From NCBI GenBank assembly GCA_029261035.1, contig JAJDCD010000010.1, positions 14,612 through 78,611 of the forward strand: 64,000 bases of DNA, given 5' to 3'. Below, piece by piece: positions 1 through 64,000 of this stretch. The notes under the pieces are model-generated. The model was not told the DNA's origin. It did not search any database and saw nothing but the letters and a program-made list of their open reading frames with translations. Made by a program: the position numbers and the translations under genes. This DNA is from Candidatus Omnitrophota bacterium (GTDB lineage: Bacteria; Omnitrophota; Omnitrophia; Omnitrophales; JACROU01). Every line of letters begins with the position of its first letter. Position 1 is the stretch's first letter.

Positions 1-344
1 AAAAATATCCAGCCGAGAATAAACATCATTCCACCCACCGGCGTAATCATTCCAAACTTTGTAATACCAGTTGCAACCAACAAATAGAGACTGCCCGAAA
101 ATAAAAGAACACCCCCTGAAAAACAACCTGCCGAAATCATCACAAGCTTTGAGCTTAATTTAAATGAAATCAAAACGACAAGCAACAAAGCCAATGTGTG
201 ATAAAACTGATATCGGACCCCCACTTCAAAGACACTAAGCATATCCGATGAAAGTCGATTTTTCAAGGCGTGCCCCCCAAAAGCGCCCAACACAACTCCA
301 AAAAAACCATAAACCGCCGCCAAACTCAAAAAAAATCTCTGCAT
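1..344 (-). CDS. DUF423-family small membrane protein (YgdD/TMEM256-like); its 3' end runs off the window start
   Basis: Hand translation of the minus strand from the ATG at 342..344 gives MQRFFLSLAAVYGFFGVVLGAFGGHALKNRLSSDMLSVFEVGVRYQFYHTLALLLVVLISF...GMITPVGGMMFILGWIF with no stop before position 1. GAFGGH and VRYQFYH inside glycine-rich hydrophobic helices are the DUF423 signature recalled from memory. It is absent from the ORF track only because there is no in-window stop. Confidence 0.6.
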   Translation of the reverse strand, partial: MQRFFLSLAAVYGFFGVVLGAFGGHALKNRLSSDMLSVFEVGVRYQFYHTLALLLVVLISFKLSSKLVMISAGCFSGGVLLFSGSLYLLVATGITKFGMITPVGGMMFILGWIF

Positions 345-396
345 AAGAACTCCTAACCAATTTATCTGAAACAACTTAAAAACAAAACCCTCTAAA

Positions 397-441
397 GAGG
401 CCCGGGCCTCTTTTTTTCGAAAAAAACAGGCCCGGGCCTGT
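397..441. terminator. back-to-back GC-rich palindromic hairpins, each with a U-tract on the opposite strand (terminator-like or repeat elements)
   Basis: agaggcccgggcctct at 397..412 followed by T7 on the plus strand. A7 then caggcccgggcctg at 428..441 gives hairpin plus T7 on the minus strand. The pair lies between the divergent DUF423 (minus) and methyltransferase (plus) starts. Confidence 0.45.
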
Positions 442-473
442 TTGATGGACTTGGGTGGTATTATACTGCAATC

Positions 474-1175
474 ATGGATATAACCCAACGCTCTTTAGAG
501 CCTGAACTTATGGATATTGAAACTCGCAGTGATGAGGAGACATTTGAAGCTTATCGTTTCCTTACTCGTGTTAACCGCTATTTATTTGCAAGCCGAGTCA
601 TTTTCCATCACCTCAAACAATGGTCCAAACAATGGCCTAAAGATAAAACCATTCGAATCTTGGATATTGCCTCAGGTGCTTGCGATATACCTAAAGAAAT
701 TATTCGATGGGCTAAAAAGAAAAATTTTAAAGTTGAGTTAATCGCTCTTGATTTGAGTCAACAGGCATTAAGCTTTGGTCAACAAACCTATAAAGAATAC
801 CCTGAAATAAAATTTATTCAGGCTAATTGTTTTCAAATCCCAATTAAAAAAGTGGATTATGTAATTTCTTCTGCTTTTTTTCATCATCTAGATAATCAAA
901 GTATTATTCAGGCTCTTAAACATTTTAATACAATTGCTCAAAAAGGCCTTATTATCAGTGATCTCCAACGGAGCAAAAGAGCCTATTGCTGGATTCGCTT
1001 ATTCTCCTTATTAACAAAAAATGAACTCGTTCGATACGATGGTCCTCTTTCGGTTTTAAAAGCTTTAAAATTAGAAGAAGCCAAAGACCTCGTTACACAA
1101 TCTTCTTTAGATTATCTTCACGTAAGAACTCATTTTGGACATCGACTTTCTTTGGCAGGAGTAAAAAAGGAGTAA
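474..1175 (+). CDS. class I SAM-dependent methyltransferase, 233 aa
   Basis: ORF from the track. It has the Rossmann motif I ILDIASGACDIP, the acidic motif II ELIALDLS, the motif IV-like VISSAFFHHL and an N-terminal LEPELMD motif common in small-molecule/RNA methyltransferases. The start could alternatively be the internal Met at 507 (MDIETRS). The substrate is unknown. Confidence 0.75.
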   Translation: MDITQRSLEPELMDIETRSDEETFEAYRFLTRVNRYLFASRVIFHHLKQWSKQWPKDKTIRILDIASGACDIPKEIIRWAKKKNFKVELIALDLSQQALSFGQQTYKEYPEIKFIQANCFQIPIKKVDYVISSAFFHHLDNQSIIQALKHFNTIAQKGLIISDLQRSKRAYCWIRLFSLLTKNELVRYDGPLSVLKALKLEEAKDLVTQSSLDYLHVRTHFGHRLSLAGVKKE

Positions 1176-1190
1176 AAAAGGAGTAAAAAA
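1158..1190 (+). repeat. perfect tandem repeat, 3 x 11 bp (ggagtaaaaaa)
   Basis: 1158..1168, 1169..1179 and 1180..1190 are identical. The methyltransferase stop TAA (1173..1175) lies inside copy 2. Each unit carries an SD-like aggag and an A6 tract. Confidence 0.9.
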
Positions 1191-1222
1191 GGGACAGTCC
1201 CCTTTGGGGACAGTCCCTTTTT
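1185..1222. terminator. bidirectional intrinsic terminator shared by the convergent methyltransferase and clpB genes
   Basis: The sequence is A6, then gggacagtcccc, ttt, ggggacagtccc, then T5. The hairpin is an 11/12-bp stem with one A-A mismatch and a 3-nt loop. The A-run and T-run on either side let it act on both strands. It sits between the methyltransferase stop (1175) and the clpB stop (1226). Confidence 0.7.
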
Positions 1223-1225
1223 GCG

Positions 1226-3838
1226 TTATGCTTCTAGTAGTTGTTCTTTGGCTTGCTTAAACAAGAATTCTTTTTTGCTTTTAGAATAACCGACCTGAAT
1301 CTGAGAGCCTTCCGTAATTTCACCTTTTAGCAATTTCAAAGCTAACACATCTTGAATTTGTTTTTGAATTAATCGCCTTAAAGGACGGGCTCCATAATCA
1401 GAGTCAAAACCAATTTCAGACAATGCCTTTTTAGCTTCAGTACTCACTTCAATTTCGATATTCTTATCACGAAGCTTGGAAGCAATATCCTTCAACTGCA
1501 AATCAACAATTTGAACCATATTTTCCTGAGTTAATTTATTAAAACAAATAACTTCATCCAAACGGTTGATCAACTCAGGTCTAAAAAACTTCTTCAACTC
1601 TTCTTGAACCCGAAGATCCATCTCTTCTTTCTTTAACGATTCCTCCTGAAACAAATGGCTGCCAATATTCGAGGTCATAATAACAACTGTATTTTTAAAA
1701 CTGACCACATGACCTTGACCATCTGTCAATCGTCCATCTTCTAGAATCTGAAGCAAGATATGAGATACATCTGGATGTGCTTTTTCAATCTCATCGAGCA
1801 AAATTACAGCATAGGGACGCCTTCGAATCCTCTCCGTTAACTGACCTCCCTCCTCATAACCTACGTATCCTGGAGGAGCTCCCATCAATCGACTCACAGA
1901 ATGTTTCTCCATATACTCCGACATATCAATACGCACAAGCGCATCTTCATCATCAAAGAGAAATCCCGCTAGCTTCTTAGCTAAATACGTTTTCCCAACA
2001 CCCGTGGATCCTAGAAAAATGAATGATCCCATAGGACGATTTTGATCTGAAAGACCCGAACGAGATCTGCGAACTGCATTCGAAATCATTTCTACAGCTT
2101 GATTTTGCCCAACAATATCTTCTGTGAGACGATCTTCCATATGAACCAGCTTTTCCACCTCACCTTCGGCTAAACGATTAACGGGAATTCCTGTCCATTT
2201 AGAAACAATCTCTGCAATATCCGATTCATCCACTTCTTCTTTCAACATCTTTTCCTTTACCTGAACCTTCTTCAACTCTTTTTCTTTATCTTTGAGCTCC
2301 GCGTCTAATTCCAGAAGTCTTCCATATTTAATTTCTGCAACTTTATCCCAATTAGACACCCTTTCAAATTGCGCTTCTTGAAATTTTGCTTCTTCCATCT
2401 TCTCCTTTATCTGAGTCATTTGATCAATAATATCTTTCTCATTCTTCCAATGAATTTTTCTCTCCTTTAATTTTTCTTTTATCTCAGAAAGCTCCTGCTC
2501 CAACTTGCCTAATTTTTCTTTAGAAGAATCACTTTTTTCTCGTTTCAAAGCTTGTCGTTCAATTTCAAACTGCATCACCTTACGTTCTAATTCATCAATT
2601 TCAGTTGGTAAACTATCCATTTCAATTCTCAGCTTTGCTGCAGCTTCATCAATTAAATCAATCGCTTTATCCGGCAAAAAACGTTCTGCAATATAACGCT
2701 GAGAGAGAGTAGCCGCAGCAATCAGTGCTTCATCGTTAATTTTTATGCCGTGATACAATTCATAGCGTTCTTTCAGACCTCTAAGAATGGCAATCGTATC
2801 CTCTGTGCTGGGTTCTCCAATAAAAATTTGCTGAAAACGCCGCTCCAACGCTTTGTCTTTCTCAACATATTTTCGATATTCATCCAATGTTGTAGCTCCA
2901 ATACATCGTAATTGGCCTCGAGCTAACGCAGGCTTCAACAAATTAGAGGCATCCACAGCACCTTCAGCCGCTCCAGCTCCAACTAAAGTGTGAAGCTCAT
3001 CAATAAACAAAACAATTTGACCATCTTTAGATTCTATTTCTTTGAGCACTGCTTTTAAGCGCTCTTCAAACTCCCCTCTAAATTTAGCCCCTGCTAAAAG
3101 CGAACCTAAATCAAGCCCAATAATTTTTTTGTCCTTCAATGTTTGAGGAACATCCCCGCTAACAATACGCTGAGCCAACCCTTCAGCAATTGCCGTTTTT
3201 CCTGTCCCCGGATCTCCGATAAGAACAGGATTGTTTTTGGTACGGCGAGACAATACCTGAATGGCTCGACGAATTTCATCATCCCGTCCAATAACAGGGT
3301 CTAGCTTTCCTTCAGCCGCTAATTGGGTTAAATCTCTACCATATTTCTCTAGGGCTTTATATTTTTGTTCTGGATTTTGATCGGTTACGTTATTCATCCC
3401 TCTGACCTCCTGTAAAATAGAATTTAATTTTTCTTTTGTAATTCCGAACTGCAATAAAATTTGCTTCACTTTCTGCTGTTGTGTTTGTGCAATTGATAAC
3501 AATAAGTGTTCTACACTAATATATTCATCCCCTAATTGTTGCGCTTCTTTAAAAGAAAGATCTAGAAGCTGTTTTAAATCATTGGATAAATACTCTTGCC
3601 CTTCAACTCCTTTAATTTTGGGTTTAGATTTAATTAAGTTATTCAATTCTACTTCTAAGGCTGCAACATCCACAGAAATATGCTGCATCATTTCACGAAC
3701 AATGCTTTCTTCAACAGAAAGAAGCCCTAAAAATAAGTGCTCCACATCTACTTCTTGATGCTGTTCTTTTTTTGCTAACTGAACAGCAAACTCCAACGCT
3801 TCCTGAGATTTTAAGGTTAATTTCTCAAATGAGAACAT
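1226..3838 (-). CDS. clpB: ClpB disaggregase chaperone (AAA+, two nucleotide-binding domains), 870 aa
   Basis: NBD1 has Walker [20 protein letters not shown] and Walker [18 protein letters not shown]2 has Walker A GSTGVGKT and Walker [16 protein letters not shown] long coiled-coil middle domain separates the NBDs, and the N-domain and overall length are typical of ClpB. A GGAGG ribosome-binding site lies 8 nt upstream of the ATG. Confidence 0.97.
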
Positions 3839-3844
3839 AGTGAC

Positions 3845-3852
3845 ACCTCCAT
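3845..3852 (-). promoter_or_regulatory. ribosome-binding site (GGAGG) of clpB
   Basis: Plus-strand cctcc at 3847..3851 is GGAGG on the minus strand, 8 nt upstream of the clpB ATG at 3836..3838. Confidence 0.55.
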
Positions 3853-4027
3853 AACATACAAAACTACCTATATACCTACATATATGATGCCAATATTGAT
3901 TTAAGATTCAATATATGTAAGTTATTTAATTATAATGATTTATGATATTTTTTAAAAAAGGAGAAATGATCGGTGTGTATCAAATTGTCTCAGTTGGTGC
4001 CGTTTAGATCCATGTATTTTGTATTTT

Positions 4028-4054
4028 GGGACAGTCCCCTTTGGGGACAGTCCC
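4028..4054. repeat. gggacagtccc palindromic repeat element, tandem pair (same 27-mer as 1191..1217)
   Basis: gggacagtcccctttggggacagtccc occurs identically at 1191..1217 and 4028..4054. A third related hairpin, gggacagtcccttagactgtccc, is at 53537..53559. All copies are intergenic and 4-6 nt from a stop codon or terminator. Confidence 0.8.
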
Positions 4055-4073
4055 GGGTATACCGGGTATATAT

Positions 4074-4106
4074 AAAAAAAGGGCTACCTGTTTTAAGGGT
4101 AGCCCT
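4074..4106 (-). terminator. second intrinsic terminator downstream of the giant gene, upstream of the clpB promoter
   Basis: Hairpin agggctacc / tgttttaag / ggtagccct with a 9-bp stem. It is followed on the minus strand by T7 (plus strand A7 at 4074..4080). Confidence 0.6.
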
Positions 4107-4190
4107 TGAACCCCAAAGAGAAGCTGGGGTTTAGTCCAATAAGGTGACCCAACCTTACTGGACATCTGAATAAGTTAAAATTTGAAAGTA

Positions 4191-4232
4191 AAAATTAAAA
4201 AATAGGGTGCAAGTTCAAATATTTGAACTTGC
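4191..4232 (-). terminator. intrinsic terminator of the giant gene (first of two in tandem)
   Basis: 24-nt perfect palindrome gcaagttcaaatatttgaacttgc at 4209..4232, 41 nt downstream of the giant-gene stop. It is followed on the minus strand by accctaTTTTTTaaTTTT. Confidence 0.65.
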
Positions 4233-4273
4233 TCATTAATTTTGACTTTTTCCTTTTAACTTTTAAACCTTTC

Positions 4274-5319
4274 TTATGCGGCTTGTGCGACCTGTCTTGC
4301 TGCTAGTTCTTGTGATAACAGCTTATCAAGTAACTGTCGTACAGAAGCAACGTTGAAGAAGAACCGGTCTTCTTCACGGGCTAATCCGCGAGATACAAGC
4401 TCGTTAGCTACCGCTTCACCATAGCGTGCAATTTCACGGCCTGTTCGGAGAACCACAGGTTTAACCCAATCATAGCGGTCCAGAGCCTGTTTATCGTAAA
4501 CCACGTGGTAAACTCCTTTAGCACCTGTTACTCGATCACTTAAGTCGGTTTCTTCATTTGAAACAACTGTCATTGCTTTATTTGTATATTCTGGTTGTTG
4601 TCTCAAGTCGGTCACAATTCGGTTCAAGCTTAAACCTTGATCTGTGATCAAGATTACTTGCCCTCTAACACTCTCTGGAATAGAGATAGCTACATCTTCA
4701 GGAACATTAGCTATAACGAGTTGATGATTCTGGGTTCCAGAGAAGTAATTGATAAAGGCATCATCTTCATCTGGTGTTCCAATAAATGGCAAGTAAACTC
4801 CTGTGTTCCAATCTACAACCTGAACCGAAGGTGCTGGGGAAGCTCCAGAACCTACAATCATTTTATCCAAAGCTTCATTAAATCCAGTCGAAACGAGATC
4901 TGCCGCTGCTCGAACATCGCCCAACTGTGTTTGTAATTGTGTTAAAGCAAACTGCCCTTTTAAACCTTGTATAGAATCTAAAGCAGACAACAATGCACTT
5001 TGTTGAGAATCTGTCAAAGGAGCTTTTGCTACAGGAACACCTAAACTCTCAGCTGTAATTTCTGGAACAATTTTTTCTTTAACAGGTTTTTCACCTAAAG
5101 AAGATCCATAAATATCTTTTTCTTTAAGCGTATACAATTGAGCTATGCGTAGTTTATCTGCCTTTGAAACTAAATTATAACGTTTTCTTGGTAAACCAAA
5201 ACGTTGAACTGATTCACTTCTACCTGTCTTCTCAAAAACTTTTTTCAAGTATCCCGATTTGTCTCTTTTAGTAAAATCAGAATCCGTCCATTTTTTGACA
5301 TCAATTCTTCTTTTACTGA
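4274..5319 (-). other. C-terminal globular domain (~348 aa) of unknown function after the last transmembrane cluster
   Basis: This is a non-coiled-coil, mixed-composition segment (VDWNTGVYLPFIGTPDEDDAFINYF ... VYHVVYDKQALDRYDWVKPVV). I recognise no motif in it. Confidence 0.4.
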
Positions 5320-8300
5320 TTTGAAAAACCGAAAGAATCACTGAGCCAGCACCGAACACAACATAACCCAAGACAGGAATCAACGTTAATGTTGGCATAA
5401 TTAAACTAACAGCTGCCAGGATAAGGCTGAACGAGCCTAATCCAAATAAAAGATGATACCCGTATTGCGTCATAAAGGCTTGCTGGCCTTGTCTGCGAGA
5501 GATTTCACCAAGCAATTGGATCAAATCATCGTTATAATGAACTCCTTCAAAATTTCGAAGGTACGTAATATAAAGAAGTGTTTGTTCTCTATCATTCAAT
5601 GCAAAATTATTCTTACTTCCATAATTGACAATACGTTGAACAACTTCATCTCTCATACCTGAAGTCCAAGCCCCTCTTTCCTCTTCCTGTTGTCTTAACC
5701 AGTACATAAATTCTTTCATAGCACCTTGATAACGCGCTTCTTCGTAAGATTCCCCTCTTCCAAACGAAGCCATAAACCAAGCAATTAAAGGTCCAAAAAT
5801 AAAGGAGTAAAGAATAATACCCCCAATAAAAATAAAGAGTGGGTCAATCAAACCAAGCATAACACCTGAAGCTATGATTAAACCAATATAAAGAACATTA
5901 ATCAGCTTCGCTTCACCCACTTCAAATTTATACGCATCCATCGGACTCAAACCTTTTTCCAACTGTTCTGCAACAGTCGCACTGGTAATCCACTTAAAGC
6001 CGATACCATAAAATGCTGCATGAATCGTTTCTTTAACAAAGTCAATTGAGATACGAATATTAATCAAAAGAATCGAAGTTGAAACAAACGTTTGGAATAT
6101 AGAGTCCTTCACAATTTGTTTTAAATCTCGCCCTAACTTAAACGTATTAAAGAAAAACAAGGCTCCCAATATCCACAAAAGATACGGTTTTACAAATTGA
6201 GAAAATAAATCCATCATCACCACGAGGGATTCTGCCGATTGATACTGAGATAAAAATGTATTAAATTCTGTCACCCAAACATTAAGAAAATTAATACTTT
6301 GAGAAGGGAGCGCTACATAAAAGACAAACAAAGCTCCTAAACCATAAAAAAGGTAGGATTTAAAACGATTAACATAATAATCTGGGTCTCCTAAACCTCT
6401 AAAGGTAAATTTTTCTACAATTTCATGTCTCCACCAAGTAACCCTATCGTGCTGCCCTAATCTATGTCCTATATGATACTCATTCCCTTCGTTGTCTGTA
6501 GCATAAAGACTAGACCAATTCAAAGGAACCCACCCCCACAACCCTTTACTTGGATGAACAATACTCACAGGCATCTGAGAAGACATCCCTTCCCAAATAC
6601 GTGCCATTGCAGGTTTAATAATTTGAGGCACTGCGATCATACCGGCCATAATACTTCCAAAAAGCACATACCCAATATAACGCGCTTTAGCAATCAACAA
6701 ACCTGGAATATTGGCAAACACCAAACCAAAAATCAGCCAGAGACCAAAGATTGATTCTCCCAAGAATCCATATAAAATGGTAGATAATTGAGGTGCAATT
6801 CCTCGAGGCAAATCACTCGGTTTTGCCAATCGTTCCCAAGCATCTTTAAATGTAAAAAGTCGAGGTTCTGCACGGAAAATACGGCCTAAATGTAGGGCAT
6901 GACTCATACGCCACAAAGTACCAACAAAACGATGCTCCTCAATTAATTGTGCTAAGTCACCTGTATCCCAACGAACCTTACGAGGCAATGCAAAGAAATA
7001 ACTATGCGGCAAAATCTCTAAAATAATATCTTTAAAATTAAACAGATCTATGCCTAAAATATGCATTAAGAAAGAAACATCTCCCAATTCTTCTTTTGTG
7101 AACCACTCTGACTCTGGTTTCGGTTCCCAAACAGCTCCATCATTTTGACGAGACCATAAATCTACATCTACCGGCTTCACCACACCTCGGTTAATAAAAT
7201 CATTCTCTATTGCTCTTTCTTTTAAGATTTTACGCGCTTTAGAACCATCTACTTGAGCTTCACGGAATAAACGAAATGCCATTGGAATCATGTAGTACTT
7301 ACGAATATATTCTCTCAACTGTGGGTTTCTCATATAATCAACCCAACGTTTTCTCCAAAAAATACGTCCTCCCCCACGGAAACCTTCTTGAATATCATGA
7401 CTAATAAAGTGTGCTGGAACCAACTCTTTAAAAATTACTTCTCCCATATAAAAAGGTGTGAAGACCATTTTTCCAAATGCAGGTGCTTTTGGTTCTTTTG
7501 GCGTACTTTGAATCCCTGTTTGAACCAATAACAAATGCCCTAATTGCCTCAATGCTTTCGATTCAAAACGAGAGTGGGTTGAAGTATGCGAATCTTCTTC
7601 TAATGGAGACGATTGATTATCATATGAAATTTGAGGCTGATGTACAGAAACTATATGTTTTGCCTTCATAGCAGCTATTGCATGCGCATAAACTTCTTTA
7701 GCTGCTCCAAACGTATAAGGATTCTTATTATCCCCTTGTAATTTAAATTCTATTTTATGATCAGGTTCAATAGGTGTTCCGTATTGATCTTTAATTCGCT
7801 CACCATTAAAATTAAAGTAATCCAAGTCTGGCATTTCATATTCACTCTCTTCGCCCTTAACTTTATCTAAAGTTTGAATGTCATCTGAGGAGATCAATTC
7901 TTTTTTCACAATACGAATTTGGCCCTGATCATCTACTTCAATCGTATCAAACTGAATATTTCCATCATTATCAATATGAAGCCGAGGATCATTTAAAACA
8001 TCTTTTGAATTTAACATCCACCCTTCTTCATATTGACTTCCATCCCAATAGTAAATCTTACGAAGCGTTGATTCTCCTCGTTCATTTTCAAAAGGTTTGA
8101 CATCAATGTCTTTTTTCAATAGATAACTTTTTTCACGGCCTGTTTTTCCAATATGCAATCCGGCAACATCCGCAAAAACACCTGTTCTGACAAGTTCCGC
8201 TTCTTCCTCAGTGATATCCCCACTTTTTAACATTTCATCAATAAAGCTTGGGTCTTTAAAACCAAAATAACGATCAAATGGATTTCTTCGTTTATTCACT

Positions 8301-11300
8301 CCTGTAAAATAACCTCTCACAACACGTTGAACTTTGATTCCATCGAGAGTATCTGTTGCTGTCACCCACTGATCATTTTCATCGATTAAAATCTGGCCAT
8401 GCTCTGAAGTGGTACTCGCATTCATGGAGAAGTCCGTCAATGTTCTTGCTAGAATAGGAACATCTGGGTCTTTTTGAGTCAATTGAAAATCAGGGATTAT
8501 CTTTTCTTTTCCACCCTGATCTTTTTTGAGTGTTCTAAAATCACTCACCTTTTCTAAGGTGACTATCTGATCAGGATCCGATATTAATTCAGCACCCTCA
8601 TAAGATAAAGCTCCTGTCACCTCACCAACGGTATAACCGTCTCGACTATAAACCAACAATGCTTCACGGTAATCATCCGTCACCGCAACATGACTTGTTT
8701 GATTTTGAGCAAGTATATAATTACCATCACTCGTTGCATAATCTATGGAGTCTCTAGCCACATCCTCTTTGCTCTTCAAACCTTCATAGTCCACATCTAA
8801 CTCAATAACAACTCCATCTTTGTCAAAAGTTAACTTACCGTTATTAACTTCAAAACCATCTTTTTGGTGAACCAAAATGCCCGAAACCAAATTGCCCCCT
8901 TCCATATAATAAACATTTTGATAAAACTGCTCTCCACGATCACCTTGAAGTTGGGTTACATCCACAGGACCTTTAATTAAGTAACTGTTTGCATTTGCAT
9001 TGTAGTGAACCTCAGTAGCATGTTCTTCCATAGCTGCTTTTGCAATCGCATCCGCACCTTTAATCAAATATCCTTTTTGTTTTTTGAAGACATTGGCCTC
9101 TCGCTCAATTTCATCCACAACAACAGCGGTACCTTGTTCTGCAGCTTTTAATCGGGCAGCATTCTGAATATCTTGTTTATTGGCAATGCGAACCCCTCGA
9201 ATTGGGTCTGCTTCGATATTTTCTCTAATCGTAAAAGTTCCGTCCATTTCACGCTTAATCGCACCTTGGTTACTGGCAAGACCATGAACTTTTAATATAA
9301 CTGTTTGTCCAGGCTGTATTTCATCTAAGGTAATATTTCTACTCACCCTTCTTTTTTTGGATCCTTTTTTGCTCAACCTTGAGAAAAACCCTTCTTGAGA
9401 GAGAAAAGAATATTTTCCATATTCTAAAGCTTCTCCGAAAAGTTGAATCCTTCCATAATCACTATCGATTAAATCTCCTTCAACCAAAATCTGTTTTCCA
9501 TCTTTTGTTGCCATGTCTCCACGAGAAATATCAATTTCAGGCTCTTCATAGAGAACCGCTCTTTTTTCTTTTTTCAAAGCCTTTCCATGTTTCTTTAGTG
9601 GCTGTTCCATAACCACAAAAGTTTTAGCACGTTTTACTGATTTTTTTGTTTGCCTGTTATTTTCTGTTACAGTAGCAGATCTACGAGTTAAAACACCAAA
9701 GCCAGGACGACTCATAGAAAAAACAGATTCTTCAGATTTTGCACGATAAAGAATCTCTTTCTTATTCAACTTATATTTTTTTCTAGGAATAACAACGCTA
9801 CCTGTTGCGTCTAGTAAATTTCCTTTTTCATCTAAGTAATACACTTTTTTTACAACTTCATTTGTATTTGGATCTAATCGTTTTAAGATCACTTCCTGCT
9901 CAAAAACAAGGTCTGCTGTTAATGGCATTCTTCGGCCTTGATTATCATAAACAACTTCGTCTTTACGCGTTCTGAGCGTACCATCATCATTCCACCATAC
10001 CCATTGATCTTTTCTTAATATTGGCTTAGAGCTCGATGGTTTTGAACCTGGCTCATAAACATCTCCCTTAAACACAGGGTATCTTCTTTCAATCATTTGA
10101 CCTGGGTTTTTAGGATCTTCTGCCATACCCACAATAAAACGTTCCGTTTTAACTTGCTGAACATCCCACTCTTGCTTACTATTATCTGGACGTGTGATTT
10201 CTAGCGCATTTTGCTGTTCAATATAAAAACCTTCATCGTAAGCACCAAAAAGAGCCGCATCAATATCTCGATTATCTGTTTTAATTCGTTTATCTTCTCC
10301 ATAAGCCGTATAGGTTCTTGGATGCGTAACACCATATTCTAAAAATTCAAATGCGTTCTGTAACTGCCCCCATTTCACACCAAATTTTTCCAAGTGTTCT
10401 TGAACATAAATAATACGATCAGCACCAAAACGATCTCTCAATCGCTTAATTTCTTTAATTTCTGCTTTAAGAACATTTGGCTTACTCGTTCTAGAAACAA
10501 GCAATAGTTTTAAATGATCATTCGGATCCAGGTCTTCATGATCAATTACTTTTCTATCTTTTGTTTTAGGATCATAAACCTTATAAAAAGCAAGCTGAGC
10601 TAATTTAGAAACTTTATCTACAGGAACATAAGGTTGAAACAGAATGTGAAGGTCTGAAATCAAGTCCTCTCTTGCTAAAGTTAAAGCTTCATCTGCTTCT
10701 TCTTGAATCTCTTCTATTTGAGCTTGCATATCTTCTAACGAAATAATCCTATCTTCAAATCTTGATTTGGTTTCTGTCACTTTCCTTCTTTTATCAGAAT
10801 CGATTGTTTGTCTTCTTTTGACTAACTCCAACTTCGCTGCTTCTACGTTTTTTTGCAATTGGCGCACAATATCTTCTTGCACTGCATCATCCATGTTAAT
10901 AAATCGATCTTTAACGTCAGGAATCAAACTATCTACATAATCAATCCAAAAGGCTCTTGTCTTCTCATCGTAAGTACGCAGGTTCACTGTGTTCAAGAAA
11001 CTGGTTTTACTGTGAACCATCGCACTTTGCGCTTCTGATGGAGATTGCATCAAAATAGGAGTTGCCATTGCAGCGCTCCATCTCATTGATGCTCTATTGC
11101 TCTTCAACGCATACTCATCATAATCCAGTTTTTGTTTGCGATAAAAAATATTCATCAGAGTAAACATCATAATCTGTCTAAAAGGACGGTTAATATAGAC
11201 ATAGAAAAAGGAAGTCGCCCAAACAATCATTCCAGCAGACCAATTCGCATCCATACCCACAATCATATAAAAGTAAGCAGGAGCTGTTAAAAGAATATTA

Positions 11301-14300
11301 TCCAAAAGATTTGAGAATGTGGTTACAACATCTCTTTTGGCTTCAAAATATGCTATCTCTTTCGTTTCTGTAAAATAAGCCGTTGGAATCCAAGGAATAT
11401 ATCGAATAACAGCAACAACAAACTTTAAAGCACTGAATGCCAAGAACCCAGCAACAAAGGAGGCAAAAATGGCATAGCCCCAGAAATTAAAAGCGGTCAT
11501 GTTAACCACAGCAGCAAGCATCGGTTCTAGGTGAAACAAAGTATATAAACCACCCATCAAAGGAACAATAACAAGTGGACTGAGCCAAACCAAGAAACTC
11601 TTAACATTTCCAATTTTTATGGATTTTGAAGTTGGTTCTCTTTCAGGGATTTGAGGAAGATCTTCTTCAGCCACATCACCGTGAGGTAAAGACTGACCCA
11701 CACCCAAACTAGCACCTTCCGTCAAATCCTTTTGAGTTTGAGCAACAAGTTCCGGACGTCCCAAACTAGAACCACTCCCTGTCTCAGGACCACCGGCACT
11801 CCCACTAGTTGCAGTCGACCCTGTATCATCTTTTTTCTTTTTCGTACCAAAAATTAGAAGGCTAAATAAAGCCCAAAGAGCTGCAAAAGCACCTAAAATC
11901 ATTCCCAATCCGCTCCAGAAGTTTTCTTTAATCCAACTTCTCCACTCGTCGGCTCGCGTTTCTCCTTGATCTACTGTTGGTAAACGCTTTTTAATTTCTT
12001 CCAATCCTCTTTCAGCGGCTAATTGGTCAATTTTTTCTTTTACCTGTGTTCGAATTGCTCCGTCCAAAGCATCTCTTAAGTACTCTGGAGAATAACCCAT
12101 AATTTCTCTTAAGTTTATTTTCTGATTCAAGTCTACTTGCGCTTCGTCTAGAAGAATCAACAACATTTGGTCATCTAATTTACCCTTTGTTGGTGTCACC
12201 TCTTCCTGAATCCGCTGAGCTCTATCGACTAATAAAATAAAGTTCACCACATCCAAATTACGTTTTTGAATTTGATCTAAAATCTGCCCTGCAGCTCGCT
12301 GCCTAGCAAGTATGATCGTTTCACCATCTTGAACCTGAACAAGCGTAGACATAGTTAAACCTTCTAAACGACTTGTTATAATACGAATATCTCTTTCTCT
12401 ATTCATATCCAAGACAGGAAGCTCAACTGGAGCTGTAATACTTGTTTTCAAAACCAAACCTAATCGACTGAGCAAGAATTCATTCACTTTAGATTTATTA
12501 CTTCCACTCAATGTAATCCCGAGGCCGCCGTTGCTTGTAGACGCTTCCATCACTTCGTTCACATTCTTAAGCAAACTAACCAAAATAGCAATATCCCCTG
12601 TTTGAACTTCTGCCTGCGTTCGAGATTTATCTACTTCAAGACCCGTTTCCAATAATCGATAAACCACATGATCTAAAGCATTGGTTACAACAGGGATTTG
12701 ACCTTGTTGAATCGCTTGATTTAAGAAAATTTTAGCACGCTCTTCCAAAGCCTCTTCTCGAGCTTCGGCTGTTCTACCAGGAACCGGCCCTAAATCTTTT
12801 AGGATTTCTTTTACGTATTCTTTTAAAACAAAGAAACTGCGAAACTGTTCCAAAGTCCAGCCATCATTGTCTTTTTGAGTCACATAAAAAGCAATTTGTC
12901 CCTTTTCTTTCTCTGTTAAATCACTCAATGTTCTAGGAGTCTGGCCATCAGGTACATTTCGATTTACAATTTCAAGGTAGATATTTCCAATTTGAATTCG
13001 ATCAATATAAGAAATATTAATCGCATCTCTAGGGGTAAAACCATTGGTCAATACTTGAGAGTATAAAAACCCTAATACCTTACTACCAATTTCCGCTTCT
13101 GCTTGACCCAGGTCCAACTGCTCACGAATAGTGTCAATCTCTGCTTTTCTCTCAACTGAAGTTCCTGCTGCTGCATATTCTGTATTTAATTCTCCATTTA
13201 AGTTGATCAACTCTGCTCGAATGTTAGCTTCGATTTGAGTTTGAAGCACACGGCTATCTCTTTCATTTTGCTCTTTAATTTTATACTCCGTTAACCGTTC
13301 TAAACGATTTGCTTTTTCTTGATCTCTCAGTTCTTTACTCTCTCTCAATGCTTTTCGGTAATTTTCAGCATTCTGCTCGTGCGCTGCTTCCGCTCTACCC
13401 ATACCCGTTCTGTCTCTTAAAATTCGGGCCTCAATGCGATCCAAAGACCTCTGTAACTGAGCAGAATCAATACTGCCGTCTCGTTCAAACATTTGTCGTG
13501 CTAAAAAGAATTCTAAAGTGCGTCGAATACCGCCCACTTCTTCAATAATCGTTTCTTGTTCTCTACGCACTTGCATATTGTAGTAAGCATGATCTCCACG
13601 CTCTTCAACCAAATTTGAATCTGTCACTTTCTTTGCATACTCAAATAAGTAATGTTGATAGTATTCTGCACGAGTAACAGGGGTATCACTTCCAGGAATA
13701 ACAAAGTACTCTGATTTATCTAGAGCACCCCCAAAAGTATTAAATTCTGTTGTTAATTTTCTATAAATCACACCATAGAGATTTACAGTGTCATTAATAT
13801 CTCTTAAGGTAATATCTCCTTTAAGACGAGATTCAAAATTTCCACTCATCTGAAAATCTTGAACACCTTTTTGCCAATAAAACTCAGACCAACGAGACCA
13901 GTCCCCTTCATAGAAATCATTAATCTGTCCTCCAATTTGAGCAAAATCCAAAAAGTAAACACGGCTACTATTGGCCCGTAAATTTCTGTTGGTTAATTCT
14001 TGAATCTTACGCACCGCATTAAAGTAAACTTGAATTTTCTTTCGAACATAGTCTCTCTTGATATTTAATTCTTGCTGATAGCGTTGATTTTCATCTCCGG
14101 TATCGATTCCAACAGCTCTTTCGATGATATTGGCTCTATGCCTAAAAAAGTCTCTTTCAAAATCAATCACTAAACCGGAGGTAGCACCGTCTGTCAATCT
14201 TGGAATATCCAGTTCTCTGACATTGCCAAAACCCTCAACTTGAAGCAATTGCTGAACCACATCTCCTTCAAGACGTTTTATTTGTGCTTCCATTTCCATA

Positions 14301-17300
14301 TAGAACGCCACTTGATCTCGTGTGAAACGACTACGCTCAATGGCTAACGCTCTCGCATCCGTAAGCGCCGGCGTTGTTTCTGTAGACTCAATCGCTGGCA
14401 ACCCTTGAAACGCCCTATTTTTATTGATCTCTTCTAAAATAGATTGTTTTAATGCAGCAACGGCTGTAGGGTTATTGTCATAACGCTTCATATATTCATC
14501 TGCTAAATCTCTAATACGGTCACTGTTGACCATACGATATCTCAAGAACCCAAGCTTACCATCATCTAAACGCTCTCCACGATACAAAGACATATGAAGC
14601 ACTTGAAAATAACCATCTAAAGCTAACCGTTCCATAAAGTCCGTAAAAGCAACCTCCCCGCGATCATACTGAGCAAGTCGACGAGCTCTTTCTTCAGGAG
14701 AAATATTCAAACCGTCCAACTGATTTACGTAAAGCGTTCTTCGTTCTTGTTTTGCCGTTTCTGATAAATCCATCCCCATCATAAACCGTTGACCAAAGTA
14801 AGTAGCTCGACTGTCATCCATTGGATTTTGAGTTTCTCTCAATATACCAATCATAATACGTTCTTTTTGTATCGCTTCATTCAAAGCAAATAAATGGGAT
14901 CTAAACTCTAAACTACGTCCTTCGGATTCAATCGTTTCTAAGATAATGTTACGCATTGTCTCTACGGATCGCAAACGAGCTTCTCTATCCGTTATTTCTG
15001 CACCCATTCGTCTAGTCACTGCTTGATTCATATTATCGATACGCCCCAAGAAACGTTCTAAGGTTACTAATTTTAAACGTCGTCCAATTTGACCTTGACC
15101 AAAAATAACACTCGTAAGCGCTTGTTTTACCTGAGCTCCCAATTGAACAAACTCCGTTGCTTGAAGGCGCAGCGCTGCTAATTGCTGAGTCTCCACATCC
15201 GTACGAGCAGCCCCTTTACGATCTAAGCGAACAATTTCTCTAATAAAAGCTGTTCTTACTGCTTTAACTTCATCGGAATCCAAAAATGCTGTAATTGCAG
15301 CTTTGGTTGCGGTCTCTTTTTGAGTTGCATTCAAACGATCATTATGATCAATCACAGCAAGACTTCTAAGTAAATGATCTTTCTTTAAATTTAATAGACG
15401 AATAGGCTGTCTCATAGCTCTATCGGAAGTAAATTGAATCTCTAGAGGTTGAGATAATCGTATTGCTGCTTGTATGGGTTGAAATGCTTTATCTTGCCCT
15501 TCGAAATCTAAGTTTCTAAAACCCATCAACGTTTCATGGAAACGGCTTTCGGTAATTCCAAAACTACGCTGTAAACGATCATACTGCTCAATATGAGATT
15601 CTTTTAATTGTGCAATATTTCTAAATGTGGTTCTGATATTACGAGGCAAATCTACTTCCACCATCTGAGTTAAACGGTTCTCAGCATCCGTAATTTCTGC
15701 TGTCAAACGTGCAATCACAGCTTGGTCTGTATTTGGCTTATCATTTTCAGCTTTCATTTCACGTTTTTTCACTTCAACCAATAAAGCCTGATCGCGAATC
15801 GTTCTCAAGAAATCACGAATCCAAGATGCTGCTTCTCCTTGCGCCACATCCAGAAAACGCCATTCTTCCACTGCAATACGAGAAACAAGGTGACGTGTCC
15901 TCATTAACCGATTCACTTCTTCTTTAGCCGCATTGTAATCTGAAAAACTAATACCATCTTTAGTATATAACTGAGAAACTTTACCCAAAATGTCTCTCAT
16001 ACGATAATCTCGAGCAAATGTTGTTGCATGTCCTTCAAAGTATCTGTTTAAAACATCTTGTGGTAATTGCAACCCTAACTGCGTTAATGTTTGATTAATG
16101 ATCACTCGTTTCGCATCTCGATCTCGATCTAATTCACGACGGAAATCTTGAGTATCCGTATCCACTTTTACATATTGATTCATTAAATCATTATCTGTGA
16201 TATAAAGTGCCATTCGGATATAATTTTCTAAGTCGCTCAATTGAACTTTTCCATCACTTACTTCTTTCATCATACCAAAAGCAAGAGAATCAACAATAGA
16301 GCTTCGGTATTCCAAATTAAATGCGCGACGATAATCATCCATAACCGTATCCACATTAATCATACCTTCAGCCCCCAACTGTCTTAAATCCCTTTCTAAC
16401 GAAAGTCTCTTTACAGGGCCTGCAAAATTATTCCACTCATTGTCTCGAGCAGCAATAAGAGCAGTAGCAACCGCAGCACCTTCAGCATCAAAAGCTCGAT
16501 TAATACTTTGTTTCACTTGGAAAAACCGCGTAACTGCCGCGCCAAGTTTAGAAACATCTGTCGTTAATTTACCATCGTCCTGAGCTTGAAGGAAAGCTCG
16601 GGTGAGACTTGAGATGGCACTTTCATAAAAAATCTTTCCGTATTCTGTAGAAAGTTTTGTATTTAAAGCTGAACTCATCTGAGTTAAATCCCTTAACCAT
16701 GCATTTCTTTGCGCAAGTGTAATCGAACCTTCCCGATGGAGTTGAATCAAACGTCTTTGTTTAAATAAATTAAGTTCATTGTTAAAACGAGCTTGATTGT
16801 CCAGAATATAACGATCCATTGGAATGTTAGCTTTAAAATGCCTTAAGATAGCCATTCTCATTTGAAGATGTCGTCTAAAATCAGTTCTCAACTGTTCCGG
16901 ATCAGAACTACGAACACTCGACTCTAAGAAATCTTCAGAAATACTTACGATACGACCCCAGACATCTTCTTCTTGCAACGGACGATACACTTCTGTTCTA
17001 CCATCCACAACACGAGTGGCTCTCGTTAACGTTCCTCCTTGAGGAATAACCCCTAATAATATAAAGTACTGCTCTAATTCTCCTTTTACATTACCGGTGT
17101 AACTATCATCAATAAGAAAACGGATTTGCTCTGCTCTGTGTCTGGATTTGACTAACCCAGCAACAATACGGTCAAAAGTGTATGAGGTTAAGAATCCACT
17201 ATGATTCGGATTTCCAATATAATCAAAAGTGAATGTAGCATCATTAGGGTCTGCTAGATTACGTAAACGGAATAACCTTTCAGCATCTGCTTTATTGTTT

Positions 17301-20300
17301 CCCAAAGCTCTAAGAATATGATTTTGCACATTTTTATCTGTAATATTGTTTCGTTTCATAAACTCGTGCCAGTTAATCAATATTCCTAAATCAGAAGGGT
17401 TCAACACATCTAATGGATCAGCAGCAGTTCGTCCCAAAAGGTTCTGAACCTCTACTTTAATATCCATTACAGCCCTAAACCGAGCTTGTAATGAAGATGC
17501 AATTTTATCTCCAAAACTATTCGTCGATCTAAAATTCGTTGTCCTAAAAGTTTCTATTTCTCGATTGACAGCTGCCAGCTGAGTATCATACGTCGTTCTA
17601 TCAATGGCTTTAGTACGATAGTTCGCTTCAATGGTTACTTTTCGATCTTGCAATACTTTCAACCGGGTACTTAAAGTATTAAATTGATCTACCATTTCTT
17701 CATTTTCAATTGCATACAATACCCAATAACTCAACGAACCATAACGTAAACCATTTTTAATACTTGCTGACAATGTTCTGATTCTCTGATTAACATCTCC
17801 CAACTCAACTCTAAGACGATCTCTTTCGGTTGCATCGGAATCACTGGCTAAAGCTGCAATCTGAGCTTCAAGCATCTTTTTCATCTCAACATAGGTTTGC
17901 AGCTCAACAGAACCTGAATACTCTACTAAGTCTTGAGTGCTAATTCGGAAATCATTGTAAAATCGATTAAACTCAAATTGAGGATCTAACACTCGATTCA
18001 TGGTATGGATTAAATTAGAAAATGCAGCAAAGTCATTCGTTTGACCCGCTGTTACAGTCAAATTCGTATTTCTTCTTAAAAATAACCAAGCTGTTAAATT
18101 ACCTCTACTCTGGTTATCTCCAATCATTTGCATCGCATTTTCACTACTCACACGAGTCAAAACACTAATATCATCTCTAATCAAATAACGTTCTCTTTGT
18201 AGTTCATCTGGACTTAAAGAGGCATATGACAATGAAGAGAAAGAGCTATTCAATCGAGGTATCCATGTATTTAAGAAGTATCGATATGTTCTCATTCGTT
18301 CCGTTCTTTCTGTTTCATCTGCAGGGTCTTGAGATGGAACTCCCGCAAAGAGATGGCGAATGTAAGGACGATCTGTTGTTATATTTGCGCGGACGGATGT
18401 TAAGATTTCTTCTAAGATTCTTGTTTTTTCTGCTTGGTCTGTAATTCCCTGGCGAATCACTCTGTCGTGATAGGCACGATAAGCTTGGTTACCAAAGTAA
18501 TCCAAAAGACCTAATTTTCTAAAATCCACTTTTTTATCATTAGCCGTATTCACTGCCTTTTCACTCAAACGGTTTCTTTGAGCATACTGACTCAAACTAG
18601 CCCAATCTCTTTCCCAAGAAAATCCCCAAGATCCACGACCTGAAACAGCTTGGTCTTGTACAATTTCATTCACTTGTGGAGCCAAAGCAATCATCATCTG
18701 AAGCTTCACATCCGTTTGCTCTCCTCTAGGAATATTATGTCTCATAGAGTAGGTATCTAACATCACAACCCAATCTTGCAAATTAAAAACATCGCTGGAA
18801 TTAAAAGCAGTAATTCCAAATGCAGCTCTGTTTAATTCTGCTGCACGTGTTTCTAACATCGTTTTATGAGAAGTAAGTGTTTGCAAACTTGGAGTTAGCT
18901 CAAAGTGAACCGCTTGATATTCTGACTTTGGCTGTCTTCTTGCCAAAGGCCCTGCGGCCTGTGTATTCAACGCAGTTTCTTGCTCGGTAGAAATTACTGC
19001 AGGTCGAGCTGAACGCAATAGCTGATTAACCCTCTCAACAGCATCTTCTTTTTCCTTTTGCCACTCTGCTTGTTTATTTGGTTCCTTTGGCTGAAGTTCT
19101 TTTGTTAATTCTAATTTTAAACGCTCTAAAGATGCCAATACAGGATCCGACAACCTCAAAGAAGCTAACTCTGCTACAGGAATATTTAATTCCCTTAATT
19201 GATCTTCTGTCATTTGAGCTTCTTTAATCAGATCTATAAGAACAAGACCTTCGATTAAACGAGATCTCTCAGAGTCCACAAAACCTAAATGTTGTAATAC
19301 GCTTTTTAGCTGCCCCAACAAGTCCATCATTCTTTGAGCGCGTCTCAATTTAGTATTAATTGTTTCATACTGAGACTGAACTTCTCTTAATTGTTCTCGG
19401 TTGGTACTTTGTTCGACTTGTAATGCTCGTTGCCTTGTTTGTTTTACCCTTTTCTCTTGTAAGGCTGCTTGTAACGCTGCTCTGTTTCGTTCCAGCTCAG
19501 CGCGCACTTCTTCAACTTCTCTAGGCGCCCCTGCTGGCAACGTCAAAACCTGAACTCCAGGTCTTCCTGGAGCTGGTAATTGTGACGTTCTTGCAGGCTG
19601 TGATGTTGGTTGAGTTGTTGGTCTAGATGCTGGACGACTTGCAGGTGCAGCAGGTCGAGTAATAGACGAAAACCAACGTGTTATATCGTCATTTTCATAA
19701 CCCCAATGTTTCAAATGAAGAATGAGTCGTTGTTTCGAAGCAGCGTAGTCAATCAAGGCATTTCCTCGACGAGTACGTGCATTCAACCACTCTTCTCTTC
19801 TTTGGTTAACCGGAGTAAAGGACTCTCCGCTAATAAAACGCTGCCTTGCACTTTGATAAGCTGTTTGAGTTCTTGATACATCAAATACCGCATTTGCTGC
19901 TGTTCTAAAAGTTCTATTGTAATCCAGTAACAGTTCTTCCATTTTATAAACAACTTCAATCATTCTTGCTTTCTGAGTTTCGCTCAATCGAGATGCTTGG
20001 ATACGCGCAATAATCACACGAGCATCGTCTTGTCCACCCGCATAAATATTCTGTCTTATTTCAGCAAAAGCATTTGGAAGATAACTGACAAGAAGCCCCA
20101 CTCTTACTTCAGGTAAAATCCTTTCCCATTCCGCTTGATCTAATTGAAGCTGACCAATTTCCGCTGTTTTCTGCATTACTTCAAGAAGAGGGTCGTTGAG
20201 TTGAACGCCTAAATTCCCCTGATTAACAACATAAACATGACTGCGATCCATACGCGCCATATAACCTCGGTCCGTAGTTGTCTGATCATATCGAGATTGA

Positions 20301-23300
20301 GCTTGGATATCATCATAATCCGGATGTTCTGTTTCTGTTGGCATAACAACTCTTCCACCGGTATGCCCCAGAACAATAAGAAAACGTGCTTTTGCCGCTT
20401 CTAAGTTTCTTCTTGCCCGATCTCGAGCCAATTCTTTGATACGCAATACGGTTAAGGTCCCGCTCGATCCTCTTTGAGCTTCTGTGTGTCCTTGCGCATC
20501 CTTAATTCCGCCACGGCGATTGGCTAACTCATTATCACTTCTAATTTCATCATAGGCCAACTTAGCGTCTTGATAAGTTAAATTAGCACGACGTAATTCT
20601 TGATACGCTTGAGCAATTCGAAGTTGAAGATTAAACCCTGCTCTTCTAATCTGAGGGCCTCTAGCAATATCGGCTCTAATTTTTGCAATGTCTGCATCAT
20701 TTCTCATTAACGATCTTAAAAATTCATAGGATAACTCTAACCCAACATCGCCTTGCAACGGATCTCTTCCATCTCCAAATCTCTGAGAACGATCAAATAA
20801 AGATAAAATATTTTCTTGAGATGTTTTTTGAACAAAGCTACCGTCATTGGTTAAATTCTGGAACTCTAAAGGCATAAAGTCATTATTAAAAAACTGCCAA
20901 CCTGCAATCAGTCGTGCTCTAAAGCCTCTCCAACCATAATTGCCACTTTCGATACCCGAGATACTCTCTGCAGCATTCGCTCGAATCAATGCTTCTTGAA
21001 AACGTGCATCTTCTAAACCACCTGCTTGCTGAGGGTCTACTGCCTGCCTCATTACACCCGCAACATAAGCTTCTGTAATATTAATTGTAGGACCATAATA
21101 AAGAATCTTTTCCGCCATAAAATCTGCGATTATACCCGCATTTGCTTCTGGTAAATTAAATTCTGATTGAAGGATTGATTTAAACTCATTACGAGTTTTA
21201 CTGAGCAATTCGGACCTATTACTAATATTTGCAATTAACCGTTGGTAACGGTTTCCGATCAAAACAGGCTGAACCACTGTTCCAATCACATTTCTCCGAA
21301 CATCCACATTTTGAGATAAGTAGTTCATAAGAATCAGTTTAATTTGAGGGTAATCATTTTGACGATTTAGCTCAGGAAGATAGTAGTCCACCAGATGAAC
21401 AGGATTCGTTCTTCCTGGCATTTTAAGCTGCACACCTTCTGTTTCCTCCAACTGCATTTCTCGTTGGTTAATCAATGATGCTAAATAAAGGTTATTAACC
21501 GCCGTACCAAAAACTTCTTTAATCTTTACATCCAATTCTCTCATTCGTTGATCCAACATGGTCGTTCCTGCTGTCAAAGAAGCTAAATCTTGAATTGTTT
21601 TTTGAAGGTCTGATCGAGAAGCAACCAAAGTAGCACCCGCAGAATCAACCTGGTCCTTTGCATTATCTACTCTGACACGCGCAAGCATTCTCTGACTATG
21701 AAGCCCTCGAAGATGCTCTTTTAACTGAAGCTCTGCTGTTTGAAGCGCGAGGCGCGTTCTAGCACGAGCAATTGCAACTTTACCATTCGTATCTAAATAA
21801 GGAGTCAGGTCAAATCCTGCAAAAAGGCCCACAGAAGTTCCTAAAATAAACCCATCAATTCCAATACGCTGTCCTGCAAGTTGATCGAGCACTCGAACCG
21901 TATTCACATGAGCCACACGGTAGCGAGTTTCTGCATTAGGAGTTAAAAATGGACGCAACGACTGCCACTCACGATCAGCCTGAGCAGGTGTCATCCCTTC
22001 CACAGAAGCTAATGAAGAGTAAGAAATACTTAATTGATCTCGAGGCCCTAAACCAAGAGAGGACTTATAATTCTGTTTCGCACCTTGACGCTGAGCACGT
22101 GCAAGCTGCAACCGATCTCTAGATTGAGCAATCCCTAAATTAGCTTCAGCAATACGAGAAATCGTAGAAGACAATGCCCCTCTCATAAGAGACTCTAACT
22201 GCGCTTTAATATCATTATGTTTTTGCGCATTAATTCCTTGAGCTTGAAGAGTGGCTGTATAACGTGATTTGACAAGCCTAACCGCTTCATCCAAACTTGT
22301 AAATTCAATTTGACCTAAAAGGTCTCTTAAACCATTGACTAAGTTGGTTTCTATTTCATCTGAAGGAACACCTAAACTAACACGATTATTTTGAAGGTAC
22401 GTTCTAAACTGAACTAACATATCAGAACGTAACTGTGTTGAAAGAGTCGAAATAATTTGAGTTCTCTGATTAACCACATTTGTATAACGTGTGACTAAAT
22501 CATTTGTTCCTCTTAATTCTAAATGAGCTCGGTTTGCAGACAAAGTTAATCGGTTACGAATCGCATCTCTCTCTGCTTGTAATTCTTTATATCGAGCAAT
22601 CAAGAGTTTGACATTCCCCATATAAGAACGTCCCTCTTCGGTATCCAGCGCTTTCAAGGTAATACCTGCTCCACCCACAAGAACACGTCGTCTTTGGCCT
22701 GCAGCTACATTCCCATCATAATCTTGCCCCACAGCTCCTTCAACACCTGGAGCAGTTACAGAGCGTAAACGTGCATCTCCCCAATCCAAAGTCACAACAT
22801 CCCAGATCCAATCACCCAAACTATAATGAACTTCCTCCACATTTTCTAATTGTGCAATCAAAGGTTCACTGAGCATATCCTTATCTCGACGGATACGTTC
22901 AATTTCTTGGTTGATGCCAATAATATACTCTGCTTCCAAAGAGCTTTGTTGCCAATAAGAGTCATCAACAAAATCTCTCAACTTTTCTTTTTCATCTGAG
23001 GTCATTGGTAACGCATTAATAATTGTATTCACACGAGCTTTATATAAATCAACCGCATCAGACATAACTGTGTTACGGAAATTAATGATACTTCCGCGTT
23101 CTCTGGTTTTTTCATTCACATAACTTTCAATAGCATCTTTCTGAGCATCAGATAAACCACTAACACCATTAACTCTAGCTCTTACAAGAGCAACCAGTTC
23201 GGTTCTAAAAACTTCTTTTGTTTTTGTATCCTCATCAAACCCGCTAATCGCAGAACGAACCGCTGTCATAATTTCTGTTCTCTTCGCTTCATTAATTGGA

Positions 23301-26300
23301 GTATATTGGCTTAGATGGTAATTAACCGAATCGATAAAATGTTTTACATCGTCATCATCCACACCATCCTCAAAATCAAGTATATCTCCTACTTCCGCAA
23401 CACTCACCTCTTCCGCTGCAGTAGCAAATTGAGCCATCACTGCATCAATTCTTAAATTACCCATCATATACGTTCTAAAATTAGGACCCGGAGTAGCAAT
23501 AACACCGGATTGAGACAAAAACGTAGGGAAATAAATTTCCAATTCTGCCGTTGCTTGGTTTAATTTAATATTCCTTTGAGCCAAACCTTGCAGATAAGCT
23601 TTAAACCCTCTTTTAACTGTTTCTACTTGTCTATCATTCAACATCACGGCTAAAACAACACCTTCTCTTGTTGTTACACTTCTCATAAGGCTCGCTCTAT
23701 TTTCATCGACCCACTTTGAGAAAGTATCATTCACTGGACCCACATGAGATTGATTAAATGTGATCCGTGTTGCTGGAGGTAAAAATCGCCCAATCTCTGT
23801 TCTTAAATGAGAAGCTTCTTTAGCAGAATAAGCACGTCTAATTCTCCAATCAAAAGCCTTTACATGCAGATTGACTTGATTCTCTTTTGTTTCTTGGGTA
23901 AAAACACGGCGCCCTTCTGAGTCAATTGAATATTGTCTTTCCGTTACTCTTTCTGTAATTTCATAGTCCTTATCTGTTAATGCTTCTTTAAGGGTGTTTA
24001 ATTTATTTTGAATTTGTTCTCGGATTTCATCTAGCTCATCTTCTAACGGTCCATCTCCAATCACATCTTCATGGTCATCCAACGCATCATTTAACCCTTC
24101 TAAATATTGTTTTGCTGTATGACCTGCTTGACGAGAGTAACCTGCTATTTGTGCTAATCTTGTAATACGTTGATGGTTTCTAACTAAACGATCCCGGGCT
24201 GCTTCTTCAAATTTATTGACAATACTTTCAGAAAAATTACTACGGCTAATTTTATCGCCATCACTGTCAAAAACAGGTTCCCGACGAATAATACGAAGTA
24301 GATCTTCTTGAATATTTCCATGCAAAGTACGGTTAATACCTAAATGCGTCAGTACTCGAGATAATTGAGCTCTTAAAGTTGCTTCATCCAAATCAGTGCT
24401 GTACATAATATCCAGTTGGTTACGACCTCGAAGCAAAGCTTTCTTTTGATTGAAAAACGTTTGTTCTCTTTCGACCAAAGTTTCTAATCGATCTGAAGTC
24501 AAAGCCCCAGCCTGAGACAATTGTTGTTGAAGCTGTGTTTTTAAGGCCAACATTTGAAGATCATTTGCTTTCATTTCAGGATGTTCTTCAATTCGATCTC
24601 GAAGGTCTGATGCCAAACCACGAGACGTCATATTCACCGAAGGAATACGGTTCATTCGTTCAATAAAGTTCTGCAAACGAACAATCTGATCTTCAACCAC
24701 TGTATCCCCACCTTCGGTCTGAACTTTACGAGTTACTTGCGTCACGTAGCGGAAAAGAATGGCTGATTGATCTCGAAGTGTTTTTTCGGTTTGATTTTCT
24801 TGTCTCAATGCTTCTTGATATTCTCTAAAAGCGGTCTGCAATTGATCATAAGAAACAATCCCTGCAGGATCTTGATAACGAGCCGTTCTCTGGTCTAATA
24901 ATTCTTTAGCTCTTGCTTTCGTATTTCGAATACGGAGCAATGCTTGCATGGCTTGTTGCACTCTTAACTGGGTCGCTGCAAATTCGGATTGCTGAGCATT
25001 TAAGTTTCGAATTAACTGAGAATTTTGATGAGCCATTTGTGCCGCAAAGGTAATTTCATTAATTGGGTTATCTCCAAATAGACCTGCTATTTGATTCCAA
25101 CCTTCTTCAAAGCTAACAAAAGGTGAAAGGGATACACCTGACAAACCTGCTTGAATACGAAGACGCGCTAATAAACGCAACCGTGTAGAAGCACGTTGAT
25201 AATCCTGATTTAAATGTTGAAGTTCCGTTGTTTGCCATTGAACTAATTGATCTAAAGTAACTCCATCCGCATCTAATTCAAAACGATACTGTCTTAACAT
25301 TTCAGTTAAAAACTCTCTAGCTTTTGCCACAGGCAAACCAGAATTCGTTAACAATACCACAGGGCTCATATTTAAAATTGGACCACCTGTTCTTGTAATA
25401 GCCCCTGCCCTAAATTCATTGGCTAACCGAATTTCTTGACTTGGAAGAACTCCCATCATTTCCTTGATTTGAGATCGAACTTCCACAAGTTGATAGTTAT
25501 GCACCAAGTTTCTTTGATTCACAAGTCGGCGTAAATCAGACTCTGATCGAGCCAAAACTTCTGCACTTTCAACATTGCGACGAACACGATCTCTCTGAGT
25601 TTCAACCTGCTCTTCTTTTTCTCTAATTAATTCTGTTAACTGATCATATCTACTCTTATATTGTGTGTATTGAGAAACTAAACGAAGAACCGTAATAGCT
25701 GTATCTAGAGCATCAATCGCTCCATACGTTTGTTCTAGCTCTATACGTGTTCTCGTAATTTTTTCCACAACTTCTTGTCTTGGATCCCAGAAGTAATAAG
25801 TGACGTCCATTCCAACACCCACACCTCGCCTTAAGTCTGCACCCAAAAATAAATCAACACGAGGGAGGCCTGTAGCTGCATCAATAATACCTCTCTGTCT
25901 TTGGATTTCGACAGCAGCTCTTCTAACCTGATTTCTCCAACGAGTTCCCTTAAGAATGTCTTCTGCTTTTAAATTATTAAAGTCAATCCCACTATGTTCG
26001 ATTAATCGCCCTTGATGTGTAAAGTTAGCAGGAACAGAGTTAATACCACCAAAAACCATACGAGCAATATTTTCGCTACGTCCTACAGCAACGGTCGCTG
26101 GACGACTGCTTGGAGTAGGAGCAGGATCTTCTGGGCTCACCCGCCCTTCCCCTGCAGCAAGGAGTATATTTCTAACACCTCTTGGCAAGGTCGCTGGTAA
26201 GGTTGTTGCACCCCAAGTACGACGATCTCCTAAGCTCACTCTTCTACTAGTTCTTCTAGGAGTAGGTTGTTGAGCTTCTTCTCCCGTGCCAAAAACTTCT

Positions 26301-29300
26301 CTTGCTTCTTGCAAGAAAATATCATTCATGATGTTATAAATTTCAAACTGACGATTAATTTGTTCTAATGTTCGTGATGGCGCTTCAAGAATGTCTACAC
26401 CCGCTGCACGCCCTCTTTCAACTTCACTTTCTTGCATCTGAGTTTGAAATCGAACAGCACGATCTTCCGCAACACCTGTTTGAGGAGAATGACCATCTAA
26501 AACGCGGCCACTCGCATGTCTCATATGTAAATAAAGATAAGCTTCATTGGCTTTACCAAATCCATTTGGAGACAACGTTCTTTCATTCAAAATCAAAGAT
26601 GGCATCAATCCTTCAAACAAACTTCCACCCCATGAAGGAACATAATGAATTGTGCGGTTTTCACCATTAACACGAATTGTTCTCTGGTAAAGTCCATTTT
26701 GTGGTGTTTGAGCTTGACCCGTCGTAGCAGGTTGTGTTCTTGGTGTATTTGTCCAAACATCTGCGGGAACCCCTCGACCCATTGCAACAATCAAATGAGG
26801 TCTAATTTCAGTATAAATCAAACCATAATGTGTTGGATTACCAAACTGGTCTGCTAATGGAGCATAATTACGTGTTGTTGCGTTGTAATCTAAACCGGTA
26901 TACATCTGCTTTCGAGTTGCATCATAAAGTTGTGTGAAATTCATTGCCTCATACAGTCTATTAGCAGAACCTTGAATTCGAGTGTCCGTTGCAAAAGCCT
27001 GTTTTACAACAATCAAACCAGAAGCCAACCAACCATTGTCTACCGTAGAAATTTTACGATCTGAGGTTTGTCCATTAGCAACTGTAATACCATCATGAAA
27101 CAATCCATTCACTTTATTCATTGCTGTAAGTGTACGAAGCACTTTATTAACTCTAGACTTCGCTTCTGCTTCTGTAATAATTCCTAGTTCTTTGGCAGAA
27201 ACAATACTCATCAAATACAAACCAATATTCGTTGGTTTTGTATACGAAGCTCGAGTAGTTCCATCACTCGCCAAAGAATCTGCAGGCAATCCTGTTGTAG
27301 GATCCACAACCGCTTCGAAAAATGCCCACGTTCTTGTTGCAATCTCTCTCAATAACGTTTGATCCGCTGGGGTCAATGTTTGATTTGTATTTAAACCCTG
27401 TGGCGTACTTAATCCAGAAAATGTGGTGTTCATCAAACGTAAGTGAGGCTGAATCGATGCATCCGTTTGAAAATGGTTTTGAACTGCACCATTTCTAACC
27501 GCATTCGCAATCGAGATCATAATCATACCTTGATCTAAACTCAACATCGTTTGGTCGACAGAACCTGTTTCTAAATGGACCGCATCATAAAACCCTTTAG
27601 GACCATAAACAAGAGATTGATCTCTTGCGTCCTTTAAAGCAGCTAATCGTCTAATGTTGGCCATGGCTTCTTGAGGCGCTGTTGACAAAGCTAAGAAAGT
27701 GGCGTGTGGCGTTATCACAGGCTGGTCACTGGTATAACCTCCTGAAGGCTGTGATCCTAGAGGAGCACCAAATTCAGAATAACGTCCTGAAGTACGTGGA
27801 TCGCGAGAAACTGAAAGTCCCCAAGCAGTAAAGTCCCCTGGTAGCTTGTTTGGCGCAGCCACATTCGCACCCGTTCTATAAACTTCAACTAAACGTGTAG
27901 CTCTTCTTTGAATATCCGTAATGTTAGGGTTCGGAACCAATCCACGATATAGAGCAACAATATCTGAAACTTTCTTTGTGTCCACATCAGTGCTTGCAAG
28001 TATGGTACGAACTCTTCTAATCGTATCCAAACTTTGTACCTGAGTTGGAGACCAAAAGTTGTTCTGAGAAGCGACTCGAACCACCCCCTGAATAGATGTT
28101 GTCAAATCAGGGTAAATAGCTGTGATAACTTCGTTCAGTTTTTGATTACTAATTTCATCACCACTCGTACCGGCGGCAGTAACTGCTTTTGCTCGAAAAG
28201 CAACTCTAATAGCATCTGCACCTGAAACTTCAGAAGGAATTAAACCCACTAGAGCATTGACTAAAGTTGCACTATCCTTCTTATGAAAATTTAAATAATT
28301 TCTAAGAGATGTTCTCATAGCCGCATTCAATGGTGCTCCGGCATGAATTTGACGCGCAAGCAAACGTCTCATATCTTCTAAATTAGCTCTTTTATATTCA
28401 TATAATGTCCACTGAAGAGCTAAATTAGTCCTCCACTCATCATTACCCCATAAATAATTAAATAACGCTCCTGAATTACCACCCATCGCACGCATTGCAG
28501 AAGGCATTCCTCTATAGTAAATTTCAACGAATTTCTGTACGAAAGCTTGATTTTCACTTAAAGCAATCAATTGGTCTTTTACATTTTGAGACAATGTTGC
28601 TCTATTGCGTCTAATATATTCTTCAACCGCTTCAATCAACTTACGTCTTAATTGAGCAACAGTTCTTTCTTGTCCTCTTCGATTTAACTCGCCTTGATGT
28701 CTGTCTAGATTATCTGTCAGACGACCTAACTCGACTAATTCACGATTAACCGTCGTTAAATCTCCTTCAATTCGCGTAGCGCCTACCTGTAAACCGCTAA
28801 TCTCTCCTCCTTTTTCTCGAGACAATTGGTCTAAAGAACCTCTCATAGAATCCAAACCGCCCTCCCCTTGCGCTGTGGTAATAGACTCTACTAATAAAGA
28901 AATAATCTCACGCTGTACTTCTGGGCTACGTCCTTCTAAAGTACGAAGGATTCTTTCTATATCTGCTTGAGTCAACGGAGTTTCTGGAGAAGCCGTATTT
29001 ACTGCTGCTTGGAAAGTGCGGGCTCTCTGCTGGATTTCTGCACGTTGATCCACTTGATATTTTTGATTTAGATACTCCCCACCAAAAACCATTCCAAAAA
29101 CCAAAGTAAGAATCAGTATGATTTTACCGAAGCTCTTCATGCCTTTGGCTTTATTAATGGAAAGCATAAAACTGATAGAATCCCAAACCCTATAAAAACT
29201 CCAAAGAGCAAAAGAACCTATTCTTCCGATACCGCTAATTGGTTTACCAATGGCTAAAAGTAGACCTCCTACGACAGAACCCACAATCAGAGGAACTGAA

Positions 29301-32300
29301 GAAGGTAAAACACTTGCAGAAGAACCTAAAGCTTGCATCACAGTGCCTACCGCTAACGTTTCAGGGAAAAGTGCTGCAGCACTGAGCAAACCAAAACCTA
29401 TAATCAAAGCACCCGCAACAATTCGAACTCCCGTAACAGGTTTCTTAAACATCCAATTCGTCCACTTCGTTGCTGCCACTTTGCTTTGAACATACATCGA
29501 AGCTTCGTAGTACACAGAATTTGTTTTAGCAAGCAAAGGAATCATCATACTAACAGAAGGCTTAATCACAAAAACAATCAATGCCGTTGCCCCATAAACA
29601 GCACCCATCACAAAAAAGACACTAGGCAAGAATCCCGTAGGGACAGTAATTCCTACAATAGGAATAACCCATGAAGGAGTTGCTCCTGTTATAACTGCAG
29701 TAGCAGCGGTAGCAACCCGAAGCATCGCACCAAAAAAGAGACTCGCTAAAAGAGGAGCAAAAATAAGGTTAGGAGTACGTTCAAACATTCCCAAGATAGA
29801 GCGCAACGGCCTCAGAGAAGCTCCTCTTTCTAAAGAGGCTTTAACTTCAACTTCTAGTTGCAGAACGTCCACTTTATTTTTAGCTACAAGATCAATGCCG
29901 CGAGGATCTCTACTACCTGAGTAAGAAGAGGCCACTTCATTTTGTAGTCTTTTCACTTTATCAAAAGCAGCAATCAATTCTGCTCGAATGGCTTTTTGTT
30001 CTTCATGTCTATGCTCATGAATAGCTGTTGCTGTTCGGTTGTATTTTTGCAAATGATATCGAGTAGTATTAATTGCTTCACTCAATTGATATTGAGTAAG
30101 TTGTAAGAGTTCTTCTTTGACAGAGGCTAAATCAGCTTCATAAGCTACAACTTCCGTATTTACTTCCTGATAATAATCATCAACTTTCACCTTTAGAGTG
30201 CCTGTTCTAGAACTAAAAGCTCCTAGTCGAGCTTCTGCATTTAAAATTTGCTCTTCAAAAGGGTAGTCTACATAATCTCTTTTTACTGGAGGACCTCTAG
30301 CACTCAGCTCCGTAGATATTTCTTGAACACTGACCAGATGTTCTTTAACAACTGCAATACGATTTCTAAATCGTTTCATTTTGTTCTCATACTCAACAAC
30401 GGCATGGTTTTGTTTAAGACGATCTTCTTCAAGCTGTCTTTTGTCGCTTGCCATACCCGCTCTTAAACCAGAATAGTCAAATTCCGCTACGTTAAGAGTA
30501 GATAGCCTTTCCGTTTTCGTACCTATTGTTTCTTCAAGGTTCTCGTGACGCCCTCTCATAATACCTGTGTATTCATTCAACACAGAATCTTCCAACAAAC
30601 TATAAAAACCCAGCAATGCCTGTTTCGCATATTCTGTCTCTGCTTCTGCCCCTGTTTTTATTTGATTAATACGTGCTATATCGGAATCACTAATTTCTAG
30701 GTTATTGTCTTCTTTTTGCTGCCTCAAACGCTCCGCTGTCACATAAATCGTATCCCAATATTCCCTTAAGTCTCCCTGCACTATTTTGAGCAAATTCACC
30801 AAAGCGTTCGCTCGAACAAGAGCATCATCTTCACGATTAACAATTTCTCGCACCGTCTCAACCCAACGATCTAAATGTAATGCCTTCATATTTTTCAAAG
30901 CCGTATCTGCTGCTGCAATCATCGCCGCCACTTGAGGCTCTGTTAAGGGTTGACCTGGATCCACAGGGATCATTGGTGGCGCCGCTGCTTCAGGAAGCAT
31001 AGGTAATTCATCTGACTCTTCACCCATTTGTTTCTTAGCACGATTCATCGCAAAGAAAGCCCATTCATAATACCCTTTGGCATCTTCCATTGCTCTCTCA
31101 GCTTCTTCTTTTTCCAAATTGGCTTGATCCCATTGCTGAAGAATCTCTTCTATTACCAAAGAATCTTCTGCTTTGCTATCAACATTCAGAAGAGCCGTAT
31201 TAAGCTCCTCAAATTTTCGCTCAACACCGACAAAAGCTCGTGCAAGGTCATTAGAATCTTGACTTAAACCTTCTAATCTTGTTTTATAACTTGCTTCATT
31301 CCCATCAAAATCGGTTTCTTCATCCAAATCTTTAACAAAATCCTGAACTTTCTTTTCAAACGTTTCAACACGAGAACGAAATGTAGAAGTTTCTTTCAAA
31401 GAGGCTTCATCTTTCCTCAAAGCATCCAAATCGGATTGAACTGTATTTATTTCGTTCTCCAACGCCTCGAGCTTCCCATTATAATCTGCAATAAACGCAT
31501 TTAACTCATTAATACGCTTATTGGTTGCTTCCATAAATTCTCTAATCTGCGTTTCTAATTGTCTTAAATTTAACTGCTCTTCAGAACCATTAACTGTTAC
31601 TGTTATCGTACTACTCTTTGTAGCTAATATTACTTTTTGAATAAGCTCAATACTTTTAGCAGCTCTCGTTAAAGGTTCTTTAGAAGTAAATGCTAATGTT
31701 TTTACTCTAGCAACCCACTGTTTCGCTCTAAGAACACTATCTTGATCCTTTACTTCGTTAAAATCAAACAGTTCATCAAATTCGTAATCCTTAGCATTAG
31801 GCAGACCAAAAGCACTTCCCAACTCTTCTTTAGCTTGTAAAAATGCCTCATCAACCGCTTCTCGATCCTCTTCAAATTGACTTGGAACATTCTCTAACAA
31901 AATTGAAAACTGTTCTTGTTGCATCTTTTCAATTTGAGCAATTTGCTGTCTCTTCTCATTAATAAAATGTTTTATCTGTAATTCAAACTCAAAGTAGCTT
32001 CCAGTGTAATCTGATTCTTTTAAATACATCGTATTTGCAAACTTCTCTATTAGCTTTACAAGCCTTTTAAACATAACTTTGTAATCAGCATCACCCGACT
32101 CCACTAACGTATTATCTTTAAATCCTAACAAAAGTTGCCCGGGCTTCGTAGAACTCGTTTTGAATACTTTTTCAAGCTCTTCCACATTTTCGCCTAATAA
32201 GCTTTCTGCCTGAGCCAAGACTTCTAAAATCTGTTTAGGGTCAGAGTTAGCATCAATTTCCAAAGCAAATAAATCCCCCAAAATATCCAAAAGTACCGTA

Positions 32301-35300
32301 AGAGACTTTGCTTTGCTTTCAACGACATCTTCTATCGTTGCACGATATAAATCCACATCTTGATCATCAATATCAGAATATTTCTCTGAAACTTCTCGTT
32401 GCTCGATCTGCGCATCAATCAGTCCTAATACAAGCTCCACCTTCAACAGCTTTAACTTTTGAAAATCCAAAACCAACATTCTTATATCTACATTCGGAAA
32501 ATTATCAATAATCTGCGTTATTAACACTTTTTCAATTTCATCTACAACAGTTTCTCCTGCTCTCATCTGTAATCCAGTCAGGTCCTTTATCTCTGTTAAA
32601 CGACTTGCATCTAAAACAATTTCTTGTCTTAATGCTTCTAAAGCATCCACATCCAACGAATCCGTTTTCAGAGCCTGCGTCGCTCTATCAACCCACTCTT
32701 CAAGCAAATGCATTCTCTGTTTAATAACATCCATACCCACTTCTTTTTCTTTTTCCGCATTTAAAGTCACTATGAGTTTCGTTTTGATCTCTTCACCTTG
32801 AGGTGTTAGCAGTTTTTCGAAGAATTCTTTTCTTGCACGGTCAAACAAAGCCTTACGTATGCCCTGGTGCAAATCAGAAAACTCAAATTTCAACGCTTCA
32901 ATTCTAGAATCTAACAATTGGGCAATATCATCTAATTGACTCTGAACTCCTGTGTCTGAAATCAGTTTTTCTTTACTCTCATTTTCTAATTTTTCTTTTA
33001 GCTCTCTAAATTTCTGTCTCAACTCTTCTTGAAGCGCTCTTAATTTTTCGTTTGCCGCTTTAACTCTTCCTTTTCTCCAATTCAATGCTTCTTGTTTTTG
33101 GTCTAAGCGTGCCTGAATAGTTTTTTGAAGCGAAACCAAACTGTCATAATGCAAGCTCGCCATACCATCCCTCTGCTCCGCATCTTCACCAACAGTATAA
33201 AATTCTCTTAACTCTGAATAATAAGTTACATTTTCGTCTAGTTCCGTTCCATCTAAACCTTCTGCAACTAACGTTTGCCGAACAATAGATTCAACCCAAG
33301 CATCTACATCGTCAGGAATCTTGGTTTCCACTTCTTGCTGTGTTTTGATAACATCCAAAACTTCTTGTTTCTGAAAGTTAGGCTCAAAACCAACAACCTG
33401 TGATTCATAAGCCTTAAGACGAGAACCATAATTAACTCTTTCTGCTAATAAAGCCGTCTTAACTCTCTGAACACGTGCTTGGTGAGCCCCTAGAATACCT
33501 TGCACTTCTGCCATTTTCTCTATTAAATCATTAATAGCCTGCTCAGAACCCTGAACTCTACCTTCATATTCTATTCTTGCTTCAGCTAAATCAAGATCGG
33601 GATCTAAAGTTTGAATCAACTCAAATTTTTTCTCTAAAGACTTCAACACTTCTTCGGTCTCTCTTAGACCTGTAAGTAACTTTCTTGATTCCTTTAATTC
33701 TTTCTCCAACAGCTCTAAATCACCATCCACTAGCATAAACTCCAAATTTGATAACATCAAAACAGACTCTCTGTCTATTTCAATGTGTAATTGCTCTGCT
33801 AACTGCAATAAGCCTTGTTTTTGTTGTAATGCCAATTCTTTTGGATTTTGTTCTAATAACTCCAAAATGCGCTTCAACTCGTTAAGATATCCTTCTAATA
33901 ACCCTTCAGATACTGTGTCTATTTTTTGGTTCAATAGATCTAAGGCTTTTCCCTTACCATCAGAAACAGCCGTTTTAGCTTGATCTGCAACATCTGTTAG
34001 ATCAAGCCTAATTCTTCCAAGAATTCCTATCTCTTCATCTGCACCCTCTTTAACAACCAACATCTCAGCATCCGCTAATGCCAGAGTCTTAACCTTAATG
34101 CTTTGAATTTTATCTTGAGCTACCGCTTGACTCGCAGCCCCTTCCATCGCTTTTTGTAAGAATGTATTTTTAGCTTCTTCTAATTCAGAATCATCCACAC
34201 TTGGATCACCCTCTTCCAAAGCTTTTTTAGTTCTAAGAATGATGAGCAACCTTTCAGAGAACCAAGGTTCGTAATCACTAGGCATCCCCATAGAACCCTC
34301 AAACTCATCTTCAAATTCAACAACAGAGCCTTCCACAATCTCACCAAAAGATCGAAGAGCTTTATCTCTCTGATCCTCAATTTGATTTTCTATAGGCAGT
34401 TTCTTCTTAACCTCATCTAATTTGCGGTTAAGATCCTCAAAACTTGATTGTATATACTCTTGCATCACTTTTACAGTAGTACTGACGCCTGTTCCATTCA
34501 TATATTTTAATTTTGGCTCAATGCTCCTAATACTACTTAACTGCTCAAAAGAACTTGCTCTAATTACCAATAACTGCGCATCTAGTTCTTGTATCATAGA
34601 TAAAAGATCGGTGGACCCCACATCTAAGCTTTCAATCTTGCCTTCCTGCTCTGTAAAAGCTTGGTCCACAACAGACTTTAAATAAAGTAAATACTCTGCT
34701 TTTACCATTTGCATTTCCCTACTCTTCTGTTTAAAAGTTGCTTCTAGTTGTTCTCTAGCTCTTGTCACAACAGAACTTTTTGAATCTAATTTTTTATCTT
34801 TAACTAAAGCATTAAAAGTTTGCCCCATAAATGTTCTAGCTTTACTCATGATAGCGATCAAACTCTGATCTGCTTCTTTGCTATATTCTTCAAAGGTAAG
34901 TAACGTTCCAATGCTCTTTGCTCCAACACGTCCCAATTTTCTCCTCAAAGAATCTGCTTTCTGATCTGCTTCTCTTTCAAATTCTTGAAGAAAGTTTTGG
35001 ATCTCATTTTCAAAAGCCCTTTCATTCGCTGCTTCTAATATTCCTGCCAAATCTTTATTTCTTGTTTGAGTCCACAACACTCTTAGTTTTGATACTAAAT
35101 CCTGCGCTCTGTCCAAAAGATCTCCAAAGGCTTCATCCCCAATGCGTGTTTCATCCATATTCCATTGCTGTATAGTCCTCTTGCTTGGATCTCTAGGAAC
35201 AAAAAAGTTAGCTGTCTGCACAAACTCAGCAGAAGACGCTATATTTCTAAAATTTGACCCAACGGTCTGACCCCTAAGAGGAATATCACGAAGCAACTCT

Positions 35301-38300
35301 TCTCGATCGTTGTAATAAGGCTCTACTTCCTCCACATTTAAATCTTGAGGCCTCTTTGCCGTAAGCTCTTCTAACTCTCTTAACCTTTCTTCAAATTGAG
35401 CAACCTGAGAATCTTTATAAGCAATAGCGCCTTTCATATCAGCTATCACTTTCTGTCGAGCAAATCGATCTATATCTTCCAAATCCGGCTGTGGGTCACC
35501 CTCTAAAATGGACAGAGCTCTTTCAACCTCAGCTGCTTGACTTACTAATTTTTCTTTAAGAGCTGTATATTCATTAGAAACATCCTCATTAATTTGAGGA
35601 AGAGTGGATGTATCTACACTAGAAACCTCTAAGTCGTCGGAACGCCCCCAACCTTCAGAAATAAACGTTTTAATAGAAACAGGAGTTAAACTTGGAGCTT
35701 CATTACCCAAAGCCAATAATGCTGCACTCAAACGACCTTGAAGTTTAAGGTAGTAGGTCTTTTCCTTTTCTTCTAGATCCAATTCCAAAGCTTCAATCCT
35801 TGCATCAAGAGCTGCCAGTCGAGGTTGATTGTCTTCTTTTAACTGATTTAACTGCTCTTTTTGCTCACGCTTTTCATCCGCAGACAAACCTTCACCATTA
35901 AGATAATCGAGGATTTCTTTTTTAGAAGCCGAGAGTTTCTCTTTCGCTTGTTTAACCACTTCAATTACTTCTGCTTGCCCTTCCAAACCCTCAAGGATTC
36001 CAGCATCCAAAGCAATAAATTGATTTAATCTCTCTTCTTTCCACGCAGCTGGATATAAACCAGAAAGCATTCGAGCAATCTTAACAAGCTTTTCTCTAAC
36101 AGATGTTGCACTGGATAAAACGTCTCTATTATTTCGACTTAGAGAAGAAACTATGTCTGAGTTTGTAGCAACGTCTTCAAATTCATCCGGAAGCTGGATA
36201 GGTAAGCGATTCTCAAAAACATCTCCCAATACACTTTCTTGTTCTTGTAGCAACTGACGTGTTTTCATCAAAACTTCTAAAGATATCTTGTCAATTCCAT
36301 CTAAGGATTTTTCTAAAGGATCTATCTTTTGAAAAACGCTTCCATTGATACGTTTAATATCTCTGCTTTCTTTGCGAATAAACACTCTAGCTTCTCCAGC
36401 CAATTTTTCTAGATCAATTCCAGAAAAAGCTCGAGACAATCTACGACTAAGTCCTTTTAGCTTTAATGGCTCAAAATCTTTATCCTGACTCCACTCTTCG
36501 TTAATTTCGTCAACTACCTTGCTATGCCTAGCTTCTAATTCCGTATTCGCTCTACCAATCTCTTCTTTTACAAGGTCAAATAAATTAGCATCATAAACAC
36601 CCAATGAACTAATATCAATTTTAGGAGATCCTGGAAGCTTTAGATCTGTAACGTATTTTACTGTAAAGTCAAACTTAGCCTTTTTATCCCTAATATCATC
36701 AAGCTGAACTGAATAAGTCTCTCGTTTCAAATCTAGCTGAGCCATCATTAACTGCTGTTGAGTTCGAATTAATTGACGCACAAAATCAAGCTTTAATTGA
36801 GAAACACTCACACCACCGATTTCGGCTGATTCGTAATCTTCTTTGCTTCCCAACAAATTCAAAACACCATCTAACTTTTGTTCAAAGGCAGTCCAAAGCT
36901 GTCCTGCAGATTCAATTCGTGATCTTTGTTGATCAATATCTTCTGTTGTGCTTTGAGTCCCCAGCTGTGTTGTCATCAAACCATCCACACTTGCCATTTC
37001 GGATTGAATCAAATCAAAAGCATGAGTGACTTGAACTTCAATAAATGTTTTTTGGAAATTATCAACGGCTTTTTCAATCATCGCTGGGACAGCAGCACGA
37101 ATCGCAGCTAACGTTTGCGTTTTCTCGTCCCCATCCTGCATACCTGTTTCTATTGGTGCAATAATAGAATTATTAATAATGGTTTCGATTTCACTTCTTT
37201 TTTGCTCAACTAAACTTATCTGAACCTGATCTAATTTTTCTATTTTTTCAATAGAAATAGTCCCCAAACTCTTTGCATCAGTCACACCGTCTTCAAGGGC
37301 GCCCTTAACAGCTTTTGCAATTCTTTCCGCATCCCCTTCAGCAGATTTTTCCAAAGCCCCTGTTAAACCCGCTAACAAACTTTGAAGGTCCATCGCTGGC
37401 GCTGATTGCGCTGATTGCGTCGATTTATCTCCGACATCAGAACCCAAAACTTCATCCACCGCAGCTGTGGCAACCTGCTCATCGGTAGTTGCCGCTGTTG
37501 CCAATTCAATGGCAGTGTCTAGCTCTAATATTTTGGAATTCAATATATCTGCTTTGCTTGAAATTTCTGCAGCCGCAGAAGAAGAGACCAACTCTAACGC
37601 CTCTTTTACAACTGGGTTATCATCTTCTTGAATACGTTGGATACCCGTCTTTGCTTCTTCCACATCAAAAGGCCTGTAATCATTATTAAGTTCATCCGCA
37701 GCTTGTTTCTGCAGATCTACATCTGTCTCAATCAAAGCTTGATCTGCTTTATCAATAAAACCCTGTAGCTTTTCTAACATTTCTTTTTGAAGTTCTTTAA
37801 TTGCAGCCGTCTTTTCTTCTATCGTCAGCTTCGCTTTATTTCGATCTTCAATAGTAGAATCCAAAGAACCCAAAACTCCATCCAGGCGATCCATACTCTC
37901 TTTTACTTCTGAAATAGCCGTATCAGCCACCGGAGATAAAGCTGCTTTTACATCTGCATCAGGATCATCTGCTAAATCTCGAACTGCTGCTTTGTAAGCT
38001 TCCATTTCTTCTGTAATTTCTGCAGAGCCTTGACGAACCTCCCCTTGCTGCACTTGTTGCTCATCTAAGTCTGTTTCTGTAAGCGCTGATTCAACCCGAT
38101 CAATTAACGTATCGATTTTCGCAATCATTTGTCTTTGAAGCTCAGCGATTTGACGCGTTTTTTCTTGAATAGTTGCTTGCTGCTCTTCTTTCTTCTTCAC
38201 TTCTTCATTTGCTTTATTAGAAGTTTCAATTAATTGAGCAATTTGATCCATAGATTCGCCGTAATGATTAAAATGCTGGGTCAAACGTTCATTTGCAGTA

Positions 38301-41300
38301 TCAATATAAGATGCTACTTCTATCTTATCTACATTCTCCGCACGATTTTGTTGTTCAAATGGCAGCTGCGCCTCAACCGCTTGACGACCTTCCGCCAATT
38401 CTTGGTGAGTCTTTATAATTGTTGCTTTCTTCTCTTCACTTTCTGACAATCCGTTTTTAATCACTACTTCAAAAAATAGCTTTGAATAATCTGACGATTT
38501 TAAATGAATTTGTTGAAGTATTTTTGCCTCTTCAGAAATTAATTCCTTAATAAGAGTCAAATTGTTAAAACCTTCTCTCCAAGAAACCAGCTTTTCTTTT
38601 AATTCCGGGATATCTTTGTCCTTTGATACTCTTTCTACTGCTTGCAAAGAACCCGTCACATTCAACTTCAAACTTAACAAACTTATCCCACGCTCTTTGA
38701 CCAATTCAACTAATCGCTCTCCAACATAAGCATAAGCAGCACTATCTCTGCCTTGTTGTTCCGCTTGATCATAGGTGTTATTAACCGCTTCTTGTAACTG
38801 TTCTATAGCTTCTGCGTAAGTAGTGTATGCCGCTTCTGCATTTTTATATTCCTCTAACTGTTTCAAATCTTCGCTAACAGCATCCAAACCTAAATCTGAT
38901 GCCAAATCCGCCACTCCCGTTTGAGCATCGTCAAAAGACGCTCTCTTTTCAGTAATCAAATCATTTAAACGTGTTTGTTCTGCAGCCAACTTATCTTGAA
39001 CTTCTTGTTCATTTTCAACACGTTCTAACTCAGGGGTTTTTGCTGATTCCAAAAGCCCTTCAACACTTCCTTCTAATTGCTCTAATCTTTCTAAAACATT
39101 TTTCACTTCTGTTTTTGCTTGTTCTAAGCCTTTTTCTGTCTTTTTGCTTAAAGCAATACGAATAAGTCCAGAAGCCTCGGAAACAGCATCGTTAATTTCT
39201 TTTTCCAAAGCATGGGTACGCTCTCCAATTTTTCGAACAAGCGTATCAACATCATTTAGAAAAGCTACTTCGCTTTCATTGAGCTGTTCAATAATAGAAG
39301 CGTAGAACTCACTTGCCTCTGTCAAACGTGAAGCAAACTCCCTTTCAACCTCATTTTTTCTTTCGAGAACAGACGTATATTCTGATGGGTTTTCTTTAAT
39401 TGTTTCGAAAGATGAATCAATAACAGCTAAATCAATAGGAGCAACTCGACCCCGCACTTCAGAATGAGTTTTTTGAGCCTCTTCCAATAAAGCCCTGGCT
39501 TCAGCATACCCTTCTCGTGTTCCCAACTCGATTTGCTCTACCGCTTGGTTTCTAACACGATCTGTAGCAGAAACCAGAATTTCAACCTGTTCCGCTCTAA
39601 AAGATTCTAACGCTTCCAAAGCTTTTTCACTTAACTGCTGCTGCTTCTCCGTCGCCACTTCCGCACTACCAAGAACATCTTCTAACTGATCAACTCTAGA
39701 TTGAGTCTCTTCAGCACGGTATTCCAAAGAATCATTAACATCCCCTAAAATAGCGTTAATACGTTCATTGTCTTCTGGTGCATCATCCGACAGTTCCACT
39801 CGCTCTAATTTTAACTTATTATTAATTCGCACTATATCAGCAAATTGCTTACCTGCTTTTGTTAACTCCTTAGCTTCAATTTCTGCGAAGGTGTCATCAA
39901 TCAAGACATCCAATTCATCCCACTCGGATTCAATACGTTCTCTTTGAGATCGAATTTCGGTAAAATAATATTCTTCAACACCCACACCTTTATCTTTTAA
40001 GAGCTTTCTAAGGTTTCTCATCGCTTCAATAACTTCTAATCTTCTCTCTACATAGCCTGTATTCAATTCTTGTTCTGCAACATCATATTCTTCGGCCAAA
40101 TAAAGTTTATAATCCTTCTCTACCCCAACTCGGTCGGGTATCGGACCTTCCTCTCCTTCAACCAATCCTATTTCTTTTTCTAGCTCAAACAAATCAGAGC
40201 TAATGGACTTCCATACACTTTCTTGCTGAGTCGCTTCTAAATCTTCTTTTGCTTCTCGAATAGAACGTTCGATTCGATTCAGAAACTCCAGTAACTGATC
40301 CCGTTTAGCTACATGTTTAACTGCATACGCATCTTTGATCTTAGTTTTAACGGCAGTTGCTTCAGGATAAAATTCCGCAAGAGCTATAGAAACTTCTCCA
40401 AGAGCTGCCGTAATACCTTCATTACCATTTAAAATTCTCTCAACATCTGCTTCTTTATTATATTTACGCACTAACTCTTCAAACTCAGGTGCCAATAAAA
40501 CACGATGAGGAATTCTTCCGGAAGCCGCTCTTTTTTCAATTTGACCCACACGCACCATCGATTGATGCCATGCATTGTAACTTGGGAATTTTTTCCTCTG
40601 TTTTGCAAGACCCAACTCATGAACTCGAGTCTTTTCTTCCCGAATCTCTTCAGCCAAACCACGAAAACGCTTAACAATTCCATCTCTTTGTTCAATGTAA
40701 GGAACTAAACCTTCTTTAAGAATTTCGAGCCAACCTTTTAACTCTTCGAACTGCTGCGTCACCGCTTGACGTCTTAATTCTGTTTGAGAAATGCGCTCTC
40801 CCACTTGTGACTGAACTTCAAGAATACCACTTGTAACTTGATCTAGAAGCTCTCCTTCAGGCAATTCATTACGAGCACCTCGCAATAAAGTCAAAATACC
40901 TCTATACTCTCCTTCACCTACCAAAGCAGGAACATCTGTTACTGGATGAAAACGATAACCCGCAACGGTATACAAACGGCCCCGCGGTCCTCTCTCAATC
41001 TCCAACGTTTTTTTATTTGTTTGCTCGTCCTTACTCCATACATTTTTGGAACGTCGCTCATCTTCTAACTGCACTTCTACCGCCTTCAACGTAGCTTCTA
41101 ATCGTTCCACATCTTGCAAACCTTCTAACTCTTGCAAAGACTGTTCCACACCTTCAAACACACCCTCGCTTTGAGCTGCTGCATTTGCAGTCTCGAGCTC
41201 AATTGCTTTAACACCCAAAGCATATATCTCTGGGATTTCTTGATCTAAGATCTGAAGACCTTCTTGCCTCATGGCTAATAACTTTTCACTGTATTCCGCA

Positions 41301-44300
41301 ATCAAAGAACGCAACTCTTCATTTTGTTCTAAAATTCTACGATCATACACCTTGGTATCTTCAGCTTTGCTTTTAAATAGGTCTGCTGTAATTCCTTCCC
41401 TTGAAACTCGAGAAGATTCCGATAACTTTTTAAGTTGTGTTGTAGGGTCTGATACAAAGGCATGCATTAAATCTTTAGCATAACGTCTTTTGTCATTCAA
41501 AGCATCCATATATCTTTCATAACTTGAATAGGTGCTTGGAGAATTAAAAAACTGGTGAGAATTTCCTCGAGTTAACTGTTCTTGCCTTGCCCCTTCAACG
41601 ATACCAGGGGTTTCTATAGGTGTTTTTTGAGGCAATGTTTCCCGAGCTTGCTTTAATCTTTTTTCGTAAATTGCTTTTTGCTCGTCAAAAAGTTCTTTTG
41701 CTTTTCTTTTAGAATCTTCTACCTCTTCATAAACAGAATCTCGTTTTTTCTGAACTGCTGAACGAGCTTCTTGTAAGCTTTTCTTTAAATCAACCATAGG
41801 TTCTGACAATACTTCAAGAAAACTGAGAACACTTTCTACGAAAGAGTCCGAAATCACAACTGGAGGAGAACGTTCTGAAGCGGACTCAACAATCCCTTCA
41901 AGTCTCTCAATTAACCCTGGTATCACATCGGTAGAAACTTCATCCGCATTACGAATAGCTGCAGCCAACTCACTTAAAATGCCGTCCAACTGCTGCACAC
42001 TTTGTGTCTCTAAAGCTTCTTTTCGAGAAAGATCTATCCCTTGCTCGGTTTCATTTATATTAAGTACAATATTCTTCTGATCTTGATGAATTCGATCAAT
42101 TTGATCTAAAAACAACATAAGCTCTTCTGCTTTTTTTAATGCCGGCTGATACTCTTCTTTTATAAGCTCATCAATTCCCTGAATCGCACCACTCAAAGCG
42201 TCTTCAAATTTACGATCAACCACACCGTTAATAGCTTGAATTGTTTGCAACTTTCCTTCAGCCTTAGCTTGATCCCCCTTATATTCAAAATCCAAAATAT
42301 CTTTTGCACGGGTCCAATTCTTACGAGCTTCCTCTAAATCTTCTATAGAACTCACTTCTAAAATACTTGTCATTAAACGGGTCGCTTCCCCAATTTTTTT
42401 CCTAGCTTCAAAAACAGCGTCATTTCCTTCTTGAGCCAATCTCTCTACCTCTACTTCTCGCACCTGTCTTTCTATAAGCATTTGATTAAAATCAGCCATT
42501 CGGTCCAAAAGATTCTTGAAACGGCCTTGAACTGCAAACGCCCCTTCAACCATCTCACGCACTTCACTAATCACATCTCCATAGCTATCTAACTCTGACT
42601 GGGTCACATTTTGTCTAATTTGGATTAAATTTTCTTCAACTTCTCGGGAAGAAACTAACATTTGTTCTTTTAGCTGAATATGTTGAAGTCTTGCAGCGCT
42701 TAAACTAAGTTGAGGATTTTGAATCATTCTCTCAAGATCCCCAACAACAATTTCAAAATGAGAAGGTTCTTCATCTTCTTCCAAATCTTGCTTAGGATCT
42801 AATTTTTCTTCAGCAATTGCAGCAATACGACTAACATAAACTTCAATACTTCCTTTAATTTCAGCAACATGTTGTTTTCTTGTGATTAAGGTCAACTTAT
42901 CATCAATCGCGTCATCTAAAAGATCTACTTCCTGTTTTAACTCTTTAATTGCATTATATTTACTCTGTAAATCCAACTTCAATACTTGAGCGGTATCTAA
43001 TTTCTCTGTTTCTGCTTCGAATGCTGCCAAAATTCCTTCTAATAAACGAAAACGTTCATTCGCTTCCTTAAAATGGCTTCTTAGCTCTTTAATATCCTCT
43101 GTTTGCTTAGCTTCATCACTAATTGCTCTCGCTTCTTCTGTTAATGCGCGCGCTTCTACAACTTTAGCTTCTAAACGCTCAACAATTTCTGCTTGATCCT
43201 TACCCTCTGTTTTATTAATAGCAATCGCACTCATAAGTTCCTTATACACAGTGCTACTTTTCTCGGATAAAGAAGTTAACGTTTTTTGCAATTCAGCAAT
43301 ACGATCTTGATCTACACCATCAATCAAACCCGCAGCATCCAAAATAATGTCTAATTCGTTCATTTCTATCGTTACAATACTTAAATCTCTTTTTGCATCC
43401 GTCTCAATTGCATCCAAAGATGGAATATCTTTTTTTCGTTTTGCTCGACTCAACATCCGTTCTAACTCATCAATTTGAAGCTCCAAACGGCCTTGATGCG
43501 TTTCAAAATTAGCCTCCAAGGCTTCTAATCCTAAATTTTTCTTTTCTTCCAAGACTTTACGTCTTGCTTTAACTTGACCTTCCATCTCTTTAAAAGCTTG
43601 GTCTATACTTTCAACCTTTTTTTCCAGCCCTTCAATCTTGGTTGACATTAACGCTCTTACTTGTTCAACATCATCCCCTGCTTCATCTCTAAAGTTTTCA
43701 GGAATACTATCACTATCTGTCAACCTCTCCGCAATCTCTCGTAAATCATCTAATTCTGCACGAACACCTTCTAACTCTTCTTGTTTCTCAATCAAGACTT
43801 CTTCCATTTCTTTCAAACGCCCCAAAGAACGGGCTTGAGCAATTGCCTCTCCAATACCTTGAACTTGACCCTCCAACTCTGCTAAAACCAAATTCAAATC
43901 TCCAAACATTGAATCTAAAGCTGCTGAACGCTCAGCAACAAAGAGACGAGCCTCCTCTTTTTTTCTAGCTTGCTCAACTTTATCTGCTGCTTCAGTAATT
44001 GTTTCTTGCAATGATGGGATGCGACCTTTCTGAACCCGATAAGCTTCCATCACTTCTTCTACAGCCGAAACAACCTCTCCTTTTGCTGTCTTAAAAGCAG
44101 AAATAACGTCATTCAAAATAGGCTCAAGTTGATCTGAAGGAATTGTCTTTATAACTGAAATCTGTTGAGTGTATTTATCTTCTGTGTAATTCGCATCTAC
44201 ACTTTCCAACCCCTCTCTTAAAGGCGCTACTGTAGCATCATTAAAGTTTATTGCAATTTCAAGGCGCGATGCTTGCGCGGCTAAATCATCCGTCTGAGTT

Positions 44301-47300
44301 ACAGCATCCAACTTTTCTTTCAGAACGTTCGTTTTAACATCAAGTTCTTTAGAAGCTGCAACAATTCCCTCTTGCTTAAGTTCTAAATCTAAAATTACTT
44401 TGGAGCGCAACAAACCTAATCCCGTTTTAATAATATTTCCTTTAAGCTCTTGAATCTGCTTTCCTAAGCCCCGCAATTTTTCAATTACAGAAACAAATTC
44501 AGAACTTTCTGTAATTTGAGTTGATAAAGAAGGGTCTGCAGACAAAGCTTTTTCAAAAAGCTTTTTCTCTTGTACATTTTTATCCAAACGAACAAAGCTG
44601 TCATAAGCAACCCGCAAATAGCCTAAACGATCTTTAGGCTTAATATTGTTCTCACTCACAATATCTAAAGCTTGAGTCACAGCTTTATAACTTGCATTCA
44701 TTTCTTTTAAAATGCTTCCTATCTCACTCGATGCCTTATTTACTTTTTCTACTTCATCAGATATTCTTTCCGCAAGAAAGTCTGCATCTAACTCTTCTAT
44801 TACTTTATTCACATCTGAATTTCTACTATCAATCTCACCCATTGCTGCTACTGCTCCAGCTTTTAAATCAGAAACTTCCGTACGAAACCCCATGAAAAGA
44901 GCGTCAATTTGATCTCTGGCTAAGTCTATTGCTTCAGGATAAGAAGCCCCCGCTTCACTCCACTTAAGATCAACCTGATCCACACCGGCCAAAACACCGT
45001 TTGCCAAATCTAAAAAGTCATCCAGTTCTGTTTTAGCCTTTTTCCTCGTTTCTAAATCGTTATTCGCATCCTCAACTTCTATCAACCGGCCTTCAATAGG
45101 GGTCAAATGTGCATTTTCAAAATCAAACAAGCTAATAAAAGGTTCTCTTTTCTTCAAACTCGTAATCTGTTCTTGAGCCTCTTGAACCAAAACATCTTTT
45201 TTAGCTAACTGAATACTTCTTTGAACATCTTCAACCTCTTGATATTTTACTTGAATCAACGCTTCTACTTCATCGCGAGCTTCAGCAATTAACCTATTAA
45301 TCGGCTCTTCTATTTGAGCAACAACATCATTAGCCGCAACCGTTGTTGATAACACAGTAATTTCATATGCAATCTGATCTAAATCCAATTCTCTTAGCTC
45401 TGTTTCTAGCGCTTCTAAAGCTCCAATTGCTTGCTGAATTGAAGGCTCATTAGCTGCAACAACTACATCTGTAACTACAATACCTTCAAGTTGAGTGATC
45501 ATCTCTGCTTTTTGAGCAGCAATCGCTTCTTTTGCCAAATCTAGTTGAGCATCAACAACCCTTTGAGTTTCTTTTTGTTTTCTTTCTTCGGTTTCTATTT
45601 GTCTTAAAAGATCTCCATGTTGTTCCGCCAATTTTAATTGTGTGAATTTTCCGGCAAGCTTTGCTTGAGCTTTTAAATTTATATCTGCGGGTTCAGTGTC
45701 TAACAAAATAGAATCAAACTTAGGGTCTAAAACTAAACCGGTTCCAATATAACCTTGAACAGGTTGAAATTGAGTTGTTGTCAAACTATCAAAAGACTCT
45801 CTTACAATCCCAATATCCGCTCCACCCAGAAGCTCCTGCTCCAAACGGTTCATTGTCTGACTAAGAGTATCTAATACAGTAAGTTGAGTTGCTAAGGTTG
45901 AAGACACCGCTTCTTCGAATTCACGCATCAGCGAATCTGAATCCTGAATTTCAGGTATTTCATTTTCATCCAATAGAGCCCCATTTAAATCCACATAGTA
46001 CCGCACCAAATCTCCAGCAACCTCCTCTTCCAACACTCTAAGAGCCCCTAAAATTGCAGAACCAGCAACAACACTCTCTTCATCATAAACCCAAGCATCT
46101 CTAGATTTAGGCTCTAAAACATCCATCAGAGCACCCACAGCGGCCACCTCTCCTGATTCTCCAATTTGTATTGCTGTATCTCGAGCCGCCTCCCAATACT
46201 CTGCACCCCATTGAACTTCCAACTGATCAATTAATTGCGCCGTTTCATCCGAAAGAACTTCTTCAGGTTCTTGCGTTGCAGCATCTCGCTCTCTTTCCAA
46301 ACGCTTTTTAGAGGCTTCCGTTGCCGCTCTCACAGTGCCGAGTTTTACCATATTCGCTCTTAACAAATCTTTCGCGGTATCCAAATCACCTTCCCAACGA
46401 ACCAGCTTTTTCAATTCTCCAACACCTATATCCACAGCGTCATCAACAACCATCTCAATAGCAGTGTCAATACCCATATTAGGCTCATAAGAAATCTGAC
46501 CTAATGTAGGAATTAAATTATTTTTAGCTAATCTACCTGCCTCCACTACAACATCGTATCGCTTTGCTCTTTGAGTTATCTCATCATCTTGAGCTTGAGC
46601 TAGTTTTCCTAAATCAACCATACGTCTTGTGGCTTGACCCAACATAAAATTATAAACTTTAGAAACAAGCCCTTCGAGATTAAAATCCCCTTGATTCTCC
46701 TGTTTCATTTGTCTCGTTATAGCCTGAAGAGCCTCTTCGTCAATCTGGTACTTCCCTCTTACCACGTACGTTCTAGCTTCGACAATCATTGCGTTAGCCT
46801 TACTTAACGATTCGTCAGTAGCCCTTTCAATTTGTGTGTCAATGAGATCTAAATCCAAACGATTAAAAGCACTCACCCCATCCAATTCAGGACGTTCTCC
46901 AATAGGTCCCTCCCAAGCAAATTGCGCATCAAACTCTTCTCTCAATTTTCGAATCCATGTCAGAGCATTTCGGGCAACTTTTAATTTTTGCATTCTCTTT
47001 TCAAATTCGGCTTGAACGGCTTTTTGAACGCCAGGATTATTCTCAACAATACCTTCGTAAGAAGTAAAAAATGTTTCCGCCTCTTCCATTAACGCTTCAG
47101 CCCGAACCAAAGATTCCATATCAGAAATTAATTCTTCCTCATAAGGAATCTCTTTATGTAATGCAAAACCCTCTTTAATTTCTCTAATTAGTTTCGCAAG
47201 ATCTTTGCCCGAATCCTTCAAATCTTTTACTTCTTTTACTTTTTGTTCAATCCTTTCAATACCTTCATCCAATTTACTACTAGCTCGATATTGGGCCAAA

Positions 47301-50300
47301 CTGCGATTGGCCGCACCCACTAACTCTTGGTAGGTATTTGCTAGCTCAGATCCATCGGCCACTTGCAAAGGAATTAATTGATCCATATCCATTTTAATTG
47401 CAGAAAGTTCAATACTCGCCTCATAATCATCTTTTTCTCCAGAAAGCATTGCTTGATAAACCTCTCGAGAACGCTCAATAATTGCGTCAATGTTGTTTTC
47501 TATTTTTTCTAGCTGAACTTGCAAGAAGTCCTTCACCGTTCCCTTAAGAATTCCCTCAATCACCAATCTTTGATTTTGTATCTCATTAAAACGAGGCTCT
47601 ATATTTAATTTTGATTTAATTTTATTATGATATGTAACAATGTCACGAGCACCACTTTCGCCACTTTTTGATTTAGCAAGAACAGCAATAAGCATTTCAC
47701 CCGCTTTTTTGGAACTAGGAGCATCATCGGTTAACCAATCATCATTACCGCCACCACCAGCAACCAAATCATACAACTCTCCTGTAGCCGCTTCGTATTG
47801 GTTCACCCCTATTTCTAATGCAATATTATAAACGTCGTCCCATTTTTTTTGCTCCCAAGACTCCTTCAACGCCTCTGTTAAAGCAACACCCTCTCGATCC
47901 ACCAAACCTCGACCATAGCGAACGGCCATAGCCGCTAATGGCTGATCTGCTTTCAGCTTCAGCGTTGTAAGCAAAAGAATAAGTTGCTCTTTTTCTTCGC
48001 TCAATTTTTTTCTCTGCTCCGCTTCTCGTCGCGCTCGCTCTTCTTGAGCTCTTTGAGCCGCTACTTGCTCCGCCATTTTTTTTGCAATACCTTTTCGCTT
48101 CGTAGCTTCTGCTAGTTCAGCACCCTCTTTTTGTCGCGCTTTTTCTTCCACAATAGCTTCTGGAATTGGAATGGTTAATGTGCGAGTTACACCAATAGAA
48201 GAGGTCACTTCTTCTTTCCATTCGATATTACCCATAACTTGACGCATTTTCATCGTACTCATTCCCAAACCACCTGATTTGTGGCGGTTAATTAACTGTA
48301 GGAAAATATCTTTTTCTCGAGCTGCCATTTTCTGCCTCTGCACATCTTGAGGAATTGGCAATTGCAACGCATCAATTTTGTCTGCATACGTAAATTGAGA
48401 ACTTGGCTCAAACAGTCGAATGACCACTTGATTATCCTGAAGCTCCACAGCAACTCTTACATCTTGGTCTGCTGAAAAAGGAAGCTTTCTTTTTTCGTAA
48501 AAAGTTTTGGTTAACGTATTTTCAATATAATTCTGAACCAACTCCATAAGATCGGTGAGCAAATTCTCTTGAAACTCCGCAAGCTCCGTCGTCAAATCTT
48601 CTTGAATAGAAACATCGGATGCCTGAACCACCGCTTGAAGGGATGCATAAGCAACATCTAACACTTTACGCTCAAGAACTCCCGGTTCTCCTCCATCCCC
48701 TTTAGCAATCGCTTTCATTGCTGAATTATAAATTTCACGTACCGTATGGTGATGCTGTTCTGGTTCTAATCCAGAATAATCGGAGGCCGCTATATTTGAT
48801 TTCCCTGTACGCGCATAAAAATTCACTCTTTTATCTTTAGCAATACTAGGCACCGAAGAAGCAATACCTACAGCGATTGGGAATTCGTCTAAAGGATACG
48901 CTTCATCTCGAGCAATTCTCAACTTAGCTTCTGCATTTGTATAAACACCAATAAAACTTGTTATCTCTGCACCAATGCTTTTTCGTAATTCAGAAATCTC
49001 TCTCTTTTGATCCACAAACAACTGCCCGTAAGATTTTTCATCAAATAGTTGTTTTGCTGCTTCAGGAACACTAAGACTTCGTGTCATAGCCGCTAAGTTT
49101 TTACGCGCTCTCAATAAGCCATCCCAAAGAATTTCTAATGTGGCAATTTTTTCTGATAAATCCGTTTCCTTCATCGTTTCTTTTAAAGTCGTTTTTGCAG
49201 ACGCAACAACTTCACGAACTTCTTTTGTTAATTTTCTCTTAATAATATTCGCACGAACCATAATTACATTCTGAGGAATGGTCTTAGCAGCCGCTTGATA
49301 AATCACTTCTAACTCTCTAACACGATTATTATGAGCACGTATATCCTCAGCAAAAACAGCTTCAAAGGCTTCTATTTGTTCTACAACTTTTGGATGTTGC
49401 GCAAAGGATGCTAAGTCTTGTGGAATGCTTATTTGATCAGAAATTCTAAGTTTTACTAATTCTTCCCTTTCCACTTTTGCTTCCTTAAAATCTTGAATGT
49501 TTTCTTGAACTTGCTCCAAAGCTAAATTATCTTCAGTTAAACGAACCACACTATCTTCAAAGCGAACCAACAAATCTTGACTTGTTATTTTACTTAAACG
49601 TTCTGCAGTTCTATTAGCTTCGGTTTTAATATGTTCTAACAACCTTTGAACTTCAGGAGAAATCGGAGCTTTTGGAACCTGAGGAGGTGTTGCAGGTTTC
49701 AGGGTTAATTGTTTAATGCGAGCATCTGTTTTTTCTTGAATTTGAGGCAAAAGATCTTTTGTTACCATCTTTGCTAAAGATAAAGAGTATTGAGAAAATC
49801 CAGAAATAATTTTACGAGCATGAGTTTCAGCAGCTTGTTGCGTTAGCTTATCATTTGCAGATCTTAACTTATCCTTCAAAGTACTAAGAGCGCCTACCTG
49901 AACTCGATAATTCTTATTATCTTTAGAAGTTAAACGATCCAATTCTTGCGAAAACTGCGCAAGCCCATCTCTAAGCCCTTCGACCTTCGAAGCATCTAAT
50001 GAAGCTAAGTACTGATCAAACATTTGAAGGAATAGTACTGCAATTCTTTTTTGCCAAGCGGCCTTCTTCTCGTTATCTTCTCTTTTAGCTTTCAGAGAAA
50101 ATTCACCCGTCCAACTCGCTTCGTGAACAAGCTGATTAAATATATGAGCTGCAACTCTTGTTAAAGCCTCATTAACTATCTCTTTCTGATTATCACCCAA
50201 ACTAGCCGCCATCGCCAAAACTTCTTCTTGCATTGGGCCATCAAACATCTGTTCCCAAACCAACAAGGAAGCAGCAACTCCAATAGCAAAATTTTCTGAA

Positions 50301-52870: not shown

Positions 52871-53261
52871 AAACTAGGTCGACCTTACCTCGTTAATTTT
52901 ATTTTTTGCTGCTTAAGAAAATTTAAGTATTGTTCGATAATATTAAGTTCTATCGAGTTATTTCCAAAAAAACACTTCCTTTTAAACAATTACGTTTAAA
53001 AACAAATAAATTTTTCTAAATACGCCCTTTTCATTTAATCTTTTAAAAAAGTTTTTCTTAATTCATGCAACTCTTTCGAAAACAAAATGAAAATTTATAC
53101 TACATTCTTTTTTGTAAAACAACAGTCGGCAATACTTACTTATTTCTCTTAAAGGAATTATAACATACTTTTTTTAACTTTGTAAAAACTGGAGTAAATA
53201 TATCGGAATTTCTAGCAATACCTTTAATATCCCTTAAAAATAAGCCAAATAAGCTAAATTA

Positions 53262-53301
53262 TTGTGGATAAATAACTTACATCCACCTCCTTGTGGATAA
53301 A
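53262..53301 (-). promoter_or_regulatory. two perfect DnaA-box 9-mers (TTATCCACA on the minus strand) as a 12-bp direct repeat ttgtggataaat, 29 bp apart
   Basis: tgtggataa at 53263..53271 and 53292..53300 are reverse complements of the consensus TTATCCACA. They sit in the AT-rich 695-bp region about 400 bp upstream of the giant gene start. Confidence 0.5.
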
Positions 53302-53365
53302 TCAACTCAAATAACCCTAACCTATTTCCCTATATAAACTTAAAGCACCCCCATTCGGGCACGGG

Positions 53366-53393
53366 CCCTATTTAGGCCCGGGCCTAAATAGGG
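53366..53393. promoter_or_regulatory. 28-bp perfect palindrome ccctatttaggcccgggcctaaataggg in the spacer between the giant genes
   Basis: The reverse complement is identical. It is centred on the aggcccgggcct core that also occurs at 400..411, 430..441 and 53464..53475. It is preceded by gggcacgggccc. Candidate operator or structured RNA. Confidence 0.5.
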
Positions 53394-53536
53394 CTGTAAT
53401 CAATAAACTTTTGAAATTAAAAGAGTTAAAAAATCCCACCTTCCAACCCGGAAACCCTCAAACAGGCCCGGGCCTAAAAAACGTGTCACAATGATACATT
53501 TAGTTATTTGAGATAAGCTTATTTTGAGGTGCTTTT

Positions 53537-53559
53537 GGGACAGTCCCTTAGACTGTCCC
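53537..53559. repeat. gggacagt / cccttag / actgtccc hairpin, third member of the gggacagtccc family
   Basis: 8-bp stem with 7-nt loop. It starts 6 nt after the stop codon of the 3,472-aa gene. No U-tract follows on the coding strand. Confidence 0.7.
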
Positions 53560-53565
53560 TTTAGA

Positions 53566-56500
53566 CTATGCTGCGATTTGGACGGCTTGTTTGGCTCTGA
53601 GGCGCTCTAGGAGGTATTCTGCTAGAGCTACGATTGAGTTGTAATCCATGACGACATATCCTTCTGAGACTTGCATATCGACTGGGTATTGCTGTGCGAA
53701 GCTCTTGATGGAGCTCAACCCCCCATTACGAGAGACGAAACGACCTGCTTCGAGCATGAATTTGTGAACTAATTGTCTATTAGCTTGGCTCATACGAGGC
53801 TCATTCTCACCGTTATATAAGAGTGTAACAACCTTTGGTGATATCTCCTCTTTACTGACATAGATAATATTAGATGGTTTAGCTCCATCCTCTACCAAAC
53901 CAGCAACGGTCTGAGTCACATCTTTCTCAGATTCTAACTGAACGGCGGCTCTTAACGTTTCTGCTTGAGGTTCGAACAATTGTCCCAACTCGGTATTGGC
54001 AAACTGCGCCATTGCTTGTTCTTTAACTTCAGGAGAAACATGAAGAATATGAACCGTGTCGGTATCTGGAGAAATTCGATCTAGAAGAACCCCAATGTCA
54101 GTTACCGAACTAGCATAGTCCGAATCGACCACAACCACGCCTTGAATATCCAATCCTGGTATTTGTCTTGCGTTAACCGCATCTACGCTTCTGCCAGTTT
54201 CAATATTTTTCATTTCATTTAAGAGTGCTGCCAGAGAAGCAAGATTCAACGTTTCTAATTGAGTTTGAGCTTGGTTATAAGCAATCCACGGAGATTGAAC
54301 ATGGCCACCCAAACGTTGAATCGATCGTTGAAGATCAGCAACATTTTCTGCAACTAAACCACGAACCGCAAAGAGTGCTGAAGCATTTTCAAAATTATTC
54401 GCAGGAATCTCTTCTGCCAATTCTTTAACGACTTCTTTTTCTCTATTGCTAAAGATTGGATCTAATCCACTTGCTCGACGACGAATATCAATTGCTTTCA
54501 TCACTCGATATTGAGATTGATACGCAAACGATTCATCCAAAGCAATTTGGCGGAACACATCTAAGTTTTGAGAAAGCTCCTTAAATGAAACGTTATCGAT
54601 ATTATCAATATGAGTTGCTTCATGAACTAAGGTTGCAACCAATTCTGCAAAAGCACGGTCGCGGGCTACACCTTCTAGGTCTCTAATTTGTTGAATACGT
54701 GTTTCACTCACAACAATCGTTCGATCTGAAAGTCGTGCATAAGCCACAATACCTCCTTGGAACAAACTGTCATCCAAAGGATTGCCAACAACAATACGAT
54801 TTACTTTCTCAATTGCTGTTTTAAAGCGGCTATCTAACTGAATCCCTAATCCCAAAGCTTCCCCTAAAACCTCCAAGTATTCTGGAACCACTTGAAGACG
54901 GTCTGCTTGAGCTGCACCTAAGCTTTGCGCAGAAACCATAGAGATAGAATCTAATAAAGAGGACTCTTTAGATTCAAATAGGACTTGTTGTCCTAAGCTA
55001 TCCGCTTCTGCTTCATACTCTTCTGCTTGTCCTCTATAAATAGAAGCCTGAGCATCCCATTCGGTTCGTTCTATTTCATCTTCTGCAAATTCATCTCGAA
55101 GGCGTTCATATGTTTCTGCTAGAACTGTATAAATTTTAGAACGCAACACGTCGATTTCATCATCCTGAAATCCAGGAATAAAATCTAAAGCTGCTTCGAT
55201 AAGCTTGCTAGCCTCTTCATAATCTTCAACACCTTCAACGATTGTTTCTTTTTGATTTTGAGCAACCAAAGCAGCTGCTCCTGACTGTATTTGTTTAGCC
55301 GCATCCACATACCACGCAACTACGGTATTCACATCTGGTTTTTTAACTTCTTTGAGCCAAAATTTCAAACCTTCTTCAAATCGATTTTGAGCCGATTGAA
55401 TTTCGTCAACAGCATCTTCCCAATCTCCATTTTTAGCATGCATATTCGCATCCGTTATATGCTGTACCATTGCATCCGCAGTCTGTGTGGCCATATTCAC
55501 AATTTCTTCAACAGCTTCCGGTGTCACCTCTTCATTCACCCACTGAGCTTTAGTAAAACCTACCTGTGCTGCTTGTGTCATTTTTTGAATTTGCTCTTCA
55601 TTACCACCCGCTCTTTCTAACATCAATGTCTTTACTGTTTCATTTCTGGCAATATCGACAAAGTAGCGGGACAATGCTGGTGGCAAGACTCCTTTTCTAT
55701 CAAAATGGATCGCTTGTTCGTAATCAGCATCTACCCTCTTAGCAATCTCTTTTGTTTTTGTCGCAGTGATAGACAATTCAATTCTGGCTAAATACATCTC
55801 TTTAATCGAATCTGCCAATTCTGATTGGTTCAATTCTGGGTCTAACTCCTGAGCCTCTTCCAAAACTTCCATATGTTTGTTTAATTCCTCAAGAGAAACA
55901 TTATCCGATTGGATCATTTGGTTAAAACTATTCACAGCTGTTTGTGCTAATTCCAGTGCCACAAACTGATCTAAAGAACCAGGAAGAGCTTCTTTAGAAT
56001 CAAATGCTTTAGCTTGACTGTAATAATCTTGAGCTTGTTTCTCAATCCTATTTCTTTTCATCATACGAATTCGATTCGTTTGATTTTTTTGATTTCTAGC
56101 TTTCATCGCCAAAGCACTAAACCAATCACGAATAAATGCTGAGGACTCTCCTTCACTTAAGTTAGAATTAATTTTTGTAGCCTCTTCGATTTGTTCATTA
56201 ATTCCGTCAACAATAGAACCCTCTGAGCCAGCAATCAAATCTCGTATACTCATTTGATCTACTTGCATATCAATAAATTGATCTGCCATTGCTCCCAATT
56301 GGGCAAATCTAGGATCACTCTTCATCTTATCTTTCTCAGGCTGCCTTAATTTTTGATCCAATTTCTGAATCATAGTATCAGCAAACGATGGGTCAATTGT
56401 TTGGATACGACTGTAAGCATCTTGTGCTAAAGTTTCGTTTCCTTGTTTAGAAGCCATTCGAGCTAAAGTTAAGTTCACTTGAACCCATTCTGTTTGAATA

Positions 56501-59500
56501 TCTTCTTTTTGAGATTCATCCAAACGAACCGCTTCTTCAAATAAGCTGTGCGCTTTTTGATAAGTCTCAATTGATTCATTCTGTTTCTTTTTCTGAGACT
56601 GTAATTCTTGCGCTGTAAGCACGAGAGCTCTAGCTTCTTCAATATTTCTCAATGCAATTAAAGCTTCCATGGTTTCAGGCACCTGCACACGATTCGCAGC
56701 TTCCGCTTGTTGCTTCCAATCATTAAACAAGTCTCTCGCTGCAGCTTCATCTACTTGGTATTGCTGTTTAATTTGATCTTCTAATCGTTGAAGATTACGT
56801 TTTGTTTCCAAACGGGCTTCTAAAAGCTCTGGAGAGAAATCTTGTCCCGGCCATCCAGCTACCGTAACGGTATCCCGAACCAAATCAGCAATCACCGTAA
56901 AACCAAAACGATCAAAAATATCTCGAACTGCTTTTTGGTCTTCATCCGTGCGAAGCGCTTTTGCAATTAAGCTTTCACCCTTGGTTACAACCGACGGATC
57001 ATTATCAATTGTGTTTTGACTGACATAAGCCAACAACTCTTCCACAACCTGTTTTTCGGTGTAGCCGGACTGGATCAATTGCTTCTTCGCTTCCTCATAT
57101 CCATTCAACTCTTTCACTAACTCATCAATTTCAGTTCTTTCTTCTTCCGTTAAATTTGTAAAGTAATGCGCATGATTCAATTCGTGAACAATATTTTTAC
57201 GAGCCATCTTTAATTTATTCATCATGCCCTTGTTCTCATTTACGTTCATCTCATCACTCAATGCATCTGAGAATGAAATAAATCCATAACCATCATTCGC
57301 AGCAAAAAGATCCATTACCATTTTTGAACCATCGATAATTTTTTCAGCTACAATTTCTTTTGCTTTTTGAATCGATTGATCATAAGTTAAAGACGTATCT
57401 TTAACACGTTCAATAGTCGCAATTTTTTGAAGCATTTCTTTCAGCTTAGCATCCTTATCTTCATTCAATCGAGAGGCTAATTCTTGAATGGTTACATTAG
57501 ATGCTAAATCACGATAGCCGAAACGTCCTTCATCTCCATCGAGCTCTCTCTTGTTCACAAAGAATCCTAGAGCCGCTTCCACACCAAATTCCCATTGGTC
57601 GCCTATATATAACTGTGTATAGACCAATTTTTCATACATTTCTGGTTGAGCTTCTCTATCGATACGAACAGAACTCTTCAAGAAATTACCTAAGCTTTGT
57701 TTGAGGCCTCCTGTAAATAAAGAATCCCCTGTACTGCCTGCTTCTTGCATTTCTGCAAGGTAGAACAACTGAGCTCGACGCAATACTTTAGCTTGAACAT
57801 TTCCTTGAGCATCACTTACGAAATAATAATAATCTCCACCTTTCGCAATGCGTTCTCTCCAAAAACTAGGTTCCTCTTCCGTTGCCGCTGTTTTAGCTTC
57901 AAAGAAATCTTTTTCTTGTTGTGTTAATTCAGAAAGATTCACTTCCTGAATTCCTCCGAGAGAACCTCTTAATTCCGTCATTACGAGCATACGATGAATA
58001 TCCGCTTCATTCACTGTTTCTTTAAACTGCTCTACCAACTCAGCCTCATCCAATATCTCTCCAGGCTTCCGCGTCGCTTGCTGTTGTATATAAGCTTCTC
58101 TTCTTTGTTGCGTACGCGCTTCGCTGGCCAATACGTTAATAGAATTAGCCGTTTTTTCATTAAATTGAGTTCGGTATCGATTAAAAGATTGAACTATGGT
58201 TACCACTTCATCCAATATCTCATCTCGTAACGTTCTTGGTTTGGACTGAATTCGGTTAATCAATTGTCCGAGCCAATCAAAACCTCTAAGAGAGTTCACC
58301 GCAGCTTCAATTAAGTCATCACTTCTTTCCAAATCAAGACCTAGTTCATTCGCTTTTGCACGAACCAATTTTACATTCACATCAAAAGCCGCTGGGTTTT
58401 CTTCGATCACAACCGCAGCATTTTCTGCGTCTTTAAGAATCTGCAACTTCTCTTGCTTCTCTTCAACACCTTCTAATGCAGCCATAATCTCAAAGAGTCT
58501 CAACTGTCTTGATGTTGCTTCTCCACGACGAATTTTTTCTCTAATTTCTTGAGAAGTTTCTATAAATTCATCGTTGTTGATCAAGCGAATTAAATTTCCA
58601 AGTTCTGCTGCTGTAATTGGATTTTCTCGAACTCGACTTTGAAGCAGCTGATCAAAAATAGCCGTCTTAGCGCTCATCAAACTACTCGCCCGATCCACAA
58701 AATGGAATTGGTAATATTCTTCATCCAAAAGTTTATTGATAAGTTTATGGACTGAATTCATATCCATGTCCCCACCAAAATTTCTTTTATTCACAATTTC
58801 AAAGGCAATAGCACCGGCATTGTTACGAGCCACCCCTTGTTTTCCAGCTTTAGAACGAGTGTAATGGGCAAAGGTTTCTTTCCAGTCAATCCACTCATCC
58901 TTACCCATTGCTTTGAGTTTCAGTTTAAGATTTCGAATGTAAGTTTTATCAAACCCAAAACCCAACAAGACACGGTTGCGTTTCACAAACTGAATAGCCG
59001 TATCCAATATTTGATAATCTGTGGATTTAATTTCTTGAATCAGTGTTTTTACTTCATCTGTTGCTCCCGAAAGAAAACGTCGATCATAAGCAGCTTTTAA
59101 ATTTTGAATCTGGCTCTGAAGCACCGCCTTTTTAGCAGCATCTGCTTCTGATTGTAAACGCGCTTCTTTTTTCAAGATCGTCATCCAATCTAAAATCATC
59201 GCTTCTTCTAGGGTATCGTTTTCTGCGATACGTTTTCCAACAACGACACGATCCGAATCCTTAGCATCTTTTTCTAACTTGCCTAATGCATCAAATAACG
59301 TTAAATCTTGTCCTGGTCGAGAGTGACCCAAAACTTCTTCCGCAATATCCCCTTCCATTGAAGAAACGAGTACTTCGTTTACAAAATCTTCTCCAAATGC
59401 TTTTTTGAGATAAGCCAAACGTTCTAAGTAGTGAGAAAACACACGAACCTTTCTCTTACGTCCTTCTCCGGTAATACTACTCGTATCCCGACCTTCCCCT

Positions 59501-62500
59501 ACCTTCGTGGCTACTAAGAGCAATTCGAATTGAGAAACAATTCCTTTTCTCTCTAAGACATCTAAGAAGTTTTCATTAATCTCTTTGTCATAATCCGCAT
59601 CCTTAAGCTGTAACAACGAGTTTAATCCATCCATCACATCCGTAATACGACTGGATTCAAATTGAGAACGATATTGTCTTAAACCTTGAAAGGCATATCC
59701 TTCATTAAAAGCTAAAAGAATAGCTTCTTGAATTTTTATTAAATTCATCTTATCTTTCTTGCTAAGATCTCCAGATGCTTTTCTAACTTGCTGCTTTTCA
59801 CCATCAACCTCAATTTCTTTCATCAATAATTCTGTTAATGCCTTACGCATACTTCGTTCATCTCTAACAGAAATATTTAAGTTAATCGCTTTTGCGTTTG
59901 CTTCTTCCGTATACTGAGTATTAATACGACGATATTTATCCCAAATAAATTTAAGGTCAGGATCTCCCAATAATACCTGTTGATTATGCTTTCCTTTTTC
60001 GGAACCATCAAAAGCAAAGATTAAGTTGTCATCTGTACTGCTCGTGGCTTGTAATTTTGACTGCAATTTCCCACCTGTTAATTCACGTGTTAAAGCTAAT
60101 TCCTTATCCAATATAGCTAAATACTTCGGATCTAAATCAATGGCATCATCAAAAAAGATACGCGCTTGTTTTAAATCAAATTCTGCAGAATCCGGAACCG
60201 CACGGTACTTACCAAGGTAAAGCAATCCTTGCAATGCTTTAAGTTGAGCCATGAAGGTTCGATTTAAACCCTTAAGTTCTTTCTCTGTTTCTAAAAGCTT
60301 AATCGCTGTAACCAAACGCTGCGTTGCTTTCTCGTAAGTTAAATACGCTTCTTTCCTTAAATTTAGAGACTCTTCTTCGTTGTCCGTTAACTCAGCAGAG
60401 TCTAATAAATATTCTGCTTTTGCTTTCATGACGTCGACACGGCGTTTCATTTCTAAAACTCCGGCTGTCAAACGTTCTTGTTTGAGATCTCGACCCCTCA
60501 CAAGAGCTTCTTGATGAAGCTGCTGAAGAATATTGTTTAGTGTCACACTCTCTCCAGAAACAAGCTCAATACCCACACGGTTAGCCATCTGAGTAAAAAC
60601 GCTATAATCGTTTAACAAAATAGCGTCCATCACGTCAAGAAAACGTACTTGAGTCTGAAGTCCAAAAACCTGGATCAAAGCTTCAATTTCTTTATAACGT
60701 TGGTATAGTTTTTCTTTCTCTTCTTTTCGTGTTTCATCTAAATTAAATAAATCATTAATTTTCCGAACTCGTTCACTCTCACGCGGACTGAGATCAGAAG
60801 ATTTCGAGCCCGAAAGATTTAACACTGCTGTAATCAATCCATCAACCGTATCTAAGAAGTTTTCTTCCATCATACCCTGAACCTTAGACACCGTTGCATC
60901 AACATCATTCGATAGCTGATCTAACACAATCGCTTGATTAATTTTCAATTCTTTATACTCAGTAGCCCCCTCAAGTTCTAATCCTTGCATCCATTCTTCA
61001 AAACTTTCAAGACGATTTAACTGTTCTTGATCAAGTCGTGAATCAATCAATCCATATATGTTGATATTTAAAGCATCCAAGTCAAAACCCTGATTATTGA
61101 GTCGTTTTTTCATTTCTTCTACAAAACGGATACTCAACAATTGATGTTTTGGATACTTTTTAGCAAAGTATGTTTCTAAGTATTTATCTAAGGTATGTTC
61201 TTGTTCTCTAACACCCATTTGCTTTAACTTCGCTTTATACTCTTCATTAATCCACTTATGCAGTTGGAATACAGCAGCACTGCGTTGATCTACACGAGCT
61301 AAAGTTCGAATAAAACTATTCTTAGCCTGATCTTTTTTGTTTTTATTCTTCACTGCTGTGACATAAGCAGGGAGTTCTAACTCTATTTTCTTCTGAGTCG
61401 TGTCAATACGAGATCGCCCCTCATCCTGTAACGTTAATATAATTTCTTTTGTTCTTAGATTAGCCACATCCACACCATAACCACTCTGAGGCGTACCAGA
61501 AACCAGAGTAACCAGATATTCCAAACCATCAATCGTTACTTTTTCGCCATCTTTTATTTTATTCCCTTCAAACGTAAGGTCACCCTCAGCATTAATATCA
61601 AACTCCACAGTTTCTTTGACAGGGTTTGGTGTGTTTACTTCCACTTTTCTCTTTTCATTCACAACGACGTCTGTAGCTGTAACTACTTCTGTCTTTAAGA
61701 GAACGTTTCCTGTTTCCTTATCCAATTCAAATCTCATTTTCTGACCGGCAATGGTGACATCCGTACCTTCAGCAAGACGACGAGCCATATAAGTCATAGG
61801 ATTAATCAAGGTCGTCGCTCCACTTAACACAGCTCCAAGACCTGCTCCAAAACGAGTAGTGTTCTTCCACTTTTTCCATATTTGTTTTGCTGATGCCGTA
61901 GCTTCACCAATCACAGAACCTTCTCTTAAACCAAAGATGGCAGGGCGATACAAATACCCACCCTCTTTTTTGTCTTGTTTCACTGTAATTTTAGGTGTTT
62001 TATCTGCTTTTTCTGTAGAACGTCTAGCGGCAATCAATAATTTCGCATGCAGCTCATTTAGCGCTTTTTGATTTGGTTTTCCTTGAAGATAAGCAGCAAC
62101 CGCATCCATCAAGGCAATACGTGTTGGAGCATCTTCAATTTTTTGTAAGGATGACTTCAAGGTTCTGAGCACTTCATTTTCGCTCACAACACCTAAACGA
62201 TAGATAAAAGAAGCGGAGTCACTTCGAGTCAGCGATTTATCAAAAACGGTATCCTCCGTCCAAGATTCTAGATAAGCAAACGAAATTGGAATGAACGAAA
62301 GCATACGGTTTACTATCAATCGAGGCCATTTTGTCAAACTCTTCCATAGAGAGCTATCCCCTTCGGCCATTCTCCAAAGAGCTTCTAAACGACCTTCTGC
62401 ATTTTGAGTTTGTAATTCATACTCACGAAGCAAATTATTTCTCTTCAAATAAGTATGGAATTGTTGCCAACCAGCCAATACCTTCAGCTTTGCTGTACCA

Positions 62501-63984
62501 GAAACAAGTCCTGCATCCAAAGTTTCTTTAAAACGTTTACGATCATCCGAAGTGGGTACTGCTTGCAACAACAAACTACTTAAAGCTAAGTTGTATCTAT
62601 TTTTCTCACCACTCGAAAGTGCAGGTGCATTCAAACGAATATTATCAATCACTCCGTCTACATCTTTAAACTTAAGACGAGTAGGATCATTCCACCATTG
62701 TTTTGCTTTTAAGAGAGGCGACGCTAAGAGTTGGCTTATTTTCTTTGTTCCTCGATTAAAACGTGTAAGCACAACGCTTTCTTCTTGGTAGTCTCTAAAT
62801 TGTTTTGTTAATTTTTGACGACCCGGTTTTTTCCATATATTTGGTACAACGTTAAAACCAAAGCTTAATATCCAACGAGCGGGCGTTAAAATAAAAGCCC
62901 CTGTTTTCCAAACCCCATTCACTATTTTCTGGCCCATAAAACGAAGTAAACGCTTTTCTTCTCGAGCTTGCCGTAGAGCATCCACAGCATTTCTCGCTAA
63001 TTTGCTCAATACATGCCAAGTGCTGTACGGAATAAAACTTGCTGTTAAAATAAATCCCTTAGCACCCCATCTCCAAATACGGTCTTCAATAATATCGCCA
63101 AAAGAATCTCTTCCCAAACGAGGTATCTTTGCATACTTCGATTCTAGATTGAGATAATCATTTAATTTTTGATTCCAAGCAGTTAATCCAAGAGTTTCTC
63201 CCCACACTTCCTTAAAACTCTGCCAATCGGTAATACGGCCTTTAGTTTTTAGTTTCAATAATTGTCGATCTAACTTATCGATTTTATCTTTATTGTTCAT
63301 GGCTTGATAACGAGCTTTTTCTAATGCATCAAAGGCATTAAATTTTCTTTCAAGAAGAGCTCTTGTTTCTGTTTGGTACACAGGCATATTCTGATACAAC
63401 GCTCTTGCGATTTGAGCGTTGGAGTCTTCATGATGAAGTGCAAAGTTAATTTCTGCAGAATTTAAACGAACCTTAAGGTCGTCCACATTCAATTGATTTA
63501 CAGCACGCAATGATTCTCCAACGGTAATAAGCTTAGCTAAAATCTTAAGGTCATCCCCTTCTTTCTTTTCATCCATATCCTGAGTAGAAATAATCCCACT
63601 TGAAATGAGCGCAAAGACAAGTTGAACAACATCTTGATCATCTGGAGCACCAGGAGCACCCTGATATTGATAATCAGAACCAGCGGATTGAAGTAATAAG
63701 TTCAAGGCTTCTTGAACCTCTTGACTGTGAGCATCTTTCTTATCAAAGACACGACGCACTTCTTTTATAAGCTCAACGACACGCACACCATCTTGAACGA
63801 GGTCTGCTTTGTCCAAACCACGGTTATAATCTACAAGACCTAAGTTTCTTAACTCGGTATCGATCGTGGCCTTAGCTTCTTGAGTAAAACCATCCTTCGC
63901 ATTTAACTGATCCAATGTTTGCTGCATTTGCGCACGAGCTTCTGGGTTTGCTCCCATCAAGGAAACTTCCGGAAGGTCATTCAT
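53566..63984 (-). CDS. 3,472-aa giant protein with no signal peptide and two zincin-like HExxH motifs
   Basis: This is an uninterrupted 10,419-nt ORF. The start MNDLPEVSLMGANPE is at 63982..63984 and the stop TAG at 53566..53568. Motif 1 is NIVHELNHAHYF (HELNH at 57172..57186). Motif 2 is ATLVHEATHIDN (HEATH at 54610..54624). Both are preceded by hydrophobic residues and followed by Glu-rich helices. The protein is mostly alpha-helical or coiled-coil in character. Confidence 0.85.
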   Translation of the reverse strand: MNDLPEVSLMGANPEARAQMQQTLDQLNAKDGFTQEAKATIDTELRNLGLVDYNRGLDKADLVQDGVRVVELIKEVRRVFDKKDAHSQEVQEALNLLLQSAGSDYQYQGAPGAPDDQDVVQLVFALISSGIISTQDMDEKKEGDDLKILAKLITVGESLRAVNQLNVDDLKVRLNSAEINFALHHEDSNAQIARALYQNMPVYQTETRALLERKFNAFDALEKARYQAMNNKDKIDKLDRQLLKLKTKGRITDWQSFKEVWGETLGLTAWNQKLNDYLNLESKYAKIPRLGRDSFGDIIEDRIWRWGAKGFILTASFIPYSTWHVLSKLARNAVDALRQAREEKRLLRFMGQKIVNGVWKTGAFILTPARWILSFGFNVVPNIWKKPGRQKLTKQFRDYQEESVVLTRFNRGTKKISQLLASPLLKAKQWWNDPTRLKFKDVDGVIDNIRLNAPALSSGEKNRYNLALSSLLLQAVPTSDDRKRFKETLDAGLVSGTAKLKVLAGWQQFHTYLKRNNLLREYELQTQNAEGRLEALWRMAEGDSSLWKSLTKWPRLIVNRMLSFIPISFAYLESWTEDTVFDKSLTRSDSASFIYRLGVVSENEVLRTLKSSLQKIEDAPTRIALMDAVAAYLQGKPNQKALNELHAKLLIAARRSTEKADKTPKITVKQDKKEGGYLYRPAIFGLREGSVIGEATASAKQIWKKWKNTTRFGAGLGAVLSGATTLINPMTYMARRLAEGTDVTIAGQKMRFELDKETGNVLLKTEVVTATDVVVNEKRKVEVNTPNPVKETVEFDINAEGDLTFEGNKIKDGEKVTIDGLEYLVTLVSGTPQSGYGVDVANLRTKEIILTLQDEGRSRIDTTQKKIELELPAYVTAVKNKNKKDQAKNSFIRTLARVDQRSAAVFQLHKWINEEYKAKLKQMGVREQEHTLDKYLETYFAKKYPKHQLLSIRFVEEMKKRLNNQGFDLDALNINIYGLIDSRLDQEQLNRLESFEEWMQGLELEGATEYKELKINQAIVLDQLSNDVDATVSKVQGMMEENFLDTVDGLITAVLNLSGSKSSDLSPRESERVRKINDLFNLDETRKEEKEKLYQRYKEIEALIQVFGLQTQVRFLDVMDAILLNDYSVFTQMANRVGIELVSGESVTLNNILQQLHQEALVRGRDLKQERLTAGVLEMKRRVDVMKAKAEYLLDSAELTDNEEESLNLRKEAYLTYEKATQRLVTAIKLLETEKELKGLNRTFMAQLKALQGLLYLGKYRAVPDSAEFDLKQARIFFDDAIDLDPKYLAILDKELALTRELTGGKLQSKLQATSSTDDNLIFAFDGSEKGKHNQQVLLGDPDLKFIWDKYRRINTQYTEEANAKAINLNISVRDERSMRKALTELLMKEIEVDGEKQQVRKASGDLSKKDKMNLIKIQEAILLAFNEGYAFQGLRQYRSQFESSRITDVMDGLNSLLQLKDADYDKEINENFLDVLERKGIVSQFELLLVATKVGEGRDTSSITGEGRKRKVRVFSHYLERLAYLKKAFGEDFVNEVLVSSMEGDIAEEVLGHSRPGQDLTLFDALGKLEKDAKDSDRVVVGKRIAENDTLEEAMILDWMTILKKEARLQSEADAAKKAVLQSQIQNLKAAYDRRFLSGATDEVKTLIQEIKSTDYQILDTAIQFVKRNRVLLGFGFDKTYIRNLKLKLKAMGKDEWIDWKETFAHYTRSKAGKQGVARNNAGAIAFEIVNKRNFGGDMDMNSVHKLINKLLDEEYYQFHFVDRASSLMSAKTAIFDQLLQSRVRENPITAAELGNLIRLINNDEFIETSQEIREKIRRGEATSRQLRLFEIMAALEGVEEKQEKLQILKDAENAAVVIEENPAAFDVNVKLVRAKANELGLDLERSDDLIEAAVNSLRGFDWLGQLINRIQSKPRTLRDEILDEVVTIVQSFNRYRTQFNEKTANSINVLASEARTQQRREAYIQQQATRKPGEILDEAELVEQFKETVNEADIHRMLVMTELRGSLGGIQEVNLSELTQQEKDFFEAKTAATEEEPSFWRERIAKGGDYYYFVSDAQGNVQAKVLRRAQLFYLAEMQEAGSTGDSLFTGGLKQSLGNFLKSSVRIDREAQPEMYEKLVYTQLYIGDQWEFGVEAALGFFVNKRELDGDEGRFGYRDLASNVTIQELASRLNEDKDAKLKEMLQKIATIERVKDTSLTYDQSIQKAKEIVAEKIIDGSKMVMDLFAANDGYGFISFSDALSDEMNVNENKGMMNKLKMARKNIVHELNHAHYFTNLTEEERTEIDELVKELNGYEEAKKQLIQSGYTEKQVVEELLAYVSQNTIDNDPSVVTKGESLIAKALRTDEDQKAVRDIFDRFGFTVIADLVRDTVTVAGWPGQDFSPELLEARLETKRNLQRLEDQIKQQYQVDEAAARDLFNDWKQQAEAANRVQVPETMEALIALRNIEEARALVLTAQELQSQKKKQNESIETYQKAHSLFEEAVRLDESQKEDIQTEWVQVNLTLARMASKQGNETLAQDAYSRIQTIDPSFADTMIQKLDQKLRQPEKDKMKSDPRFAQLGAMADQFIDMQVDQMSIRDLIAGSEGSIVDGINEQIEEATKINSNLSEGESSAFIRDWFSALAMKARNQKNQTNRIRMMKRNRIEKQAQDYYSQAKAFDSKEALPGSLDQFVALELAQTAVNSFNQMIQSDNVSLEELNKHMEVLEEAQELDPELNQSELADSIKEMYLARIELSITATKTKEIAKRVDADYEQAIHFDRKGVLPPALSRYFVDIARNETVKTLMLERAGGNEEQIQKMTQAAQVGFTKAQWVNEEVTPEAVEEIVNMATQTADAMVQHITDANMHAKNGDWEDAVDEIQSAQNRFEEGLKFWLKEVKKPDVNTVVAWYVDAAKQIQSGAAALVAQNQKETIVEGVEDYEEASKLIEAALDFIPGFQDDEIDVLRSKIYTVLAETYERLRDEFAEDEIERTEWDAQASIYRGQAEEYEAEADSLGQQVLFESKESSLLDSISMVSAQSLGAAQADRLQVVPEYLEVLGEALGLGIQLDSRFKTAIEKVNRIVVGNPLDDSLFQGGIVAYARLSDRTIVVSETRIQQIRDLEGVARDRAFAELVATLVHEATHIDNIDNVSFKELSQNLDVFRQIALDESFAYQSQYRVMKAIDIRRRASGLDPIFSNREKEVVKELAEEIPANNFENASALFAVRGLVAENVADLQRSIQRLGGHVQSPWIAYNQAQTQLETLNLASLAALLNEMKNIETGRSVDAVNARQIPGLDIQGVVVVDSDYASSVTDIGVLLDRISPDTDTVHILHVSPEVKEQAMAQFANTELGQLFEPQAETLRAAVQLESEKDVTQTVAGLVEDGAKPSNIIYVSKEEISPKVVTLLYNGENEPRMSQANRQLVHKFMLEAGRFVSRNGGLSSIKSFAQQYPVDMQVSEGYVVMDYNSIVALAEYLLERLRAKQAVQIAA

Positions 63985-64000
63985 CTCTGTGCGTTGATTT

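Follow-up and report, generated by a model that had tools for sequence, protein, structure and literature searches.

Do the two HExxH motifs of p3472, a giant protein encoded on the minus strand at the far end of the window (the whole 64,000-nt stretch of DNA analysed here), mark the active sites of zinc metallopeptidases, and what might such sites do in a giant-gene locus? The original prediction took p3472 for a dual metalloprotease of 3,472 aa, a partner in a degradative system. An open reading frame of that length is indeed present, and the length has to be read as a minimum, since there is no in-frame stop codon from the ATG at 63984 to the window end at 64000 and the frame may therefore extend upstream. 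The locations of the features discussed below are collected in Table 1.

The giant gene, its neighbours and its relatives

The p3472 protein contains no cysteine and only 31 histidines in 3,472 aa, and neither a signal peptide nor a transmembrane segment was predicted for it. Searched as a whole protein against Pfam and NCBIfam, it was assigned to no family. On the same strand, p3472 is followed by the gene for a 16,198-aa protein and then by ClpB. A signal or anchor at the N-terminus and three transmembrane clusters are predicted in the 16,198-aa partner, which also has one Glycoamylase/DUF3131 region, and the gene pair is also kept in L003. Of this conserved pair of giants, of a kind found in Omnitrophota, p3472 is the smaller and soluble one. 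The ideas that the two giants are paralogues, or contain internal repeats, were rejected, as BLAST gave no matches. An Rfam search of the entire 64,000-nt window gave no matches.

Among 1.84 billion protein representatives, searched exhaustively, only three real relatives of p3472 were found (P0001, P0002 and P0003), all of them giants and all free of cysteine. A word-index search is blind to this family, since it recovered nothing with alignment A3, the 125-column core A7 or the last 443 aa of p3472, although P0001-P0003 are in its collection. A fourth phmmer match, P0004, was discarded as an unrelated repeat protein, and no relatives were found in the viral contigs scanned. The family as known consists of five sequences, namely p3472 (Q), these three and L002p. 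The closest relative, P0001, is encoded in a Candidatus Omnitrophota MAG, and the relatives carry no public label beyond "class I SAM-dependent methyltransferase, partial" or "hypothetical protein".

Table 1. Features of the giant-gene locus (nucleotide positions are those of the window; residues are those of p3472).
Feature	Residues	Nucleotides	Strand	Remarks
p3472 (Q) ORF		53566..63984	minus	at least 3,472 aa; open upstream to the window edge
Downstream partner gene, 16,198 aa		4274..52870	minus	membrane-anchored
Motif-1 domain	2100-2400	56785..57687	minus	alpha-rich, three short strands, family-specific
HELNH (motif 1)	2267-2271	57172..57186	minus	in predicted helix 2248-2277, pLDDT 82-86
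VEELLAY	2314-2320	57025..57045	minus	in predicted helix 2310-2326; E2315 is the candidate third ligand
SLG	3021-3023	54916..54924	minus	in a low-confidence linker that directly precedes the C-terminal module
C-terminal HExxH module	~3054-3200	54385..54825	minus	predicted strand-strand-strand-helix-HExxH helix-Glu helix
HEATH (motif 2)	3121-3125	54610..54624	minus	within predicted helix 3105-3131, pLDDT ~64
ALDESFAY	3148-3155	54520..54543	minus	E3151 is the candidate third ligand; predicted helix 3141-3171
C-terminal alpha/beta domain		53569..54207	minus	terminal helix ends ...QIAA

Two HExxH motifs and the domain around the first

Translation of the minus strand places both motifs in p3472, as originally reported: motif 1 (HELNH) lies in NIVHELNHAHYF and motif 2 (HEATH) in ATLVHEATHIDN. 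From the composition of the protein, 0.025 HExxH motifs would be expected and the probability of finding two or more is 3.1e-4 analytically, which is rarer than the original estimate of about 1% or less for two chance matches; residue shuffling of p3472 produced two or more in 8 of 20,000 cases. The placement of the motifs outside coiled coil also held, as both are within predicted globular segments with beta-strands and not in plain coiled coil. Downstream of both runs an E-x-x-A-Y pattern, VEELLAY after motif 1 and LDESFAY after motif 2, and the glutamates that had been suggested as third zinc ligands are present in these patterns and conserved (E2315/E2316, 44-45 residues from the second His of motif 1, and E3151, 26 residues from that of motif 2). 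The two modules were rejected as mutual duplicates, since the hhalign alignment between them spans just 24 columns around HExxH, at a probability of 2.5%.

No other part of the p3472 family is as well conserved as the domain that carries motif 1 (phmmer E of 1.2e-83 with P0001, 2.5e-30 with P0002 and 2.8e-10 with P0003). HELNH is found again in P0001 and reads HELSH in P0002 and L002p, and the HExxH is hence kept in four of the five robustly aligned sequences (Q, P0001, P0002 and L002p), at 28-58% identity. P0003 has HQLTR at this place, having lost both the catalytic Glu and the second His, which implies that at least one lineage can do without motif-1 catalysis and that this copy would be catalytically dead. 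All five sequences share H2267 and E2315.

The AlphaFold2 model of the motif-1 domain has a mean pLDDT of 81.7 and a pTM of 0.72, and shows a strand followed by the long HExxH helix; the invariant Glu is on a helix further downstream. Foldseek found no structural neighbour of this model, zincin or other, in either the PDB or BFVD, and searches with the region against Pfam, NCBIfam and the PDB (by sequence and by profile) gave no peptidase match. The motif-1 site is probably also a metal site, in a well-folded, family-specific domain without known structural relatives, and the domain may be another peptidase, belonging to a new family.

The C-terminal HExxH module

Motif 2 is aligned with HEYRH in P0001, where H-E-x-x-H and A-x-D-E-x-x-A-Y are conserved at 27% identity, and the SLG linker is aligned with an SLG in the same protein. 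At the equivalent C-terminal position, P0003 has HELAH and L002p has HERGH, in an alignment without statistical support; in both proteins HExxH...A-x-D-E lies 215 aa from the C-terminus, and only 0.005-0.008 HExxH motifs would be expected in their last 400 aa. All four proteins with a C-terminus have an HExxH within the last 400 aa, where 0.003-0.015 would be expected in each. In alignment A4 (Q, P0001, P0003 and L002p), a four-sequence comparison whose conservation rests partly on anchoring at the motif, seven columns are invariant, six of them being H, E, H, A, D and E, and A3148, D3150 and E3151 are among these residues. An HMM made from Q and P0001 did not retrieve the C-terminal modules of P0003 and L002p, and hhalign of Q and P0001 against these modules was not significant (E 0.36); we therefore replace "conserved in 4/4" by the weaker statement that motif 2 is kept in P0001 and recurs at the same position in two distant relatives. 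The conservation of the motifs in homologues stands for motif 1 in four of five sequences and for motif 2 in P0001, and fails for motif 1 in P0003.

The structure model of the motif-2 region was built from two sequences only and has a mean pLDDT of 44, with 58-71 over aa ~3060-3130 and less than 50 in the Glu helix. Compared by Foldseek with 350,542 PDB chains, its best seven matches were all minimal gluzincins (selecase 4qhf/4qhj/4qhi/4qhg, the zinc peptidase 3lmc and abylysin 4jiu), at E-values of 0.25-0.5 that are not significant; anthrax lethal factor, IRAP and deuterolysin appeared at lower ranks. Foldseek scores amino acids too, and so a helical HExxH may itself draw zincin matches. A profile match in register to PDB 3e11, a "predicted zincin-like metalloprotease", was likewise not significant (E 0.81). 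In Pfam and NCBIfam, no significant peptidase model was found for the motif-2 region with the whole protein, ~230-aa windows or homologues, and PDB sequence searches with the motif regions of p3472 gave no match. The sole Pfam match of the motif-2 region, and the only zincin family seen around either motif, was Aspzincin_M35 (E 0.23, 12.3 bits vs a cut-off of 30), so that membership of a peptidase family was not borne out. As to a zincin-like fold, the low-confidence motif-2 model has minimal gluzincins as its best, non-significant matches, whereas the confident motif-1 model matches nothing. The original prediction is therefore partly supported: the dual metalloprotease is plausible for the C-terminal module, while the zincin nature of motif 1, whose model has no neighbours, is unproven.

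Minigluzincins (selecase, abylysin and the projannalysin-like 3lmc) are minimal soluble gluzincin scaffolds of ~100-110 aa, related to the catalytic domains of M48 and M56. Like these, the C-terminal module of p3472 is small and is predicted to consist of a three-strand sheet, the HExxH helix and a Glu-ligand helix. It differs from them in not being a free protein of ~110 aa but part of a chain of at least 3,472 aa, close to the end of that chain, and in its Glu motif A-x-D-E-x-x-A-Y; no sequence similarity to them is detectable, and the TM to target is 0.38-0.45 (E 0.25-0.5) for a poor model. With 3e11, which we take to be of the Zincin_1/DUF1025-type family, the module shares in register a V-x-V-x-D/N-x-P stretch leading to a second strand (I-I-I) and a helix ending in V-H-E-x-x-H, but the match covers only the part up to the HExxH and the family was not reported by the Pfam scan. 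We regard the C-terminal module as a probable, divergent zinc metallopeptidase of the minimal gluzincin type. The alpha/beta domain that follows it is 25% identical to its counterpart in P0001 over 208 aa (E 1e-14) and had no match in Pfam or in the PDB.

Possible roles of the modules in the giant-gene pair

Our best explanation, in which we place middling confidence, is that p3472 is a soluble member of the giant pair with two HExxH...E sites, one of them in a gluzincin-like C-terminal module, and that it acts in limited proteolysis. In a C-terminal module of ~100-150 aa, the active site would be formed by H3121, E3122 and H3125 together with E3151 on the next helix; H3121, H3125 and E3151 would hold Zn2+ and the Glu of the motif would serve as general base. 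H2267, E2268 and H2271 with the invariant E2315 would make up the other site. The C-terminal module is placed between the SLG linker and the conserved C-terminal domain, where "releasing" or maturation peptidases are situated in other giant secreted proteins. The modules would carry out limited proteolysis, cutting either p3472 or its giant partner, and not bulk degradation. Zinc binding, peptidase activity, substrates and the processing role of the modules are all what we infer here.

In giant polymorphic toxins and similar secreted proteins of great length, the C-terminal domain is preceded by metallopeptidase modules of the releasing or pre-toxin kind. The likeness to p3472 is one of architecture only, that is, a very long helical N-terminal part, a small HExxH module and a distinct C-terminal domain; unlike in these toxins, the C-terminal domain of p3472 has no toxin annotation, and next to it is the 16,198-aa gene, with no immunity gene evident. 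For the giants of Omnitrophota ("Archaeovorins" and relatives), self-processing has been proposed from C39 and S8 peptidase domains, and the question of whether they work as a single chain or as cut pieces has been raised explicitly (bioRxiv 10.1101/2023.11.21.568195). That text makes no mention of HExxH modules ("hexxh" and "zinc" both have 0 occurrences). The p3472 pair resembles Archaeovorins in giant size, in having almost no recognisable domains, in having a relative in an Omnitrophota MAG, in the idea of proteolytic maturation, and in the methyltransferase and glycoside-hydrolase-type domains in the p3472 family or its neighbour. In contrast to Archaeovorins, neither p3472 nor the 16,198-aa neighbour showed a C39, S8, SecA-like, dockerin or glycosyltransferase domain, and p3472 is without transmembrane segments.

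Other readings of the motifs have to be weighed against limited proteolysis. That the HExxH pair is a chance or neutral feature of a long helical scaffold, with no function, would agree with the lack of any significant database match, with a conservation based on very few homologues, with the absence of motif 1 from P0003 and with distant C-terminal alignments that are not significant. However, a P(>=2) of ~3e-4, the retention of motif 1 in four of five sequences at 28-58% identity with H and E invariant, the HExxH near the C-terminus in four of four proteins against 0.003-0.015 expected in each, and the E-x-x-A-[YD] pattern likewise kept downstream make this highly improbable. Conserved metal-binding or hydrolytic sites that are not peptidases (structural zinc, a cell-wall or glycan metallohydrolase, or docking domains) deserve more weight, above all for motif 1, whose confident model has no zincin match at all. 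The want of peptidase HMM matches fits as well, as do the P0003 domain with HQLTR, which implies that the fold has a role without a canonical site, and the neighbouring giant and its relatives, which bear carbohydrate-active and methyltransferase domains and not proteases. Yet an HExxH together with a Glu on a subsequent helix is what characterises gluzincins, and all the weak structural and profile signals of motif 2 lead to zincin peptidases and to nothing else, and hence we regard non-peptidase sites as somewhat doubtful, though worth keeping in mind.

The modules could also be true metalloproteases that act as degradative effectors on envelope proteins of prey or host and not in the processing of giant proteins. 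Omnitrophota giants have been tied to predation and cell-wall degradation (bioRxiv 10.1101/2023.11.21.568195), the partner of p3472 is membrane-anchored with a glucoamylase-like region, and the proteins are free of cysteine, like many exported proteins. On the other hand, p3472 has no signal peptide or transmembrane segment, its C-terminal module is minimal and without substrate-binding accessory domains, and, from its fixed place between the conserved SLG linker and the C-terminal domain, this module has more the look of one for cis-acting maturation; an effector role therefore appears unlikely. Returning to limited proteolysis, its furthest extension would make the HExxH modules built-in maturases that cut the giants at SLG linkers, in a two-gene polyprotein system resembling viral polyproteins, with the ...(A/S)A C-terminal tail as a shared sorting or assembly signal and the motif-1 domain as a new metallopeptidase fold family of five sequences among ~15 billion proteins. 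We offer this as speculation that is probably wrong as a whole.

In summary, the two conserved HExxH...Glu signatures point to unrecognised metalloprotease-like modules in giant-gene loci. Hardly any domains can be recognised in bacterial giant genes (more than 10,000 codons), and conserved, hitherto unannotated metalloprotease-like modules in the partner of a giant are a concrete candidate for a processing activity. If motif 1 is catalytic, it would define a zincin-like family that is both new and extremely rare; if it is not, the HExxH pair would still be conserved rather than due to chance, with its exact residues marked.

HExxH motifs of p3472 and their occurrence in a rare family

Translation of the p3472 ORF confirmed the two HExxH motifs of the original prediction, motif 1 (NIVHELNHAHYF, with HELNH at aa 2267-2271) and motif 2 (ATLVHEATHIDN, with HEATH at aa 3121-3125). 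The reading frame stays open upstream of the ATG to the window edge (63985-64000) with no in-frame stop and may therefore exceed 3,472 codons. The protein has only 31 His, 0.025 HExxH are expected in it (P of two or more, 3.1e-4), and two were reached in 8 of 20,000 shuffles; hence, the pair is rarer by chance than the first estimate of about 1% or less. The Glu proposed downstream of each motif is likewise present, in both cases within an E-x-x-A-Y pattern (VEELLAY, E2315/E2316, and LDESFAY, E3151). We found no Pfam or NCBIfam domains in p3472 and no signal peptide or hydrophobic segment; the protein lacks internal repeats and does not resemble the neighbouring 16,198-aa protein.

An exhaustive phmmer search, in which aa 2100-3299 were compared with 1.84 billion cluster representatives, gave only four matches, one of which, a spurious repeat protein, was discarded. 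The relatives are P0001 (a partial sequence of 2,597 aa, MBI4398657.1 at NCBI, which comes from a groundwater MAG of Candidatus Omnitrophota and is named only "class I SAM-dependent methyltransferase"), P0002 (1,298 aa), P0003 (4,611 aa, "hypothetical protein") and a fifth family member, L002p (at least 5,740 aa), encoded on a metagenome locus. The five sequences are singletons in a 15-billion-protein collection and are unannotated as a family, which is extremely rare. Cys is absent from p3472, P0001, P0003, L002p and the product of the second gene of metagenome locus L003, and occurs once in P0002; its frequency in the 16,198-aa protein rounds to 0.000. In P0001, a methyltransferase domain is fused between the two HExxH modules, and P0003 contains an M20/M28-like peptidase stretch recognized by eye (HMDTV...GADDRG) and a weak GNAT match.

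Coordinates of the genes, motifs and other features (window positions unless a metagenome locus is named)
Feature	Position	Strand	Remark
Methyltransferase gene, class I SAM	474-1175	+	separate gene, beyond clpB
clpB	1226-3838	-	full-length ClpB disaggregase; directly downstream of the giant pair, same strand
Giant ORF	4274-52870	-	16,198 codons; 13 SLG sites
C-terminal tail of the giant ORF	4277-4340
Glycoamylase PF10091 + DUF3131	27059-27826		aa ~8349-8604 of the 16,198-aa protein
HEHRH	30005-30019	-	aa 7618-7622 of the 16,198-aa protein
Intergenic region	52871-53565		695 nt, between the two giant genes
Promoter match	53186-53157	-	sigma-70-like, strong; TTTACA-18-TATAAT, extended TG
Terminator-like hairpins	53299-53280; 53362-53345
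p3472 ORF	53566-63984	-	3,472 codons
C-terminal tail of p3472	53569-53630
Motif 2 (HEATH)	54610-54624
SLG in p3472	54916-54924; 54991-54999; 57688-57696		SLG also in metagenome loci L001, L002, L003
Motif 1 (HELNH)	57172-57186
L002p gene	L002, 185-17407	+
P0003 gene and following gene	L003, 60-20702		following gene encodes 2,168 aa

A conserved site at motif 1

The region around motif 1 (aa ~2100-2400) is the most conserved segment of the family, with phmmer E-values of 1.2e-83, 2.5e-30 and 2.8e-10. Four sequences retain the motif, as HELNH in p3472 and P0001 and as HELSH in P0002 and L002p, but P0003 reads HQLTR, with substitutions of both the catalytic Glu and the second His. All five sequences share the first His and E2315. 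An AlphaFold2 model of the domain, built from four sequences, was confident (mean pLDDT 81.7, pTM 0.72) and chiefly helical with three short strands. Its predicted order, a strand (aa 2234-2237), a long helix carrying HELNH (2248-2277) and E2315 on a further helix (2310-2326), is compatible with a zincin, a compatibility that is no test of the fold. The zincin-like fold and peptidase family expected here did not emerge: Foldseek returned no neighbour of the model in PDB (best E 1.6) or BFVD (best E 1.3), and neither sequence nor profile comparison matched a peptidase family or solved structure. Thus, with HQLTR in P0003, motif 1 is best described as a conserved site whose domain has no assigned fold class and whose canonical residues are dispensed with in at least one lineage. 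It is probably a metal site of unproven enzymatic class and may work like a gluzincin; that the domain is a peptidase we consider slightly less likely than the contrary.

A candidate minimal gluzincin at the C-terminus

Motif 2 lies in the last ~450 residues, over which p3472 and P0001 are 23-27% identical (BLAST E 1.5e-12) and have in common H-E-x-x-H, A-x-D-E-x-x-A-Y and an upstream SLG tripeptide. Conservation in this clear homologue is accompanied by an HExxH located 215 residues from the C-terminus in both P0003 (HELAH) and L002p (HERGH), where the expectation for the final 400 residues is only 0.005-0.008; the same strand-like patterns precede it (IVVGN-P-D / VFVIDMPAD / IIVGNLPDN, then a second strand, rich in I/V) and A-x-D-E follows. 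Seven columns are invariant across the four aligned sequences, and six of these hold H, E, H, A, D and E. However, this distant alignment is not supported independently: an HMM built from p3472 and P0001 did not retrieve the C-terminal modules of P0003 and L002p, and hhalign between the two subgroups, although it placed HExxH in register, gave an E of 0.36. The claim is therefore one of conservation in P0001 together with recurrence at an equivalent position in two distant relatives. L002p has a third HExxH module at aa 5147 (GIIKIALRN...ILHELGHLAV...EGEFEEFW), which precedes the C-terminal one by ~380 aa.

Weak matches pointed to the zincin-like fold predicted around motif 2. The AlphaFold2 model of aa 3010-3260 was poor (mean pLDDT 44; 58-71 over aa ~3060-3130); in it, three strands are followed by a short helix, then by the helix with HExxH and a long one bearing D3150-E3151. 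Even from this model, the seven best Foldseek matches among 350,542 PDB chains were all minimal gluzincins, including selecase (entries 4qhf, 4qhj, 4qhi and 4qhg), the zinc peptidase 3lmc and abylysin (4jiu). Their E-values (0.25-0.52) are not significant, with a TM to target of 0.23 for 3lmc and 0.38-0.45 for the other six, and the amino-acid term of Foldseek may favour any helix bearing HExxH. Further down the ranking are lethal factor, IRAP and deuterolysin. Profile comparison gave a match (E 0.81) to 3e11, titled "predicted zincin-like metalloprotease", that keeps register between the first strand and HExxH, and the sole Pfam family reported was Aspzincin_M35, whose E of 0.23 is not significant; NCBIfam gave nothing relevant. 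These two independent weak signals agree with the gluzincin Foldseek matches. Taken together, we somewhat favour the C-terminal module as a very divergent minimal gluzincin, and motif 2 probably works like one. Membership in any curated peptidase family failed the significance test for both motifs, and therefore neither is filed as a member of one.

Gene pairing and a possible processing role

Four large ORFs lie in the window, the p3472 gene being two genes upstream of clpB with the giant between them. In L003, the gene that comes after that of P0003 encodes a product similar to aa 171-535 of the 16,198-aa protein (tblastn 1.3e-9), and the pairing of a p3472-like with a p16198-like gene is therefore conserved. 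The N-termini of the 16,198-aa protein and of this L003 product have a motif in common behind the signal peptide (VIHIQDAHANYQAQKNI and VILIRDAHAVIEAQSNI, respectively). In the intergenic region, promoter and terminator counts showed no excess over shuffled expectation.

An N-terminal signal/anchor and three TM clusters (aa ~7700-7930, ~13655-13820 and ~15360-15850) are present in the 16,198-aa protein, whose only Pfam match besides the Glycoamylase/DUF3131 region is a weak one to OEP (aa ~10900). These features fit what has been described in general for giant Omnitrophota genes, whose products have been suggested to be processed by C39 or S8 peptidase domains in a study whose text mentions neither HExxH nor zinc (bioRxiv 10.1101/2023.11.21.568195). 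The single HExxH of the 16,198-aa protein (HEHRH), ~80 residues before the first TM cluster and outside the coverage of all homologues, may be a chance occurrence (~0.18 expected from composition, our own estimate).

SLG is the most over-represented of the 8,000 tripeptides in six pooled giant proteins (31 observed, 11.8 expected; Poisson 2.4e-6, about 0.02 after correction). In every pooled protein, the last SLG falls within a linker immediately before the C-terminal module or domain, at 246-458 aa from the C-terminus, and the copy preceding the module occupies aligned positions in p3472 and P0001. The tripeptide may serve as a linker motif or a cleavage-site motif. Both window giants and all four relatives with a C-terminus (including ORF ends in L001, L002 and L003) finish with an amphipathic helix and a terminal (A/S)A (...RAKQAVQIAA, ...AARQVAQAA, ...QQSA, ...RKSA, ...KSSA, ...VETAA), a tail that may be a common sorting or assembly signal; outside this tail, the C-terminal domains of the two giant families showed no significant similarity by BLAST.

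The original prediction placed a dual metalloprotease in a degradative system. Limited proteolysis, maturing p3472 or its partner, is a better guess than bulk degradation, because a conserved SLG linker precedes the C-terminal module and a conserved C-terminal domain follows it, because p3472 lacks an export signal and because it is paired with a membrane-anchored giant and located two genes upstream of clpB. The nearest functional analogues are the minigluzincins and the Zincin_1-type minimal zincins. In giant secreted proteins, releasing peptidases precede the C-terminal domain, and these would be the nearest architectural analogue of p3472. Within the literature searched, HExxH modules in giant Omnitrophota-type loci had no earlier description, and the finding would be weightier if these modules prove to be processing enzymes of giant bacterial polyproteins.
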